A DNA stretch of 64,000 nucleotides. Source: an uncultured Candidatus Saccharibacteria bacterium (GTDB taxonomy: Bacteria; Patescibacteriota; Doudnabacteria; UBA920; O2-02-FULL-48-8). Location: positions 262,771 to 326,770 of the forward strand of contig CAZSDS010000001.1 in NCBI GenBank assembly GCA_964605735.1. The letters run 5' to 3'. Under the pieces are notes generated by a model that worked only from the letters and a program-made list of their open reading frames with translations, ran no database searches and had not been told where the DNA came from. Positions 1-64,000 of the stretch are shown here, piece by piece. The number at the start of each line of letters is the position of its first letter. The stretch's first letter is position 1. Position numbers and translations under genes: made by a program.

Positions 1-381
1 CAAGGGATCGTCAGCCAGTTCATTTAGCTTTTCAGCGGTAAGGTTATTAAGCGCAAGTGAATAAAAAGTCAGTTTACTGCCAACTTCCGTGGCATGCTTC
101 AGTGTTTTTTGTAAAAGCGCGCCCGCCTCAGAATTTTCGTTGTCTACATCCTTGACGGACATGGCAAAAATGACCGGCTTATGGGCCAGAAGTGTGATGG
201 ATTCACTTAGGGTGATTGATTCTAAAATTTCCTGAGCAGTTGTCTGCTCTGTTATTTTGCCCCTGTATTTTTTTTCAAAAACTTCGGCTAATTTCAAACC
301 CTCAGCCATATCTGCCTGAATTTTTGGATCATTAAGCCCACTGTAGTAAGCCGAAAGATCCCAAACCGGTAGATTTTTCAT
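1..381 (-). CDS. pepF: M3-family oligoendopeptidase F, N-terminal part (gene continues past the window start)
   Basis: Own translation of the minus strand from the ATG at 379-381 gives MKNLPVWDLSAYYSGLNDPKIQADMAEGLKLAEVFEKKYRGK..., which matches the typical PepF N-terminus (WDLSxLY). It overlaps the upstream gene stop as ATGA. Confidence 0.5.
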   Translation of the reverse strand, partial: MKNLPVWDLSAYYSGLNDPKIQADMAEGLKLAEVFEKKYRGKITEQTTAQEILESITLSESITLLAHKPVIFAMSVKDVDNENSEAGALLQKTLKHATEVGSKLTFYSLALNNLTAEKLNELADDPL

Positions 382-683
382 TCCTCAGTTTGCTCCAAAA
401 TTAGTTTTTTCTTAAATCCTCCGCGTTTGGTGGCTTTTTGCTGTCTTATCTGTTCGATTTCTTCGGGGTTGCTGTTTTCCAAATACTCCTTGACCTCCTC
501 CTCCAACTTTTCTCGCAACTTTTCATCAAACTCAACTTGATCTGCTTCATGCAAGGTGAATTTAACCCCTTTTTCTGCCATCGCCTCCGGGACAAGGTCT
601 CGTATAAGTTTGTTGTATTTCTTTATGGCCATTAATCTTTCGTCTTTTAATTCTAAGAGTACTCGAATTACCGGTGCCTGCAT
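378..683 (-). CDS. MazG-like nucleoside triphosphate pyrophosphohydrolase (small all-alpha NTP-PPase)
   Basis: A 101-aa, strongly Glu/Lys-rich helical protein with the EExxE pattern typical of MazG/HisE-like house-cleaning NTP pyrophosphatases. Confidence 0.55.
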   Translation of the reverse strand: MQAPVIRVLLELKDERLMAIKKYNKLIRDLVPEAMAEKGVKFTLHEADQVEFDEKLREKLEEEVKEYLENSNPEEIEQIRQQKATKRGGFKKKLILEQTEE

Positions 684-694
684 GCCGTACTTAC

Positions 695-768
695 TGGAGC
701 GGAATACCGGAATCGAACCGGCACTTTATCCTTGGGAAGGACACGTACTACCACTATACTAATTCCGC
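695..768 (-). tRNA. tRNA-Gly (anticodon CCC)
   Basis: The reverse complement reads GCGGAATTAGTATAGTGGTAGTACGTGTCCTTCCCAAGGATAAAGTGCCGGTTCGATTCCGGTATTCCGCTCCA. It has a 7-bp acceptor stem, a TGTCC/GGATA anticodon stem, loop TTCCCAA, a GTTCGATTC T-loop, and a discriminator T followed by CCA. Confidence 0.85.
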
Positions 769-839
769 ACCAAAAAACACGGCACACAACAAGCAAAAAG
801 CCCGCAGACAAAAAAACGCATCATTTATAATGCGCTTTA

Positions 840-868
840 ATTATATCTTTCCAGGTTAAATCAGGCAA
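840..868 (-). promoter_or_regulatory. Sigma70-like promoter (TTGCCT-17-TATAAT) upstream of tRNA-Gly
   Basis: On the minus strand the sequence is TTGCCTgatttaacctggaaagaTATAAT. The predicted TSS lies ~65 nt upstream of the mature tRNA 5' end. Confidence 0.4.
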
Positions 869-876
869 TACACTCC

Positions 877-905
877 TTGACAAAAAAACAATTTTATGCT
901 ATACT
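877..905 (+). promoter_or_regulatory. Sigma70-like promoter (TTGACA-17-TATACT) with no downstream gene
   Basis: The plus strand reads TTGACAaaaaaacaattttatgcTATACT and points into the 3' end of ppiC. Confidence 0.35.
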
Positions 906-916
906 TCTCGCAGGGA

Positions 917-941
917 CGCAGTACTTACTGCGGCTTTTTTT
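917..941 (+). terminator. Intrinsic terminator hairpin (CGCAGTA..TACTGCG) plus T7 run, plus-strand orientation
   Basis: Perfect 6-7 bp inverted repeat followed by GC and TTTTTTT. It begins ~12 nt after the -10 box of the promoter above. Confidence 0.4.
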
Positions 942-945
942 ATGC

Positions 946-1785
946 CTATTTTTTCAGGTAAGTAACATTTATGCCTTTTGTTTGCTCATCGAGCCATTGA
1001 TCATAACCTTCAGGCACAAACAGAATATGCTTGGCGTGCCACATTTTCTTCCCTTCAACAGTGGAATACTCCACGGGATAAATAATATGGTAGCCAAGCC
1101 TGCTGGTGATTATATCTTTTCTGAATTCGCCTGTGGCGCTAATGCTTATCATGTCTTCCAGTTCCGGCAACAGCTGTCCTGGCTCATAGAAACCCAAATC
1201 GCCACCAAGCTGGCCAGTTGCTCTGTCATCACTTTCAGCTTTTGCCAATTCTTCGAATTTCTCTCCCTTAATCAGCCTTTCAACTACATCCCGCGCACGC
1301 TTATATGCTGTGCTGGTATTTTTTATGTCCGTGAAATATTTTATGCGAAGCTGGGCATCCACAACCTGCGGGTTCACCACATACTTGTTGAAAAAGTGTT
1401 CTGAACCAAATACATTATCAACCAATTCCTTGTATTCAGATTCATTGCCTTTAGTGTAAAACAGCAGTTCATCCGCTGCCTGGTCTCTGGATATGGAGAG
1501 GTTGTATTTCCTGGCAAGCGCATAGGTTTTTTCCGCTTCCATGAAGTTGTCACGGGCTTGTCCTTCCGTCAATCCAAGTCTTTTTCCTGCCAATCCCGCA
1601 AGCTCGAGGTCATTTACGCTTATGAAATTATTTTCCACGAAAGCAATCGGGTAAAGGCGCTTGAACGCAACAGTCACCGGGTCACGCAAGGGCGTAAAAT
1701 ATGCCAAACCCAAAGACGCCGCAAGCAGGACAACAACTGCGATCAATCCCCAGACTATAATTTGCTTATTTGTTAAATTCTTCAT
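946..1785 (-). CDS. Parvulin-type peptidyl-prolyl cis-trans isomerase (PpiC/PrsA-like), membrane anchored
   Basis: N-terminal TM helix followed by a rotamase core with the GGDLGFY and GYHII motifs. Confidence 0.8.
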   Translation of the reverse strand: MKNLTNKQIIVWGLIAVVVLLAASLGLAYFTPLRDPVTVAFKRLYPIAFVENNFISVNDLELAGLAGKRLGLTEGQARDNFMEAEKTYALARKYNLSISRDQAADELLFYTKGNESEYKELVDNVFGSEHFFNKYVVNPQVVDAQLRIKYFTDIKNTSTAYKRARDVVERLIKGEKFEELAKAESDDRATGQLGGDLGFYEPGQLLPELEDMISISATGEFRKDIITSRLGYHIIYPVEYSTVEGKKMWHAKHILFVPEGYDQWLDEQTKGINVTYLKK

Positions 1786-2150
1786 GGCTGTCCAAAAAAG
1801 TAATTAAACCATTTTTGCGGGTTGGACAATTCCTGTTCTGCCGCGCCCGCCACATGGCCATTGCCGTCATCTTCCGGCAAAATAACCACCTGCTCGCCTT
1901 CACGTTTCAAATTAAGCTTCTCGCGCGCCTCTTTTTCTTGGAACTCAGGGGTGTCCAGATATTTGATCAATTCCGAAAGCTGTTGGTTATCATGATTAAG
2001 CGTGTCAGCCTGCTGTTGAAGCCTTGCAATTTCGTTATCCACTTCTACTTTTTGCCGGTAAAGTTCGAGCGTGATAAAAGCCACTGCTATAAATGCCAGA
2101 GTCAGCAATGCAGTCGTCAGTCTTGATTTTAAGATAGACTGGATTTCCAT
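1782..2150 (-). CDS. FtsB/DivIC-like septum formation initiator
   Basis: A 122-aa protein with an N-terminal TM helix then a coiled coil (EIARLQQQADTLNHDNQQLSELIKYL). It overlaps ppiC by 4 nt. Confidence 0.5.
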   Translation of the reverse strand: MEIQSILKSRLTTALLTLAFIAVAFITLELYRQKVEVDNEIARLQQQADTLNHDNQQLSELIKYLDTPEFQEKEAREKLNLKREGEQVVILPEDDGNGHVAGAAEQELSNPQKWFNYFFGQP

Positions 2151-2154
2151 GTTC

Positions 2155-2256
2155 TTAAAATAGCAAGGCAGGGGCGACTGTCATGACCAGCATCCCAATG
2201 ATCATAACAACACCAATCACTATCCAAATTTTTCTTAGCGTGTCTCTGTTTCTCAT
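2155..2256 (-). CDS. Small hydrophobic protein (33 aa), not in the ORF track
   Basis: Own translation gives MRNRDTLRKIWIVIGVVMIIGMLVMTVAPALLF. Its ATG lies 3 nt after the lepA stop, and it fills the lepA to ftsB-like gap exactly. Confidence 0.3.
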   Translation of the reverse strand: MRNRDTLRKIWIVIGVVMIIGMLVMTVAPALLF

Positions 2257-2258
2257 AT

Positions 2259-4034
2259 TTACTTCTTAAGTATTGCAAGGAAGGCTTCTTGTGGAATGTC
2301 CACTGAACCTATTCTTTTCAATCGCTTTTTGCCTTTCTTCTGCTTCTCCAAAAGCTTCATTTTCCTAGTTACGTCGCCGCCGTACAGTTTAGCCGTAACG
2401 TCTTTTCTCATGGCGGAAATTGACTCGCGTGCCACAATTTTTCCGCCAATGGCAGCCTGAATGGCAATTTCAAACTGTTGCTTAGGAATAAGAGTCTTCA
2501 ATTTCTCGGTTAAAGCGCGCCCTTCGGACTCTGCCACTGATCTGTGCACGATTATAGACAATGCATCCACTTTTTCTGATGCCACTAGGATATCAAGCTT
2601 AACCAGGTCGTCCACGCGGTAATCAAGCAGTTCGTAATTCAAAGATGCATAGCCGGAACTGATACTCTTAAGTTTATCATAAAAATCAATAATGATGTTG
2701 GCCAATGGCATTTCAGCAGTAATCAAGACACGGTCATTGCTTAAATAATCCATGTTCTTGTAGATCCCGCGCCTGGAAGTAATCAGTTCCAGGATGCCGC
2801 CAATATACTTTTGCGGAACCAAAATTTCTATGGCCACCCATGGCTCTTCAATGCTGGTAAACACAGACGGATCAGGCAATTCAGCCGGGGTATGGATAAT
2901 TTTTTGCGTGCCATCCTTCAGGTTAACCTTGTACTCTACTGACGGCGCCGTCAAAACAAGATCCAAGCCAAATTCCCGGCTCAGTCGTTCCTGAACAATG
3001 TCCATGTGCAATAAACCCAAAAAACCAGTGCGGAAGCCAAAACCTAAGGCCGGAATATTCTCTGGTTCAAATTCCAAAGCCGCATCATTCAATTTCAATT
3101 TTTCAATGGCATCCCGCAAAGTTGGGTAATCATCTCCGCTTACCGGGAAGATGCTTGCATAGACCATAGGAGTAACCTGTTTGTAACCAGGGAGTGGTTC
3201 CACCCCCTTTGCGCCCACAAGCGTAACCGTATCCCCTACGCGCGCTTTCCTTACGTCCCGCAGCCCAGTAACAATATATCCGACTTCCCCTGTCAGCAAT
3301 TCTTTGGCCGGCTCAAATCTAGGACGGAAAAATCCAACTTCCAAAGCCTCAGCAGAAGTTTGCGTGCCAAGCATCTGGATTTTGTCGTTCTTTTTCAATG
3401 ACCCATCAATGATCCTGATAAATGTGACTACGCCCCGGTGCTGGTCATATGTGGAGTCGAAAATCAAAGCACGGGCGGGTTTTTTGGCATCACCTGAAGG
3501 AGCAGGGATTCTTTGGGCAACTGCCTCAAGAATTTTCTCAACGCCTTCCCCGGTTTTGCCGGAGGCATAAAGAATTTCCTCCGGAGCAAATCCAAAAGCC
3601 TTAGTGATTTCATCTGCTGTTTTTTCGCGGTCGGAATTAGGCAAGTCAATCTTGTTGACTACCGGGATGATTTTAAGGTCATGCGCCAGAGCCAAATGGA
3701 TGTTTGCCAAAGTTTGTGCCTCAATGCCCTGAGTTGAGTCGACCACCAAAATAGCACCCTCACAGGCGGCCAAGGAACGGGAAACTTCGTAAGTAAAGTC
3801 CACGTGCCCCGGGGTGTCTATCAAGTTGAAAATATAGTCCTTCCATTCCATGCGTACCGGTGTCAGCTTGATTGTAATGCCGCGTTCGCGCTCAAGGTCC
3901 ATGGTGTCCAGCAGTTGTTGTTTCATTTCGCGCTTGGTCACGGTTTGCGTCATTTCTAAAAGCCGGTCAGCCAGCGTGGACTTTCCGTGGTCAATATGCG
4001 CTATGATACAAAAATTTCTGATTTTTTCTTGCAT
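2259..4034 (-). CDS. lepA: Elongation factor 4 (LepA)
   Basis: The N-terminus NFCIIAHIDHGKSTLADR carries the G1 motif, followed by DTPGHVDF, the NKIDLP G4 motif and a LepA-specific C-terminus. Confidence 0.96.
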   Translation of the reverse strand: MQEKIRNFCIIAHIDHGKSTLADRLLEMTQTVTKREMKQQLLDTMDLERERGITIKLTPVRMEWKDYIFNLIDTPGHVDFTYEVSRSLAACEGAILVVDSTQGIEAQTLANIHLALAHDLKIIPVVNKIDLPNSDREKTADEITKAFGFAPEEILYASGKTGEGVEKILEAVAQRIPAPSGDAKKPARALIFDSTYDQHRGVVTFIRIIDGSLKKNDKIQMLGTQTSAEALEVGFFRPRFEPAKELLTGEVGYIVTGLRDVRKARVGDTVTLVGAKGVEPLPGYKQVTPMVYASIFPVSGDDYPTLRDAIEKLKLNDAALEFEPENIPALGFGFRTGFLGLLHMDIVQERLSREFGLDLVLTAPSVEYKVNLKDGTQKIIHTPAELPDPSVFTSIEEPWVAIEILVPQKYIGGILELITSRRGIYKNMDYLSNDRVLITAEMPLANIIIDFYDKLKSISSGYASLNYELLDYRVDDLVKLDILVASEKVDALSIIVHRSVAESEGRALTEKLKTLIPKQQFEIAIQAAIGGKIVARESISAMRKDVTAKLYGGDVTRKMKLLEKQKKGKKRLKRIGSVDIPQEAFLAILKK

Positions 4035-5653
4035 TAGTTAAAGAGGTTTATGATTACTGTAAATGGCCGCGTTGATTTTACGACTGCTGACTTCAAAAGC
4101 TTGAGCAAATGATCGGCATCGTCTACCTTTAATAACCAAGCCACCGCCAAGTACACAGCGAACCCTATTATCGCAGAACTTGCCCCCTGAATCAATACTC
4201 CCCAATAGGTCTGCATGTTTACCAACGGAGCAACAATATACAAAGTAACATACGCCGCGATTCCCCCACAGAGTGAACCAATCACGATTTTAAGCGTATT
4301 AACCATAAGGTATTCATCGCGGAATGAGCCAATTTTATGGTGAAGCTCCATCAAAAGCAAAATCAACTGCAAAATGGATGTGGCGGAAAAAGCCAACACC
4401 ATCCCCGGCACCCCAAACCAGCCAACTGCATAGTAGGTTGCAACCACATTGACCACAACAGTAATGAGCCCAATGACCATTGGAGTCATTGTGTTATGGC
4501 GGGCGTAATAAGCCCGGGCATACAGCGGAATCAGTGCCTGCGCAAACAGCGACACTGCAAACAATCCTAAATTAAGCGAAACCAGACGCGTGTCGTCAAA
4601 ACTGAAATTTGTTCCTGCCCCTATACCAAGCACAAGCCGAACAATCTGCGCGCGCAAAACAAGCATGAGCGTGGAGAGCGGCACAATAAAATACAAAATC
4701 TGGTTTGTGGTTTTGGCTAAAACATCCTTAAAGCCCTCATTATCCTTCTCATTGAACAAGTCGGACAGTAACGGGAATACAGCCACGGCAAAAGATACGG
4801 CAAAAATACTCAAGAAAACGCTTTGCAAATTGTTGGCGTAATAAAACGACGCCAGAGCGCCGGTTCCCAAAAAAGAACCGAAGAACGTGGCGATAAGCAG
4901 AGTCACCTGGTTTGTGCCCATTGAGAAAATACGCGGCCAGTAAAGTTTCCAAAATTTTACAAAAGACGGGTCTTTATAAGCGACCACGAGCGAATATTTA
5001 AAACCGACCCGCAGTAAACCAGGCAACTGAATCAAAAGGTGCAAGGCCGCCCCAATCACCACGCCCCAGGCCAGGCCAGTTGCTCCCATTCTCGGATACA
5101 GAAAAATTGCGCCGCCTATTATCGAAAGGTTATACACAACAGGTGCAGCAGAAACCAGGGCAAACTTTTTTTCTGCATTCAGGATGCTGGAGGCTATAGA
5201 GGAAAGAGTCAGAAACACGGGCGAAAGCAGGAAAATCTGAGTAAAGGTTCTGGTTAATTCGCGCGCTTCTCCGGTCAACCCTGGAGCTATCAAAGTCACA
5301 AGCGGATCCAGAAAAAGATAAGCCAGTAAAGTCAATGACGCAATCATAACCAGCGTAAAGTTTAGGATGCTGGACGCCAGTTCATGTGCGCGCCTTTTGT
5401 CTTTTAAAAGATACTCTGAAAATACGGGAATGAAGGCCACTGAGAAAGTGCCTAAAATGAGCAGGTTGAAAATAAAATCCGGGATTCTGAAAGCCGCAAA
5501 ATAGGCATCCATCGTTGTCCCCGTCCCGAATTGATTGGAAAAAACAGCATCTCTGACCAGGCCCAGTATTTTTGCGAGCACGGAAAAAACAGCGATGATG
5601 AACGTCGCTCGTTTTACTCCATAATTATCTTTTGATGCCGCCAATTGTGTCAT
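4034..5653 (-). CDS. murJ: Lipid II flippase MurJ (MviN)
   Basis: MurJ N-terminal motifs are present (FGTGTTMDAYFAAFRIPDFIFNLL) across 14 predicted TM helices. The ATG at 5653 overlaps the upstream stop as ATGA; the ORF-track start at 5671 is a TTG extension. Confidence 0.88.
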   Translation of the reverse strand: MTQLAASKDNYGVKRATFIIAVFSVLAKILGLVRDAVFSNQFGTGTTMDAYFAAFRIPDFIFNLLILGTFSVAFIPVFSEYLLKDKRRAHELASSILNFTLVMIASLTLLAYLFLDPLVTLIAPGLTGEARELTRTFTQIFLLSPVFLTLSSIASSILNAEKKFALVSAAPVVYNLSIIGGAIFLYPRMGATGLAWGVVIGAALHLLIQLPGLLRVGFKYSLVVAYKDPSFVKFWKLYWPRIFSMGTNQVTLLIATFFGSFLGTGALASFYYANNLQSVFLSIFAVSFAVAVFPLLSDLFNEKDNEGFKDVLAKTTNQILYFIVPLSTLMLVLRAQIVRLVLGIGAGTNFSFDDTRLVSLNLGLFAVSLFAQALIPLYARAYYARHNTMTPMVIGLITVVVNVVATYYAVGWFGVPGMVLAFSATSILQLILLLMELHHKIGSFRDEYLMVNTLKIVIGSLCGGIAAYVTLYIVAPLVNMQTYWGVLIQGASSAIIGFAVYLAVAWLLKVDDADHLLKLLKSAVVKSTRPFTVIINLFN

Positions 5654-7743
5654 TTGATTATCATGCCCCAATATTGATCCTTAGTCCCATCAGCACTGAA
5701 TTTAACCGACTTGCCTGACCTTTCCAGATTCCCCGTGGTCCAGAAAAAATCATCGCCTGAATTTAGCAAAATCTCTCCGCTGAGCTTAATTCCTAAACTG
5801 CCGGATTGTTTTTGGAATAAAAGGCTGTGCGCCTGCCGCCCGCCAAAAAACCCTGTTTTTACCTTAAACGGCAACTGATACATTACCATAATCTCTGACG
5901 TGACTCCTCCCGGAGTTTCTGTCCAGCCGGTAAACGCGGTTTTTCCGGATTCCTCGCGAATGGCCACCGGACCATTAAACTCTGCGGTGTTCCAAGCAGC
6001 CAGATCCGGATCAAGCTCAAAACCGTCCGGCTTGGTTGAAGACTGCGGTTGGTCGGCAAAACCTGAAGCTCCAAGCAATTTCGAACCCTTAGGCACCAGT
6101 ACCCGCATGAAATTTCTGTTTAGCTCTGCTGAAGTATTTGCACGCGTAATTTTCACGGTATTTATCACCGCCCCGTCAGAATTGACTTGAGATCTGTATT
6201 CAATGGCCTGACCGATATCCAAATCAGTCTTTGTTCCGCCATGGTTTGAATTTATAACTGCAAGGTAGTCATGGTCAGCTGGAAGTATTTTTCCATCAAA
6301 CCCGAGGTTTGCAATTTTTGCCTGAGTGGATTTTTCTGTGCTGTACATTAGGACATGCTTTTCCAATAAATTGTTTTTCAGTAATTGGAAGAGAGTAAAC
6401 CACTGTTCTTTGCCAAGGTTTGATAATTTGTCCAGCATCACTGGCGCAAAATCATCCAAAAATTTCTTTGGTTGGTTGAGTTCGCGGTCATATATTTCTG
6501 AAGTCTGCGTCTGGACGATTTCCTGAAAATTTTCCGCGGTTAACACTGTCCCATAAGCAGGCATTTCTACCGGGCCAACCATGTTCAGCAAATCAACAAA
6601 AACTTTCGGGGTCATGGCAATAATTCCTTCCGCTGTTTCCGAAGTCATTTCAAAAAACGTCAGCAGTTTCTCAGCGGATGTTGGAAAGTCGGCAAACCAG
6701 TTGGAGTCGCGCATGCCCCATTTTGTGATTTGCGGCTGAAACGGTGCTGGTGATTCAAATTGTTTGGTCAGGCTGCCATCCAGGTTATAAATACTTTCAA
6801 TTTTAAGCTGTCTGATGTTCCCGTCATCATATTTCAAAACTCCATATGTGCCTATAAAACCACCGGTCGCCCGAATCTCGTCATAGTTCTGAAAAATCAG
6901 CAGGTAAGTACGCGGTTGTGAACCAAAGAAAGATAAAAACAGATCCTCCAGGCTGACAAGGTCAGTCAGCACATTCTTAATCTGGCTAATCTGGTCTTTT
7001 GCATGGGTCAGAGTTTCGCCATATTCCCCTGGCAATGAGCCTGATGAATTGAATTTTTCTTCCGCATAATTCAGAAGCAATAAACTGTTTTTTAACAGCA
7101 AATGGTTTTTCTGAAGCTTGTCTGAGAAATTTTCAGTGCTGATACCAGCGCTGTTTACGGACAACTCGTCAAAGAGCTGCATGGCGCTGGTTAAATTTTT
7201 CCCAGCCTCAGCCAGGAAAAATGCACCGGTAAGAATGTCGTCTGCGCTTCTGGCTGGCGGAACAATAGCAGTCAGGGCGCGAAACTTGTCCAGCTGAGTT
7301 TGCGCTTCTGCGAGATTTTCCTGGGCAGAAATAAATTTGTCCCGGGCAGAACTAAAGTCCTGAGCCTCCAGGCTCTTATTAGCCGCATCCAGATCACTGT
7401 AGGCGGAAGTTGCAGAGCCAAGCACAACGCCTGAAGTTTCTCTCGCCGATTGCAAATAAACTACGGACTGCAGCAAAACGGTAATAATAAGTAAGCCCGC
7501 CAAAACAGGCAAGGCTGCTTTGTAGGAAATGCGCGGCTTTGCAGGCAAACTTGTTAATGCCACAGGAACAATCATTCTGATGTTTTCGCTGACTGGACTC
7601 TCTTCTTTTTGTTCAGGTTCCCTTCTGATGGTCAATATGTCATGCGGAAAAACCTCACGCTTGATCGTGACTGGCTTTTTTGGCGGCGGCGGCGTTTTTT
7701 TCACCACCTTGAAATCGAATTTTTTTCCGATATTCAGAGTCAT
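5650..7743 (-). CDS. Large membrane-anchored extracytoplasmic protein, DUF4012-like
   Basis: A 697-aa protein with a Pro/Lys-rich N-terminus, one TM helix, and a central NYDEIRATGGFIGTYG segment resembling the DUF4012 signature. It shows ATGA coupling with both ftsW and murJ. Confidence 0.5.
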   Translation of the reverse strand: MTLNIGKKFDFKVVKKTPPPPKKPVTIKREVFPHDILTIRREPEQKEESPVSENIRMIVPVALTSLPAKPRISYKAALPVLAGLLIITVLLQSVVYLQSARETSGVVLGSATSAYSDLDAANKSLEAQDFSSARDKFISAQENLAEAQTQLDKFRALTAIVPPARSADDILTGAFFLAEAGKNLTSAMQLFDELSVNSAGISTENFSDKLQKNHLLLKNSLLLLNYAEEKFNSSGSLPGEYGETLTHAKDQISQIKNVLTDLVSLEDLFLSFFGSQPRTYLLIFQNYDEIRATGGFIGTYGVLKYDDGNIRQLKIESIYNLDGSLTKQFESPAPFQPQITKWGMRDSNWFADFPTSAEKLLTFFEMTSETAEGIIAMTPKVFVDLLNMVGPVEMPAYGTVLTAENFQEIVQTQTSEIYDRELNQPKKFLDDFAPVMLDKLSNLGKEQWFTLFQLLKNNLLEKHVLMYSTEKSTQAKIANLGFDGKILPADHDYLAVINSNHGGTKTDLDIGQAIEYRSQVNSDGAVINTVKITRANTSAELNRNFMRVLVPKGSKLLGASGFADQPQSSTKPDGFELDPDLAAWNTAEFNGPVAIREESGKTAFTGWTETPGGVTSEIMVMYQLPFKVKTGFFGGRQAHSLLFQKQSGSLGIKLSGEILLNSGDDFFWTTGNLERSGKSVKFSADGTKDQYWGMIIK

Positions 7744-8861
7744 GCTCTTTTTTGCACCACAGAGTGTTTAGAAATATTCAAGAGAACTCCCACACCAAGC
7801 AAGGAAACAACCATAGCCGTGGATCCATAAGAAATAAACGGCAAAGGAACACCCGTCAGCGGCATTACCGCAGTGATCCCACCGATGTTTATCAAAGCCT
7901 GAATGATGATCCAGCTGGTGATGCCCACGGCAACCAGCTTACTGAAGGTGTCCGGCGCGTTTCTGGCAATTTTGAATCCGCGCCAGGCAAAGAACAGGAA
8001 TAACAGCAGAATAATGGTAATTCTGGCAAAACCCATTTCTTCTGACATGATTGCAAAAATCGAATCGCCAATTGCTTCCGGCAAATAGTTATATTTTTGC
8101 CTGGATTGGCCCAAGCCATAGCCCCACAACCCTCCGGAGCCAATTGCCAGCAGTGCCTGATTAATTTGATAGGAAATCCCGCGCGGGTCTATATCAGGGT
8201 TAAAGAAGGCCATAATCCGCTGGAGGCGGTGCGGCGCCGCTTTAATCATAATCCAGGCAAAAACCGCAGCCACTGCGCCAGCAGAAAAAAGATATCGAAG
8301 CTTCACCCCGCCAATAAAAAACATGGTTGCCGCGATCAAACATAAAATAATCATGGTCCCAAAATCCGGCTGAAGTATAATCAGCCCGGCAATCAAACCG
8401 ACTATCGTTAAACTTGGCAGGAATCCATAATATAAATCATGGACATGCTCTGAACGCTTGTCATACCAACTAGCCAGATAAACAATAACGACCAGCTTCA
8501 TCAGCTCTGACGGTTGGAACAGGAAATATTTAAGGTCAATCCACATGTTTGAGCCACCTACGCCAAACCCGACTCCCGGAATAAAAACCGCAATCAGCAA
8601 TAAAAGGCCAATGACTACAAGCAAAGGCGCAAACCTTTGCCAATTGCCGTAATAAAGTTTGGCGCCAACATACATGGCTGCAAGACCGGGCACCACTCCA
8701 AACATCAGCTGGCGGAAAAAGTAATAATTGTTGTTTCCGAAATTCTCATGGGCCATCACGGAGGAGGCGGATGATAGCGTCAACATGCCAAAAACCAGGA
8801 GCAGTAGAACTACCCCAAGCAAGACATAATCCGGTTTCTGGTCTGATTGTTGGTTTTTCAT
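7740..8861 (-). CDS. ftsW: SEDS-family peptidoglycan glycosyltransferase FtsW/RodA
   Basis: A polytopic membrane protein with the SEDS motifs GSGGLWGYGLGQS and PEAIGDSIFAI. Confidence 0.88.
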   Translation of the reverse strand: MKNQQSDQKPDYVLLGVVLLLLVFGMLTLSSASSVMAHENFGNNNYYFFRQLMFGVVPGLAAMYVGAKLYYGNWQRFAPLLVVIGLLLLIAVFIPGVGFGVGGSNMWIDLKYFLFQPSELMKLVVIVYLASWYDKRSEHVHDLYYGFLPSLTIVGLIAGLIILQPDFGTMIILCLIAATMFFIGGVKLRYLFSAGAVAAVFAWIMIKAAPHRLQRIMAFFNPDIDPRGISYQINQALLAIGSGGLWGYGLGQSRQKYNYLPEAIGDSIFAIMSEEMGFARITIILLLFLFFAWRGFKIARNAPDTFSKLVAVGITSWIIIQALINIGGITAVMPLTGVPLPFISYGSTAMVVSLLGVGVLLNISKHSVVQKRA

Positions 8862-10153
8862 AGCGATTTTATTGTTTGGTCAAACTGGGAGCCTCGATCC
8901 TTAGAATCTTTAAACATTCCAAAACTTGCTGCGGCGGGAGAAAGCAAAATAACATCTCCGGTTTCAGCAAGGGAATTTGCCTGATCAATAATCTCCTGCA
9001 TGTTTTGCGAGCCCGTCAAAATCTTCCCTTTAAACCCTTGCAGGAGCGGCAGGAGTTTTGCAGACAAATCGCCGACAACCACTAGTCCTTTAATATGGTT
9101 TGCCGACAAAATCCTTGCGCAAAGGTTTTTGTAGTCAATGCCCTTGTCATATCCCCCAATAATAAGAACCAAACCAGAGTCAAAGGATTCAATGGCAGCC
9201 AAAGTTGAGTCAGGGTTGGTGCTAGCCGAATCATTAACGTATTTGATCCCATTTTTCTCGCCGACAAACTGCAGGCGCTGTGGCACTCCGGCGAATTCCG
9301 CCACCGCAATGCGAATCACATCCTCTGCCACTCCCAAAGCCTTGCAGGTCTCAGCCGCCGCAGCGATATTCTCAAAATTGTGCGACCCAAGCAAATTAGT
9401 TAGGTATCCCTCATACGATTTGGCGTCAAAAAATATTTTTCTGCCTCGGCCTGAGTTTAAGAAAACCTCGCCCAGAGAAGGGTGCAGGATGGCGAAGTCA
9501 TTTTCGTCTTGGTGCGCGATCATCTGAGCCTTGGCCCCCAGATATTCTGCGGTGGTCGAATGGGAAGACGGACGAAAACTGCCGTCATCCAAGTGGTCAC
9601 TGGTCACCGTTAAAATCACTCCAGTGTGCGGGCTCTTATGCAGGTCAATGGTTTGGAAGCTGGAAAGTTCAAGCACAGCCACTGAGTCAGAATTCAAATG
9701 ATCAACGAAGCTCAGTGGCGGTACGCCAATATTTCCACCCAGAAAAACTGATTTGCCCGAGCGTTTCAGAATTTCATAAATCAAAGAGGCTGTGGTGGTC
9801 TTGCCTTTCGTGCCGGTTACACCCACGACATCACAAGGACAGATCTCGAAAAACAATTTTGTATGGCTGTACACCGCATCCTGATTTTTGTATGCCAGAA
9901 GTTTAGGATGGTTGCGCGGAATTCCGGGGGCACGAAACAGCAGATCAAATTCATTTATGCTGTCCAGATATGCTTCCCCACCAATACAGGTTACACCTGA
10001 CAAATCTGTTTGTGCATTGTTGAATTGCTCAGCGTTTTTGTCGAGAACCGCGGCAACGGAAACACCATGTTTTTTCAGGTACTCAAAAGTCGCCTGGCCT
10101 TCCTTGCCAAAACCCAAAATCGCAATTTTCTTTTGCTTTAAACTATCCAGCAT
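8858..10153 (-). CDS. murD: UDP-N-acetylmuramoyl-L-alanine--D-glutamate ligase
   Basis: Mur ligase P-loop GVTGTKGKTTT, with the MurD N-terminal domain (KKIAILGFGKEGQA). Confidence 0.9.
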   Translation of the reverse strand: MLDSLKQKKIAILGFGKEGQATFEYLKKHGVSVAAVLDKNAEQFNNAQTDLSGVTCIGGEAYLDSINEFDLLFRAPGIPRNHPKLLAYKNQDAVYSHTKLFFEICPCDVVGVTGTKGKTTTASLIYEILKRSGKSVFLGGNIGVPPLSFVDHLNSDSVAVLELSSFQTIDLHKSPHTGVILTVTSDHLDDGSFRPSSHSTTAEYLGAKAQMIAHQDENDFAILHPSLGEVFLNSGRGRKIFFDAKSYEGYLTNLLGSHNFENIAAAAETCKALGVAEDVIRIAVAEFAGVPQRLQFVGEKNGIKYVNDSASTNPDSTLAAIESFDSGLVLIIGGYDKGIDYKNLCARILSANHIKGLVVVGDLSAKLLPLLQGFKGKILTGSQNMQEIIDQANSLAETGDVILLSPAAASFGMFKDSKDRGSQFDQTIKSL

Positions 10154-10162
10154 TATGAAACC

Positions 10163-11722
10163 TTATCTTCTGACTATCGAGCCATACATTCCCTGCAAGG
10201 CATTTTCCGACCAAGCCACATGCCCATTAACCAGCACATCCGATATGCCGAGCGGATACTGGTACGGATGCTTGTAGGTGGCTGTGTCCTGGACCAGTTT
10301 TGGATCAAAAATCACAATATCCGCAACAGCATTTTCATTAATCACTCCCCTGGTATTCAAACCCAGCAACCGGGCGGGCTCCGAAGTCATTTTCTTTATG
10401 GCATGCTCCCATTTCATTACCTTCTTTTCCCTGACCATTTTAAGGAAGGCTGGCATTGAGCCAAAGCATCTTGGATGAACGAGATGTTTTTGGTCAAAAT
10501 TATAACCAGCTCCGTCAGAAGAAATAATGGAAAGCGGAGACGACACAAACAGCTCCACCTGTTCGTCATTGAAATTATGGTCAAAAACAACCACTTGGGC
10601 CTGCGTTGCCGTCAGCACATTTAATATCGCTTCCTCTTTGGAACAATTTTGGTTGGCGGCTATCTCAATCATATTTTTGCCTATCAAACCGCTGGTGGCA
10701 TCAGCAGTGGCCACAATCAAGTTTTCGTATTCGAATTCCTGCTGTTTCAGATGATCCAAAATTTTGCGGCGCTCAGTCGGAAGCGCTATGCGCTTCAAAA
10801 TTTCTGAACGCCCGCCTTCATACGCCCAGCGAGGCAGATAAGTATAAAGGACTGACCATGAAGAGCTGTACGGGTAAACATCAAAAGAAATATCAACGCC
10901 ATGATGGTAAGCTGTTTCCAGCTTATTGATCAACCGGTCAAAGTTATGCCAGTTCTTTTTCCCGCGTATTTTCATATGGGAAATTTTAACCGGTATCTCA
11001 CAGCGTGTAGCAAGGTCAACCGCCTCATCCACTGCGTCAAGAACAGCACTGCCTTCTGAACGCAGGTGAACGCTAAGATATTTATTCTGTTTTTTCAAAA
11101 GAGAGGCAAGCTTAACCAGTTCTTCGGTTGTGGAGTCTACCTCATGCGCATACATAAGTCCCATAGACATACCCATGCCTCCTTCATCCAAAGCCTGGCC
11201 CAGCAGATTTTGCATAACCTTGATTTCATCTGGTTTTGCATTACGAGGCTGGTCTCCAAGCAGTCCGCGGCGCAAAGTCGCATGCCCGATCAAACTGCCA
11301 ACGTTCACCCCTTTTGGCATATGACTGAGAACTTCCAATAATTCGCCGAATGAACTCCAGTTCACGTTAATGCCGGTTAGGTTATGCCATTTCTGGATTG
11401 TTTTTAGAACTTCCGGGGAAGCCAACGGCGCAAGCGAAGATCCGCAGTTACCCATGATTATGGTTGTAATCCCCTGCGCCAAAAGGCTTTTCTGCTCCGG
11501 CTGGTCAAACAAGGTCCAGTAGGAATCAGAGTGGTTCTGAATGTCGATGAAACCAGGAGCAACATACTTGCCGTTGGCGTTTATGATTTTGGCGGCTTTC
11601 TTGGGATTTAACGATTGTCCAATCTGGTAAATCAAACCGTTGTTGATTGCAACATCACCCTGAAACGCAGACTTGCCAGTGCCATCTATAATAGTGCCAT
11701 TTTGAATGAGAATGTCGTACAT
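10163..11722 (-). CDS. N-acyl-D-amino-acid deacylase (D-aminoacylase), amidohydrolase superfamily
   Basis: The N-terminus MYDILIQNGTIIDGTG, the GFIDIQNHSD metal-binding HxH region and the overall 519-aa length are typical of D-aminoacylases. Confidence 0.75.
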   Translation of the reverse strand: MYDILIQNGTIIDGTGKSAFQGDVAINNGLIYQIGQSLNPKKAAKIINANGKYVAPGFIDIQNHSDSYWTLFDQPEQKSLLAQGITTIIMGNCGSSLAPLASPEVLKTIQKWHNLTGINVNWSSFGELLEVLSHMPKGVNVGSLIGHATLRRGLLGDQPRNAKPDEIKVMQNLLGQALDEGGMGMSMGLMYAHEVDSTTEELVKLASLLKKQNKYLSVHLRSEGSAVLDAVDEAVDLATRCEIPVKISHMKIRGKKNWHNFDRLINKLETAYHHGVDISFDVYPYSSSWSVLYTYLPRWAYEGGRSEILKRIALPTERRKILDHLKQQEFEYENLIVATADATSGLIGKNMIEIAANQNCSKEEAILNVLTATQAQVVVFDHNFNDEQVELFVSSPLSIISSDGAGYNFDQKHLVHPRCFGSMPAFLKMVREKKVMKWEHAIKKMTSEPARLLGLNTRGVINENAVADIVIFDPKLVQDTATYKHPYQYPLGISDVLVNGHVAWSENALQGMYGSIVRR

Positions 11723-11729
11723 TTTATTT

Positions 11730-12755
11730 TTATCGCCCGATAAGACTTATGGTCACACCGACTACCGCTGCCACTGCAGAGATAATCCAAAAACGCATGG
11801 TAACTTTTGTTTCCGGCCAGCCAATCGCCTCAAAATGATGGTGCAGAGGCGCGGAAAGGAAAATTTTGCGTCCGAAATATTTTTTTGAAAAACGCTGCAA
11901 GAGCGACGATAATCCTTCCGCCACAAAAACCAGACCAATAATAGGCAAAACAATCCAAGAATCCGTAAGCATGGCTATGACTGCCAAGGTCGCACCCAAA
12001 GCCAGAGAGCCGGTGTCACCCATGAAAAATCTTGCAGGGTGGATATTAAACCACAAAAACGCGAGCAGCGCTCCCAGAATTGTGGCGCAGAAAGCAGCAA
12101 TACCAATATTTCCTTGTGTAAACGAGATAAATGCAAAGCCGGCAAAAGAAGTTGCCAGAACACCTCCGGCAAGACCATCCAAGCCGTCCGTTATGTTCAC
12201 GGCATTGCTGAAAAAAACCACAGTCAGAATAAAGAGCAAGGCGTAAAGGATAGGACCAATGGTCAAAACCGGATCCCAGCCGAATGCGCTGACCACAGGC
12301 ACAGTGATGGAATTGAATCCAAGTTTTTCAACGAACCACCAGGCACCCAAACCAGCAATAGCAAACTGGAAAATAAATTTGGTTTTGATCCCTAGCCCCT
12401 TAACGGCGCTTATGCCGCGGATATTCATGTAATCGTCAATCATTCCCAAAATACCTGATGAAACCAGAATAAATACCGGCAGCCAGGTTTGTGAACGGGA
12501 CAAATTGAAAAACAAGGTCAAAATAGCGGCTGTCCCCCAAATCAAAACTCCTCCCATGATCGGAGTGCCGGCTTTTTTTTCATGCAGCTTGCGGAATATT
12601 TCGGCTGAGGTATTGTCCCACGCTTTTTCCCGAAGCTGTTTGTACATTTTATGTTTGTACAAAAAATTCGTCCAAACAGGGGTTAAGGCAATCGCTAATC
12701 CAAAAGATACGGCTGCCAGGGTAAAAATTTCAATTACTGCGGGGTTTATGTTCAT
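11730..12755 (-). CDS. mraY: Phospho-N-acetylmuramoyl-pentapeptide transferase
   Basis: Carries the DDxxN-like motif (IDDYMNIRG), NITDGLDGLAGG, and FMGDTGSLALGA. Confidence 0.92.
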   Translation of the reverse strand: MNINPAVIEIFTLAAVSFGLAIALTPVWTNFLYKHKMYKQLREKAWDNTSAEIFRKLHEKKAGTPIMGGVLIWGTAAILTLFFNLSRSQTWLPVFILVSSGILGMIDDYMNIRGISAVKGLGIKTKFIFQFAIAGLGAWWFVEKLGFNSITVPVVSAFGWDPVLTIGPILYALLFILTVVFFSNAVNITDGLDGLAGGVLATSFAGFAFISFTQGNIGIAAFCATILGALLAFLWFNIHPARFFMGDTGSLALGATLAVIAMLTDSWIVLPIIGLVFVAEGLSSLLQRFSKKYFGRKIFLSAPLHHHFEAIGWPETKVTMRFWIISAVAAVVGVTISLIGR

Positions 12756-12837
12756 TTTGTTTCAAAATAAGGACATATCCACAAGGGATTTGTCCTTAAA
12801 TTATACAATATTTGGCACTCGCAAAGCAAATTTGAAC

Positions 12838-13737
12838 TTACCAGCGATAAACAGAGTAGATCCAGTCCAGGATTTTCCTTGTATCTCCTTCCCGGTCATC
12901 GCTCCCAAGAACTATTGTGACAATATCAGCGCGGCCTTTTACGGAACGGACAACCAAATTCCCCTTTGCCTCGGAAGTATAGCCAGTTTTTACACCAATA
13001 ACGCTGGGGTCTTCCAGCAGAAGTTTGTTGGTGGTCGTCAGTTTGTGAGGATAGCTTAAATTTTCAGCTTTAATCTCAGTCTCAGCCGTCCGGACAATTT
13101 CATTCAGAGTTTCGTTTTTCAGAAACACCTCCAGAGCCTGAACCATGTCGTGGGCGGAAGAATAGTGCTGAGGATCATCAAATCCGATTGGGTTGGCAAA
13201 ATTCGTGTTAGTCATACCCAATGCCCGCGCTTTAACGTTCATCAGCCTGACAAAATTATCTATTGACCCGCCGACGTGCCTAACCAAAGCCCTGGTAGAA
13301 TCATTGTGCGAGGAAATCAACATGGCCTTGAGCAATTCGCTGACTTTGATCTTTTCCCCGGCCACCAAACCAGTATTCGGCCCTATAACTCTAATGTCTG
13401 CCTCCTGAACCTCAACAATCTCGTCCAGACGGCCTGATTCCATGACCACCAGCGCCGCAACGAGCTTTGTCAGGCTGGCCACAGGCAGACGATGGTCAAA
13501 ATTATGCGTGTAGAGGAAAGTTCCGCTTTGGTAATCATAGGCCAACACTGAACGAGCCGTCAGTTGTGGCTGTTCAATAATAGCAAAAAGCTCAGGAGCG
13601 GCTTTCGTATCGCTGATCCGTTCCTGGGCTCTCCCTAACACTTGTAATTTGTCGAGTTGTTTGACTTTATCTTCCCAATTCGGGATCAAACCTACGGCCA
13701 ATATACAGACTGCCGCAAAGACTAGTTTTTTTATCAT
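12838..13737 (-). CDS. D-alanyl-D-alanine carboxypeptidase (S11, PBP5/DacA-like)
   Basis: Signal-anchor N-terminus with the SxxK (SLTKL), SxN (SSHND) and KTG (KTGYT) motifs. Confidence 0.85.
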   Translation of the reverse strand: MIKKLVFAAVCILAVGLIPNWEDKVKQLDKLQVLGRAQERISDTKAAPELFAIIEQPQLTARSVLAYDYQSGTFLYTHNFDHRLPVASLTKLVAALVVMESGRLDEIVEVQEADIRVIGPNTGLVAGEKIKVSELLKAMLISSHNDSTRALVRHVGGSIDNFVRLMNVKARALGMTNTNFANPIGFDDPQHYSSAHDMVQALEVFLKNETLNEIVRTAETEIKAENLSYPHKLTTTNKLLLEDPSVIGVKTGYTSEAKGNLVVRSVKGRADIVTIVLGSDDREGDTRKILDWIYSVYRW

Positions 13738-13799
13738 TAAACGCGGTTACTCAGTAGTTCTCTACTATAATACTAAATCTGTCTGTTTTCTCAAAATCG

Positions 13800-13829
13800 T
13801 TGACAACGGACAACAGTCCAAATTATAAT
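13800..13829 (+). promoter_or_regulatory. Sigma70-like promoter (TTGACA-18-TATAAT) for trxA
   Basis: Reads TTGACAacggacaacagtccaaatTATAAT, about 35 nt upstream of the trxA RBS. Confidence 0.5.
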
Positions 13830-13865
13830 TAAACGGTTAGGAATTAACGGCGGAGAAAGAGTGAT

Positions 13866-14189
13866 ATGGAAATTCAAATTACAGACCAAAATTTTGATCA
13901 AGAGGTTTTAAGCGGTGACAAACCAGTGCTGGTTGACTTCTGGGCACCGTGGTGCGGTCCATGCAAAATGGTTTCTCCTGCTGTCACAGAGTTGGCTGAA
14001 GAGCTGAAAGAACATTTGAAAGTCGGAAAGCTTAATGTTGATGAAAACCCACAAGCCACTTCAAAATACCAAATCTTCAGCATCCCTTCCCTGAAAGTAT
14101 TCAAGGGCGGGAAAATCATTGGAGAAATTGTTGGCGCCGCTCCAAAAGCCGTCATTGAACAAAAGGTCAAATCCATTATCGGTATTTAA
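13866..14189 (+). CDS. trxA: Thioredoxin
   Basis: WCGPC active site within 107 aa. Confidence 0.95.
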   Translation: MEIQITDQNFDQEVLSGDKPVLVDFWAPWCGPCKMVSPAVTELAEELKEHLKVGKLNVDENPQATSKYQIFSIPSLKVFKGGKIIGEIVGAAPKAVIEQKVKSIIGI

Positions 14190-14200
14190 TTACAGATACG

Positions 14201-14231
14201 AAAAAAAACCGCCCGTGGGCGGTTTTTTTTT
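14201..14231. terminator. Bidirectional intrinsic terminator
   Basis: The sequence AAAAAAAACCGCCCGTGGGCGGTTTTTTTTT sits between convergent trxA and the 14230 gene. Confidence 0.8.
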
Positions 14232-14433
14232 ACTGGCCAGAGGCCCCATCAATATCCACGTTTGCTCCGGGGTTCTCAGAGTCACTGCTCGACCCTCCAA
14301 ATAAGTTGGATCCGAACAGTAATACAGCCAAGAGGACTATCAGCACCGCAACTACAGCCCATAAGCCTGCCCCTGTACCGGAATCACGTTCAACGTAATG
14401 GTGATGGTCGTGCATTTCGGCTGGTTTTGCCAT
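14230..14433 (-). CDS. Small membrane protein with His-rich N-terminus
   Basis: A 67-aa protein with MHDHHHY, then one TM helix and a Gly/Ser-rich tail. Confidence 0.4.
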   Translation of the reverse strand: MAKPAEMHDHHHYVERDSGTGAGLWAVVAVLIVLLAVLLFGSNLFGGSSSDSENPGANVDIDGASGQ

Positions 14434-14460
14434 AAATTATTTCTCCTATTTACTTGCTGT

Positions 14461-14730
14461 TTACCGAGGAAGCGACGAAGTGCGCTGGAAGCCCCTCACG
14501 ATTCCAAGCAAGACCACTGAGCCCAGCAAGGCAACCAGGAAGCTTGTTATGTCAAAACCAGTGTTGAGGTCCGGGCCGCCGAATAGCGCCACCAGCCAAC
14601 CTCCTATCAGTGCACCCAGAATACCTACCACTATGTTAGCCCCAATACCCATCTGGGCATCAGTTCTCATAATCATGCTTGCCACCCAACCTGCCAATCC
14701 TCCAACCACAATCCACGCGAGAATATTCAT
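14461..14730 (-). CDS. GlsB/YeaQ/YmgE-family transglycosylase-associated small membrane protein
   Basis: AWIVVGGLAGWVA...IVVGILGALIGGWL is a hallmark of the family. Confidence 0.85.
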   Translation of the reverse strand: MNILAWIVVGGLAGWVASMIMRTDAQMGIGANIVVGILGALIGGWLVALFGGPDLNTGFDITSFLVALLGSVVLLGIVRGFQRTSSLPR

Positions 14731-14766
14731 TATTAATCACCCCTTTCTTTTTTAATTTGTTAATTA

Positions 14767-15183
14767 TTAAGCCCGGAAATCAAAACTGTCGTCGAGCTTA
14801 GGTTCCGAGTCGCTCAAACTGCCCGTGCTGCCCGCACCTGTCGCAATGTTTGAGCTTGGCGGATCTTTCCACCGGTCTTTTATTCTTGCCCAGTGAAATT
14901 TTAAATCACTGACCATATCCTGAAGTTCGTTTTGGCTGATGCCTTTGGCTTTGCCGTACGCACTGCTGACCTCGTCAACAATTTGGTTATATCTCGTTTG
15001 TGTCATGTCTCTGAACGCATTCGTTCGGTCAAGCACCTGTGACTTCATCTCCTGATAAGCCTTGCTTTCGTTAACTTTTTTCTTTATCTTTTCGCCGAAT
15101 AGCGCCCAGACCACCATACCGCCGACAAACCCTAATACCGCACCGCCCCAACCCATCCCCCTGCCCGCTGAATACGCACTCAT
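14767..15183 (-). CDS. YtxH-like general stress membrane protein
   Basis: N-terminal Gly-rich TM helix then a long amphipathic helix. Confidence 0.4.
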   Translation of the reverse strand: MSAYSAGRGMGWGGAVLGFVGGMVVWALFGEKIKKKVNESKAYQEMKSQVLDRTNAFRDMTQTRYNQIVDEVSSAYGKAKGISQNELQDMVSDLKFHWARIKDRWKDPPSSNIATGAGSTGSLSDSEPKLDDSFDFRA

Positions 15184-15189
15184 AGAAAT

Positions 15190-15435
15190 TTATCTCCTGA
15201 AAATAAATGTTCTTAATATCCTAAAGATTACCCCGACCAAAGTAACCTTTCCCCAACTCTTTGCCATGGTTCCCAGAGAATTCTGGATATCCCTCGCGGC
15301 AAGGTTCAGCGTACGAAACCCAGTTTTCGCCAAACGACTTATCTGATAGATCACGTAAAAAAAGAAGACAATAAAAATGCTGACTAATATCAGAGCAACG
15401 CTTGCAACCCCATAAAAAAATTCTTGTGCTTCCAT
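15190..15435 (-). CDS. Small membrane protein (short version of ORF 15190..15585)
   Basis: Starts at the internal ATG (MEAQEFFYGVASVALILVSIF...). The longer TTG-initiated version would contain a hairpin plus T-run terminator. Confidence 0.35.
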   Translation of the reverse strand: MEAQEFFYGVASVALILVSIFIVFFFYVIYQISRLAKTGFRTLNLAARDIQNSLGTMAKSWGKVTLVGVIFRILRTFIFRR

Positions 15436-15544
15436 ACTCGTAATCTTAGTGTAATAATTCACAATCTCAAGTGTCTTATTGCACCAACTTAATTCAACCA
15501 AGCAATACAAAAGATTGACGATAATACCCAAAGTTGTGGACAAT

Positions 15545-15570
15545 AAAAAACGGCCTTTTCTGGCCGTTTT
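15545..15570. terminator. Intrinsic terminator (ACGGCC-loop-GGCCGT flanked by A6/T run)
   Basis: Reads aaaaaaCGGCCttttctGGCCGtttt, directly downstream of the 15612..16100 gene on the minus strand. Confidence 0.6.
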
Positions 15571-15611
15571 GCCTAGTATTTCCAAATCCGCGCCGACTTT
15601 GATTATTGTGA

Positions 15612-16100
15612 TTATGTATGACGATCCGCTACGGATGAAGCCCCGTAAGAATCCGGTTTGGTTTTAACCGTGAACCCGTTCCCTTTAATCATACCTACGA
15701 TTTCATTTACCATTTTTTTAGTCTCGCCGTTTGGTCCAACATCAACGTGAATGGACAAATTAAAATCTTCAACCTTCATCCGCTTAAGTTTCTCAATCAA
15801 CTGCTCTGCAAGGTGCAGTGAAAACAAGGCTTCCTGAAAAATTCTTTGCCTTAAGCTATACATGTGGGCCTCATGTTTTTTGGCCCAGAAATATATTCCG
15901 CCGCTTCTCTTCCTGTGCACGATTATGGCCGAAACAAACTCAGCCGTATGGTTGCCATACAGCAATGAATCAGTCCCGATTATCAGTTCGTATTGCATGC
16001 CCGGGGCAATAGCTATGTAATCCAGTAATTTTTGCACAGCACCGTCAAAATCGAGCTGGCCATAAGTTTGGCTATTGAATTGGTTAAATTCGTAAGTCAT
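15612..16100 (-). CDS. YkuK/DUF458-like RNase H-fold protein
   Basis: A 162-aa protein with an IIGTDS core and overall pattern recalled as DUF458. This family assignment comes from memory. Confidence 0.4.
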   Translation of the reverse strand: MTYEFNQFNSQTYGQLDFDGAVQKLLDYIAIAPGMQYELIIGTDSLLYGNHTAEFVSAIIVHRKRSGGIYFWAKKHEAHMYSLRQRIFQEALFSLHLAEQLIEKLKRMKVEDFNLSIHVDVGPNGETKKMVNEIVGMIKGNGFTVKTKPDSYGASSVADRHT

Positions 16101-16985
16101 TTAGACGTGAATTAATTTTTCCCGGCACTCAACTCTGCAAAAAGCCTTTCCGTCAACAATACAATTCTCACAGCAGATAAAATGTTTGTGGCACTCGTCA
16201 TAAGCGCAATTTACGTAATTTTCGGATGAAGTTTCGCATAAAGCACATTTGCCCAGGACCTCATGCCCGGGAGCATCCGTTTCAAAACCCATTAACACGC
16301 GGTTGTCGAAAACATAGAGCTTCCCTTTAAAATGCTGGTTGGGGAATTTTTCCATGTACGAAACAATCCCATCCTTAAGCTGGTAAACTTCCTTAAAACC
16401 TTTTTTTATGAGATAGCCTGAGGCTTTTTCACAACGGACGCCTCCGGTGCAGACAGTAATTACGGTTTGATCCTTTAGGTGCGAGATATTCTCCACCGCA
16501 TTTTTTAGGTCTTTGAAGTTTTCCATGCCCGGCAAAACTGAATCTTCAAATTGGCCTGCTGCCTGCTCATAGTCGTTGCGCATATCGACTATTTTAAATT
16601 TTTTGCCTTGCATGAACCAGTTGTGAAGCTCTTCTGCGGACAGGTATTTACCTGTGACTTCATTTGGATTAACATCCTCTTCACCCAAAAAACTGGTGAC
16701 AATCTCTTTTCGAACTTTTACTGCCAGCTTGGGAAAAGCCTTGCCAGTGCCCGGGCTTTTCTTCCAGCTGATGCCGGAAAAAAGTCCATGGTTGTCCATG
16801 AACTGGCAATAAGCCTCAACTGCATGCTTGTCTCCCTCTAAGGTGCCGTTAATCCCCTCAGAGCCAATCAAAATACGGCCTTTCAGGCCTAGTTCATGGC
16901 AGAGTGACCTTTGTTGGATCATGATGTCACGAGGTCTTGGAATGCTGACGTATTTGTAATAGAGAAGAATGACCGGGTTTTTCAT
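16101..16985 (-). CDS. trhO: tRNA uridine(34) hydroxylase TrhO (rhodanese-like, UPF0176/YceA) with Cys-rich C-terminal extension
   Basis: The N-terminus MKNPVILLYYKYV plus SEGINGT is characteristic. A rhodanese Cys lies in CTGGVRCEKA, and the C-terminal tail contains about 10 Cys. Confidence 0.8.
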   Translation of the reverse strand: MKNPVILLYYKYVSIPRPRDIMIQQRSLCHELGLKGRILIGSEGINGTLEGDKHAVEAYCQFMDNHGLFSGISWKKSPGTGKAFPKLAVKVRKEIVTSFLGEEDVNPNEVTGKYLSAEELHNWFMQGKKFKIVDMRNDYEQAAGQFEDSVLPGMENFKDLKNAVENISHLKDQTVITVCTGGVRCEKASGYLIKKGFKEVYQLKDGIVSYMEKFPNQHFKGKLYVFDNRVLMGFETDAPGHEVLGKCALCETSSENYVNCAYDECHKHFICCENCIVDGKAFCRVECREKLIHV

Positions 16986-17025
16986 ACGGAGATATTATAC
17001 TTATCCACGGCTCAAATTACCAGCC

Positions 17026-17054
17026 TTGACAATACTGCTGAGATGTATTAAAAT
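17026..17054 (+). promoter_or_regulatory. Near-consensus sigma70 promoter (TTGACA-17-TAAAAT)
   Basis: Reads TTGACAatactgctgagatgtatTAAAAT, followed by the RBS AAAGGAGGAAcc and then ATG 17102. Confidence 0.55.
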
Positions 17055-17101
17055 TTCCAGTTCCCGTTTTTTAGCACCCGCAATTCAATAAAGGAGGAAC
17101 C

Positions 17102-17740
17102 ATGTTCGACCAAGCGCTCCTGTTGCTTTTATTGGCAGGTTTTGCCAGTGAAGGCCAACAGGTTACTACAAATGCTGAAATCAAAGCAGTGATAGCGGAA
17201 AATCAGTTTGTGGTGACCAGGTATTTTGGCGATACGCTGGCTCAACCTGACGCGCCAGAGCCAAAGGTCACACCAACAATGAGCGCCAAAGCCAACCACA
17301 AGATCTACGTTGAGAATCTGATCAGGGAGATCTTTGCCCCCGCTGGTCCGAAGGAAGTACAGCGGGCACTGGCAGTTAGCTTTTCTGAAAATCAACCCAG
17401 AGATTGTAAAGCTGTCAGTCCTGTGAATAAGAACGGAAGTGTAGACTTAGGCGTATTCCAAATGAACTCAAAGCACATGGATGAATACGCTGACCTTGAT
17501 TTTCACGACTGCCGCGACAATATCATCGCAGCGTATCGGCACTCTCGTAAATACGGATGGAGGCGCTGGACAGTTTTCAGAAACGGCAGGTATCTGGAGT
17601 CCCTGCCGCTCTACCAAAACGAAACAGTGTACACTGCATCCACCACCTCGGTTGCTGGGTTTACTGTCACTTCCACCACCAGCTTGCCCCAAGATCAAAT
17701 CGGACTGGTTGTTACCCAGTCCCCAAACAGCAGACGCTGA
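17102..17740 (+). CDS. Secreted lysozyme-like lytic transglycosylase (SLT-domain)
   Basis: Signal peptide present. The FSENQPRDCKAVSPVNKNGSVDLGVFQMNSKH stretch matches the SLT catalytic region (ES...GLMQ). Confidence 0.65.
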   Translation: MFDQALLLLLLAGFASEGQQVTTNAEIKAVIAENQFVVTRYFGDTLAQPDAPEPKVTPTMSAKANHKIYVENLIREIFAPAGPKEVQRALAVSFSENQPRDCKAVSPVNKNGSVDLGVFQMNSKHMDEYADLDFHDCRDNIIAAYRHSRKYGWRRWTVFRNGRYLESLPLYQNETVYTASTTSVAGFTVTSTTSLPQDQIGLVVTQSPNSRR

Positions 17741-17766
17741 CGCACTCTCCGAGTGCGTCTTTTTTA
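17739..17766 (+). terminator. Intrinsic terminator
   Basis: A GACGCACTC/GAGTGCGTC 9-bp stem followed by a T6 run immediately after the stop codon. Confidence 0.8.
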
Positions 17767-17798
17767 ATATAAAAATTCCCGGAGTAGAACCAAGTCAC

Positions 17799-18260
17799 TT
17801 ATTTTTCAACCAACTCCTTTAACAACTTTAAGGCCTTTGCCCACATTTTATCAAACGTCTCTTTATGTTCATCTTCGACGTCCATATCAACAACCAACTC
17901 AGTACCATCATCATTTTCGTTGAAAGTATAATTTTCGAAAGCTGGCGCCCACTTCTTAGCCAGTTCACTTGTGGTGTCCTCAACGCCATCTTTATATATA
18001 CCCAAGTGTTCTATGGAAATGAATTCTGGCTTGCGACTTTCCTTGATTCGACTAACCATACCTCCTTCACCGTCTCCGTCTGGTGAGGGTCCAATGAATA
18101 AAATTTTGGAGCCTTGCTCCCAACTGCCTTCGTAACGGCTTCCCGGGTTAAAAGCAACAGTCCACTGCGGGTAAGTTTCAGGCGACAACATGATTTCCCA
18201 AACTTTTTCCCGCGGCGCGTTGATTTGTATTGACTGATGTACCTTTTGCATATGTTTCAT
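17799..18260 (-). CDS. SRPBCC-family protein (AHSA1/activator of Hsp90 ATPase homolog-like)
   Basis: A 153-aa protein whose N-terminus IQINAPREKVWEIMLSPETYPQW is typical of SRPBCC/AHSA1 domains. Confidence 0.7.
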   Translation of the reverse strand: MKHMQKVHQSIQINAPREKVWEIMLSPETYPQWTVAFNPGSRYEGSWEQGSKILFIGPSPDGDGEGGMVSRIKESRKPEFISIEHLGIYKDGVEDTTSELAKKWAPAFENYTFNENDDGTELVVDMDVEDEHKETFDKMWAKALKLLKELVEK

Positions 18261-18329
18261 AAATTTTTAACTGTTTTGCTTAGCACTTAGCACTGATAGC
18301 ATACAGGTATAAACAACATGCGTAAATCG

Positions 18330-19270
18330 TTGCTAATACCTTATGGTAAGTACGAACAAATCTCAAGACCTTCGCAACATTTCTAATGGTGTCTTTAAGT
18401 GTATCCCAAGATGGAGTCTTTGGGAATTGTAGTAGTTTAAATATTTAGATATCGCTTTCTGGTAAACCTTAGGTTCGAAGGGTAATTTGATAAAGCACTC
18501 TTCTTGAATGGTTCGGTTGAAACGTTCTATGTAAGCGTTGTCATTGGGTTTTCTGATTCTACTATGTCTATGATCAATATTGATGTTCTGCGAGAAATAT
18601 TTAGAGAATTCTGATCCATGATCTGACTGAAGCATCTGAAACTTCTCAGGAAATATCTTTTGAGCTGATCTGACAAATCTTAGACTCTGATGGGTACTAA
18701 TCCTCAGGCTAACTAGAGCATGAGCCCATCTGCTGAATACATTTACAAGCGTATATATGTAAAACCTGGGTTCGTAAGTAGGCCCTAGATGGATAGTATC
18801 AATTTGTAGTAAATCCCCAGGTTTTTCAATGGTTGGTCGAGGAATACTCAAGTGTAGTTTCTTCCAAGGACTATTTTTCTTTATCAGATTATGCCGGTCC
18901 AAAGTTCTTTTAACACTGTTTAAGCAAACCGTTACTCCCTGGTTGAGCAGCTCCTGGTGAATAACTTCAGAACAGCGATGATGCTTCTGCCTTAAATCAA
19001 CAATCATTTTTATCACCTTGGGATCCAAAGCATTGGGATTATGCTTAGGGCGGCTACTTAAGGTGGGAATATTACAACGTCCGTCCTCCGGAGCTTTGGC
19101 AACCCAACGGGATACCGTTGAAGGCTCAACCCCCACATGTCGCGCAGCAGCTCTAATCGACCAACCGTTTCTTACCAGCATAACCGTTTGCATCCGCAAC
19201 TTAGGCAGATACGGGTTTTTTGTGTATGGCATATACATACAGTTTAACTCCTAGGTGTTGCGAAGCTCCT
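18330..19270. mobile_element. IS481-family insertion sequence (approximate ends)
   Basis: Single transposase ORF. A 10-bp terminal inverted repeat CTTCGCAACA (18370-18379) pairs with TGTTGCGAAG (19256-19265). Exact ends and target-site duplication are unresolved. Confidence 0.5.
18363..19238 (-). CDS. IS481-family transposase (HTH plus DDE/rve integrase domain)
   Basis: N-terminal HTH (WSIRAAARHVGVEPSTVSRW). The rve core contains LQSDHGSEF, HSRIRKPNDNAYIERFNRT and a DDE triad. Confidence 0.85.
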   Translation of the reverse strand: MYMPYTKNPYLPKLRMQTVMLVRNGWSIRAAARHVGVEPSTVSRWVAKAPEDGRCNIPTLSSRPKHNPNALDPKVIKMIVDLRQKHHRCSEVIHQELLNQGVTVCLNSVKRTLDRHNLIKKNSPWKKLHLSIPRPTIEKPGDLLQIDTIHLGPTYEPRFYIYTLVNVFSRWAHALVSLRISTHQSLRFVRSAQKIFPEKFQMLQSDHGSEFSKYFSQNINIDHRHSRIRKPNDNAYIERFNRTIQEECFIKLPFEPKVYQKAISKYLNYYNSQRLHLGIHLKTPLEMLRRS

Positions 19271-19287
19271 GAGCCATTACGAGAGCA

Positions 19288-19316
19288 TTGACAAAAACAA
19301 CAAAATAGGGTATAAT
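19288..19316 (+). promoter_or_regulatory. Perfect-consensus sigma70 promoter (TTGACA-17-TATAAT)
   Basis: Reads TTGACAaaaacaacaaaatagggTATAAT. Downstream is the SD AAAGGAGGAG placed 7 nt before ATG 19410. Confidence 0.6.
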
Positions 19317-19409
19317 GCTTCGTTACACAGTTGCTGTTGGAAGTCTGTGGCCAAAACGCAAACTTTGGGCATAGTCTCCCGAAAGGGACAAAAAAAGGAG
19401 GAGTGTGTG

Positions 19410-20093
19410 ATGAACAGCAATGAACAACTCAACGTGTTTCAGAAGAACGCCGGGCTTTGGAAGGGAACTCTGACCATGGTCAGTGAATTCCCCAGCTTCA
19501 CCTACGACAAGAAGAAGATCGAAGATCAGGTGAAGAAGGCCGGTGCTGGCTATGCCAATGCCGGCGACGACTACGCCGCCATCGGCAAGGCTGCTGACCT
19601 TCTCTACGACGCGAACTGCAAAGTGCGAATCGCGTTCGCCTACTACTTGCGGGAACAGTACGGGGTTCTGAACAGCGAGCTGGACAAGTTCGCCGAACAC
19701 TACCCGGGCCCCGCCATCCTCGGCAAGTGCGAATCCGCCCTCAAGGCGTTCGACGACTCGCTTTCCCACCCGGAACGCGCGGAGAAAAGCATCAAGACGT
19801 TCGCGATGCGGATCTCAACCTACAAGAACTTCGTCAAAACGCTGGCCGATGCCAAGGCCGAACACGAAGCGAACCTCGAATCCATGCGCAAGTTGAGCCA
19901 GAAGGCCACGGCAGGCGCAACCATTGGGGCACGGGAGCGCAGAAGGCTTGAGATCTACGAACAGCGGCCTGAAATCAAGGCCGCCCGCCAGGCCGAAGAG
20001 GCTCGTCAGCGCGCGGAGGAAGCAAAGCAGAAGCGACTGGCTGAACTCAAGTCACAGCGGGAAGCTGAAATCGCTGAACTGCTGTCCATCTAA
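19410..20093 (+). CDS. Hypothetical protein, GC-rich (~60%) foreign-looking gene with Glu/Arg/Ala-rich coiled-coil C-terminus
   Basis: ATG start with strong SD; the ORF-track GTG extension at 19347 is rejected. Codon usage is strongly G/C-ending, unlike the flanking genes. No family recognised. Confidence 0.65.
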   Translation: MNSNEQLNVFQKNAGLWKGTLTMVSEFPSFTYDKKKIEDQVKKAGAGYANAGDDYAAIGKAADLLYDANCKVRIAFAYYLREQYGVLNSELDKFAEHYPGPAILGKCESALKAFDDSLSHPERAEKSIKTFAMRISTYKNFVKTLADAKAEHEANLESMRKLSQKATAGATIGARERRRLEIYEQRPEIKAARQAEEARQRAEEAKQKRLAELKSQREAEIAELLSI

Positions 20094-20129
20094 GGAGACG
20101 GTTCTTTTTGAACCACTCCTCCATCACGA

Positions 20130-20166
20130 AGACCGGAAACCACAGAGTTTCCGGTCTTATTTTTTA
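20130..20166 (+). terminator. Intrinsic terminator
   Basis: An AGACCGGAAA/TTTCCGGTCT 10-bp stem followed by a T6 run. Confidence 0.75.
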
Positions 20167-20180
20167 ACAATAAACATTTA

Positions 20181-20209
20181 TTGACTAACGATAAATAATA
20201 GGATACTAT
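20181..20209 (+). promoter_or_regulatory. Sigma70-like promoter (TTGACT-17-TACTAT)
   Basis: Reads TTGACTaacgataaataataggaTACTAT, upstream of the DUF2975 gene. Confidence 0.4.
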
Positions 20210-20238
20210 GTTTATACCTAAATTAAATAACCTAGCCT

Positions 20239-20700
20239 ATGAAAACAGGTTCAACCCTTTTATTGAAAGCAACACTAATCATTATTGCGCTAGCAGTCCT
20301 GGCTTTCGCCATCTTTATCTTGCCTATTGGAATTAAATCAGATCAAATTGGATATCGCCCTGTGTTGATTGGATTGTACTTGCCAGCCATTCCATTCCAT
20401 TTTGCGCTTTACCAAGCCTTTAATCTTTTGACATATATTGACAGAAACGAAGCATTTTCCAAACTCTCGGTTCAGGCGTTGAAGAAAATCAAATACTGCG
20501 CACTTGCCATAGCCGCAATGTTCTTGGCTGGCATGCCTTTCATTTTCAACATCGCAGATAAAGATGAAGCCCCTGGTGTGGTGCTTCTTGGCCTCGTCGT
20601 CGCTTCAGCTTCAATAGTGACCGCAACTTTTGCCGCAGTCCTGCAGAAATTAATGCAAAAAGGTCTTGACCTGAAGTCAGAAAACGATTTAACAGTATAG
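20239..20700 (+). CDS. DUF2975-family membrane protein
   Basis: Four TM helices. Its size and its pairing with a downstream YozG-like HTH gene are characteristic of the DUF2975/YoaS family. Confidence 0.7.
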   Translation: MKTGSTLLLKATLIIIALAVLAFAIFILPIGIKSDQIGYRPVLIGLYLPAIPFHFALYQAFNLLTYIDRNEAFSKLSVQALKKIKYCALAIAAMFLAGMPFIFNIADKDEAPGVVLLGLVVASASIVTATFAAVLQKLMQKGLDLKSENDLTV

Positions 20701-20707
20701 GAGAGAT

Positions 20708-20914
20708 ATGGCTATCATCATCAACATTGACGTCATGCTGGCAAAAAAGAAAATGAGCGTTACTGAGCTTTCTGAACGTGTGGGCATTACCATGGCAAAC
20801 GTATCCATCCTAAAAAATGGAAAGGCCAAAGCTATACGGTTATCCACCTTAGACGCGATCTGCAAAGCTCTGGACTGCCAGCCAGGCGACATCCTTGAAT
20901 ATAAAAATAATTAA
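20708..20914 (+). CDS. XRE-family HTH transcriptional regulator, YozG-like
   Basis: MAIIINIDVMLAKKKMSVTELSERVGITMANVSILKNGKAKAIRLSTLDAICKALDCQPGDILEY is a near-canonical YozG-family sequence. Confidence 0.85.
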   Translation: MAIIINIDVMLAKKKMSVTELSERVGITMANVSILKNGKAKAIRLSTLDAICKALDCQPGDILEYKNN

Positions 20915-20925
20915 TTCCTACTTTT

Positions 20926-21453
20926 ATGAAACTGAAAAAATTTGTCCGACCGCTGGCAATAACGGCAATACTCATGACTCTTCCACTGTTTGGCTCCCTG
21001 TTTTTGGATGGCTGGGCTTGGTCAAAGTTTGACTATGTTTTTGCGGGTGTAATGTTCCTAGCCCTTGCTTCACTTTTTGAGCTAGGAATATATTTAAGTA
21101 AACACACCATGTACCGAGCCGGGTTTGGCCTGGCGCTTTTAACCGGGTTTGTAATAATTTGGGGTAATCTGGCAGTCGGATTTATTGGCTCGGAGGAGAA
21201 CCCTATTAATCTGCTGTATTTTGCAATTTTAGCAGTCGCGTTCCTGGCCTCCATCCTTGTCCGGTTTGATGCAGGAAAAATGTCACACATAATGTATTCA
21301 ACTGGTTTGGGGATTGCACTCGTTCCAGTCACCGCTATGATTACCGGAACATCCATTAATGAACATTCTGTCTTTGTATTCAACCTGCTCTTTGCCGTAT
21401 TGTTTGTTGGCTCAGGATTATTGTTCAGGAACTCAACCAAGGGCATGAAGTAA
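20926..21453 (+). CDS. Hypothetical polytopic membrane protein
   Basis: A 175-aa protein with 5-6 TM helices; no family recognised. Confidence 0.55.
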   Translation: MKLKKFVRPLAITAILMTLPLFGSLFLDGWAWSKFDYVFAGVMFLALASLFELGIYLSKHTMYRAGFGLALLTGFVIIWGNLAVGFIGSEENPINLLYFAILAVAFLASILVRFDAGKMSHIMYSTGLGIALVPVTAMITGTSINEHSVFVFNLLFAVLFVGSGLLFRNSTKGMK

Positions 21454-21475
21454 GCAAACTAGTACATTGGCGCAC

Positions 21476-21505
21476 AAAAAACCGCCCTTAGCAGGCGGTT
21501 TTATA
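21476..21505. terminator. Bidirectional intrinsic terminator
   Basis: The sequence aaaaACCGCCcttagcaGGCGGTtttat sits between convergent genes. Confidence 0.7.
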
Positions 21506-21514
21506 TTTAAGATT

Positions 21515-21895
21515 TTAAAAAAACCCAACCCAAGACAGGTACGCCCCAAGAATAACCATAACAACTCCACCTGCAGGAATCAGGTTTGATTTTACCTGAA
21601 AATCCCCACCCCGATCCACAAAACCGGGTACTATAGCCATAGCCAAGCCTTTAGCCAAAAGCATCCATCCCAGCAAGCTGATAACTATTTGGGTAAAAGA
21701 ACCCCAAATATTGTGAAAGTGTATTTGGGTAATGGCCCCCGAAATGGCAACCATTGCAAATAACAAGACGCTTAAAGTTTCTTTTTCCAGGTCACGGTAC
21801 ACCCTGGTGTAATATTTAGGGCTAATAAAAATGCCTACACCTACGGCTAAAATTGCAGGCCCCCACAATTGGGCCAAAAAAGTAGTTGTGTCCAA
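21515..21895 (-). CDS. Hypothetical membrane protein
   Basis: A 126-aa protein with 4 TM helices. Confidence 0.5.
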   Translation of the reverse strand: MDTTTFLAQLWGPAILAVGVGIFISPKYYTRVYRDLEKETLSVLLFAMVAISGAITQIHFHNIWGSFTQIVISLLGWMLLAKGLAMAIVPGFVDRGGDFQVKSNLIPAGGVVMVILGAYLSWVGFF

Positions 21896-21924
21896 TTTTT
21901 TGTTTCCTTTTTAATTGCTTGTGT

Positions 21925-21960
21925 TTATATTATAGCAATAAAAAATCCGTTTAAGTGTTT
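21925..21960 (-). terminator. Imperfect hairpin plus U-run terminator downstream of the Cys-rich small ORF
   Basis: Minus-strand reading AAATCCGTCTTAAGTaaaacACTTAAACGGATTTTTTATT. It overlaps the TGcTATAAT extended -10 of the next minus-strand gene. Confidence 0.45.
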
Positions 21961-21963
21961 TAC

Positions 21964-22104
21964 TTAAGACGGATTTACTGAAGCTTGAGCCTGCCCCTGC
22001 TCGCGCTTAATCAGCTCCGGGCAGTCGCAATACACGCACCAATAACACTCGCACCCTCTGGGATGCTCGTGGTTCGGCCAATCAAGCGTGACATTGACTT
22101 CCAT
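21964..22104 (-). CDS. Cysteine-rich 46-aa protein (CxCxxCxxCxC), probable metal-binding small protein
   Basis: ATG 22104 is preceded by GGAGGAGG with a 6-nt spacer. The product is MEVNVTLDWPNHEHPRGCECYWCVYCDCPELIKREQGQAQASVNPS. The longer TTG-initiated version lacks an SD. Confidence 0.45.
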   Translation of the reverse strand: MEVNVTLDWPNHEHPRGCECYWCVYCDCPELIKREQGQAQASVNPS

Positions 22105-22200
22105 TACTACCTCCTCCGCCTCACAGCAGGTTTTTCCTCCTGACCAGCAAAGAGTACAACAACTCGCACATAAAATCAATCAGACTTGAGTAATATAAAG

Positions 22201-22232
22201 AAAAATTCCCGATATAAAGTCGGGAATTTTTC
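22201..22232. terminator. Bidirectional intrinsic terminator (AATTCCCGA/TCGGGAATT)
   Basis: Perfect 9-bp stem with A5 and T5 flanks, located between tRNA-Gln and the Cys-rich ORF. Confidence 0.6.
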
Positions 22233-22259
22233 TTAAACCTATGCGATATTATGTGCGTC

Positions 22260-22334
22260 TGGCTGGGGTGCCAGGATTCGAACCTGGGAATGGCGGGACC
22301 AAAACCCGCTGCCTTACCGCTTGGCTACACCCCA
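22260..22334 (-). tRNA. tRNA-Gln (anticodon TTG)
   Basis: The reverse complement reads TGGGGTGTAGCCAAGCGGTAAGGCAGCGGGTTTTGGTCCCGCCATTCCCAGGTTCGAATCCTGGCACCCCAGCCA. It aligns closely to bacterial tRNA-Gln, with anticodon loop TTTTGGT. Confidence 0.9.
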
Positions 22335-22367
22335 CCCAACCGCACACAAACCTAAATCAGCCCAATA

Positions 22368-22396
22368 ATAATACCAATTTCCCAGCCTCTCATCAA
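22368..22396 (-). promoter_or_regulatory. Sigma70-like promoter (TTGATG-17-TATTAT) for tRNA-Gln
   Basis: The minus strand reads TTGATGagaggctgggaaattggTATTAT, giving a ~27-nt leader to the tRNA. Confidence 0.4.
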
Positions 22397-22414
22397 GACT
22401 AAGCCGCAGTAACC

Positions 22415-22443
22415 TTGACATTGCCAACGTTTTATGTTATTAT
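22415..22443 (+). promoter_or_regulatory. Sigma70-like promoter (TTGACA-17-TATTAT)
   Basis: Reads TTGACAttgccaacgttttatgtTATTAT, upstream of SD GGAGGG and the TTG start at 22492. Confidence 0.4.
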
Positions 22444-22491
22444 TAACTGTTCTTATAAGCTCCCTGCACAATTGCCTGAAGGAGGGCAAAC

Positions 22492-23001
22492 TTGGCCAAC
22501 AAAGCGAAAAGTGTGGTTTACTTCTTTGTCAGAAGAAACCGGACGACCCTGCAAACGGAACTGCTCCTTACCTTGCGCAACGGCGGCACTGATCAGCTTC
22601 CGTGGCGCTACACACTCCCAACCGAAACCATCGAACCGGGAGAAGCACCGTCTGTCACCATCCGCCGCGGCGGCAAGGAAGAGTTCGGTGAGAATTTCAT
22701 TCACCACCTTCCGAGTCCGCTCTACCTGGGGCTTTCCCCCAAGGCGAACCACTACGTTCTCTGGGAAGTCCCCATGGACGCCCCTCTTCCGGTCATGAAC
22801 CCGACGGAAGGCGCGAGCTGCGAGTACTTCTCCCTTCGCCGGATCGAACAGTTGATGCGCAACGGAGAGGTCGGCGGTGAACGTCAGCTCGCCGGTGCGC
22901 TCACCACTTTCGTCTGGAACAACTGGGACAAGTTCAAAATCATGTTCGAACGCCGGACCATCCTGACAGATCTGTTCGAGCGTGAAGTGATCCTGGTCTG
23001 A
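22492..23001 (+). CDS. NUDIX-like hydrolase-fold protein with degenerate Nudix box, GC-rich (~58-60%) foreign-looking gene
   Basis: PGEAPSVTIRRGGKEEFGE fits Gx5Ex7REUxEExGU except that it has RG where RE is expected. TTG start with SD. G/C-ending codon usage. Confidence 0.55.
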   Translation: MANKAKSVVYFFVRRNRTTLQTELLLTLRNGGTDQLPWRYTLPTETIEPGEAPSVTIRRGGKEEFGENFIHHLPSPLYLGLSPKANHYVLWEVPMDAPLPVMNPTEGASCEYFSLRRIEQLMRNGEVGGERQLAGALTTFVWNNWDKFKIMFERRTILTDLFEREVILV

Positions 23002-23025
23002 ACGTCCGCCAGGAACACAGCGTAA

Positions 23026-23068
23026 AAGGCGCCCGACTCACAAGAGTCGCGGCGCCTTCTTTTTTTGT
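23026..23068 (+). terminator. GC-rich intrinsic terminator
   Basis: An AAGGCGCCCGACTC/GAGTCGCGGCGCCTT stem followed by a T8 run. Confidence 0.8.
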
Positions 23069-23071
23069 AAA

Positions 23072-24694
23072 TTATTGTCCGGAAGTGGAATCAACCTCCC
23101 CGCCCATAATCTTCAAAGCCTGTTCAACCAAACCAGCGTCTTGTGGGTTCTCCGCCGGCTCCGGCGCAATCTCCTGTGACGCCCCTGGTTGCGGAAACAG
23201 CTCCGGCAAAGGCCCTGACCAGTCTTTTGCCAAGACAGCTTGGACCAACAATTTCTTTCCGGTAACCTCTTCCACCACCTGGTCCACGACAATCCTGTTT
23301 TTGCGGGCTTCAACGGCGTCCTTATGGAACTTGTATGGAATAACCAGGATTAAGTTGTTGCCTTGAACTGCCGCTGGCACTGCCAGCTTCAAGCTGGACA
23401 ACAAAGAATGATTATAGTCCTTTGTCTTTTCCAAAATCTGGTTCCAGGAAGCAATTACATCCTGCAGTAATTGAGGGTTTTCTTCCGAGTTTCCAGTCTC
23501 ATTGCTTCGAGCCTCATTTTCAGCATGTGGCAACTGGGATGTATTAGCAACGGCATTACTACCTGCAACCACAGCCCCACCAACAGCGGGCTTAACCTGG
23601 TTCACCATTACAGGTCCGGAAATGGCTTCCACACTGGCAATTTCCAGAGGCAGGCTTTGGATGCTTGCGTACTTGATTTCACTGCCTGCTTTTTGGAAAA
23701 TCGCAATAATACTCAAAAGCTTATCCATTGCCAATTCATTTGCCTGCCTGGCCATGCGCTCCTTGATCTCAGGTGTAAAATCACTCTCCGGCTCATTCCC
23801 AACCTTGATAAGCATCAACTTGCGCAAATATTCCAGGAAATCTTTTTGGAATTGGTACAAATCCCGGCCCTGGTACATTAAACGTGAAATAAAATTGACT
23901 GCTGACTTTGTGTCTCCTTTAATAAGCAAATCCAAATATTCTGATGTTGTGCGCAAGCCAGTCAAACCCAAAACCTGTTCCACCAGCTCTGCCGTAATTT
24001 CTCCGTTCGAAAAACTAATCACTTGATCCAGCAAAGACAAACTGTCACGAAAACTTCCATCTGCGGCGTGGGCAATATTCAACAACGCCTCCTCAGAAGC
24101 CTTAACGCTATTTTCCTGACAGACATACTGCAATCGCTTGATAATATCCATCAAAGCCGCTTTCCTGAAATCAAATCTTTGCGTACGTGAAACGATTGTC
24201 GGCGGAACTTTGTGAATTTCCGTGGTGGCAAGCACAAACACGGCATGGGCAGGCGGTTCTTCCAAAGTTTTCAGCAAGGCATTGAACGCACCTTTGGAAA
24301 GCATGTGCACTTCGTCAATAATAATGACCTTATATTTTGCACGGGCAGGCGCAAACTGCAGATGTTCAATAAGTTCTCTGATATTATCCACGCCCGTGTG
24401 GGAAGCCGCATCAATCTCCATCAAATCCAGGGAGTTGTTGCTCAAAAATTCCCTGCATAAGTCACACTCATTGCAAGGCTCCCCATCTTTCACGTTGGGG
24501 CAATTTATAGCGCGGGCAAAAATTCGCGCGATAGTGGTCTTCCCCACCCCTCGCGGGCCGGTAAAAAGGTAGGCGTGCCCGATCTTGGAGTTCATGACAG
24601 CGTTTGCCAAGGTCACTTTCACATGCTCCTGGGTCAACACTGAATTAAACTGATGAGGCCTGTATTTTCGATATGATACGAGATTGTTGGACAT
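23072..24694 (-). CDS. dnaX: DNA polymerase III subunit gamma/tau
   Basis: Contains GPRGVGKTT (Walker A), a Zn-binding CPNVKDGEPCNECDLC module, DEVHML, and the SRTQ sensor. Confidence 0.92.
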   Translation of the reverse strand: MSNNLVSYRKYRPHQFNSVLTQEHVKVTLANAVMNSKIGHAYLFTGPRGVGKTTIARIFARAINCPNVKDGEPCNECDLCREFLSNNSLDLMEIDAASHTGVDNIRELIEHLQFAPARAKYKVIIIDEVHMLSKGAFNALLKTLEEPPAHAVFVLATTEIHKVPPTIVSRTQRFDFRKAALMDIIKRLQYVCQENSVKASEEALLNIAHAADGSFRDSLSLLDQVISFSNGEITAELVEQVLGLTGLRTTSEYLDLLIKGDTKSAVNFISRLMYQGRDLYQFQKDFLEYLRKLMLIKVGNEPESDFTPEIKERMARQANELAMDKLLSIIAIFQKAGSEIKYASIQSLPLEIASVEAISGPVMVNQVKPAVGGAVVAGSNAVANTSQLPHAENEARSNETGNSEENPQLLQDVIASWNQILEKTKDYNHSLLSSLKLAVPAAVQGNNLILVIPYKFHKDAVEARKNRIVVDQVVEEVTGKKLLVQAVLAKDWSGPLPELFPQPGASQEIAPEPAENPQDAGLVEQALKIMGGEVDSTSGQ

Positions 24695-24803
24695 TTTTTA
24701 CATTTATTGGACCCGGATTGCGTCCGGGATGATTCGGCTACGCGAGTCATTTTACCACACAAACTAAAAAACCGCACACGTGGCGCGGTTTTAAAAACAT
24801 CAA

Positions 24804-25298
24804 CTATTTACCGCGGAAAACGATCAGTTTATACCCTACAAAATTCCAGATCATGCTCAGGCCAGTAGCCACCAAATTCGCAACGTTTGCCCATAAAACA
24901 GCTGACATGCCGAACATAGGCGGTATATGAGTAGCAATCAGGTAAACGCTTCCAATATTCAACAGCGCCCCAATGATGCTTACGCTTACATAAACGCTGA
25001 ACTGCTTGGCTGCGCCTTCAGTTTTGTCCTTAAAAGTCCACTTCTTGTTCAATAGATAGCTGTTGATGTTGGCAGCCAAAAAAGCCACTGCTTTCAGTGG
25101 AATAATTCCTGCCCCGCTTGCTGTTGAAGTTGCCCAAACCAGGACATTGAAAACCGCAAAGTCAATTCCCGTGTTAACGACACCAACCACGGCAAAACGC
25201 AAAAACTGGGCCGCAAGCGGTCCATATTTTTGCATAATTGATTGAGACTGGTTGTCTGTAGTGGTTGTAACAGGGGTTTGCGTATTGAATTCGTTCAT
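24804..25298 (-). CDS. GtrA-family membrane protein (polysaccharide synthesis associated)
   Basis: LRFAVVGVVNTGIDFAVFNVL, with 4 TM helices and the KLIVF C-terminal pattern. Confidence 0.8.
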   Translation of the reverse strand: MNEFNTQTPVTTTTDNQSQSIMQKYGPLAAQFLRFAVVGVVNTGIDFAVFNVLVWATSTASGAGIIPLKAVAFLAANINSYLLNKKWTFKDKTEGAAKQFSVYVSVSIIGALLNIGSVYLIATHIPPMFGMSAVLWANVANLVATGLSMIWNFVGYKLIVFRGK

Positions 25299-25913
25299 TT
25301 AGATTTCGTCTAATTCCTTGTCCACGTGCTCATCATTGTCCTGGGAGGATGAGCTGACTTCCGTAGGCTCCTGCTCAGCTCCAGCCTTGATGACATTCTC
25401 CACTGCGCCCCATGACGCATCTTTGTCCTTTGGGACAACAACCGTGACCTGATCACCTGGTTCAGCTTTGAAATAGGTTAAGCTGGCAAGCAGAACGCGA
25501 TAGGTATTTCCTTCTGCAATGACTTTGTACTCACCTTTATCATCTTGAACGAGCGTACCCAAAGCTTTTCTGCGTTCCACTGGCCCAATTTGTTTATATA
25601 TAAAGGAGCCATCGTCCGCAATTGTCAACTTAAGCACATCACCTTCCACGAGCTTGCTCTTGGAGGCATAGTTAGCAGGAACCGGGTACTGTTTGCCGTC
25701 CGGCCCAATCATATTCTGGCCATCAAAAACACCCTCAATTACCTTACCGCCTTCAGAAACGGACAAAGACTGCGCCTTCTTGGCAAAATCCGGACTTAAT
25801 TCAATTGCTTTTCCGCCCATGATGTCCCGCAACAACTGTTTGGCCGACTGAATATTTTTCTCAGCAGACTCGATCATCTGGGCGATCAGGGCAAGATTTG
25901 TGGTGTTGTCCAT
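25299..25913 (-). CDS. Hypothetical protein with acidic C-terminal tail
   Basis: A 204-aa ORF directly abutting gtrA; no family recognised. Confidence 0.55.
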   Translation of the reverse strand: MDNTTNLALIAQMIESAEKNIQSAKQLLRDIMGGKAIELSPDFAKKAQSLSVSEGGKVIEGVFDGQNMIGPDGKQYPVPANYASKSKLVEGDVLKLTIADDGSFIYKQIGPVERRKALGTLVQDDKGEYKVIAEGNTYRVLLASLTYFKAEPGDQVTVVVPKDKDASWGAVENVIKAGAEQEPTEVSSSSQDNDEHVDKELDEI

Positions 25914-26263
25914 AGTTTGGTCTTAATTTTTATTTCGTGAACGCATTCAGCCTTTCTTGTATATTAATAGTTATCCACAAGGCGTCAATAAGGCGGAATA
26001 TCTAATTAAATTTTGTTTTCGTTTCGAAAATACGTACTATCAATCAAGATTATTATAACATACTAGAACATTTTTGCAAGCGTCTCCTTAAGCCGTTTTA
26101 AGGCGTTTATAGGGTCTGAATGGGCATGCGATTCCGTATGATTAAGCATCTGGATAAGTTCCTCGTGTTGGTCCTGGTCCTTGGCCTGTTCAGGCGTGGT
26201 GTATATCTTTTTTTCAAATTCCATTGACATAAGCTTATACGAATAAACGGGAAAATAGTTACT

Positions 26264-26662
26264 TTAGTTAAAGTCTGGATATTTGCCGCGGAGGGAATCC
26301 AGGGTCGCCTGGTCTGAGGCGGCATCCTCCAAAATGGCAAAGGCCTGTTGAGGGTCGGAAGACAGGATGGTTGTGGCGTACTCGGTAACTTTCAGCTCCA
26401 ATTCCCGGCGCTTTGACAAGGCTTGCTGTTTAAGGAGTTTCCCTTCCAGTGTTTCCAATTCTTCAAAGTCATGGGCCAATTCGCGTATAAGCGCCAGAAA
26501 ATCGGACTCAGCGTCAAGTAGGTTTATGTGAACCAGGACTTTTTCTGCAATCTCATGCGCTCGCTTAATGGCGATTCTTCTGGTGCGCAAACCTTCAGCC
26601 AGAAAAAGGCAAACCATTTTTGCATATTGCTCTTTTGGGGCAAGGTTTTTGTTTTCCGGCAT
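26264..26662 (-). CDS. Hypothetical alpha-helical protein (last gene of the 26264-32997 operon)
   Basis: A 132-aa ORF whose start overlaps the ATPase stop by 1 nt. Confidence 0.5.
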   Translation of the reverse strand: MPENKNLAPKEQYAKMVCLFLAEGLRTRRIAIKRAHEIAEKVLVHINLLDAESDFLALIRELAHDFEELETLEGKLLKQQALSKRRELELKVTEYATTILSSDPQQAFAILEDAASDQATLDSLRGKYPDFN

Positions 26663-29187
26663 CAGCCTGTCCTTTCTGTTGATGCGGGCCCGCTTTTCAG
26701 TGGCGCGCCCAGCTTAGTGCGTTCCAGAATTTCTTCCTCAATTTCAGAACGAGGCTTCCCATGCTTAAGGTTCGACAAATTCCTGATAAGACTGGCAAGT
26801 TCCGGATTTGCGCCGGGAGGCTTTGGATATGTCTGCATGTTAAACGGACGTGAGGCGGAGCCGTCAATCATCAGCTTCACGTACGCATTGAACCGCTCAA
26901 TGTTAATGACATCAAAGTCATTGAACACGGGCGCGAATTCTTTGGCCATTATCTCCGCGTCCTCCACACCAATGCGGAAACAGATCATAGTACCCGTATT
27001 TCCAAACACCGCATCTTTCATTTTGGTGTCATTGGCCGAAGACCCTTCTTTTTCAATGCCTAACTGGGAAATAAACTGGTGGGCCATAATCAAATTAAGA
27101 CGGTATTTTCTGGCTTCTGAAAGAATTGTGGCAAAGCTGTCCGTCACAAAATTCTGGAACTCGTCAACGTACAGATAAAAGTCGCGGCGCTGTTCCTCCG
27201 GAATGTCTGCCCTGGACATTGCCGCCATCTGCAGTTTGGAAACAATGATCAAACCAAGTAATTTGGCGTTGACCTCCCCGGTTTTGCCCTTTGACAGATT
27301 TATCAAAAGGATTTTGCCTTCATCCATGACTTTTCTGAAATCAAAGGAGCTGACCGGCTGGCCAATGATATTGCGCATCATGGAATTTTCCACGAACCTT
27401 CCGACTTTTGAAATCAAGTACCCGAGCATTTCAGACTTATGGAAGTCAGATGTCTTAGCCATTTCTTTTTCCCAAAATGCACGGACAATCGGATCTTTGA
27501 CTTTGGAAAGCTTGTATTTCTGAAAATCTGGGTCAGTGAACATCCTAGGTATGTCAGCTATCGTACCCGGATACTGCTCATCCTCCATCAGTGTGAGCAT
27601 GACGTTCCGCATATTGTGTTCAAACATTGGGCCGATCATTTCAGGCGGAAACAGCTTGTAGAAAATTGCAATCATCTCCTGAATGACAAAATCCTTCTGG
27701 GAAGGGTCTTTCACTTCCAGCATGTTTAAGCCAAGCGGACGCTCGATATTAAAAGGTTCAAATAAAATTACATCTTCGGCGCGTTCCTTGGGGATATATT
27801 GCAAAACATCCTCAATAAAATCTCCATGTGGGTCAATAATGCAAAGTCCTTCGCCATTTCTGACGTCCTGGATGGCCATATTTTTCATAAGCTCGGTTTT
27901 ACCTGTGCCTGTGCGGCCAATAATATAAGAGTGCCGGCGTCTGTCATCCTGCTTGATGTAAACTTGTTCCTGCTGGTTGCGGTAATTTGTGTAGCCCAGC
28001 AACAAGCCGCTGTCAGGCAAATTTGGCGGAGGTGCGGCTTTCTTGGCGCTGAGCCACTTAATGTTTGGCGTTTCTGTGAATTTGGTAGGAAGGTGCCAAA
28101 GGCTGGCCAACTCTTCTGTGTTCAAAACTTCCTTGGTATTATGGAACATGCGGAAAACATAATCCTTGACCACCTTATCCGGCTTGGACTTTCGGACCTT
28201 GAACCCGTTAAACGGCGGCATTGAATACTGCATAAAGGACGCCAAAATGTTTTTCAGGTGCTGTTCAGCATTGGCTTTGCTTGGTGATGTGGTGATTACG
28301 CGCATGTTGAACTTATAGCCGACTTTCGACGATTTTTCTTCCAGGCGTTTGACCATTTCCTGTTGCATCGGCGTCAGGTGAATCGGCTTGTCTTCAGGCT
28401 TTCGCAGTAAATCCTCTTCTTTTTTCTTCACTCCCATAGCCTGGTCAAAAAGATTATTCATGACGTTAAACGTACCATCAAGCGCTTTGTCAAAAGTCGA
28501 GGTGCTGATTTTATCCGGGTGTTTGCCTTGCTGAATTTCATGCGCCATTTTTCTGGCTTTAGACTGCCAGGAATTTCCCGCCGGACTGATGAGCAGCTGA
28601 ATTGCAGCTCCTTCTTCCGGAGCCAATTTGGAAAGGCTGTTGGTTATGGCATTGATTGGGTCTGTCTCCATGTTTTTATAAGTCTTGAAAGTCAGGACCG
28701 AATCGCGCTGCAATCCAATCTCAGCGCCTGTGGCTGCGGAGTTGGGAGAAAAAATATTGTAAATCTTAACCTTGTCCACGTGCGCCTTAGGGTATTGCGC
28801 GTGCAAGCTCTTTTCCACCAAAGTTTGCAAACGACTTGGCACATTTATGTAAAACGAAATATGTTTGCCCTTGGCCGCAATCTCCAAACTGATGTACTCG
28901 TCAATTCCGAGCATATGATTGAGGTCTTTGCTGGAAATTTCAGAAATTGTGGCGAAGAACTGTTCTGCAATGGCAATCATATCCTTCTCTTCTTTCTGAG
29001 CTTCCGTATCCTGAGCTGATCCGTCTTTTGGCACGCTGACTTCCAAAAACACGGACTTTTTCAAACGAGGCAGCCATGTTTTTCTTCTCAGGCCGTCAAA
29101 AACAAGAAAATACAAAAAGGCTCCGGTAAAGCCAACTGCGGCTACCAGTAAAATCACCAAAAACCAAATTGTATAATCAGATGCCAT
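26662..29187 (-). CDS. VirD4/TraG/TraD-like (type IV coupling protein-like) FtsK/HerA-superfamily ATPase with N-terminal TM anchor and ~400-aa N-terminal domain
   Basis: Walker A YIIGRTGTGKTE, LCIIDPHGDF, Walker B FYLYVDEFQNF, RKYRLNLIMAHQFISQL, and NTGTMICFRIG. It has a single N-terminal TM helix. Confidence 0.6.
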   Translation of the reverse strand: MASDYTIWFLVILLVAAVGFTGAFLYFLVFDGLRRKTWLPRLKKSVFLEVSVPKDGSAQDTEAQKEEKDMIAIAEQFFATISEISSKDLNHMLGIDEYISLEIAAKGKHISFYINVPSRLQTLVEKSLHAQYPKAHVDKVKIYNIFSPNSAATGAEIGLQRDSVLTFKTYKNMETDPINAITNSLSKLAPEEGAAIQLLISPAGNSWQSKARKMAHEIQQGKHPDKISTSTFDKALDGTFNVMNNLFDQAMGVKKKEEDLLRKPEDKPIHLTPMQQEMVKRLEEKSSKVGYKFNMRVITTSPSKANAEQHLKNILASFMQYSMPPFNGFKVRKSKPDKVVKDYVFRMFHNTKEVLNTEELASLWHLPTKFTETPNIKWLSAKKAAPPPNLPDSGLLLGYTNYRNQQEQVYIKQDDRRRHSYIIGRTGTGKTELMKNMAIQDVRNGEGLCIIDPHGDFIEDVLQYIPKERAEDVILFEPFNIERPLGLNMLEVKDPSQKDFVIQEMIAIFYKLFPPEMIGPMFEHNMRNVMLTLMEDEQYPGTIADIPRMFTDPDFQKYKLSKVKDPIVRAFWEKEMAKTSDFHKSEMLGYLISKVGRFVENSMMRNIIGQPVSSFDFRKVMDEGKILLINLSKGKTGEVNAKLLGLIIVSKLQMAAMSRADIPEEQRRDFYLYVDEFQNFVTDSFATILSEARKYRLNLIMAHQFISQLGIEKEGSSANDTKMKDAVFGNTGTMICFRIGVEDAEIMAKEFAPVFNDFDVINIERFNAYVKLMIDGSASRPFNMQTYPKPPGANPELASLIRNLSNLKHGKPRSEIEEEILERTKLGAPLKSGPASTERTG

Positions 29188-29224
29188 TTGTTTGTTTTAC
29201 TTTTTATTTCAACCTGCTGAGAAT

Positions 29225-29611
29225 TTATTCCGGATGAGTTTCCTCGCCGTTGCCTATCCAGGCAGAAAGCGTATCAACCAAATCTGCATTGTCTTTCGAA
29301 ATTTTTCCTGCAGCCGCCTGCTCGATAATCTCATCCAATTTCTCTACACCGCGCCCCAGCGGGCCATTCAGCTCTGAAATCGGGTCACTGGTTTTTGATT
29401 CAGAAGGCTCAGCTTGGCTGGTTATGCCGGGAATTTCTGGACTAAATTGTTTTTTTGACTCTGCTCGATGTTTTTCCCGCAGCTCGCTTTGCTGGTAAAG
29501 CTCTTCCGATAATTTTTTGGCTTCTTCAAATTGCGCGCGTTCTCGCTCCAGCTGGGCCAGCCTTTCCGGATCAAGTTCGCTGTTTTTATTGTTCCTGAAT
29601 TGTTCCGCCAT
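29225..29611 (-). CDS. Hypothetical charged coiled-coil protein
   Basis: A 128-aa, Glu/Lys/Arg-rich protein. Confidence 0.45.
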   Translation of the reverse strand: MAEQFRNNKNSELDPERLAQLERERAQFEEAKKLSEELYQQSELREKHRAESKKQFSPEIPGITSQAEPSESKTSDPISELNGPLGRGVEKLDEIIEQAAAGKISKDNADLVDTLSAWIGNGEETHPE

Positions 29612-29614
29612 AAA

Positions 29615-29911
29615 TTAAAGTTCCTGATTGATTAATGAACTTAACTCTTGTTTCAAAGACAAAATTTCTTCATCTACCCATTTCATGTAATCAGGCGCTT
29701 TTTCTGAAATAAATTCGCCGATTTCCACCTCATCCCCTTTTTCCAAAATTTGGTTCAACTTTTCCTGGTCTGCATCTGGCAATGATTTCATAAGCCTGAG
29801 GAACAGGCGATCCTCTATAAGCCTTGCAGACTGATCCACAATTCTAATTTTTTGTTCTGCCGGCAAATCCTGGATGCCCAACAACGAAATTAAATCCTTA
29901 TCCTCGATCAT
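29615..29911 (-). CDS. Hypothetical small acidic protein
   Basis: A 98-aa ORF overlapping the upstream giant gene by 4 nt. Confidence 0.5.
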   Translation of the reverse strand: MIEDKDLISLLGIQDLPAEQKIRIVDQSARLIEDRLFLRLMKSLPDADQEKLNQILEKGDEVEIGEFISEKAPDYMKWVDEEILSLKQELSSLINQEL

Positions 29912-32900
29912 TGCTTCATCCTTTCTGCGGCCAGCCGCACCATAAATTTTTTAACTGTTTCTTGTTTCATTGTTGAACCCAGTTCATTTGATGACCGGTA
30001 AAACAAATCGTTCATGCGGTCGGCGAAGCCTTTGTATTTGGAGATCTGCCGGTCAGAAATCTGATCGCTGGTGAAAAAGGTCATAAAGTCAGACATCTTC
30101 TGATCCTGGATTTTATTCAAATCCTTTCCATCCAGGTTCATCTCCTTCATGAAGTCTTTGTATTTCGTTCCGCCCATCAGGTCTTTAATGGCGTCTGTGG
30201 TTTTTTTCTGGCTTTCGATTTGACTGTAAAGTTTGTTAACCTCTTCCTCAGAAACCAAGGCTCCATGTTCCGCTGTTTTCCCCGCGGCTGACTCAACCGT
30301 CTGGGTGACTTCGAAATCACCTGATTCTTTTATGCGATCAAAGTCCAGCTTTTCAACCTCGACATTTTCAGGCCCGATTCTTCCGGCCACCCGCTGATCA
30401 ACGTTTCCAACTTCATTGCGCACGCTTTCCAAAACTTCTGATTTGGTTGGAATGTTTTCGGCAAAATCCAGACTGCCTTTATCCAGGTTAAAACTCCCGT
30501 CAGCTGAGATGTCAATTTTTGCCCCGACTATGTCGCTGAGGTCTTTGCCCGTGCCATCCACGCTGTAACCGTTTTCCTTGGCAATCTCTAGAATGCGTTT
30601 ATGAATCGCTGTTTTGTAATCCGTGCCAGGGTACTTTTCTGTCAGCCACTTGGCAGTCGGACTGTCGGGATTATTTTTTACATGGTCGATCATCACGCTT
30701 TCAATGCTCTTGCCCGAACCCTCAGGCACTTCAAGGCTGTTTGTGAATTGGGTTGTTGATCTTTCAGCTTCAGTGAGTATGCGCGCCGGCTCAGCACCTG
30801 AAACTTTTGCGCCAGCCGTAGTTTCTGGCTTCGTATCTGGAATTTCAGAGTTTGAGTCAGGTGTTGTTTGCCCAACAACCTGCCCATCTCCAGCTTCAAC
30901 CGGTTCAGGCGAACCTGGAGAAGTCATTTCAGTTTCAAGATTTTGATCAGTCCAACCCAACTTGTATTTCTTGTCCACGTACTCAAGCATGGAGTGGAAA
31001 AGCCCGGCTGTGGCCACACCCACGAGCACTGATCCCGCCGTAGTGACCCTTCTAATGTTCTTTTCTTTGGTAATAGCCAAGTCAGTTTTATTTTCAGCAG
31101 AAATGGCTTGCAGTCTCAAGAATTCCAAATCATCGGGCTTAAATCCTTCCTGTTCAAGCAACTTCCTTTCATGTGCTAATAATTTTTGGAATTGTTCGCT
31201 GTTAACAATTTCGTCATGTGATTTTTTGTCAAAATACGCGCTGGCAAGCATCTGCCCTTGTTTTTCCTGAACCCCTTCCAAATTCAATTCTGCAATCTTG
31301 TCATCTGTTAATTCTTCCTTAAATTTATTCCTGGTCCAATCAATAATTCTGCGGGTTCTGAATGCAGCGTCAACACCTGACACAGCTGCAGCAGCCGCCC
31401 CCAAACTCATAAACGTTAAACCGGAGTACACTACGGTTCTAACGCTGAAAGGAACCGAAGCCACTTTCCCAAGCAAATTCAGTTCTTTTCCTGTACGTTT
31501 GGTGTAGGCATGACCCAGGTTTAGTCCCATATATTTATCCCATTTTCCCTGGACTGCCTTCCACCAACCAGCTTCCATTTGTCCAAACACTTCCTTGTGG
31601 GAAGCGGCCATGGCGAGCTTTTCCGTCAGATGTTTCTCGATATTTGCTCCGACATACTCCTGGCGAGCGTGCTCATATTCAAGTTTGAGGGTCTCTGTTT
31701 CATTAAAGACCTCTTCTTTTTTTGGCGCAAAACCTGCCTTGCTCTTTAATTTCTGGACTGCGCCATATTCGTCATATTTACGCTTAGCAGCAACATATTT
31801 AAGCCGGGCATTCGAAAGTTTCTCTTCCAGTGCGCGCTCTGCGGCAATATCTGATTCTGACCTGAATTCTTTCAGGCTTTCATTATTTTCATTCAAATCT
31901 GGCTCAGGTTCGTTTTTGACTATCTCAGCAGTGAGTTCAGGTTCAGGCTTGTCTAATTTCTCTGGTGCTTTCACCTGGAGTTCCTTAGCCATAAATTGCC
32001 CCATTTCCTCTGTTGACGCACCAGGAACAAAAACAAACTTCCTTACATCTGGACGGAATGCATTCTTTTCAACCTGATCCACCTTAATCTCAAGCCCTTC
32101 CAATGCCTTGGGGTTCGTTTTTTGTAAATTTTCCAGCACTGGCTCCAATTTTTCAAATGCCGCAACATGCTCTTCCGGGGAAATAAAACCTCGGATAACC
32201 TTAACCCCAAATTTTTTCCCAAGCTCATACTGCATATTGTCGACCTTCTCCCAACCAGGCGTTTCCACCGCAGCAATTTCGAGCATTTTTTCCCGCAACT
32301 CTTCAGGGCCTGGAGGGACCTCCTTTTTTGGAGAGTTCTCAGGTTGTGATTGAACTTCCTGATCCTCAGCATTCATCTTACCCTTGGCAATCTGTTCAAG
32401 ATCCGAAAGCAGGAGTTTTTCCTTCTCCCCCATGCGGCTGAGCTTGCTTTCTTCAGCCTTCTTTTTTTTCTTTATTTCAGCAGGCCTAAAAATTGTTTCA
32501 GGAGAGTCAGCATTGCTTTCTGAGGATAATTTAGAACCATGAGATTCTTCAGGATCCACTTTGGTTATTGTATTTTCAGTTTCAGGCGCAAGAGACTGCT
32601 CAGCGCTTATTTGCGAAGAATTTGGTTGAGCAGGCACCTCCTGACCACCCCCAGACTCTAAATTCGCCGACTTTTCTGAATCATTTGAACCGTTGGTTGA
32701 TTTTTCTAAACCACCGGTTAATTCACCAGCAAAACCCCTGGCTTTTTGAAATTCGTCATCCAATGACGCGTCATCCAGACCCTTTAATCTTTCTTCTTCG
32801 GACAGATCAGAAATAAAACCAGCATCCAAAATTGCCTGGATTTTATCCTCTCTGGTCAATTCTTTTTCAGAATCAGACTTTGAGTTTTCCTGTTCTTTCT

Positions 32901-32997
32901 CGTCCTCTGGAATTTTTGCCTGAATCTCGTGATAGCCATTCTTCATGAGAGCGGTCCTGAGATCATCCCCGGCCATTGATTCCATATTACTCGCCAT
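29908..32997 (-). CDS. Giant (1029 aa) acidic low-complexity protein with two central TM helices
   Basis: The N-terminal ~430 aa are Glu/Lys/Ser-rich. Two hydrophobic helices (VPFSVRTVVYSGLTFMSLGAAAAAVSGV and VTTAGSVLVGVATAGLF) flank a ~110-aa loop, followed by a ~330-aa C-terminal domain. Confidence 0.65.
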   Translation of the reverse strand: MASNMESMAGDDLRTALMKNGYHEIQAKIPEDEKEQENSKSDSEKELTREDKIQAILDAGFISDLSEEERLKGLDDASLDDEFQKARGFAGELTGGLEKSTNGSNDSEKSANLESGGGQEVPAQPNSSQISAEQSLAPETENTITKVDPEESHGSKLSSESNADSPETIFRPAEIKKKKKAEESKLSRMGEKEKLLLSDLEQIAKGKMNAEDQEVQSQPENSPKKEVPPGPEELREKMLEIAAVETPGWEKVDNMQYELGKKFGVKVIRGFISPEEHVAAFEKLEPVLENLQKTNPKALEGLEIKVDQVEKNAFRPDVRKFVFVPGASTEEMGQFMAKELQVKAPEKLDKPEPELTAEIVKNEPEPDLNENNESLKEFRSESDIAAERALEEKLSNARLKYVAAKRKYDEYGAVQKLKSKAGFAPKKEEVFNETETLKLEYEHARQEYVGANIEKHLTEKLAMAASHKEVFGQMEAGWWKAVQGKWDKYMGLNLGHAYTKRTGKELNLLGKVASVPFSVRTVVYSGLTFMSLGAAAAAVSGVDAAFRTRRIIDWTRNKFKEELTDDKIAELNLEGVQEKQGQMLASAYFDKKSHDEIVNSEQFQKLLAHERKLLEQEGFKPDDLEFLRLQAISAENKTDLAITKEKNIRRVTTAGSVLVGVATAGLFHSMLEYVDKKYKLGWTDQNLETEMTSPGSPEPVEAGDGQVVGQTTPDSNSEIPDTKPETTAGAKVSGAEPARILTEAERSTTQFTNSLEVPEGSGKSIESVMIDHVKNNPDSPTAKWLTEKYPGTDYKTAIHKRILEIAKENGYSVDGTGKDLSDIVGAKIDISADGSFNLDKGSLDFAENIPTKSEVLESVRNEVGNVDQRVAGRIGPENVEVEKLDFDRIKESGDFEVTQTVESAAGKTAEHGALVSEEEVNKLYSQIESQKKTTDAIKDLMGGTKYKDFMKEMNLDGKDLNKIQDQKMSDFMTFFTSDQISDRQISKYKGFADRMNDLFYRSSNELGSTMKQETVKKFMVRLAAERMKQ

Positions 32998-33059
32998 TTG
33001 TTGGAAATTTAAATAAAAATGTTTATTTTTCTGTCATTTGAGACCGTTTTTGCGATAAA

Positions 33060-33089
33060 ATTATAACATAAATAACTATTTTTTGACAA
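33060..33089 (-). promoter_or_regulatory. Sigma70-like promoter (TTGTCA-18-TATAAT) for the 32997-26264 operon
   Basis: The minus strand reads TTGTCAaaaaatagttatttatgtTATAAT, about 60 nt upstream of ATG 32997 and divergent from cysS. Confidence 0.45.
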
Positions 33090-33157
33090 ACTTTTTACCA
33101 AACCAACCTGCATAAACCAGCAATGGTCAAATAGAACACTTTAAAAGCCGGCTATTT

Positions 33158-33166
33158 TGTTATACT
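33158..33166 (+). promoter_or_regulatory. Extended -10 element TGtTATACT placed 9 nt before the cysS ATG (leaderless-type)
   Basis: TG at 33158-59 and TATACT at 33161-66. The predicted TSS coincides with ATG 33175. Confidence 0.35.
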
Positions 33167-33174
33167 ATTCCCTT

Positions 33175-34533
33175 ATGCTTACGCTGTATAACTCACTGAC
33201 AAGAAAAAAAGAAGAATTCAAGCCGATAACCCCGGGGAAGGCCAGCATGTACACCTGCGGCCCGACTGCATATGATTATGCACATATCGGTAATCTTCGT
33301 TCGTACATATACGCTGACCTGCTCAGGCGAGCTTTAATCATGAACGGCTTTGGCGTGACTTTTGTCATGAACGTGACGGATGTTGATGACAAAACCATTG
33401 CCCGATCACAACAGGAACACAAAACTATTTCAGAACTGACGAACTTCTATACCAAAACTTTCCTGGATGATTTGGAACGCATTAACGTGCCTAAACCTGA
33501 CAAACTCCCAAAAGCAACGGAAGAGATTGAAGGTATGGTTGAACTGATAAAAATTTTGCTGCAAAAAGGCTTTGCTTACCGTACGGAACGCGGGGATTAT
33601 TACTTCAGCATTGCCAAATTCAAAGAATACGGAAAACTGGCACAAGTTGATTTAAGCAACCTGAAAGAAAACGCGGAAGGCCGCCTGGATCGGGCTGATG
33701 AGTACGAAAAAGACAATGTCCGTGATTTTGCGCTCTGGAAAGCCTATTCCACTGAAGACGGAGAAGTGTTCTGGGAGACTGAATTAGGCAAAGGACGGCC
33801 AGGCTGGCACATTGAATGTTCAGTCATGTCAGCCAAATACCTTGGCCAGCCATTTGATATCCATGCCGGCGGCGTTGACCTTATTTTCCCCCACCATACA
33901 AACGAAATAGCTCAAAGCGAAGCCGCGTACGGCAAACCCCTGGCCAATTACTGGATGCACAGCGAACACCTGTTGGTCGACAACTCAAAGATGGCCAAAT
34001 CAAAAAATAATTTCTACACCTCACAAGACGTCATCAACCAGGGGTTCAACATGCTTGCTTTCAGATATTTAATGCTATCTTCACATTATCGGTCAAAGCT
34101 CAATTTCACCTGGGAAAGCTTGCGCGGCGCCAAGAACGCCTTGAACAACCTTTACACAGAAATCTCTTCATACAATCCGGCAAAAAACGGCCTGCCGGAA
34201 TTTGAATCAGCTTTTGAACAAGCCATTAATGAGGACTTGAATTCAGCAAAAGCCCTGGCAGTGGTTTGGGACCTGATTCACTCCGAACATGATACAGGAG
34301 ACAAACTGGCCAGTCTCCTGAAATTTGACCAAATTTTAGGTTTAAACCTCAGGTCAGCTTGGGAGGAAGCCGTAAACCTCCCGGACGAAATCAAGGCAAT
34401 CAAAACAGACCGCGATCAAGCGCGGGGCAAAAAAGATTACACCCGTTCTGACGCATTGCGTGATGAACTTGAAGCAAAAGGATACATTGTGGAGGATACA
34501 TCCAGTGGAACTCTCTTAAAGAAAAAATATTGA
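33175..34533 (+). CDS. cysS: Cysteine--tRNA ligase
   Basis: HIGH motif (AHIGNLRSY), KMSKS motif (KMAKSKNN) and the LYNSLTRKKEEF N-terminus. ATG 33175 is preferred over the ORF-track TTG at 33157. Confidence 0.93.
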   Translation: MLTLYNSLTRKKEEFKPITPGKASMYTCGPTAYDYAHIGNLRSYIYADLLRRALIMNGFGVTFVMNVTDVDDKTIARSQQEHKTISELTNFYTKTFLDDLERINVPKPDKLPKATEEIEGMVELIKILLQKGFAYRTERGDYYFSIAKFKEYGKLAQVDLSNLKENAEGRLDRADEYEKDNVRDFALWKAYSTEDGEVFWETELGKGRPGWHIECSVMSAKYLGQPFDIHAGGVDLIFPHHTNEIAQSEAAYGKPLANYWMHSEHLLVDNSKMAKSKNNFYTSQDVINQGFNMLAFRYLMLSSHYRSKLNFTWESLRGAKNALNNLYTEISSYNPAKNGLPEFESAFEQAINEDLNSAKALAVVWDLIHSEHDTGDKLASLLKFDQILGLNLRSAWEEAVNLPDEIKAIKTDRDQARGKKDYTRSDALRDELEAKGYIVEDTSSGTLLKKKY

Positions 34534-34539
34534 ACCCAG

Positions 34540-35058
34540 ATGTCTGTCCAAGAATTGCTCGAAAAAGGGCATGAGGAGGTGCTAAAAGCCCTGGAGGGCA
34601 TTTCTGACTTGGACGCGGAAAATCTTCATATTTTGGGTAACTGGACCATAAGAGATCTTTTAGGCAACCTCACTGCTTATGAACACGTTCTGGAAGATAT
34701 TTTTGGCTACAGAATGGTGGTTTTCAGCACAGGACCATACTTGTTGCAGCTTATAAAAATGGGTCCCGAAGAATTCGACAAATTCCATTTTGAGGAATTC
34801 AAGTACACGCCTTATACCGAAGTGCTTACGCAGTTTACCTCCAGACACCAGCACGTAGTGGGCATGCTCTGGCAGATGACTGATGATTTACTGCACCAAA
34901 AAGGCGTGTTGAAATGGTATGACAAAAAGGCTTCTGTCGCAGATTATATCGCCAACACCCATTACCCCAGGAAACTAAAAGCTGCGGATAGGATTTTCGC
35001 CTTTAAAAAAAAGTTAGCTCACAACAGACACAAGCCAAGCAAAAAATCAGATCTTTGA
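34540..35058 (+). CDS. DinB/YfiT-like or ClbS/DUF1706-like four-helix-bundle protein
   Basis: A 172-aa protein in which NWTIRDLLGNLTAYEH resembles the DinB_2/DUF1706 helix-1 pattern. The family call is tentative. Confidence 0.45.
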   Translation: MSVQELLEKGHEEVLKALEGISDLDAENLHILGNWTIRDLLGNLTAYEHVLEDIFGYRMVVFSTGPYLLQLIKMGPEEFDKFHFEEFKYTPYTEVLTQFTSRHQHVVGMLWQMTDDLLHQKGVLKWYDKKASVADYIANTHYPRKLKAADRIFAFKKKLAHNRHKPSKKSDL

Positions 35059-35204
35059 GGATTGTGTTTTCCGCACACAATTTCCCCAGGTTATGCACCC
35101 GCTCTAAATTTTTCCCTTATTTTACTTGATTTTGCTTGCCCTTCCTTGCTTATTTTGCCAGGTAATTTTCTCCGCGTATAATAAACACACTTAAGCAAAA
35201 ACCT

Positions 35205-36620
35205 ATGGCAAAAAGAGACCAAACAGAAAGCAAAATTTCAGACAACCTGGTAAATAAACTACCTCCGCAAAGCCTGGAAGCAGAACAATCTGTTCTGGGC
35301 TCGTTGATTTTGGACAAGGACGCCATAATCAAGATTGCCGACATCATTTCAGCTGAAGATTTTTACGAAGAAAAACACCGGCTGATTTATCTGGCAATCA
35401 TTGCCCTTTATGACGAACGCAGTTCGATCGACATCCTGACTGTTTCCAACAAGCTGGAAGAGGGCGCTAGCCTGGAAAAAATCGGCGGAACCAGCTATCT
35501 GACCACTCTGGTCAATACTGTGCCTTCTGCAGCCCACGTGGTCCACTACGCGCAAATTGTAAAAAGAAAAGGGACCTTGCGCCGGCTTATCACGAGTGCA
35601 ACTGACATTGTCAGTATGGGATATCAGGAAGATGTGGATTTGGACATGCTTTTGGACAAAGCTGAACAAAAACTGTTTTCAGTTTCCCAAAAATCTCTGA
35701 AACAGAATTTTGTCCCCATTACCGAAATCCTGCATGAAACTTTTGACCGTTTGGATGAACTGCACCGCGAAAAAGGAAAACTCCGAGGCGTGCCCACCGG
35801 GTTTACGGATCTGGACAACAAACTCGGCGGTTTGCAAAATTCTGACTTGATTATTTTGGCTGCCCGCCCTTCCATGGGTAAAACTTCTCTGGCTTTGGAT
35901 ATCATCAGGCATGTGGCTTTGGAAGAGAAAAAATCCACAGCTATCTTTTCTTTGGAAATGAGCAAGGACCAGCTGGTTGATCGTCTGCTTGCCGCGGAAG
36001 CTGATGTTGACCTTTGGAAAATGCGCACCGGCCGGTTAAGTGATGTTGGCGTAAACAATGATTTTGAACGAATCGGCCACGCTTTAGGCAGACTTTCTGA
36101 AGCGCCAATCTTCATTGATGACCAGGGTGCTTTAAACATCATGGAACTGCGAACCAAAGCCCGCCGTTTGCAGGCTGAAAACGAACTGGACTTGATTGTC
36201 GTGGATTATTTGCAGCTTATGCAGGGACGCTCCACTGATAACCGCGTCCAGGAGGTCTCTGAAATTTCCCGTTCCTTAAAACTTTTGGCTAAGGAATTAA
36301 ATGTTCCTGTGCTGGCGCTTTCCCAGCTTTCCCGTAACGTTGAACAACGGGGCGCAGACAAACGGCCTCAATTATCCGACTTGCGCGAATCCGGATCCAT
36401 TGAGCAGGATGCTGACGTGGTCTTGTTCATTTTCCGAGATGAAATGTACACTGGCTCTGAATCCAAAAAGCCCCACATCGCTGAAATTTTGGTCCGTAAG
36501 CACCGCAATGGGCCTACTGGCGAGGTTGAACTCTACTTCGATGGAGAAAAGACATCCTTCAAGAACTTGGCCAAAAACCAATCTTCTGAAGATGTAATGA
36601 TGGAACAAATAATGCAATAA
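35205..36620 (+). CDS. dnaB: Replicative DNA helicase DnaB
   Basis: The N-terminal domain carries PPQSLEAEQSVLGSLIL. Walker A ARPSMGKTSLAL, Walker B IVVDYLQLM, and the arginine finger region are present. No intein. Confidence 0.95.
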   Translation: MAKRDQTESKISDNLVNKLPPQSLEAEQSVLGSLILDKDAIIKIADIISAEDFYEEKHRLIYLAIIALYDERSSIDILTVSNKLEEGASLEKIGGTSYLTTLVNTVPSAAHVVHYAQIVKRKGTLRRLITSATDIVSMGYQEDVDLDMLLDKAEQKLFSVSQKSLKQNFVPITEILHETFDRLDELHREKGKLRGVPTGFTDLDNKLGGLQNSDLIILAARPSMGKTSLALDIIRHVALEEKKSTAIFSLEMSKDQLVDRLLAAEADVDLWKMRTGRLSDVGVNNDFERIGHALGRLSEAPIFIDDQGALNIMELRTKARRLQAENELDLIVVDYLQLMQGRSTDNRVQEVSEISRSLKLLAKELNVPVLALSQLSRNVEQRGADKRPQLSDLRESGSIEQDADVVLFIFRDEMYTGSESKKPHIAEILVRKHRNGPTGEVELYFDGEKTSFKNLAKNQSSEDVMMEQIMQ

Positions 36621-36627
36621 ATAAAAA

Positions 36628-36658
36628 GCCGCGAGAACAGTCTCGTGGCTTGTTTGCT
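36628..36658. terminator. Bidirectional intrinsic terminator
   Basis: GCCGCGAGaacagtCTCGTGGC hairpin with a T-rich tail, between convergent dnaB and the 36658 gene. Confidence 0.65.
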
Positions 36659-37032
36659 TAAGGGAAAACTCGGTAATTCACCGGAGTATTCTCCCAGGCT
36701 TTACTCAAGTCGGATGGAACGCGCCCGCCGGCCAGACGAAACAGCTCAATGCTCAACGCGTCCAAAACTTCGGCTCGCTCCTGTTCGTTCACAGTAAACA
36801 GCGAGATTTCTGAAGCAAGCTCTTGGAACAGGTTGCCCACCTCAGGCCAACTCTCGTCCAGTTTCCTGTCAGACGGCAACGCAAACATGTTCGCCCGGTA
36901 CTCAGCTATGAGTGACTGGAGCATGAACATGGAATAATTGCCGCCAGGACCGCTGAACAGGTCCAAAGCAACGCCTATCCATTTTTCAAACAGAGCTTTC
37001 ATCTGGCCCCGCCGGTCTTCTTGTTGACTCAT
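36658..37032 (-). CDS. Hypothetical protein
   Basis: A 124-aa ORF; no family recognised. Confidence 0.45.
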   Translation of the reverse strand: MSQQEDRRGQMKALFEKWIGVALDLFSGPGGNYSMFMLQSLIAEYRANMFALPSDRKLDESWPEVGNLFQELASEISLFTVNEQERAEVLDALSIELFRLAGGRVPSDLSKAWENTPVNYRVFP

Positions 37033-37109
37033 TATTCCTCCAATTCTCGGCCTCAGGACACCATATTACCATTTACTTGTGCCTGTTTTCAAGCTACAAT
37101 AACTGAGTT

Positions 37110-37568
37110 ATGTTTGGATTTACCAGAAAACTGACAATCATATTCATTGTTTTTGTCGCGGGAATTATAGCCGGCGGTTATTTGGTCTCGCACATCCAGC
37201 CCCGCAATTTCATCAGCATCAGCAACTGCGATGAAAGCTGTTTTAAATCCAATGAATTGCTTGGACTGCTGGGCTCCGTAGGCATAAAGCTTGACCGGAT
37301 TCCTGATGTGGTTTATGAAACAGATAAAAGCATTGTGGTTAGGCACCCAACGCCATCAGCGCCGGTCCACTACGTCATAATCCCGAAAAAAGACATTAAG
37401 AGCATTCAGGACATCAGCGAAGGCGACCAGGAATACATAATGGATTCCTTTGCCGTGGTCAGGGAGCTGGTCAATCGCGACAACTTAAAAAATTACCGGG
37501 TCTACACCAACGGGCCTGGATACCAGGAAGTCGCATACTTACACTTCCACCTTACCGGGAGAAAATAA
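37110..37568 (+). CDS. HIT-family (histidine triad-like) protein with N-terminal TM helix
   Basis: The C-terminal AYLHFHLTG is a degenerate HxHxH motif, and the fold pattern is HIT-like (VHYVIIPKKDI). Confidence 0.65.
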   Translation: MFGFTRKLTIIFIVFVAGIIAGGYLVSHIQPRNFISISNCDESCFKSNELLGLLGSVGIKLDRIPDVVYETDKSIVVRHPTPSAPVHYVIIPKKDIKSIQDISEGDQEYIMDSFAVVRELVNRDNLKNYRVYTNGPGYQEVAYLHFHLTGRK

Positions 37569-38176
37569 TGTCAATCCTGCCGAAGTCTCTGCAAAAACTC
37601 ATCAACGAATTTTCAAAATTGCCTGGAATTGGCCAAAAGTCAGCTTCAAGGCTCGCTTTTTATTTGCTGAAACAAACACAGGCAGACCTGCAAAATTTTG
37701 CGGACAGCGTGGCAAAACTGCAGGAAGATATCATCTACTGCAGTACTTGCTTTAACATGACTGAAACTGACCCATGCAAAATTTGCTCTGACCCACGGCG
37801 GGACAAAAATATTATTTGCGTGGTGGAGGATGCCCTGGATCTCGTGGCAATGGCCCAGATTTCGGATTACAACGGTGTTTACCACGTGCTTGGTGGCGCA
37901 ATTTCTCCGTTGGAAGGCATCGGCCCTGAAGACCTGAAAATCAAAGAATTGTTTGCCCGCGTATCAAACGACGAACCTGCAGAAATCATCCTGGCCACCA
38001 ACCCATCTATGGAAGGTGAAGCAACTTCCATGTACATTGCAAAACAACTCAAACAGCCGGAATATTCCCACGTAAAGGTTACCCGTCTTGGCCGCGGCCT
38101 GCCAATGGGTGCGGATTTGGAATATGCGGACGAGTACACCTTATCCAAATCACTGGAAAGCAGAAAGGAAATATAA
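37568..38176 (+). CDS. recR: Recombination protein RecR
   Basis: HhH (LPGIGQKSASRLAF), a C4 zinc finger (CSTCFNMTETDPCKIC), and a Toprim domain. Confidence 0.95.
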   Translation: MSILPKSLQKLINEFSKLPGIGQKSASRLAFYLLKQTQADLQNFADSVAKLQEDIIYCSTCFNMTETDPCKICSDPRRDKNIICVVEDALDLVAMAQISDYNGVYHVLGGAISPLEGIGPEDLKIKELFARVSNDEPAEIILATNPSMEGEATSMYIAKQLKQPEYSHVKVTRLGRGLPMGADLEYADEYTLSKSLESRKEI

Positions 38177-38180
38177 AAAA

Positions 38181-38206
38181 TCTCGGAATTGTCCGAGATT
38201 TTTTTA
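38181..38206. terminator. Bidirectional intrinsic terminator
   Basis: AAAAAATCTCGGAattgTCCGAGATTTTTTT between convergent recR and rplU. Confidence 0.75.
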
Positions 38207-38515
38207 TGCGATTGATTCGATTTGAACTACTGTCTGGAGCTGTCTGTGGCCTTGCTTGCGGCGGTAGCGGGACTTTGCCCGGTACTTGAATACCACAATC
38301 TTGTCACCCTTTTTCTGTTCCAGAACTTTTCCAGTGACTTTGGCGCCGCTGATATAAGGCTTGCCAACATTCACTTTTTCACCGTCTGCTGAAAGCAAAA
38401 CCTTGTCAAAAGTCACTGTGTCGCCAGCCTGCGCATCCAACTTCTCGATTTCCACCTTGTCTTGAGGTGAAACCAAATATTGCTTGCCGCCAGTTTCGAT
38501 TACTGCTTGTTTCAT
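38204..38515 (-). CDS. rplU: 50S ribosomal protein L21
   Basis: MKQAVIETGGKQYLV...VFKYRAKSRYRRKQGHRQ. Confidence 0.9.
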   Translation of the reverse strand: MKQAVIETGGKQYLVSPQDKVEIEKLDAQAGDTVTFDKVLLSADGEKVNVGKPYISGAKVTGKVLEQKKGDKIVVFKYRAKSRYRRKQGHRQLQTVVQIESIA

Positions 38516-38558
38516 TGAAATTATCTAAATTACTGAGAATAATGTATAGGACCTACAT

Positions 38559-38587
38559 ACTCTAACAAAAATGGGTGAAATTGTCAA
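38559..38587 (-). promoter_or_regulatory. Sigma70-like promoter (TTGACA-17-TAGAGT) for rplU
   Basis: The minus strand reads TTGACAatttcacccatttttgtTAGAGT. Confidence 0.35.
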
Positions 38588-38626
38588 TTCCTGACCTGAC
38601 GCAAAAACCCCTTAAATCAGCGGTTT

Positions 38627-39112
38627 TTAGCGCAGAATTCGGGTAATTTCCACTTTATCTCCGGGTTTCAGGCCATTGCGCTCCGCCCAACCCGCCTTAA
38701 GCTCCAGCACGCGGTCAGCAGGAACCTTGGGAACATAGGTTTTAAGCAAGTCGACAGGAACGCCGGGCTCATGCGGTACGTTGGCTGAAATATCAACCAC
38801 CTCATCACCCTTAATCCAAACAATGTCTATGGAGAAATCCATGTCTTTCATCCAAAACACGGGAAAGTCCGGAATTGGAAACATAAACAGCATCCCCTGG
38901 TTTTCTTCAATCCCCAACTGCCCGCCAAGTCCCCTGCCTTGTTCATCCAAACCCTCCGCCAGATCAAAACTGATTTCACGGCCGACAAGAGTGACTACCC
39001 CATCACTGTACGGTTGGGGCACTTGTGCCTGAGGCTTGGGTTCTTTAGTGACAAAGACCAGGGCGAATGCAAGCACTGCCAAGCCGAAAATAGCTAACGC
39101 GTATTTTTTCAT
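38627..39112 (-). CDS. DUF192-domain secreted protein
   Basis: Signal peptide; GMLFMFP...FWMKDMDFSIDIVWI is the DUF192 signature. Confidence 0.75.
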   Translation of the reverse strand: MKKYALAIFGLAVLAFALVFVTKEPKPQAQVPQPYSDGVVTLVGREISFDLAEGLDEQGRGLGGQLGIEENQGMLFMFPIPDFPVFWMKDMDFSIDIVWIKGDEVVDISANVPHEPGVPVDLLKTYVPKVPADRVLELKAGWAERNGLKPGDKVEITRILR

Positions 39113-39133
39113 TTTTATTTTTAGAAAACTTGA

Positions 39134-40252
39134 TTATTCAATATTGCTGTCTGATTCATTGTCAGAAGCGATTCTTCTGCGGTAGCCAGGAACTGAATTT
39201 GCCTGTCTTGATTTGTATACCATGAAGATGCTGACGATAATCAAAATCATCACTGCGACAAGAATCCCCAAAGCAATCAGCTTGCCCCGCGACTGCAAAA
39301 ACAAAGCTGAGACTCCAAAAATTCCGGTTAGCGCATAAAGAAACAGCACGGCTTGCGGTTCAGAAAACCCAATGTCCATCAATTTATAATGCAAATGCCT
39401 GCGGTCACCCTGGAACGGCGACTGGCGGTTGAAAAGTCTTTGGAGAATCACCCAGACAGTATCAAGCACCGGGATACCCATGACTAAAATCGCGGTCGCA
39501 ACTTTTCCGCCGGAGACTATAGCCAAAATCGCCAGCATGTACCCGGCAAAAGTTGACCCGCCCTCGCCCAGAAAAATTTTCGCAGGATAGAAATTGAGGA
39601 TCAGGAACCCAAGCAAGCTTCCGACAAAAATAATCGCCAGAAGCGCGGTTTGCGGCTGCTGCACAGCCGGAGTCAGAGACAACCCGAACAGAACCATGCC
39701 CGCAATCGCAGCCACCCCAGTCACAAGTCCGTCCATGCCGTCCATGATTTTAGTGGTATATGTCATGCCCAAGGTCCACAAAAATACGACAATCCCCGAA
39801 ACCAGCGGCAAACCAAAAGTGATGATTTGATCAATGAAAATCGTCTCGCCGCTGAAAGGGTTTCTTAAACTCACTGCCTGGATACCGGAAGTCACCACAG
39901 TCAAACAGGCAAGAATAGGAAACAGAACCGAGTAACTCGCAGGCAACCGGTATTTGTCATCCAAATATCCGCCGATCATCAAAATAACGCCACCAATCCA
40001 AATACCAATCAACTCGCGCAAAGGAATGTTCCCGTACAGGTGCCCAGTAAACAACATTGTTATGCTGACGAGCAAAAAACTCCCGAATACAGCCAGCCCG
40101 CCTAAAGTCGGCGTGGCTTGTTTATGGAACCTGCGCTCTGAGTCTGGAACATCCACAATCTGGCGGCGCACAGCAATGCGGGAAACCAAAAAGGTCAGAA
40201 TGAACGAAATAAAAAATGCCAGGGCAAAAGCCGCAAAATACGAAAACTTCAT
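39134..40252 (-). CDS. Polyprenyl-phosphate N-acetylhexosamine-1-phosphate transferase (WecA/TagO-like, MraY superfamily)
   Basis: YLDDKYRL, MDGMDGLVTG, and 10-11 TM helices. Confidence 0.85.
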   Translation of the reverse strand: MKFSYFAAFALAFFISFILTFLVSRIAVRRQIVDVPDSERRFHKQATPTLGGLAVFGSFLLVSITMLFTGHLYGNIPLRELIGIWIGGVILMIGGYLDDKYRLPASYSVLFPILACLTVVTSGIQAVSLRNPFSGETIFIDQIITFGLPLVSGIVVFLWTLGMTYTTKIMDGMDGLVTGVAAIAGMVLFGLSLTPAVQQPQTALLAIIFVGSLLGFLILNFYPAKIFLGEGGSTFAGYMLAILAIVSGGKVATAILVMGIPVLDTVWVILQRLFNRQSPFQGDRRHLHYKLMDIGFSEPQAVLFLYALTGIFGVSALFLQSRGKLIALGILVAVMILIIVSIFMVYKSRQANSVPGYRRRIASDNESDSNIE

Positions 40253-41925
40253 TTTACTTTAACTCCTTCTTTTTCAGCCTTTCCGGCTTCAGGTTGAGTG
40301 TGGTTAATTGCTTCGAATTTCCTGATTTTAGGGGTGACCCAAAACTCCATATATTTTCCGAACATCAACCTGGTTTGGGCGTCTATCGCCGGAGCCGAAC
40401 CGAACACCGAGGACACTATCGGCGAAAACACCCATTGCAGAACCATGGTTATGGTCTTCCAGCGCGGATAACGAGCCGGTCGCTTTGGCAACAAGACCAT
40501 GTTTATGTACATGGAAAAAATCAGGAAGAAAGTCGCCACGCTCATCAAAATCCGGGTCATGGTTGGCAGGTTCACCGCAAGCACGCTTTCACCAAATCTG
40601 TCGCCGCCAAAAATCAGCGGCAGCCACCCAAGGATGGCGATCATGATGGAGGCAGTGGCCCAGAAATAATGCCCTTCTATCAGCCTTTCCATGTAAATGA
40701 ATTTTTTCCAGCGAGGGATCAATTTGTCTTTAAGTACTTCAGGCAACACCATTGAAATTTCCGTGACGCCCCAAGCCCAGCGGCGCTTTTGTTTATACTG
40801 GGCAATCAACGTGCCGATATAACTGTCCCCAAGCACGGCATCCATGGACACGGTGGTAAACAAAGGATGCGTGCGGTAATCGCCATGGTAATGCAGCCAG
40901 CACTGCCAGAAAATATGCGAATCTTCCGGGATGATGTCTGTCCGCCAGAAACCTATATCCACCAAAGTCTTGAAACTCATGGAGTGGGAGGAAAAAGTAA
41001 CCAGCCTGTCCGGGCGCGACGCCTCCACCAGCTGCCAAAAAGATGATGAAGTGGCAATGACACGCGCAATCGCGGGAGTATCCCAAATGTTGTTATGGAA
41101 CATAGGCATTGGCTGATAACTGGCCTGGTGCGGCTTTTTTATTGTCAGGAAATCGTAGGACAGGTGGCTGAAATAGTTTGGATGAACCATTGTGTCAGAA
41201 TCAAACGCCGAGACGATTATGTCTTCGTATGGTATTCCCATTTCATCAATATTTTTCAAAACAGCTTTTCCTGCATACGCAATGTTCGCGCCCTTGCCTT
41301 TGGCTTCCCCTGGTATTCCGTCTGGATGGACAATTGTCAGGTACAAATTAAACTTGCCCCTAAATTCCTGTTCCAATCTTTCGGCATTTTGTTTAAATTC
41401 CTCCCCGGCCCGTTCTTCCAGAGCCAGCACAAAAATAATCCGGTCTTTCTCGTAGTCGGAATCAACATAAGACTGGATTGAAGATCTGAGCACCTCGTAG
41501 CTTTCCTGATATGCCGGAAGAATGATCAAATGGTACAGCCGGCGGTAATTGAGATTTCGGTCAGCTGGAATATTTTCATACCGTTCAAGCTGTGATGAGT
41601 AAAGCAATTTAAACTTTTTGTCATGGTTGTATGCAATCACCCCATCAGTCAGCATTTTTTCAAAAGCCGGACGGTCAGCCAGTTGGGTCAGCCATTTGTG
41701 CCAGTCAATATTCTGGTGGGCGCGCAAAGAACGGTAAGAATGAACCAAATGCATGGCTACATTCGCGCCTTTCAAGAACCAGTACATGTCAAAAAGGATA
41801 ATGTAAACTGAAATCCAAGCCGGATGATAGTATGACAAAATCGGCGCACCAATTAAGGTGGTCCAAGTCAAGGTTCCGGGAAGGATTTCCAGGAATCTGG
41901 TAAATTTGTCGCGGGGTTTAGCCAT
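40249..41925 (-). CDS. Processive family-2 glycosyltransferase (cellulose/chitin-synthase-like) with C-terminal multi-TM domain
   Basis: DSD (SAFDSDT) and the QxxRW motif (QYKQKRRWAWG). It overlaps the WecA-like gene by 4 nt. Confidence 0.65.
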   Translation of the reverse strand: MAKPRDKFTRFLEILPGTLTWTTLIGAPILSYYHPAWISVYIILFDMYWFLKGANVAMHLVHSYRSLRAHQNIDWHKWLTQLADRPAFEKMLTDGVIAYNHDKKFKLLYSSQLERYENIPADRNLNYRRLYHLIILPAYQESYEVLRSSIQSYVDSDYEKDRIIFVLALEERAGEEFKQNAERLEQEFRGKFNLYLTIVHPDGIPGEAKGKGANIAYAGKAVLKNIDEMGIPYEDIIVSAFDSDTMVHPNYFSHLSYDFLTIKKPHQASYQPMPMFHNNIWDTPAIARVIATSSSFWQLVEASRPDRLVTFSSHSMSFKTLVDIGFWRTDIIPEDSHIFWQCWLHYHGDYRTHPLFTTVSMDAVLGDSYIGTLIAQYKQKRRWAWGVTEISMVLPEVLKDKLIPRWKKFIYMERLIEGHYFWATASIMIAILGWLPLIFGGDRFGESVLAVNLPTMTRILMSVATFFLIFSMYINMVLLPKRPARYPRWKTITMVLQWVFSPIVSSVFGSAPAIDAQTRLMFGKYMEFWVTPKIRKFEAINHTQPEAGKAEKEGVKVK

Positions 41926-41926
41926 A

Positions 41927-42358
41927 TCAGTCGTTCGCGAAAATCAAAACAATAGCGGCGATGAAAAAAATCATCTGAACGGGAATGTTGGCAATATTCA
42001 GGAAATAACTGGCCAACTTTTCCCGGCGGAAAATATAGTAAGACGCCAGGAAGTTTATGACCAAAAAAACAAGCGCAATGCTTGGAATGAGGTAAGCGTA
42101 AATATCTTTGTCCACCAGATCTGTCCCATAAACAACATTATAGTGAAGCAAAATGTTTTGGCCTGACGGTCTGATCTTGATGAAGATCAAAGCCCACTGT
42201 ATAATGTTTATAAGCAACGCAATGCTCAGACTAAAAAAGTTAAGCCTGTCAGAGACAAAATTTCGCCAGCTGTTTTTGGAGGTCAAAGCCTCATTCAGTT
42301 TGGATAAAAACATCACATTAATTATACTGAATTTTGCCAATTTTGGCAAAATTTTCAA
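41927..42358 (-). CDS. Hypothetical membrane protein
   Basis: A 143-aa protein with 3-4 TM helices. Confidence 0.45.
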   Translation of the reverse strand: MKILPKLAKFSIINVMFLSKLNEALTSKNSWRNFVSDRLNFFSLSIALLINIIQWALIFIKIRPSGQNILLHYNVVYGTDLVDKDIYAYLIPSIALVFLVINFLASYYIFRREKLASYFLNIANIPVQMIFFIAAIVLIFAND

Positions 42359-42382
42359 GCTATCAACGGACTCTCAAAAAAG

Positions 42383-43957
42383 ATGAAAAAATTCCTGACC
42401 GAACACTGGGCGATTCTCGCGATAATGGTTATTGCTGCGTTTTTCCGGTTCTGGATGATCGGTGATTACCCGGGCGGTTTATTCCCGGATGAAGCTGCCA
42501 ATGGTCTTGATATTAACTCCATTTTTAATGGAGACATACAACCGTTTTATGAGCGCGGCAATGGCCGGGAAGCGCTTTTCTTTTATGTTATTGCATTGGT
42601 AGTGGCAATCTTTGGGCGCGGAGTTTGGCAGCACCATGTGGTCTCCGCAGGGTTTGGGCTTGCTGAAGTATTTACCACCTATCTTTTAGCCAAAAGGCTT
42701 TTCGGCAAGCGGATTGCTTTGTTGTCCAGCTTTCTGATGGCGGTTTCCTCCTACGCTGTGACCATGAGCCGGACTGCATTCCGCGCAAACACAATCCCAC
42801 TGTTCACCACGCTGACTCTCTACTTCCTGGTAAAGTTCTTCCAGGTCCAGGATAGGCGCCAAAAACTCTGGTCTGCGTTCTGGGCAGGAGTGTCATTTGG
42901 GCTTGGCTTCTACACCTACATATCCTACCGCATGATGATTCCACTGCTTTTGATGTTCGGGTTCCTTATGCTGTTTGCGTACCGGGACCGGCTAAGGCAG
43001 GTTATCCGGGAATACGTTAAGCCAAAGCTGTCATTTATTGCCGGGTTTGTAATATCCTTCGGGTGGCTGGGTTATTACTTTATCACCCACCCTGGAAGTT
43101 TTGTCGGCCGCGCAGGACAAGTCTCAATTTTCTCTCCAGACTTGAACAACGGCGATTTAATCGGCACGTTTTTGGAAGTCTTGCGCCTGACCATGTGGAG
43201 CTTCTTTACCGAGGGCGACCTTAACTGGAGGCATAACGTATCTGGATATCCGTTCCTGTCACAATTCGTCTCCCCATTTTTTGCGCTTGCCTTGATCATT
43301 TTTACCTGGGCAATATTTAAACTGCTCTGGCAGGTTTGGAAAAAGAATGTCGAATTCAAAACAGTTGCGCTTGCTCTGATTGGCACGTTGTTTTGGTTCA
43401 TGCTCGCGCCTGAGGTTACAACAGCCGAAGGAATCCCGCATGGTCTCAGGCTGATTGGAATAATCCCTGCCATTTTCATCATGAGCGCATATGGCATAAG
43501 CCTTGTTTGGGACAAGGTCTCACAATATATGCGTTTAGGTTTCTCAAAGAAAGCAATCCCAATTTTCTTCCTGACCGGAATTTTCGTCTATAATTTTTAC
43601 CTGTATTTTGCGGTGGCTGTGGGCTCACCGGATTATTACTATGCCTTCCGCTCAGATCTCACCACAGTTTCGCAATACCTCAATGGGAGAAACAACAAAG
43701 ATAAAACCTTCCTTTCTTTGGACAAATTCTCAGTTCAGACCGTTGATTACTTAACCACGGAAACCGGTAATCCCTACACCCTGCTCGATCCAGCCAACAC
43801 TTACCAAGTTCAGCTGGAAAGTGGAGACCAAGTAGTCTTTACCATGAGCACTTTGCACGACATAGAAAAATTTGTCCAAGCCCACCCTGATGCAAAACTG
43901 GTCAATGAAACAAAAAATCAATTCAAATATGTAATCATGCGGGTTTACGAAAAATAA
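42383..43957 (+). CDS. GT39/GT83-type (PMT_2/ArnT-like) membrane glycosyltransferase
   Basis: The N-terminus carries RFWMIGDYPGGLFPDEAANG (DE motif in the first loop). About 11 TM helices and a C-terminal soluble domain. Confidence 0.8.
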   Translation: MKKFLTEHWAILAIMVIAAFFRFWMIGDYPGGLFPDEAANGLDINSIFNGDIQPFYERGNGREALFFYVIALVVAIFGRGVWQHHVVSAGFGLAEVFTTYLLAKRLFGKRIALLSSFLMAVSSYAVTMSRTAFRANTIPLFTTLTLYFLVKFFQVQDRRQKLWSAFWAGVSFGLGFYTYISYRMMIPLLLMFGFLMLFAYRDRLRQVIREYVKPKLSFIAGFVISFGWLGYYFITHPGSFVGRAGQVSIFSPDLNNGDLIGTFLEVLRLTMWSFFTEGDLNWRHNVSGYPFLSQFVSPFFALALIIFTWAIFKLLWQVWKKNVEFKTVALALIGTLFWFMLAPEVTTAEGIPHGLRLIGIIPAIFIMSAYGISLVWDKVSQYMRLGFSKKAIPIFFLTGIFVYNFYLYFAVAVGSPDYYYAFRSDLTTVSQYLNGRNNKDKTFLSLDKFSVQTVDYLTTETGNPYTLLDPANTYQVQLESGDQVVFTMSTLHDIEKFVQAHPDAKLVNETKNQFKYVIMRVYEK

Positions 43958-43963
43958 CGAACT

Positions 43964-45466
43964 ATGAACAAACTATTTCTCTTTCTCATTCTCATCTGGG
44001 CAACAATTGTCCGCCTTTATAACAACACCGCAATTGCGCTCTGGCACGACGAAGCCTTTTCTGCGCTTTATCTCAGGTACAGCTGGGGTGAAATGTGGGA
44101 CCGGATTATTTTGGACGTTCACCCGCCCCTTTACTACATTTTGCTGAGATTCTGGTCATATGCGTTCGGGGATTCGCTTATTTCCTTGCGAGGTTTCTCT
44201 ATTTTGCTTGGAACCCTGACTGTCTGGGCTGGCTATCTGTTCGTTAAAAAAGCTTTCAAAAGCGAGTACCTGGCTTTGTTGGCAGCGCTGTTCATAGCAA
44301 TCAATCCGTTCCAGATCCAATACGCACTTGAGGCAAGAATGTACACTTTAGGGACGCTATTGGTCATGCTGTCCAGTTGGCTGCTGCTTAAAGCTCTGGA
44401 AAACCGCAGCAAAAAAACCTGGCTTTTCTACGGACTGACAGTTGCCGCCTCCCTGTATACCCACTATTACCTGCTGTTTTCAGTGGCCGCGCAGGCAGTT
44501 TATGCGCTCTACGTTGTTTTTAAAAACAAACAATGGCGCGGAGCATTCAAAGACAATCAGCTTATAAATTTGTTATTGGCCGGAGCTTTCGCATTTGTTT
44601 TATACATCCCCTGGCTGCCTGGATTTTTAGAACAGCTCAACCGAGTGCAGGGCGGTTACTGGATTCCACCAATGGACCGCTGGTCCATACCCGGGACTGT
44701 CTGGAAAATTGCCATGGGCGGACAGGGAATCAACAAACCAACCCTGGTAATCGCCACACTGGCGGCAATCACTTTGGTGGTTTACTTCATCCGCAAATAT
44801 AAAGAACAGGAAAAATGGCTTGTTGTCTCAGGCTTGGTTATCCCGTTTGTCGCGGCCATAGGTCTATCCTTCATGAACGACATTTACCTGGACCGCTATT
44901 TTGTATTTGCCTCTCTCTCCTTTGCGGTACTGATTGCCTTAACGCTGGCCGCAACCCCCAAACTTTGGTTGCGCAGAAGTTTGATCGTGATTTTCCTGCT
45001 GATGAGCACTTATGCTTTCTGGCAGAACTGGAAAGTAATGGACGTCAAAGATGCCGGCAGCAGTACAGTGAAAAAGCCAGGCATGGCCGCTGGAAGCGAG
45101 TATCTGACCGAACGCGTCAGCCCTAACGACAAAATTTACGTTGGATCAAGCTTCGTCTTCTTCACTTTCAAGTACTATAACGAAACTGGCGTGGCGCCTA
45201 AGCTAATTTCAGGCTCCCCGCTCAGCGATATACCGCACTTTGCAGGTACTGCAATTCTGACGGAAGAGGATCTTGTCCAAAATGATTTCATTTTCACTCC
45301 AACAAATTTCAGGCAAAACGAAATTATATGGCTGGTCTGGACCACTGGCTGGGGCGGATCAAAACCAAACGTACCGGGCAACTGGAGGGCAATCGACGAA
45401 CGTTCCTGGGGTGATGCCCCTGGGTTCAAGGGCGAACTTTACGTAACTCAATATCGCGTACAATAA
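43964..45466 (+). CDS. GT39/GT83-type (PMT_2/ArnT-like) membrane glycosyltransferase, second copy
   Basis: ALWHDEAFSALY (DE motif), with multiple TM helices. Confidence 0.8.
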   Translation: MNKLFLFLILIWATIVRLYNNTAIALWHDEAFSALYLRYSWGEMWDRIILDVHPPLYYILLRFWSYAFGDSLISLRGFSILLGTLTVWAGYLFVKKAFKSEYLALLAALFIAINPFQIQYALEARMYTLGTLLVMLSSWLLLKALENRSKKTWLFYGLTVAASLYTHYYLLFSVAAQAVYALYVVFKNKQWRGAFKDNQLINLLLAGAFAFVLYIPWLPGFLEQLNRVQGGYWIPPMDRWSIPGTVWKIAMGGQGINKPTLVIATLAAITLVVYFIRKYKEQEKWLVVSGLVIPFVAAIGLSFMNDIYLDRYFVFASLSFAVLIALTLAATPKLWLRRSLIVIFLLMSTYAFWQNWKVMDVKDAGSSTVKKPGMAAGSEYLTERVSPNDKIYVGSSFVFFTFKYYNETGVAPKLISGSPLSDIPHFAGTAILTEEDLVQNDFIFTPTNFRQNEIIWLVWTTGWGGSKPNVPGNWRAIDERSWGDAPGFKGELYVTQYRVQ

Positions 45467-45480
45467 AAAATGAACGCGAA

Positions 45481-45510
45481 AAGCCGCTCAAAAAGAGCGG
45501 CTTTTTTACT
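45481..45510 (+). terminator. Intrinsic terminator
   Basis: An AAGCCGCTC/GAGCGGCTT stem followed by a T6 run. Confidence 0.8.
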
Positions 45511-45538
45511 TTACAAGATTTCCGGCTGTTGATAGAAT
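45510..45538 (+). promoter_or_regulatory. Sigma70-like promoter with extended -10 (TTTACA-17-TGaTAGAAT)
   Basis: TTTACAagatttccggctgTTGATAGAAT, followed by SD GGAGG 7 nt before ATG 45581. Confidence 0.45.
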
Positions 45539-45580
45539 ATCCAATCAAAACCAACAACAAACTCAACGGAGGACAGTTTA

Positions 45581-46303
45581 ATGCCAACTAGAGAAGAGTT
45601 GCAAGTTATGATCGATCAGGCTGTGGAGCAGCGCGAAAACGGCGCCACACGAACGGCACTTGATGCACTGGAAACTGTGGCAGAAACCGCAGACGAGCAA
45701 AAGGAGTACAGATTGTCATGTGAGGCCAGAATCCATGCTGTGATTTGTTTACAGCATCTGGCAGACCTGGGCATAATCCATTACATCGATGTGGCCAACA
45801 AAGCCTATTACGGCCTGCATTACAGCTTGGCGCACCAGCCTGAATGCTCTGATGCAAAAAAGCATTTCCTGTACCGACTGGGTGTAGCGCGGTTCATGAT
45901 GCAGGACTACCGCAAAGCCGCCGAATACCTTACAGCAGCAATGGCCCTCATCACCGAGGACAGCCCGGAATTTGTGGAGTTCGCCAGCTATTGGGGACTT
46001 ACTGCTCTTCTTGCCGGGAACGAGAACACAGGAACAAAGTTCCTGTTAAAAGCCTTGGAGAAATTCCGCGCAAGCATGGCGCTTGAGAATCCCCCTTACG
46101 AACCCTGGCATGCCAAAATCATTGAGTGCGGCCTCTGCATGAAATTAGCCATGGCAACTCATGCCACGGAAGGCCCTGCTGACACGCGAACGGACTACAT
46201 GCTCAAGGCAAAATACCTGGCACAGCAGTTACAAGACTCAGGCAGGCCCATGCGCATGGTGCAATACCGGAAGCTGGCCATAAAGCTGAATTTCGATCAG
46301 TAA
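45581..46303 (+). CDS. Hypothetical alpha-helical protein, moderately GC-elevated (~52%)
   Basis: A 240-aa monocistronic unit between two terminators; no family recognised. Confidence 0.6.
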   Translation: MPTREELQVMIDQAVEQRENGATRTALDALETVAETADEQKEYRLSCEARIHAVICLQHLADLGIIHYIDVANKAYYGLHYSLAHQPECSDAKKHFLYRLGVARFMMQDYRKAAEYLTAAMALITEDSPEFVEFASYWGLTALLAGNENTGTKFLLKALEKFRASMALENPPYEPWHAKIIECGLCMKLAMATHATEGPADTRTDYMLKAKYLAQQLQDSGRPMRMVQYRKLAIKLNFDQ

Positions 46304-46330
46304 TCACTCAGCAGAAAATTGAGTTCTTAC

Positions 46331-46359
46331 GGAAGGATTAACCATCCTTCCTTTTTTTG
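46331..46359 (+). terminator. Intrinsic terminator
   Basis: A GGAAGGAT/ATCCTTCC stem followed by a T7 run. Confidence 0.8.
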
Positions 46360-46406
46360 TTTAAAAAAACAACCTTTTTTCAAAAGATTGTTTTTGCTCA
46401 GACAAA

Positions 46407-47963
46407 TTATCTTCCAGAATCCATAACAGCGGGGGCTGCAGGCTCTGTGACACCGCTGCTTCCAGCCGGCATGATTCGCACATTACCATTTTCATTGTCC
46501 AGGATTTCCTTTACCAGCGGAATGACAACGTTCTTGCGGTACCAATAATAGGCCGGAACATTTTCAGGTTCTTTGGTAACCGGGAAAATCAAAGCAGGGA
46601 CCAGGAGTTCTTCGTTGGTGCCGTCGCGGTAGTTCCAAAGCTTAACCATGGAAACCTGCGGCGTTCCCAGCTCAACGTCAACGGTTCGGCCATTTGGGTC
46701 ATTGTAATAATAGTTGCGAAAACCTCCTTGCGTGACCAGTTTCATTATGCGCTCCACGTCAGTCTCCGCGGCGTAGGAGGAGCTTTCGTAATTTTGGGTG
46801 TTCAAATCCCAAACCCCGCTTACACGAACCTCAGGTGCAATTCTGACGTTTACATTCAAGCCGTTTGGGTTACCTGATTCGTCAAACACTGGCTGGCCTT
46901 CAATAACAAGAGGATAAACCACACTCATGGAATCAGGAATCCAGAAACTTGCTTTCTCTGCAGCAGACATTCGTTCATACTGGCTGCGCCATTCCTTGTT
47001 TACAAACGGCTCACCATAAACGTCCCTGGGGATTCCATGTTGGTCCAGGAAGGAGTTAGCCGCGCTGATCAAAACTTCGTCAGAAGGAACTTGTGAAATT
47101 TCTATCCTTCTTGGCTCGCAAGGCATGCTTGTCCCACGATCAACTGACAACGAAAGCGGACACACAGCCTGATAAGTCTGCCACTTTGCCCAATTTTCGC
47201 TGATGCTGATATTGCCTTCACTCAAGCTGACATTGACCATGTAGCCCAATTCCTTGTTTTCAGCAAAGGTAAAATTCTGAAGCTGGGCACTGCCAAAGCT
47301 GTTCAAGTTCACCAGTCCAAAACTAATTCGGTTGATGAAATCAGACAAAGCGCTGTTGCTTTCGCCCTTGATACGCTTCAACACGTCAACTTTTTCCTGG
47401 GTCAAAGCCAGTTCATCGCCTGTATAAATGTATCTGAAATTAATTGCCTGTTCAGGAGCAATCACTCTTGCGTCAGGAGTTGCATAAGTGCCGTTGTCTG
47501 GCGCCGGAGCCGCGTTAGGAGCGACAGAAAGAGTTTCTGAGTTGCCATTGCCCCCACCCATTCCGCCGGCCTGTTGGAGATTGTTTAATGAACCAAAAGC
47601 GTTATCACGAGCTTTGGTGATCTTGGGACCTGACAACATTGTGGTCAGGTTGGAGTGGGAAGAATCATTGATGCCGTACAAGTACCAAACGCTAACTGCA
47701 AGCAGGGCAATGAAAGCCACTCCTGCCCCAGCAAGCTGGAATTTTTTCATAAAATTTGAAATTAATGATGTTTTGTGTTCTTGGGTTTCAGCCAGACTCA
47801 TCAGCTTTCGCCTCAAGTCCTGTCTAAATTGTTCGTCGAACTGAGTATCCGGACGTAATTCCATCAACTCAGTCACGAGCTTGCGTAAAACAGGTTCGTG
47901 CTGTTTCATGGACGGATCGCTCAGGTAGAGTTCCGCAAGGATTTGTTCAATTTTGTTCTGCAT
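46407..47963 (-). CDS. Anti-sigma factor with single TM helix and large (~400 aa) extracytoplasmic domain
   Basis: It lies immediately downstream of the ECF sigma gene. The N-terminal cytoplasmic helix region is followed by a TM helix (AGAGVAFIALLAVSVWYLY). ATG 47963 is preferred over the TTG at 47990. Confidence 0.6.
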   Translation of the reverse strand: MQNKIEQILAELYLSDPSMKQHEPVLRKLVTELMELRPDTQFDEQFRQDLRRKLMSLAETQEHKTSLISNFMKKFQLAGAGVAFIALLAVSVWYLYGINDSSHSNLTTMLSGPKITKARDNAFGSLNNLQQAGGMGGGNGNSETLSVAPNAAPAPDNGTYATPDARVIAPEQAINFRYIYTGDELALTQEKVDVLKRIKGESNSALSDFINRISFGLVNLNSFGSAQLQNFTFAENKELGYMVNVSLSEGNISISENWAKWQTYQAVCPLSLSVDRGTSMPCEPRRIEISQVPSDEVLISAANSFLDQHGIPRDVYGEPFVNKEWRSQYERMSAAEKASFWIPDSMSVVYPLVIEGQPVFDESGNPNGLNVNVRIAPEVRVSGVWDLNTQNYESSSYAAETDVERIMKLVTQGGFRNYYYNDPNGRTVDVELGTPQVSMVKLWNYRDGTNEELLVPALIFPVTKEPENVPAYYWYRKNVVIPLVKEILDNENGNVRIMPAGSSGVTEPAAPAVMDSGR

Positions 47964-47967
47964 AGAT

Positions 47968-48537
47968 TTAAATGTATGGGTTAAGGACAAAAATGACGTA
48001 CAACAGAATCGGCAACAATTCTTTTTGCATTTTTTGCATGATTCTGCTGAATATGACTTTGCAGTTCCCTTCCGTCTTGCCGGTCAGGGCAGAAATTTCA
48101 GCATAACTCAGCCCATCCCACAGGCGCATAATTACGATATCCCGCTGTTCCTCACTTAATTGATTCAAGTAAGTTTTGACCTGGTCCAGCCTGTCCCTGA
48201 TTTCCGCCTCTCCCGCTACGTTATCCCGGGAAGGGGCATTGGCAGCTGCCTCAAGGTCAACAGTGGATTTGGAGGTGCGCATGTGGTCAATGACCGTATT
48301 TCGGGCAATTCGATACAGCCAGCTGCTGAACACGCCGCTGGAGCCTTTGAATGAATTTATATTTTGAAAGGCTTTTGTAAACGTGACGCTGGTCAAGTCT
48401 TCCGCAGTCTGCTTGTGACTCGTGCGATAGTAGATGAAGTCGTAAATCTTTTTGACGTAAATGTCATACAGATCAGCGAATGCATCCATGTCGCCTTTTT
48501 GGCATCGTTCGATTGCAGCCAGTTCTCGATTGTCCAT
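47968..48537 (-). CDS. ECF-family RNA polymerase sigma factor (sigma-70 region 2 plus region 4)
   Basis: Region 2 FADLYDIYVKKIYDFIYYRT...SWLYRIARNTVIDHMR, and region 4 YAEISALTGKTEGNCKVIFSRIMQKM. Confidence 0.88.
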   Translation of the reverse strand: MDNRELAAIERCQKGDMDAFADLYDIYVKKIYDFIYYRTSHKQTAEDLTSVTFTKAFQNINSFKGSSGVFSSWLYRIARNTVIDHMRTSKSTVDLEAAANAPSRDNVAGEAEIRDRLDQVKTYLNQLSEEQRDIVIMRLWDGLSYAEISALTGKTEGNCKVIFSRIMQKMQKELLPILLYVIFVLNPYI

Positions 48538-48699
48538 GCAATTTAGACTTTGTTGATTAATGCTTCAAAAACTGGTTCGTTTCGCGAATACGAAGCAGTT
48601 ATCCACACTAAGCATACAGTATTTGGAATTTGGAAGAAAATCTCTTCCGTTCCCATTAATAAATACGAATTTGGGGTTTAAAGGTAACACCCGTCACGC

Positions 48700-50328
48700 C
48701 TATTTTGCCTGCGCGAAATCAAAAGTTTCAGCCTTCAAATCAGTTTTAATCGGCAGAGTCACAACAAATGTAGTGCCTTTGTTCAAACCCTTGCTTTCCG
48801 CCCATATTTTGCCCTTGTGGTACTCGACAACAACTTTGGCCACGTAAAGGCCAAGTCCGAGACCATCCGAATCTTTTTTGGACTGGCGTCCGCGGCCATA
48901 TTTTTCAAAAATTGCCTTAAGCTCTTCCCGCGCAATACCTTTGCCGCGATCCTTTATCTTGATAATAAAATCTGTGGTGTTTTTTGTCAGCTCAATGTTA
49001 ATCTTGCCGGCTTTGGAGTATTTGATGGCGTTGTCTATGAGGTTATTGATGACTTGAGCAAGTTTCTCCTTGTCTGCCAGAAAGTGAGGAAAAGTTTGCT
49101 TTGGTTTGCGCCAGACAAGTTCAATATTTTTGAGACTTGCTTGCGGAACCAGCTGCATGACCACGTTATCCACCAACTTAATCAGGTCTGACTCTTCAAA
49201 AATAAATTCCATCTTGCCTCGTTCAATGCGTGAAGCGTTCAGCATGTCATCTATCAGTCCTATTAAGTTGTTGTTTGTAACCTGGGCTTTGGTTAACGCG
49301 TCCTTGATCTTTGGCGTTACCTTTCCATAATCACCGGAAAGTACAGCGGCCAGATACCACTTGATTGTTGCCGGCGGGGTTCGCAACTGGTGTGATGCGA
49401 CTGAAATAAATTCCGCGCGTGCTTTGTCCAGAGCCTGAAGCCTCTCATTAGCGTAAGCTAATTCATCAGAAAGGATTTGGAGTTGTTCTCTTTGTTTAAC
49501 TTCTCTCAAAACACTTCTAATTAAAAATACGGAAAATGCCGCAATGAGAACTGCTAAAAACGTCTGAACTATTTGTTCTTGTAGATTTCTGGCCAACAAA
49601 ATTTGCCAAATACTCGCCACTATAAGCACAAAAGACAGCAACTCAGTAGAAATCACTTTTACATTTAAGAACTGATACCTAAGAATCGCAAATGCCGCTC
49701 CAAAAAACAAAGGTAAAATAAAAAGCGATGAATAATTAACAAAAGTAGTGTCATTAAGAAACACTACACTGATAAAAACTAACCCAAAAATGAGAATATA
49801 GGTAGTTGTTAACCCAAAAGATATGGAAAGCCACTGTTTCCTTTCCAAACCCTTGGCTTTTAGGTACTTCCTAACTATCAAATAGAAAGTGTATATCGAA
49901 AGTCCTATCAGCATTGCCGCAAAAAATCCGATCATTGCTCCTGGGACTGGTTCGGCTTGGCCGTTGGCTATCTCGACAGTCTTGAATACATATGGAGTCA
50001 TAGCTAAAAGCATAAGCATATACATGACTGCCATATGAAAGTTTAGTACTTTATTTGGGATAGCCAATTCTTTATTCGGGAAATTAGCAACAAATAAATA
50101 GAACAAAAAGACATGTGGTACAGCAAAAAATATGACAGCGCGAATCCAGAATAAGGCGCTTTCTGCCGGGACGGTAACTGAAACATAGTTAACCATTGAC
50201 CACGCAGCAATCACCAACGAATAAAGGAAGAAAATTCGATTGGTTACGTTCTTTTTATTATGGAAATACACCAGGAACCCAAGGAAAAGGAGTATTTCAG
50301 TTGTCAGTAAACTAAGGAATAAGATCAT
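48700..50328 (-). CDS. Sensor histidine kinase with 6-7 N-terminal TM helices
   Basis: H-box ISVASHQLRTP, N-box NLIDNAIKYS, and G-boxes DRGKGI and GLGLGLYVAK. Confidence 0.9.
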   Translation of the reverse strand: MILFLSLLTTEILLFLGFLVYFHNKKNVTNRIFFLYSLVIAAWSMVNYVSVTVPAESALFWIRAVIFFAVPHVFLFYLFVANFPNKELAIPNKVLNFHMAVMYMLMLLAMTPYVFKTVEIANGQAEPVPGAMIGFFAAMLIGLSIYTFYLIVRKYLKAKGLERKQWLSISFGLTTTYILIFGLVFISVVFLNDTTFVNYSSLFILPLFFGAAFAILRYQFLNVKVISTELLSFVLIVASIWQILLARNLQEQIVQTFLAVLIAAFSVFLIRSVLREVKQREQLQILSDELAYANERLQALDKARAEFISVASHQLRTPPATIKWYLAAVLSGDYGKVTPKIKDALTKAQVTNNNLIGLIDDMLNASRIERGKMEFIFEESDLIKLVDNVVMQLVPQASLKNIELVWRKPKQTFPHFLADKEKLAQVINNLIDNAIKYSKAGKINIELTKNTTDFIIKIKDRGKGIAREELKAIFEKYGRGRQSKKDSDGLGLGLYVAKVVVEYHKGKIWAESKGLNKGTTFVVTLPIKTDLKAETFDFAQAK

Positions 50329-50356
50329 CTTTTATTTTTCTTTTTTTTAGTTCGGA

Positions 50357-51844
50357 TTATTTCTTAAGCCACTGTTGTTTTACCCCTGGCTTGAAATACA
50401 TTTCATCGTTATACGGCCAAAAGAATATTCGCGGCCTTGTTCGCTTTTCTTCAAGCAGGCTTGCTAATTCCCTATACTCAGAATTTTCTTTCAGTAACCT
50501 TTTGACTACAGCATGGAGGATTACATCGCTAAGTTTTTTGCTGCTTTTTCCTTTAGGCTTAAGCTCAATGTTAAGCTTGAGAAATTGGTTGTTTTTTTCA
50601 TCGTAGGCGGTTTCCATACTGAATTTCCCTGTCACGTGTTTCAAAATGTGGGCGTCTTCAATAGCTCGTTTAATACTTTGAGGATAAATTTGAAGGCCAT
50701 ACAAAGTAACGGAAAAATCAGACCTCTCAAAAACATAGACGAAAGGCAACGGTGACAATTTAATACCTAATTTTTTAGCTTCCTTGTTCAGATCAATTCC
50801 ATGATTCTTAAACATTGCAGCAATCTCAGTAAGGGTATAAGTTCCACCGTTATCACCTATTTGGTATCTGCAAATTGGCATAGCGCTATCTGCGGTGATC
50901 AGCAGTCCACCCTCTTGTTCCTCAAAAGCAATAAACTCTGGATTATATTGGGCAAGAGTTGGCAATTTCGTCTTTGAGAACATCTGATCAAGAATATGCG
51001 GATGCTGCACGGCCAATTTTCTTATGAGGATGCTGGTCGGCGTTTCAAAAGCCATTGCTCCTAATTCAGCAGAACCATAAATATTTAAGGTATCCGAATA
51101 GATATTCCTGACATGAGCCGCCTTAGCAATATGCTCTCTAAACCCTTCAGTGAATGATTCTGCCGCAAACACAAATCTGCAATTCCAAGATTTCAGATCC
51201 ACTCCTTCAATTTCTGCCTCATCAACAATGTCCTTAAGAAATGGGGGGTAACCTGTAAAAATTAGATTCTTGTAAGAGGGCGCCATCTCTCTTAGGCAAT
51301 TAAATATTTCCTTTTTATTTATCCCTGGAGTTACAATCGACAACTGCTGTCCACGGTTTGCGGCCTCATAAAATGCTTGATAGGTTATCATCCCGCCTAT
51401 CCAAATTCCCATACCAAAGCAGTTTATCAGTAGCGTTGGACCAGGATAGCCATTTTGCAAAAAATACTCCGCTAAAATTGAATACTGCCAATCAAGAGTT
51501 TTACTCCTCAAAAAATAGGTAGGTTTGCCTGTTGAGCCTGAAGTTGAAGTGCCAACCAATGCTCCCGATTCATGCAGAGTTGGCCAGAGTTTGTCAGGCA
51601 AGGGATATTGCCTGAAATAATTTGATTTTGTTACACTGGGGAGGTTCTCAAAATCTTCGTATTTATTTATTTTTTCAGGATTTACCTTGTTTGTTTTAAG
51701 AAACTTTTTATAGGCTGGCACCGCCTTAGCCATCTTCTGGAAAAGTCCCAAACTCCTTTTTTGTTGCCATTTCAACAAAACAGAATCAAGAGTCTGGTCA
51801 GAAAGTTTTAAGGCATTTTTATGATTAATTTTCTTTTTAGGCAT
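50357..51844 (-). CDS. PaaK-like adenylate-forming enzyme (phenylacetate-CoA ligase / F390-synthetase / CapK-LuxE family)
   Basis: AMP-binding P-loop TSTSGSTGKPTY and the N-terminal PaaK-type domain arrangement. Confidence 0.75.
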   Translation of the reverse strand: MPKKKINHKNALKLSDQTLDSVLLKWQQKRSLGLFQKMAKAVPAYKKFLKTNKVNPEKINKYEDFENLPSVTKSNYFRQYPLPDKLWPTLHESGALVGTSTSGSTGKPTYFLRSKTLDWQYSILAEYFLQNGYPGPTLLINCFGMGIWIGGMITYQAFYEAANRGQQLSIVTPGINKKEIFNCLREMAPSYKNLIFTGYPPFLKDIVDEAEIEGVDLKSWNCRFVFAAESFTEGFREHIAKAAHVRNIYSDTLNIYGSAELGAMAFETPTSILIRKLAVQHPHILDQMFSKTKLPTLAQYNPEFIAFEEQEGGLLITADSAMPICRYQIGDNGGTYTLTEIAAMFKNHGIDLNKEAKKLGIKLSPLPFVYVFERSDFSVTLYGLQIYPQSIKRAIEDAHILKHVTGKFSMETAYDEKNNQFLKLNIELKPKGKSSKKLSDVILHAVVKRLLKENSEYRELASLLEEKRTRPRIFFWPYNDEMYFKPGVKQQWLKK

Positions 51845-52871
51845 TGTTGTAAATTCTTTCTGCCATTTCTATGGCAATTGTGTTAGGGTTTTTTTTCTTT
51901 TTTTTGGAAAAGATTAGTATTCGTTTTAATACCTTATCAATATCAGTAATATGTTTGAGAACTCTCCCAGGGTTGTACCCTCCCGGCAATAATTCATCAG
52001 CGACATTCATTAGTCCGCCGGCGTTCGCCACAAAATCAGGAATATACAAAATTTTCCGTTTCACCAATTTTTCCCCTATGCCAGGATTTGCGAGCTGATT
52101 ATTAGCCGTGCCACAAATCATTTTTGCATTAATTTCCGATATATTTTTCTCGGTCACCTCATTTCCAAGCGCACACGGGCTATACACGGTCACAGGGAGT
52201 TTATGCACTGAACGGAACGACACGATATTAATAAAGGGATATTTTTTCTTAATGTATTTTAATCGGTGATGATCCTTGTCCGCAACAGCAATATTCTTAG
52301 TATGTTGAGATAATAAATGTAGTAAATGAGAACCAGTTTTCCCTACGCCTTTTATTGCTACTGAAACATTCTTTATAGGCTTGTTTAAATGTTTAAGTCC
52401 GGTTTTTAAACAAATATAGCAACTTTCCGCGGCATAGACTGATGGATCTCCAGCTTTGCCTGTCTTGCCTATGAAGAACGGAGACACAGTTAGCATATAT
52501 TGCACATCTGACTCCGCCAACCCAACATCTTCTCCGGTATAAAATTTGCCATTCAAGTGTTTTATTACAAGCGCGTACTCATACAAAATCTCTTTGAAAT
52601 TCTTATCATACGGGTCCGCCATTATCACACCCTTGCCGCCACCAAAAGGTAAGCCTGAAACGGCACACTTATAAGTCATGGCGTGTGATAACCGTAGCAC
52701 ATCTTTAAGAGCTTCCTTTTTGCTTTTATAAGGGAAGATGCGGGTTCCTCCAACAGCAGGACCTAAATTAGTGTTGTGTATCGCAATATACCCTTTTAAT
52801 TTCTTGCTGTGTACGGATAAATCAAGAATTATCTCATGGTGGTCGTACTCAGGCAATGACTCATATTTCAT
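51837..52871 (-). CDS. Glu/Leu/Phe/Val-family amino-acid dehydrogenase (leucine/phenylalanine dehydrogenase-like)
   Basis: Catalytic Lys region GGGKGVI and the Rossmann motif IKGVGKTGSHL. Confidence 0.78.
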   Translation of the reverse strand: MKYESLPEYDHHEIILDLSVHSKKLKGYIAIHNTNLGPAVGGTRIFPYKSKKEALKDVLRLSHAMTYKCAVSGLPFGGGKGVIMADPYDKNFKEILYEYALVIKHLNGKFYTGEDVGLAESDVQYMLTVSPFFIGKTGKAGDPSVYAAESCYICLKTGLKHLNKPIKNVSVAIKGVGKTGSHLLHLLSQHTKNIAVADKDHHRLKYIKKKYPFINIVSFRSVHKLPVTVYSPCALGNEVTEKNISEINAKMICGTANNQLANPGIGEKLVKRKILYIPDFVANAGGLMNVADELLPGGYNPGRVLKHITDIDKVLKRILIFSKKKKKNPNTIAIEMAERIYNNA

Positions 52872-53926
52872 ACTAACTCTTCAAATCTGATCAATTTTCT
52901 ACCACTATCCAGTTTCTGATCCAAGCAAATCTTGCGAGCGAGGTAGGCCGCTACACCCCCACCTACAGTCACGGTGCTCATTACCTGAGGCCTGCCTACA
53001 AGGGTCTTATTTATTTCACCAATGGTTTCTATGACTCTGGTGGGGACATTTTCCCTGCCCACGATTGCCAAAGCAAATTTTTGCCTATCGTTTTCAGAAA
53101 TAGGTTTGGATAATACTTCTTCTGCAGTAGCACCGGTTAAGCCATTAAAAATTTCCGTGTTGGGGTCCTTATCATACCTTTCTACATCAATCAAAAGCCT
53201 ATCACCTAAATTTGTTAACATTATTACCGGAACTCCATATTTTCTAGCAACCATCCTGATCTTTATTTTTTGTTCAAAATCATCTATTGCCTCAAAAATC
53301 AGATTTAATTTTTTTGAACCTGCAACAAATTCTTCAATATTTTCGTCATTCAAACCCTTTCCAAATAATTCCAACTCCGCATATGGGTTGACTTCGTAAA
53401 TCTGTTCAGCAGTTATTTTACTCTTTTCCTTTCCTAGCTCATGCACACCTGAACGAACCCTGTTCAAATTGCTCAAAGATAGGGTATCAAAATCTGCTAA
53501 TTTCATATGGTTGGAAATTCCTGAGTAAGCCAAATTTAACGCCATCCCGTTTCCAATTGACAGCCCAAGCACTCCAACATTGAAGTCTTTAAGTTTTTTT
53601 TGTTCTTCAGAATTAATAATATTTTGATTTCTATTCGTCCTCACTTTTTCGTATTCTTTTTGATTCAAAATGTGTACGAGATAACCGTTCCATGGATAAT
53701 AAACCCATGTCCCATTTAGACGCCCTGGGCGGTTTTTTTCTTCAAGATATTTTGCCAACAAATCCTGATAACCAGGGTCAAATTTAAGTTGGGGGTTTTC
53801 AATATTAAAAAGCTCCTCCAACTGATTTGGGTAAGTGTCGATTTTCCTCCACACGTTATTTTCCTGCTCAACTTTTTCTAAATCATCCAAAGTATGCTCT
53901 GTTTCAGTTATTAAAATTGGCTTCAT
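52868..53926 (-). CDS. E1-like ThiF/MoeB-family adenylyltransferase with ~110-aa N-terminal extension and atypical Gly loop
   Basis: VGVLGLSIGNGMALNLAYSGI...LADFDTLSLSNLNRV matches the ThiF nucleotide-binding core, but the loop reads GxSxGxG rather than GxGxxG. Confidence 0.75.
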   Translation of the reverse strand: MKPILITETEHTLDDLEKVEQENNVWRKIDTYPNQLEELFNIENPQLKFDPGYQDLLAKYLEEKNRPGRLNGTWVYYPWNGYLVHILNQKEYEKVRTNRNQNIINSEEQKKLKDFNVGVLGLSIGNGMALNLAYSGISNHMKLADFDTLSLSNLNRVRSGVHELGKEKSKITAEQIYEVNPYAELELFGKGLNDENIEEFVAGSKKLNLIFEAIDDFEQKIKIRMVARKYGVPVIMLTNLGDRLLIDVERYDKDPNTEIFNGLTGATAEEVLSKPISENDRQKFALAIVGRENVPTRVIETIGEINKTLVGRPQVMSTVTVGGGVAAYLARKICLDQKLDSGRKLIRFEELV

Positions 53927-53930
53927 TTTT

Positions 53931-54938
53931 CTATTCGATTATTATTTTTTTAATTGGTCTCCTGGGGCTATGGAAATGCACTTTATTACAAAAACCTAAT
54001 CTGAAAAACATTTGAAGCTTTTTCTCAGTGGCCATTATTTGCTGTAAAGCTTTTCTGTGTCTGGGGCTTTCTATCCCGCCTTGCATTACCCCAATGCTTA
54101 TATTATTCTTTTCAGCTTCAACTGCAATTTTTTGGAAAGACATACCTACTTTTAACCAATCGCTTTCGGTGTCATAATCTGTCATCAATAATGCAAAGGT
54201 GGGCACATTATTTAGCATCCTTCGGTGTATCTTTACTTGGAGATTGCTGATATCGAAAAATCTCGTAAGAGATGGAAAAATCAAAGATACAAGAAAAGGC
54301 ATACCAAGGTTTTTGCCGACCAAACCTTCTTCATGCCTTCCAATTGATGGTTTTAGCCAAGGGTATAATTCCTTCCGGAAATTTTTATCCTGAAAAGCCT
54401 CTTTAATGGATTCCAAAACCACGGGCTTAATTTGTTCTTTCTGCGACCTATCAGACACAAGGTGAATACTCACCCCATGCTCGACCATATTTTTTAGCTT
54501 TAGCAAAAAGCTATCAGGTAGTGCTGTTTCCTCAAACGGAAGTCGGCTGTTATGCCTATTAATGACCGCGTTCAAGGTAACCTCATCTATATTTTTAGCC
54601 TCTAGAGAACCGTATTCAAATTTCGCTATCACGTCATGAACCTTGCTCGCCACACTAGTTTGATAAGACAATCCCAGACAGTCGGAAACCATTTTGAGAG
54701 TACCAACAACGGTACCTAGGGTTATTGCAAATTCACGGCCTTCGGTGTCGGCTACGGTCAATTTACGAGACCTGTCGGGCAATATTTCAATGGTCTTTTC
54801 TTTACAACGAAATTGCCAAGGTTGCATGTTGTGACTTGAAGGAGCTAATGACGCAAGCTGCACAAGAAAAAACAACCTATCCTGATCATTATTTAGGTTC
54901 ATGTACTCTCGTGGGCTGATCTCGCGTTTAGTTTTCAT
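53931..54938 (-). CDS. Tandem nitroreductase-fold FMN-binding protein (Acg-family / SagB-like)
   Basis: LAPSSHNMQPWQF is the nitroreductase/Acg N-terminal signature. The 335-aa length is compatible with two half-domains. Confidence 0.7.
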   Translation of the reverse strand: MKTKREISPREYMNLNNDQDRLFFLVQLASLAPSSHNMQPWQFRCKEKTIEILPDRSRKLTVADTEGREFAITLGTVVGTLKMVSDCLGLSYQTSVASKVHDVIAKFEYGSLEAKNIDEVTLNAVINRHNSRLPFEETALPDSFLLKLKNMVEHGVSIHLVSDRSQKEQIKPVVLESIKEAFQDKNFRKELYPWLKPSIGRHEEGLVGKNLGMPFLVSLIFPSLTRFFDISNLQVKIHRRMLNNVPTFALLMTDYDTESDWLKVGMSFQKIAVEAEKNNISIGVMQGGIESPRHRKALQQIMATEKKLQMFFRLGFCNKVHFHSPRRPIKKIIIE

Positions 54939-54941
54939 TGT

Positions 54942-55020
54942 ATTTCACAAAGAGAGAATGTACCTTCATTATACGTATTTTTGCACAAAAAAGCAATTAG
55001 TTTTTGGATTTTTGTGAAAT
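54942..55020. repeat. Perfect 10-bp inverted repeat ATTTCACAAA ... TTTGTGAAAT bracketing the divergent promoter region
   Basis: Left arm at 54942-54951 and right arm at 55011-55020 with 59-bp spacing. Additional TTGCACAAAAAAGCAA dyad between them. Confidence 0.55.
54968..54996 (-). promoter_or_regulatory. Near-consensus sigma70 promoter (TTGCTT-17-TATAAT) for the 54938-48700 operon
   Basis: The minus strand reads TTGCTTttttgtgcaaaaatacgTATAAT. The TSS lies ~23 nt before ATG 54938. Confidence 0.55.
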
Positions 55021-55054
55021 TTTAATAATATTGTGCTAATATTAGTTTAACGCT

Positions 55055-55468
55055 ATGGCAAACAACAAGAAACAAAAGAAAATTTTAGTGGCTGAAGATG
55101 AACTCGCAATGCGGGAAATTGTAGTGGAAAAACTGCAATCCGGCGGTTTTAACGTTAGCCAAGCAGAAAACGGGGCCATTGCAATAAAAATGGTGGAAAA
55201 GGAAAAACCAGACCTGATTTTGCTAGATCTAATGATGCCCGAAGTCGACGGCTTCGGCGTGCTGGAAAAAGTAAGAAAAAACCCAAACGCAAAAATTGCA
55301 CAAACCCCGATAATAATTTTGACCAACCTTTGGAGCAAGGAAGAGATAATCAAAACAAAAAACCTTGGAGTCCAGGCTTACATCATAAAAGCATATATGA
55401 CCACGGAAGAAATTTTGGACAAAGTCATCGAAGTCCTAAATGTCCATGTCACAGAAAAGTCAAAATAG
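55055..55468 (+). CDS. Single-domain response regulator (CheY-like receiver only)
   Basis: A 137-aa protein with acidic pocket VAEDE, phospho-acceptor LILLDLMMP, and T/K motifs (IILTN, KAY). Confidence 0.9.
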   Translation: MANNKKQKKILVAEDELAMREIVVEKLQSGGFNVSQAENGAIAIKMVEKEKPDLILLDLMMPEVDGFGVLEKVRKNPNAKIAQTPIIILTNLWSKEEIIKTKNLGVQAYIIKAYMTTEEILDKVIEVLNVHVTEKSK

Positions 55469-55500
55469 AACCCCGCACATAAACAAATTTAAATAACTAA

Positions 55501-55531
55501 AAAACGGCAACTGGTTTGCCGTTTTTTTATT
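55501..55531. terminator. Bidirectional intrinsic terminator
   Basis: AAAAAACGGCAActggtTTGCCGTTTTTTTAT between convergent RR and ftsQ-like genes. Confidence 0.8.
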
Positions 55532-56510
55532 CAACTTCAACCTTTTCTTCCCCTTTATCAGCTCCCTCACCCTCCTTTTGTTCATTATTCGGCTGGGACA
55601 CGCAAGGAGAGTCCTTGTAACAGTAATAGGCCCATTTATCAAACCGCAAATCTATGTACGCAAGCTTAAGCCTGTTTTGTGCCGGAATCTGGCGACTGAG
55701 AATCAAAGCAAGATTGGAAACCTGGCCTTCAGACGGCCTGTTAGTATCAAAGAAAACTCCCCAGCCTTCATTGGACATCACCTGAATCTGCTGAGCCGCC
55801 TTCCCCGGAACCCGCATCTCTTTTATCTGAGAATTGATTTTAGCCGGCCAGTGCTTCAAAACGCTCATCACGAATGCCACCAGCTTGGTATTGTTCAGAC
55901 GTTCCCCAACCTGAACACCTTCACTAAGCTGGTTGTGTACAACCGGAAGCGAGCCTACATCATCCAAGGGCTTCACAACAACTCCTTCTTCGTCCACCAG
56001 ATAAGGCCTGCCATCAATGACAAATGCAAAACCAGGTCGCCTCTCCACAACTTCAAACTTAACTCCGTCAGGCCAAACCCGCTTATACCGGCTGATTTCC
56101 TTAACTAACGGCAACTCCTCAGAAATCAAATCCAAAGCATAGGAACCGGACAGCAAAAGCAAATGGTTTTTTGGAATCAGCATCCACCTCTCATCGCCGG
56201 CTTTTTGAACTGCCTCCTGAATCTGACTGGTGCCGATCTGTTCGTTGCCCGAAACCTCAATATTTTGAACCAAAAAGTAATCTGAAATGAATAGATAGTA
56301 AATCCCTGCACCAGCCACCAGTAATAAAGGGATCAAAACGACCGCAGAGTCCAGGCGCAACCAATGCAAAATCTTCCCAAACGCGCCATGCGATCTGGCA
56401 TCGAAGATTCGCTTATACCCCTGTGCCTTTTTTATTTTGTTTTGGAATTCCTTGCTGCCGTAGCGCCTTTTGGCCTCCATCCTACGGCGATGGGGAGAGA
56501 AAATTTTCAT
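55527..56510 (-). CDS. FtsQ/DivIB-like cell division protein (POTRA domain)
   Basis: Cytoplasmic basic N-terminus, then a TM helix, then POTRA (LVQNIEVSGNEQIGTSQIQEAV). Confidence 0.65.
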   Translation of the reverse strand: MKIFSPHRRRMEAKRRYGSKEFQNKIKKAQGYKRIFDARSHGAFGKILHWLRLDSAVVLIPLLLVAGAGIYYLFISDYFLVQNIEVSGNEQIGTSQIQEAVQKAGDERWMLIPKNHLLLLSGSYALDLISEELPLVKEISRYKRVWPDGVKFEVVERRPGFAFVIDGRPYLVDEEGVVVKPLDDVGSLPVVHNQLSEGVQVGERLNNTKLVAFVMSVLKHWPAKINSQIKEMRVPGKAAQQIQVMSNEGWGVFFDTNRPSEGQVSNLALILSRQIPAQNRLKLAYIDLRFDKWAYYCYKDSPCVSQPNNEQKEGEGADKGEEKVEVE

Positions 56511-56530
56511 TATTGGAATCCGCCCTTTGT

Positions 56531-57790
56531 TTATTTTTCTATTCTGTCCTTGCCGAAGTAAGGCTGTAGGGCTTTTGGTATTCTTATTGACCCATCTTCC
56601 TGCTGGTGGTTTTCAAAAATTGCGATTGGAAACCGGCTCAAAACCACTGCTGTCCCGTTCAAAGTATGGGCATACTCGTTTGTTCCGTCGGGTTTGCGGT
56701 ATTTGATGTTCAATCTGCGAGCCTGGTAATCAGTACAGTTGCTGGTGCTGGTTATTTCGCCGTAATCCCCCTGCTTCTTTCCGTCACCCTTCATGGTCAT
56801 CCAAGCCTCAATATCAAATTTCCTATACGCAGGCCCTCCCAAATCACCGGAAGCAATATCAATTACCCTGTAAGGCAATTCCAAACCGTTGGCAATCTCT
56901 TTTTCAATCGCCAGCAATTCCTGGTGCATTTTCTCGCTGTCCTCAGGTGTGCAATATACGAACATTTCCAGTTTGGTAAATTGATGCACACGGTACAAGC
57001 CCTTGCTGGTGCGGCCATAAGCCCCAGCCTCCGTCCTGTAACAGTGCGACAAAGCCACATACTTTAAAGGCCCTTTGGACAAATCCAAGGTCTCATTGGC
57101 GTGGTAACCGCCCATGGTAATTTCCGCCGTGCCAATCAGGCTCAAATCCGTGTTCTCAACTGAATACACCTGAGTTTCTTCACCGCGCGGATTGAATCCA
57201 ATCCCCTGCAGGATTTCATTTTTAGCCAAATCAGGTGTTTCAACCAGTTGATAGCCATGCTTGGTTGCAATATCAATGCCGTAATTAATCAAAGCCAGAT
57301 TCAGCCGGACCAAATCATTTTTGGCAAAATAGAATTTTGAAGCCGCAACTTTGGCACCTCGTTCAAAATCAATCAAATCCAAGTCCGTCATCAGCTGTTC
57401 GTGGTCTTTTGGCGTGAACTTAAATTCTTGAGGCTCCCAGTTGGCAAAAACAACTTTGTAGTCGTCTTCGCCGCCGATTGGACTTTCCGGGTGTGTCAGG
57501 TTTGGAATCTTCAAAAGCTCTTCCTTATACTCAGCTTCCAGCTGGACGAACTTGCCTTCCATCTCCTGAATCCTGTTTCCAACTTCGCGCATTTTTGCAA
57601 TTTCTTCGTCAGAAGGTTTGCCTTTGGACCCAGCCTTCCTTTGCGCACGCATTTCGTCAATTTGCGCAATCATCTTTCTGCGTTCTTCGTCCAATTCCAA
57701 AAGCCTTGCCAGGTCAATTTTCACCCCTCGGTTTTTGGCGTTCTGCCCCACGGCATCTTTGTTTTCCCGTATGTATTTGATGTCCAGCAT
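56531..57790 (-). CDS. serS: Serine--tRNA ligase
   Basis: N-terminal coiled coil MLDIKYIRENKD, with class II motifs and a 419-aa length. Confidence 0.95.
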   Translation of the reverse strand: MLDIKYIRENKDAVGQNAKNRGVKIDLARLLELDEERRKMIAQIDEMRAQRKAGSKGKPSDEEIAKMREVGNRIQEMEGKFVQLEAEYKEELLKIPNLTHPESPIGGEDDYKVVFANWEPQEFKFTPKDHEQLMTDLDLIDFERGAKVAASKFYFAKNDLVRLNLALINYGIDIATKHGYQLVETPDLAKNEILQGIGFNPRGEETQVYSVENTDLSLIGTAEITMGGYHANETLDLSKGPLKYVALSHCYRTEAGAYGRTSKGLYRVHQFTKLEMFVYCTPEDSEKMHQELLAIEKEIANGLELPYRVIDIASGDLGGPAYRKFDIEAWMTMKGDGKKQGDYGEITSTSNCTDYQARRLNIKYRKPDGTNEYAHTLNGTAVVLSRFPIAIFENHQQEDGSIRIPKALQPYFGKDRIEK

Positions 57791-59244
57791 TAGTCTTCGT
57801 GCTTCATTAATGGGAAAAAGTTGGTTTCGCGGATAGACTTGTCCATGATCACTGAGAACAGGCGCTCTGACAGCCCGAAACCGGCCATTGGCGGCATGCC
57901 GTACTCCATGGCCTCAAGATAATCATGATCAATCATTTGCGCTTCTGGATCGCCGGCTTCCCGTAATCTCATCTGTTCCTCAAATCGTTCGCGCTGATCA
58001 AGCGGATCGTTCAATTCAGAAAACCCCTTTCCCAGCTCAGTGCCGCCAGCCAGAATCTGCATGCGCTGAACTTCTTTTGGGTTCGCCGGGTCTTTCTTGG
58101 CCAGCGGCTCAATCTCGACCGGAGGATTTATCAAAAAACAAGGATTGATCAAAAACGGCCTGACCTTCTTTTTGTATATCAGATCAACCAGCCTGGCACG
58201 TCCGTGATTTTTTTCATATTTGATATGTTCCTTGTCAGCGTAAGCGCGCAACTCATCATCAGAAACAGTGTTCAAATCCATTCCGGTTTTTTCCTGGAAA
58301 ATGTCAAAATAACGAACCTTTGGCCATTTGCCGGACCAGTCAATTTCCTTGCCGTCATAAACTGTTTTCAGGCCGCCGGTAACATTCGCAACAATCTGCT
58401 TGTACATTTCCTCAACCATTTCCATAAGCTGATCATATTCGGAATATGCCCAGTAAAATTCCATTGCCATATAATCCTGAAGATGCTCTGTGGAAATTCC
58501 CTCGTTTCTGAATACCCGGCCGATTTCAAAAACCCTCTCATATCCGCCAACAATAAGTTTCTTCAACGGCAATTCCAGTGAAATCCGCAAATAAAAATCT
58601 TTATCCAAGGCGTTGTGATGGGTAATAAACGGTTCAGCTTCCGCCCCGCCTGGAATTGGCTCCAACACGTTAAGCTGGACTTCCATAAATCCCTGTTCTT
58701 CCAGAAATCTTCTGATAGTCTTCCAGAAAATATTCTTTTTTCTGAACAGTTCCCTGGTATCAGGATTCAGCATCAAATCCAAGTAGCGCTTTCGCAGTCT
58801 GGTTTCCAGATCTTCTATGCCAAAGTGCTCAGTCGGGATCGGCAGCAGCGATTTTGAAAGCAACCTGATTTCAGTAGGCTCCAGGCTTTTTTGCCCGGTT
58901 TTGGACAACAGCAAAAAACCCTTCGCTTCCAAAAAATCGCCAAGGTCCAATAAATCTATCAGTTTAAATTTGTTTTTAAGGGTTTCTTCGCGCAGAAGAA
59001 TTTGAATTCTCCCGGACTCATCTTCCAAATCAAAAAAAGCCAATTTGCCGTGGGTTCGAATGGACTTGATTCGCCCAGTAAAAACAACCTCTGTCTTGGC
59101 CGCGCTCAGCTCATCAAACGCCTCCAATCCCTGGCCGATTGTATGCGTCCGGTGCGAATCAACCGGGTACGGATCAATGCCTTGCGCTTTAAGTTGTTCT
59201 AATTTTTGTATCCTGACCTGCCGCAGTTCTTCGATTTTTTCTGA
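57790..59244 (-). CDS. lysS: Lysine--tRNA ligase (class II)
   Basis: OB anticodon-binding domain (VVFTGRIKSIRTHGKLAFFDLEDESG) and class II motifs. Start taken at internal MSEKIEELRQ rather than the ORF-track extension to 59340. Confidence 0.9.
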   Translation of the reverse strand, partial: SEKIEELRQVRIQKLEQLKAQGIDPYPVDSHRTHTIGQGLEAFDELSAAKTEVVFTGRIKSIRTHGKLAFFDLEDESGRIQILLREETLKNKFKLIDLLDLGDFLEAKGFLLLSKTGQKSLEPTEIRLLSKSLLPIPTEHFGIEDLETRLRKRYLDLMLNPDTRELFRKKNIFWKTIRRFLEEQGFMEVQLNVLEPIPGGAEAEPFITHHNALDKDFYLRISLELPLKKLIVGGYERVFEIGRVFRNEGISTEHLQDYMAMEFYWAYSEYDQLMEMVEEMYKQIVANVTGGLKTVYDGKEIDWSGKWPKVRYFDIFQEKTGMDLNTVSDDELRAYADKEHIKYEKNHGRARLVDLIYKKKVRPFLINPCFLINPPVEIEPLAKKDPANPKEVQRMQILAGGTELGKGFSELNDPLDQRERFEEQMRLREAGDPEAQMIDHDYLEAMEYGMPPMAGFGLSERLFSVIMDKSIRETNFFPLMKHED

Positions 59245-59358
59245 CATCTTCAGTCGTAGGTTTAAATGTTCTGGTAAATTATACCATAAATCCCGCCAAA
59301 AAGAAAACTTCGCACTGCAACAGGCGGCAAGCCTAGCCACAGCGCGTCAAAGGATAAA

Positions 59359-59847
59359 CTAAAACAAAGAATAAATAAAATAAACGAACATGCCCAAAAT
59401 TACCGAAATTTTGAATACTGATCCAATCAAAAAACCAATGAAAGAACCCCAAGCAACTCTCATTGCCTGGTCATAGTTGCGGGCATGGACAACTTCCCCG
59501 ATAAAACCGCCTATGAATGGACCAAGAATTATTCCGATCGGTCCAAAAACGAATAACCCGCCAAAAGCGCCAATGAAGGATCCAATTATGCCATACCTGC
59601 TGGCCTTGTAACCTTTTGCCCCAAGCGCCGGCGCAAAAAAATCAACCACCAGTGTAAGCAAAGTCAGTATGCCAAAGACCCAGAGCGCGCCGGCGCCAAT
59701 CCTCTCATAATCCGTAGCCCACGCAAAAAACCACAGCGCTCCAAATGACAAAGGCGGTCCTGGAAGAATCGGCAGCACCGAACCAACAGCACCGAGCAGT
59801 ATCAATACCCCTGAAATGACGCTGACAAGAATATCGCTTGAGTCCAT
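59359..59847 (-). CDS. DUF456-family membrane protein
   Basis: The Gly-rich TM repeats (GIIGSFIGAFGGLFVFGPIGIILGPFIGGFIGE) are typical of DUF456/YqgC. Confidence 0.65.
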   Translation of the reverse strand: MDSSDILVSVISGVLILLGAVGSVLPILPGPPLSFGALWFFAWATDYERIGAGALWVFGILTLLTLVVDFFAPALGAKGYKASRYGIIGSFIGAFGGLFVFGPIGIILGPFIGGFIGEVVHARNYDQAMRVAWGSFIGFLIGSVFKISVILGMFVYFIYSLF

Positions 59848-60395
59848 TATTCTTCCCTTAATAAATGAGAAAATTTTTGCCTGAGTTTGGCAACTTTAAG
59901 GTCAATGACAAACGTGCAGTATGGATAGCTTTGGTTGTCATTGTAAAAATTCTGGTGGTAATCCTCTGCCCGAAAAAATTTTTCCAGGGTTTTTACTTCC
60001 GTCAAAATTGGTGAAGAAAATACTTTCTGAGTTTCAAGTTTGGCGATATATTCACGCGCGGCTTTTTCCTGGTTCTCATCAGCGGCATAGATTACTGACC
60101 TGTATTGGGTACCCACGTCATTTCCCTGCCGGTTAAGCGTAGTGGGATCATGGGAAGCAAAAAAGACATTCAGTAAGTCTTCGTAGGCAATGATGGATGG
60201 ATCAAACTCCACCTTAACCACTTCCACGTGGCCGGTATTCCCACTGCTCACCTGTTCATAGGAAGGATTGTCCAGGCTACCGCCTGCATATCCTGAGACC
60301 ACACTATTCACGCCTTTTAGCCGCTGGAAAACAGCCTCTGTGCACCAGAAGCATCCTCCGCCAAAGACTGCAGTTTTATTGTTTGAGTATGACAT
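59847..60395 (-). CDS. msrA: Peptide methionine sulfoxide reductase MsrA
   Basis: GGGCFWC active site. Confidence 0.95.
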   Translation of the reverse strand: MSYSNNKTAVFGGGCFWCTEAVFQRLKGVNSVVSGYAGGSLDNPSYEQVSSGNTGHVEVVKVEFDPSIIAYEDLLNVFFASHDPTTLNRQGNDVGTQYRSVIYAADENQEKAAREYIAKLETQKVFSSPILTEVKTLEKFFRAEDYHQNFYNDNQSYPYCTFVIDLKVAKLRQKFSHLLREE

Positions 60396-60434
60396 TCAAA
60401 TATAAAAACCCGCCAAAGCCGCGGGTTTTTAAAA

Positions 60435-60896
60435 TTATTCTATGGAAACAATTTCGTAGTTGGTGACTCCGTTAGGCGTCTGCACAGCCACTACCTGGCC
60501 AAGCTTTGCGCCAATCAGAGCTTTCCCAACCAGCGACTCGTTCGATATTTTACCCGCCGATGGATTAGCCTCGTTTGAACCTACGATTGTATAGGTGACT
60601 TCCTTGCCGTCATTTTTCAGCTTGACGGTAGATCCGACTGAGACCATAGACGCATTGCCGTTGCGCGCAATAATTTCCGCATTCTTGAGCATGTCTTCAA
60701 TTTCCTGGATCCTGCCCTCAATAAACGCCTGTTCTTCTTTTGCCTGGGCATAGTCCGCGTTTTCTGAAAGATCTCCGTGTGAAATTGCTTCCTGAATTCG
60801 TTCGATAACCTCTTTGCGTCGCTCTTCTTTCAAAACCTTCAGCTCTTCCTGGAGTTTCTTGAGTCCGTCTTCAGTCAGTAATACTTTTTTATTCAT
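60435..60896 (-). CDS. greA: Transcription elongation factor GreA
   Basis: N-terminal coiled coil with the acidic tip (DLSENADY) and a C-terminal FKBP-like domain. Confidence 0.95.
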   Translation of the reverse strand: MNKKVLLTEDGLKKLQEELKVLKEERRKEVIERIQEAISHGDLSENADYAQAKEEQAFIEGRIQEIEDMLKNAEIIARNGNASMVSVGSTVKLKNDGKEVTYTIVGSNEANPSAGKISNESLVGKALIGAKLGQVVAVQTPNGVTNYEIVSIE

Positions 60897-60980
60897 CTCT
60901 ATAAATCTATAAAAGGCCCCTTTGGCGGGGTCCGTTAATATTTAGAAAAGTCTACACCCTTAAACGCAAACTGTCAACCA

Positions 60981-61346
60981 TCAGCCTTTATTTCCTTTGT
61001 TTCTTAAACGCTGGAACTCCTCATGAAGCTTATCCAGCTCTTCATCGTTCATATCCTCCAGATCCAGAAGCTTGTTGCGCGCGCTTCTTTGAGCACGGAT
61101 CAGCTCATCCAGCTTCAGATGAATGGCGCGGGCATCCCTGTTCTGGGTGTTCTGGATAAGAAAGACCATCAGGAACGTTAAAATAGTTGTCCCTGTATTG
61201 ATGATCAACTGCCACGTATCCGAATAGTTGCTGCCCGGCCCTGCCAAAAACCAAACAACAATCAATATCAATGCCATGATAAACGCCAAAGGCGAACCTA
61301 CTGCTTCAGACGTAAAATGGGCTATTTTGTGGAAAATATTATTCAT
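60981..61346 (-). CDS. Low-affinity iron permease (Fet4-like DUF1452) family small membrane protein
   Basis: SDTWQLIINTGTTILTFLMVFLIQNTQNRD...HLKLDELI matches the family pattern as recalled. Confidence 0.65.
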   Translation of the reverse strand: MNNIFHKIAHFTSEAVGSPLAFIMALILIVVWFLAGPGSNYSDTWQLIINTGTTILTFLMVFLIQNTQNRDARAIHLKLDELIRAQRSARNKLLDLEDMNDEELDKLHEEFQRLRNKGNKG

Positions 61347-61387
61347 AATGGTGACTTTAAAATTCTATACGAAAGTTTTGAAATTTG

Positions 61388-63322
61388 CTAGCGGTTGCGG
61401 TTTTCAGCCCACCAGGAATAGATATCACGGGCAATTGGCACGGCAACCGAACTACCTTCGCCGCCGTCTTCCACAAGGATGGTTAACGCAATTTGAGGAT
61501 TGTCAAACGGCGCGTAAGATGTAAACCAAGCATGTGTTCTGGCCAAATCCCTGGCATCAAACTGTGCTGTACCAGTTTTCCCGGCTATTTCCATTGGCAG
61601 GTTCGCCAGGGCGCGGCCAGAGCCGCCGGTAATAGTCAGACGCATGCCGTCCTGTGCAACTTTCACCCATTCCGGATCCAGAAAATTCTCGCGGATGACT
61701 TCCGGATTGTTTTTGTGGACAATATTACCTTCCATATCAATGACTTCGTCAACAATATAAGGCTTCATAATCTTCCCACCATTGGCAATCGTGGCAATTG
61801 CGTTGTTGATCTGCAGTGGAGTTGCCAGCAAGTCTCCCTGTCCGATTGAGTAATGGTAAGTGTTACCCAGATACCATGGTTCTTTTTTCACTCTTTGCTT
61901 CCACTCCGTATCAGGAACCAAGCCAGGTTTTTCGTTCGGCAAATCTATGCCCAGCAGGGAGCCCAGATGAAAATTCCTGTACCATTCTGCCAGCTTGTTT
62001 GGCCCCATACCTTCTTTAATGGTTGACTTCGCGCTTCCGCCGCCAATCGTATAAAAATAAATATCAGAGGATTGGGATATTGCCGTATAAACATTCATGA
62101 GCCCCAGACCGCTTCTGCGATACCCATAATATGTGTAACTGCCAACCCTAATGACTCCGTCATCCATAATCTGGGTTTGCGGAGTCACAATGCGTTCTGT
62201 AAGAGCGCCGATTGCGAGCATGGGCTTGATTGTTGAACCAGGCGGATATGTACCCGTAATTACCCGGTTTAACAGTGGCACAGCCGGATCATTCAGCAAG
62301 GCCGCAAACTCATTGGACTTTATGCCGCGGGCAAACAGGTTTCCGTTATACCCTGGCAAGGACAAATACGCCAGGACTTGGCCCGTCTGTGGATTGGTCG
62401 CCACCACGGCAGCGCTCTTGGCTTTGACCTTACTCATCATGCTGACCGTTGAATCGTAAACGATTTTTTGCAAATCGTAGTCAATATTCAGCTTGAGGTT
62501 GTTTCCTGGTTTGGCTGGAATGTTCGGCAAAGGTTTATTGAAATCACCCGACGCATTAATCTCCGTCTGGTTGCTCCCCGGAACGCCGCGCAAATAAGTT
62601 TCATATTGAAGTTCCAAGCCATTCTTTCCTATATAGTCATTGAGCAAATAATTCTGCCCCTGGCGCGCGGACAATTCATCCGAGGTTATCTTCCCTGTGT
62701 AACCGGTCAGGTGCGCAAACATCAATGGATCTTTATAATCCCTGATCGGGTTATTTTGCACGGCAAATCCGGAAAACTCGTTTTTTCTGCTGATCAGGAC
62801 CAGCGCCGGATCCTTTTCCAAATTCTGTATCAACGTGTACGAATGCGGGGATTTCCGGTCAAGTTTGCTCACAGACTCTGACAACTCGACCAGGCTCACG
62901 CCAGTGATGTTCGAAATCTCCACAAGTTTGGCGTTCACGTCCTTCTCATCCCCCGGAAGTTGGTTGGGTGTCACCACCAACTCAAAGCTCGGCAAATTTC
63001 CTGCTATAAGCTTTCCTTCCTTGTCCATGATCAATCCCCGAGGCGCCAGAATATATTCGCTCCTGAGCTTGTTGCCTTCAGCTATGGCCCGGTAATCATC
63101 CCCTTTCATTGCCTGTAGGTAATAAATACGGCCGAACAGCGCAACAAAACAGACAAAGACAATACTGAACAAGAAGCGGTAATTGATGCTCTCCCGATCA
63201 TTGTCCAGGACATCAGCTTCTTCCTGCTGGACATCCAGCAAAATCTCATCAAAGCCAAGCTCTTTCCTGCCGTTGACTTTCTTAGGGGCTGTTATGTTTG
63301 TTTGGATCTCAAATGGATTCAT
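61388..63322 (-). CDS. mrdA: Penicillin-binding protein 2 (elongasome transpeptidase)
   Basis: N-terminal TM helix, a dimerisation domain, and transpeptidase motifs STIKP (SxxK) and KTGTAQ (KTG). It lies adjacent to mreD and mreC. Confidence 0.85.
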   Translation of the reverse strand: MNPFEIQTNITAPKKVNGRKELGFDEILLDVQQEEADVLDNDRESINYRFLFSIVFVCFVALFGRIYYLQAMKGDDYRAIAEGNKLRSEYILAPRGLIMDKEGKLIAGNLPSFELVVTPNQLPGDEKDVNAKLVEISNITGVSLVELSESVSKLDRKSPHSYTLIQNLEKDPALVLISRKNEFSGFAVQNNPIRDYKDPLMFAHLTGYTGKITSDELSARQGQNYLLNDYIGKNGLELQYETYLRGVPGSNQTEINASGDFNKPLPNIPAKPGNNLKLNIDYDLQKIVYDSTVSMMSKVKAKSAAVVATNPQTGQVLAYLSLPGYNGNLFARGIKSNEFAALLNDPAVPLLNRVITGTYPPGSTIKPMLAIGALTERIVTPQTQIMDDGVIRVGSYTYYGYRRSGLGLMNVYTAISQSSDIYFYTIGGGSAKSTIKEGMGPNKLAEWYRNFHLGSLLGIDLPNEKPGLVPDTEWKQRVKKEPWYLGNTYHYSIGQGDLLATPLQINNAIATIANGGKIMKPYIVDEVIDMEGNIVHKNNPEVIRENFLDPEWVKVAQDGMRLTITGGSGRALANLPMEIAGKTGTAQFDARDLARTHAWFTSYAPFDNPQIALTILVEDGGEGSSVAVPIARDIYSWWAENRNR

Positions 63323-63836
63323 TTTTTAGCTTAAAGCGTTTTCCTATTTTTGACTGGAACCTGTACACCAAGTATACAGGATATAAAAAGATCAAATCGA
63401 ATGTGACTCCCAGCCCTGTTTCCTGCAATAAAGCGCTGTTGACCTGGATTGAATGGGTGAGGCCAAACCACGCCAAAGCATGGCTGAAAGCCGTGGCAAA
63501 TGCGGCAAAAAAGAGAGTTGATGCAAGTACATAAAAAACCACCACATATTGGGAATATTTTTCCGTAAACATCATTTGACCAAAGTAATAAGCTGAACCA
63601 ATTGCAAAGGCCAGGCCAAGCAGGAGCACGCCGTCCGGCAATCCGGAGAAAAAATCCAAAACTATTCCGGCAATCACAGCCTGGATAAATGCCTCAGCAG
63701 GCGGAACAAACAACAGGCTGACGCAAATGTAAATCAACATCAGGTTCGGGATGACTGGCAGAATCTGCGGCATAGTCAAGCTTAACTGAATTATTCCAAG
63801 CAACAGGAGAATAATGATGGAAATGGTCCGCCTCAT
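63309..63836 (-). CDS. mreD: Rod shape-determining protein MreD
   Basis: A 175-aa polytopic membrane protein between mreC and mrdA, overlapping mrdA by 14 nt. Confidence 0.55.
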   Translation of the reverse strand: MRRTISIIILLLLGIIQLSLTMPQILPVIPNLMLIYICVSLLFVPPAEAFIQAVIAGIVLDFFSGLPDGVLLLGLAFAIGSAYYFGQMMFTEKYSQYVVVFYVLASTLFFAAFATAFSHALAWFGLTHSIQVNSALLQETGLGVTFDLIFLYPVYLVYRFQSKIGKRFKLKNESI

Positions 63837-63844
63837 TTAAAAAT

Positions 63845-64000
63845 TTACTTAACGACAAAAACAAACTTTAGATTCTTCAAATCAGCAACAGGAGCCACGT
63901 AAGCCTGTTGAAACAATTCAGAAGCGCCGGTTTTTATGGCATTAATTTCACCTACGAGCAATCCGCGGGGAAAATCGCCTGACAAACCAGATGTAATGAT
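63845..64000 (-). CDS. mreC: Rod shape-determining protein MreC, C-terminal fragment (gene continues past window end)
   Basis: Own translation gives ...IITSGLSGDFPRGLLVGEINAIKTGASELFQQAYVAPVADLKNLKFVFVVK*. The FPRGLxVG motif is MreC-typical. Confidence 0.65.
   Translation of the reverse strand: MITSGLSGDFPRGLLVGEINAIKTGASELFQQAYVAPVADLKNLKFVFVVK

Follow-up and report, generated by a model that had tools for sequence, protein, structure and literature searches.

A low-GC gene island of a Patescibacteria genome pairs relatives of oxazolone-making enzymes with a membrane sensor kinase and may produce a small molecule that it also senses

The window analysed here is a 64,000-nt stretch of contig CAZSDS010000001.1 from an uncultured Candidatus Saccharibacteria bacterium, assigned to the Doudnabacteria in GTDB. 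A stand-alone response-regulator receiver of 137 aa is encoded on its plus strand (55055..55468; Pfam Response_reg, E 6.8e-23), and divergently from it, on the minus strand, lie four enzyme genes and a sensor gene. The enzymes are an FDO/Acg-like nitroreductase of 335 aa (FDO, 54938..53931), a ThiF/E1-like ATP-dependent enzyme of 352 aa (53926..52868), an amino-acid dehydrogenase of the Glu/Leu/Phe/Val (ELFV) type of 344 aa (AADH, 52871..51837; Pfam ELFV_dehydrog_N and ELFV_dehydrog) and a PaaK-fold adenylate-forming ligase of 495 aa (PaaKL, 51844..50357). They are followed by a sensor histidine kinase of 542 aa with an N-terminal 7TM domain (50328..48700; Pfam HisKA_7TM at residues 7-223, HisKA and HATPase_c). 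The FDO and ThiF-like genes are separated by 4 nt (TAG-AAAA-ATG), the ThiF-like and AADH genes overlap by 4 nt (ATGA), the AADH and PaaKL genes overlap by 8 nt (ATGCCTAA), and the kinase gene begins after a 28-nt gap. All of these junctions had been listed in a preliminary description of this DNA and were confirmed, as was its account of four coupled genes leading into a histidine kinase, with all five ORFs on the minus strand.

A candidate sigma-70-type promoter read from the sequence (54968..54996, minus strand) lies in the 116 nt that separate the divergently transcribed receiver and FDO genes; in it, TTGCTT (54996-54991) and TATAAT (54973-54968) flank a 17-nt spacer. Both hexamers and the spacer had been recognised previously, with a distance to the FDO start codon of 23 nt; measured from the -10 hexamer to the ATG, the distance is 29 nt. 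The -10 hexamer is perfect, and the site was omitted by a consensus scan because its -35 hexamer matches TTGACA at 3/6 positions only. In that scan, promoter-like sites in the region did not exceed chance (13 found against 19.8 expected), and the site upstream of FDO is a plausible promoter without statistical support. A GC content of 37.5-40.3% covers exactly the block from the receiver (39.9%) to the kinase (40.3%), with the other 30 ORFs of the window averaging 46.8% (SD 2.7, minimum 41.0). On the receiver side the island boundary is marked by a hairpin terminator detected in a terminator scan (55499..55527, minus strand; 12-bp stem followed by a T run), which ends the upstream FtsQ-like gene. 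Genes for an ECF sigma factor and a putative anti-sigma factor (48537..46407) lie 3' of the kinase on the same strand and had been counted as neighbours of the system, but they have a GC content of 46-47%, are not conserved beside the module in relatives and are not part of the unit.

Hundreds of ultra-small bacteria of the candidate phyla radiation share the island, and relatives of PaaKL are encoded in at least 584 species genomes of Patescibacteria. Among the complete loci, defined as those with at least 6 kb on either side of the ligase gene (n=46), a ThiF-like gene is present in 45/46, FDO in 43/46 plus one fusion, and a 7TM kinase adjacent to the enzyme genes in 43/46; ligase, ThiF, FDO and 7TM kinase occur together in 42 of the 46, in approximately 20 gene orders. 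Since this co-occurrence is near-universal, the scattering of the genes among relatives that had been set as the refutation of a single functional unit was decisively not found, and the proposal of such a unit is borne out. The AADH is an accessory member, found in 24/46 complete loci, and in at least nine loci without AADH the gene immediately upstream of the ligase encodes a class I/II aminotransferase. Either of the two is present in only 31/46 complete loci, which indicates that they are not essential to the chemistry. At least one receiver is encoded less than 9 kb away in 15/46 complete loci, and a divergent receiver is found at the corresponding place in the close relatives L004, L005, L032, L066 and L075, as well as on the P0006 contig. 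In some Patescibacteria modules an extra protein of approximately 310 aa has been detected, with only faint similarity to methyltransferases (E 0.16-0.25).

With its N-terminal extension included, the ThiF-like protein scores 302.7 bits against the NCBIfam model for the Rv1355c (TrzS) family, in the N-terminal half of that model, and the next best ThiF-type model reaches 70.9 bits. A module from Magasanikbacteria (L052) encodes a 738-aa ThiF-FDO fusion that spans positions 27-712 of the 722 of the Rv1355c model with 442.7 bits; both scores lie below its curated cut-off of 476 bits. The Pfam ThiF match begins at residue 99 and is preceded by a folded domain of approximately 96 aa, so that the extension described previously, then given as approximately 110 aa, is present. 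The atypical GxSxGxG loop is likewise real and reads GLSIGNG, with G121, S123 and G125 invariant in 28 homologues; the adenylation motifs are also invariant in homologues, among which no invariant Cys was found. FDO scores 193.6 bits against the NCBIfam Acg family (cut-off 199) and 60.8 bits, below the Acg-family score, against the C-terminal half of the Rv1355c model, and Acg (2ymv) is its nearest solved structure by sequence. An earlier suggested resemblance to SagB was not supported, with the Acg/FDO family matched and no SagB-type model at E <= 0.01. Module FDOs are very divergent (median pairwise identity 23%); among 71 of them, conservation is at least 90% at residues A32, P33, S34, N37, Q39, P40, W41, R128 and R132. 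On this homology, the ThiF-like enzyme and FDO are identified as a two-protein form of the oxazolone synthetases of ThiF-FDO type (OxzB, TyzB/TyzC and TrzS = Rv1355c). The preliminary statement that the genes match no nameable pathway is consequently out of date, this enzyme pair having been described between 2020 and 2025 (bioRxiv 10.1101/2020.06.11.147165; PMC10404671; PMC12856293).

PaaKL carries a complete set of adenylation motifs, and the earlier picture of two adenylating enzymes combined with a redox enzyme is supported. In the cluster it occupies the place of the GNAT-like N-acyl-amino-acid synthase (OxzA/TyzA) which draws the acyl group of known oxazolone systems from acyl-CoA or acyl-ACP (PMC10404671; bioRxiv 10.1101/2020.06.11.147165). 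No acyltransferase recurs in or beside the module in 80 related loci, and no description of a PaaK-ligase variant was found in the literature searched. The structural neighbours of PaaKL include ClxA (PDB 9s3l), which has the PaaK fold and is described as the amide ligase in closoxazole biosynthesis (PMC12519233, PMC9400959). The two share only 19% identity over aligned residues, and ClxA joins aminohydroxybenzoates. PaaKL may be CoA-dependent and could instead be a conventional CoA ligase that supplies acyl-CoA to an acyltransferase from outside the module. The best PDB match of the AADH is tryptophan dehydrogenase (TrpDH) 5b37, with 215 bits. Its Gly113 and Leu287 are the TrpDH residues, Ala and Val being found at these positions in four leucine dehydrogenase (LeuDH) structures aligned residue by residue, and among module AADHs the Gly is conserved in 37/37 and the Leu in 35/37. 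By this alignment the predicted substrate pocket is TrpDH-like and not LeuDH-like, in keeping with the aromatic amino acids found in every natural oxazolone known.

A pathway can be proposed from these assignments. PaaKL, as the predicted supplier of an N-acyl amino acid, would adenylate a carboxylic acid, probably an arylacetate or a 2-oxo acid, and couple it, directly or via CoA, to an aromatic amino acid, presumably replacing the GNAT-like synthase. The ThiF-like enzyme, a predicted oxazolone-forming N-acyl-amino-acid cyclase by homology to TrzS/TyzB, would then adenylate the amino-acid carboxylate and close the 5(4H)-oxazolone ring, after which FDO would desaturate the C-alpha/C-beta bond, as suggested by homology to TrzS/TyzC. 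Known FDO desaturases use O2 and many Patescibacteria are anaerobic, which counts against this scheme, as do the divergence of the module FDOs and the better score of FDO against the Acg family. The TrpDH-like AADH would interconvert aromatic amino acid and 2-oxo acid, feeding one of the two building blocks, a task that the class I/II aminotransferase would take over in other lineages. In the weakest step, the co-inherited 7TM kinase and receiver would couple the pathway to signalling, most simply by sensing its product in a quorum-sensing-like manner. Taken together, we hold with roughly even confidence that the receiver, FDO, ThiF-like enzyme, AADH, PaaKL and 7TM kinase constitute a mobile Patescibacteria module making a molecule of the oxazolone or N-acyl-dehydroamino-acid type through a variant of the OxzAB/TyzACB/TrzAS pathway. 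The earlier notion of a kinase-linked candidate system for a small molecule is supported, and as relatives of oxazolone-making enzymes are here paired with a membrane sensor kinase, the six-gene island may both make and sense its own small molecule.

Across 69 module kinases, conservation is at least 90% for the sensor residues T29, F33, W43, R63, P84, P112, F136 and G172 as well as for the phospho-acceptor H313. Synthase-receptor pairs, of which agr and com are examples, have the kinase in the same operon as the biosynthetic genes, with which it travels, and by analogy the module kinase may sense the pathway product. Its position beside the enzyme genes agrees equally well with control of the operon in response to an outside stimulus. 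In a less likely alternative, the chemistry would be the same but the kinase would not be the receptor of its product: the 7TM kinase and receiver would sense an external cue, for example an amino acid or aromatic acid from the host, or stress of the envelope or of a redox kind, and switch on a metabolite that serves as an antimicrobial, as part of the membrane or as protection against stress. A kinase and receiver beside a regulated operon are an ordinary two-component arrangement, and the receiver is divergent, as is often the case for regulators of neighbouring operons; in addition, the roles suggested for known oxazolones include stress-associated ones, and the related N-acyl tyrosines are antimicrobial (PMC12856293). 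However, Pfam detects neither an output nor a DNA-binding domain in the receiver, and a direct effect on transcription of the operon is therefore not apparent; moreover, the kinase lies inside the coupled operon, kept with the enzyme genes through the approximately 20 gene orders.

Catabolism or salvage of aromatic amino acids, in which AADH or aminotransferase would deliver an arylpyruvate, PaaKL would act on the arylacetate formed from it, as a CoA thioester, and an unrelated accessory step would fall to ThiF/FDO, would suit the TrpDH-like pocket, and phenylacetate-CoA ligases are both the nearest solved structures to PaaKL and the name given to its homologues by JGI. This explanation is nonetheless improbable, given that PaaKL scores 55.7 bits against the curated PaaK model (cut-off 646.3), that across 80 loci the module shows no further recurrent genes of the paa, IOR or beta-oxidation kind, and that ThiF and FDO (45/46 and 43/46), not AADH (24/46), are the constant partners of PaaKL. 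A housekeeping ThiF function (MoeB/ThiF sulfur-carrier activation, TcdA-type tRNA ct6A or ubiquitin-like conjugation) is disfavoured as very unlikely: although some homologues are annotated by JGI as tRNA threonylcarbamoyladenosine dehydratase or as molybdopterin/thiamine adenylyltransferase, and MoeB and TcdA are among the structural neighbours, these families score 37-71 bits against cut-offs of 152-376, far from the Rv1355c value, an invariant Cys is lacking, and no ThiS/MoaD-like, E2 or JAB genes recur in the 80 loci. The RiPP/TOMM analogy drawn previously, in which an RRE-like N-terminal domain of the E1-like protein recognises a leader and the FMN enzyme is an azoline dehydrogenase, is largely refuted and scarcely credible, with no PqqD/RRE Pfam match even at E <= 10 and the Rv1355c match surpassing every other ThiF-type model. 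A peptide substrate is not supported, neither a YcaO nor a precursor-like ORF recurring in 80 related loci.

The proposed oxazolone-type module resembles agrBDCA/comCDE-type circuits in that biosynthetic genes and a polytopic membrane histidine kinase share one co-inherited operon with an adjacent receiver. Those circuits use ribosomal peptide signals and DNA-binding response regulators, whereas the putative signal of the module would be a small acyl-amino-acid heterocycle and its receiver lacks an output domain. N-acyl dehydrotyrosine clusters (stieleriacines, thalassotalic acids, kyonggic acids) likewise have a ThiF-family gene next to a nitroreductase-family gene, joined by a short or overlapping junction, and some include a methyltransferase, which may be compared with the approximately 310-aa protein mentioned above; they differ in being built around NasY, an N-acyl-amino-acid synthase, and around long fatty acyl chains, with neither PaaK-fold ligase nor kinase (PMC12479983). 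By analogy, the end product of the module may be an open-chain dehydro acid rather than an oxazolone. The tyrazolone system TyzACB (Rv2336-2338c) has TyzB (ThiF) and TyzC (FDO) as separate adjacent genes, as in the window (PMC10404671). It shares with OxzAB of Pseudoalteromonas rubra the ATP-dependent cyclisation and flavin-dependent desaturation of an N-acyl aromatic amino acid predicted for the module; the GNAT-like synthase of both is absent from the module and the 80 related loci, and the sections of the accounts that were consulted note no co-encoded sensor kinase for either. The N-acyl tryptazolone pathway TrzAS (Rv1356c/Rv1355c) of Mycobacterium tuberculosis and relatives (PMC12856293) is matched by the ThiF-like protein together with its extension and, end to end, by the ThiF-FDO fusion of the Magasanikbacteria relative, and the predicted TrpDH-like pocket fits an aromatic amino-acid substrate. 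In contrast to TrzAS, the genes of the window are split and ordered FDO then ThiF, a PaaK-fold ATP-dependent ligase with or without AADH or aminotransferase stands in place of a TrzA-type acyltransferase, and a 7TM histidine kinase and a receiver are firmly tied to the module, whose hosts are Patescibacteria.

The operon consists of five tandem minus-strand open reading frames, which encode in order a nitroreductase-superfamily flavin oxidase of the Acg-like type (FDO; 54938..53931, 335 aa), a ThiF-like enzyme (53926..52868, 352 aa), a Glu/Leu/Phe/Val-type amino-acid dehydrogenase (AADH; 52871..51837, 344 aa), a PaaK-like adenylating ligase (PaaKL; 51844..50357, 495 aa) and a histidine kinase (50328..48700, 542 aa). 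The successive junctions are TAG-AAAA-ATG, ATGA, ATGCCTAA and a 28-nt gap to the kinase, corresponding to spacings of 4, -4, -8 and 28 nt, and they read back identically to the 4-nt gap, ATGA overlap, 8-nt overlap and 28-nt kinase gap of the preliminary description. The TTGCTT-17-TATAAT promoter proposed there is likewise present (54996-54968), at 29 nt from the ATG instead of the 23 nt claimed. Its -35 element matches three of six consensus positions, and promoter-like sites across the region show no excess over shuffled sequence, leaving it a reasonable promoter candidate without statistical backing. No recognisable Shine-Dalgarno sequence occurs in the 25 nt upstream of any of the five operon genes (54939-54963 for the first), and the regions upstream of these gene starts are A-rich. 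A stand-alone receiver gene (55055..55468, plus strand) is divergent from the operon and separated from it by a 116-nt intergenic region, and a terminator scan detected a strong hairpin at 55527-55499 which ends the preceding FtsQ-like gene.

Base composition marks the unit at 48700-55468 independently of gene content, since GC lies between 37.5 and 40.3% in all six genes from receiver to kinase. The 30 other window ORFs of at least 200 aa average 46.8% (SD 2.7, minimum 41.0), so that each of the six is GC-poorer than every one of them. The receiver and the kinase are thus included, and the ECF pair which follows is left out. This suggests that the six-gene block is a horizontally acquired island within a housekeeping region of the 797-kb source contig, the surrounding genes comprising MurJ, FtsW, MurD, PBP, DnaB, DnaX, RecR and several tRNA synthetases. 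The ECF pair, a minus-strand sigma factor (189 aa) overlapping by 23 nt a gene for a 527-aa protein without Pfam match that may be its anti-sigma factor (46407-48537), begins 162 nt beyond the kinase, which shares its strand, and no terminator was found between the two. It was considered as part of the module and rejected, as its GC content is 46-47%, like that of the FtsQ-like gene on the other flank, the genes downstream of the kinase vary among relatives, and in these the pair does not accompany the module. Elsewhere in the window, a VirD4/TrwB-like type IV secretion coupling protein (26662-29187, minus strand, 841 aa) adjoins a 1029-aa ORF without Pfam match (29908-32997, minus strand).

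Homologues of the ligase are numerous, with more than 2,000 at 48-74% identity; those with a name are nearly all from Patescibacteria, the closest being from Doudnabacteria, and when each GTDB species was represented by a single genome, a ligase relative was detected in at least 584 species genomes. The gene neighbourhoods of 80 fetched loci and three Kaiserbacteria contigs were annotated by iterated profile searches, and 46 of the loci were complete, the ligase gene being flanked on each side by 6 kb or more. Among these 46, ThiF is present in 45, FDO in 43 (a further locus, L052, carrying a fusion) and an adjacent 7TM kinase in 43, with all three found together in 42. AADH occurs in 24 and a class I/II aminotransferase in seven, one or the other being present in 31, and one or more receivers lie within 9 kb in 15. 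The gene set has been kept together through about 20 gene orders, which provides strong evidence that the module, kinase included, is one functional unit, as had been proposed for the four genes and the kinase. L020 and L057 share the window order (FDO, ThiF, AADH, PaaKL, kinase), the genes flanking the module vary by lineage, and FDO is its most divergent member, with a median pairwise identity of 23%. Among the matches listed, the module lineages include Saccharibacteria, Paceibacteria/Parcubacteria and Kaiser-, Magasanik-, Doudna-, Woese-, Yanofsky-, Lipton-, Adler- and Taylorbacteria, and Levy- and Woykebacteria occur among the ThiF homologues. Three of the 80 loci carry labels from outside Patescibacteria. 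Two of these (L050 and L060) contain the module and may derive from mis-binned genomes. The third (L070, a 760-kb contig of a Cellvibrionaceae MAG) has a ligase homologue of 42% identity at 9887-11395, without ThiF, FDO or 7TM kinase, located between genes for a 258-aa protein without Pfam match and a short-chain dehydrogenase, in an unrelated context of SDR and esterase genes. This indicates that the ligase family also exists outside Patescibacteria, in another setting.

Several variations on the module have been observed. One locus (L044) bears two ligase-ThiF pairs (4703-7428 and 9962-12262) 2.5 kb apart on one contig, their ligases being 33% and 42% identical to that of the window, an arrangement suggesting that the module has been duplicated in this genome and has since diverged. 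In nine loci (L007, at 14883-15818, L014, L028, L031, L032, L039, L040, L054 and L060) a gene for a protein of about 310 aa is inserted between FDO and the kinase; Pfam and PDB searches with this protein gave no significant match, showing only a faint methyltransferase similarity (E 0.16-0.25). Occasional extra genes inside the module were also detected in L010, L028, L038, L049 and L062; they encode a regulator of the TrmB family, a prolyl-oligopeptidase-like protein, recognised from its sequence alone, and a GTP cyclohydrolase II-like protein which could serve flavin supply for FDO. In the Saccharimonadales-type loci (L055, L059, L061, L064, L065 and L074) FDO lies on the strand opposite ThiF, and the kinase ORF extends to about 2.2 kb, compared with 1.6 kb elsewhere.

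The identity of the ThiF-like enzyme and FDO is central to the interpretation of the module. Residues 7-351 of the ThiF-like protein match the N-terminal half (positions 18-338) of the Rv1355c family model NF005901 with an E-value of 5.2e-90 (302.7 bits), while FDO, which has a nitroreductase fold, matches the C-terminal half of the same family model (60.8 bits). FDO also reaches 193.6 bits against the Acg-family FMN oxidoreductase model (cut-off 199), its other NCBIfam matches being two hypothetical ThiF-FDO models, and Acg (2ymv) is its closest solved structure by sequence. The resemblance to Acg noted in the preliminary description is thereby upheld; that to SagB is not, as no SagB-type model was matched at E <= 0.01. 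The best structural and sequence match of the ThiF-like protein is AclA (PDB 9egb), for whose function no account was found in the literature searched, the ThiF review included. Four nucleotides separate the end of the FDO gene from the start of ThiF, and the two genes adjoin in 43 of the 46 complete loci. In L052, from Candidatus Magasanikbacteria, they are fused into a single 738-aa protein (11460-13673) with the architecture of Rv1355c, the enzyme also termed TrzS, and this fusion covers positions 27-712 of the 722 in the model at 442.7 bits. The curated cut-off of the family (476 bits) is reached by none of these proteins, the fusion falling narrowly under it; the separate ThiF and FDO can each cover only about half of the full-length model.

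Residue conservation is in keeping with this relationship, which the fusion strengthens. The ThiF-like adenylation motifs (G121, S123, G125, D147, N153-R156, K168 and D215) do not vary among the 28 homologues compared, across which no Cys is invariant; this combination fits a predicted cyclase better than a thioester-forming E1. In FDO, residues A32, P33, S34, N37, Q39, P40, W41, R128 and R132 are conserved at 90% or more in 71 module FDOs. In TrzS the adenylation-site residue is Asp217, of which D215 is a candidate counterpart, and the reference residues for FDO are R540 and Q651; the window residues were compared among their module homologues. It has been shown experimentally that TrzS, a ThiF-FDO fusion, cyclises N-acyl tryptophan with ATP and desaturates it with O2 to yield N-acyl tryptazolones (PMC12856293). 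Judged by homology, the window pair is a split relative of such oxazolone synthetases.

The remaining two enzymes would act at the entry step. PaaKL has no Pfam match and only weak matches to PaaK/F390-synthetase models (55-65 bits against cut-offs above 450). The best NCBIfam model for AADH is the tryptophan dehydrogenase ScyB (NF035922), which it matches at 260.8 bits where the cut-off is 600, so that AADH is not a ScyB equivalog. By sequence it is closest to the tryptophan dehydrogenase 5b37 (215 bits), followed by leucine dehydrogenases. Residue-by-residue alignment places Gly113 and Leu287 in its pocket, as in 5b37, where four leucine dehydrogenase structures have Ala and Val; the Gly is found in 37 of 37 module dehydrogenases and the Leu in 35. 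Phenylalanine dehydrogenases also carry Gly and Leu at these positions (Gly124/Leu307, against Ala113/Val291 in leucine dehydrogenase). Such a pocket would fit an aromatic or bulky substrate, consistent with the fact that every natural N-acyl oxazolone described so far is derived from an aromatic amino acid (PMC12856293). In at least nine loci, all without AADH (L007, L010, L019, L021, L026, L030, L034, L045 and L051), a class I/II aminotransferase gene (PF00155, E 3.6e-40) lies directly upstream of the ligase gene, in the AADH position. The arrangement resembles a non-orthologous replacement that leaves the net chemistry, from amino acid to 2-oxo acid, unchanged. No acyltransferase of the GNAT-like N-acyl-amino-acid synthase type (OxzA, TyzA, TrzA or NasY) is present among the window module genes, and across the 80 loci no recurrent acyltransferase family was found either in the module or up to 1.5 kb away from it.

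From these data a pathway can be proposed, in which PaaKL would supply an N-acyl amino acid by adenylating an acid and coupling it to an amine, whether directly, in a ClxA-like manner, or by way of CoA with the help of an acyltransferase encoded elsewhere. By homology, the ThiF-like enzyme would then carry out an ATP-dependent cyclisation of this compound and FDO its flavin-dependent C-alpha/C-beta desaturation. The dehydrogenase or aminotransferase would convert an aromatic amino acid to the corresponding 2-oxo acid or back, feeding one of the two building blocks. More speculatively, both halves would originate from aromatic amino acids, the acyl donor being an arylpyruvate or its decarboxylation product arylacetate, and an all-aromatic route of this kind would suit organisms without fatty-acid synthesis. 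The weakest step is the last, in which the 7TM kinase would sense the product and signal through output-less receivers. The kinase, composed of a HisKA_7TM sensor (residues 7-223), HisKA and HATPase_c, displays the co-inheritance of a signal-synthase/receptor-kinase circuit, given its adjacency in 43 of 46 loci through about 20 orders and the low GC of the island.

Taken as a whole, it is possible, and in our estimate rather unlikely, that the module is a self-contained signalling system of Patescibacteria, in which an oxazolone or dehydro-acyl-amino-acid autoinducer is made by way of the ligase from aromatic amino acids, with no need for fatty-acid metabolism, and the 7TM kinase is its cognate receptor acting via stand-alone receivers. 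In the main rival, the chemistry is the same and the kinase responds to an external cue instead. Conservation is similar in the 7TM sensor region and in the kinase core (median pairwise identities of 33% and 34%, respectively), the sensor keeping T29, F33, W43, R63, P84, P112, F136 and G172 in at least 90% of 69 kinases, and a homologue search with the sensor domain alone retrieved six proteins only. A catabolic reading, in which PaaKL would be the phenylacetate-CoA ligase PaaK, is disfavoured; that assignment was rejected, the ligase lying below the curated equivalog cut-off and outside a paa catabolic gene context. Also disfavoured is a RiPP reading, which the preliminary description had weighed in comparing the ThiF-like and FMN enzymes to the C+B half of the TOMM (azoline/azole) machinery, a comparison now displaced by the match of the pair to the Rv1355c/TrzS-type synthetases. 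As that description had itself remarked, neither a YcaO cyclodehydratase nor a precursor peptide is encoded in the window operon, whose junction spacings leave no room for either gene, and neither is a recurrent neighbour in the 80 loci. The N-terminal 96 residues of the ThiF-like protein, preceding a PF00899 match that begins at residue 99, are predicted to form a beta-alpha-beta-alpha-alpha-alpha-beta-beta-alpha arrangement and gave no RRE or PqqD match even at E <= 10. Since the Rv1355c model spans this extension, it appears to be common to TrzS-family enzymes, whose substrates are small molecules. A housekeeping reading is disfavoured as well, the runner-up ThiF-type model for the ThiF-like protein scoring 70.9 bits and the best classical ThiF, MoeB and TcdA models 37-71 bits.

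Patescibacteria constitute a large share of bacterial diversity and have tiny genomes, and to our knowledge almost no secondary metabolism or signalling chemistry has been recognised in them. That hundreds of species have retained the module even as their genomes shrank and its genes were repeatedly reshuffled indicates that it likely matters for their lifestyle. Were the proposed signalling system confirmed, the candidate phyla radiation would gain its first candidate for a cell-cell signal, whether between epibionts or between epibiont and host, and the oxazolones, as a class of natural products, a physiological role; what that role is has been described as a major unresolved question (PMC12856293). 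None of the publications retrieved on oxazolone synthetase, tyrazolone and OxzB deals with Patescibacteria, with an entry by way of a ligase or with a kinase linked to the enzymes; no publication listed combined oxazolone with Patescibacteria terms, and searches combining Patescibacteria and ThiF found nothing relevant. The similarity-network analysis of the TrzS study makes no mention of these phyla (PMC12856293), and the module genes are unmentioned in the Patescibacteria Tn-seq paper and the 2024 perspective.

Comparison with known systems places the module beside a small set of characterised pathways. Tyrazolones are produced in M. tuberculosis by TyzB (ThiF) and TyzC (FDO), which form a split pair (PMC10404671), and OxzB of Pseudoalteromonas rubra makes them likewise (PMC10404671; bioRxiv 10.1101/2020.06.11.147165). 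Pairs of ThiF and nitroreductase also mark N-acyl dehydrotyrosine clusters (PMC12479983). In all characterised systems the first enzyme is a GNAT-like N-acyl-amino-acid synthase (OxzA, TyzA, TrzA or NasY), whereas the window module is without that synthase and its ThiF-like enzyme and FDO are instead partnered by a PaaK-fold ligase and a dehydrogenase. The module would hence extend the ThiF-FDO oxazolone pathway by an ATP-dependent ligase route that dispenses with the acyl-CoA-using GNAT-type synthase, and would add to it a built-in candidate receptor. Its enzymatic core is understood from these relatives, and it is the entry step, the linkage to a receptor-like kinase and the phylogenetic home that are new.
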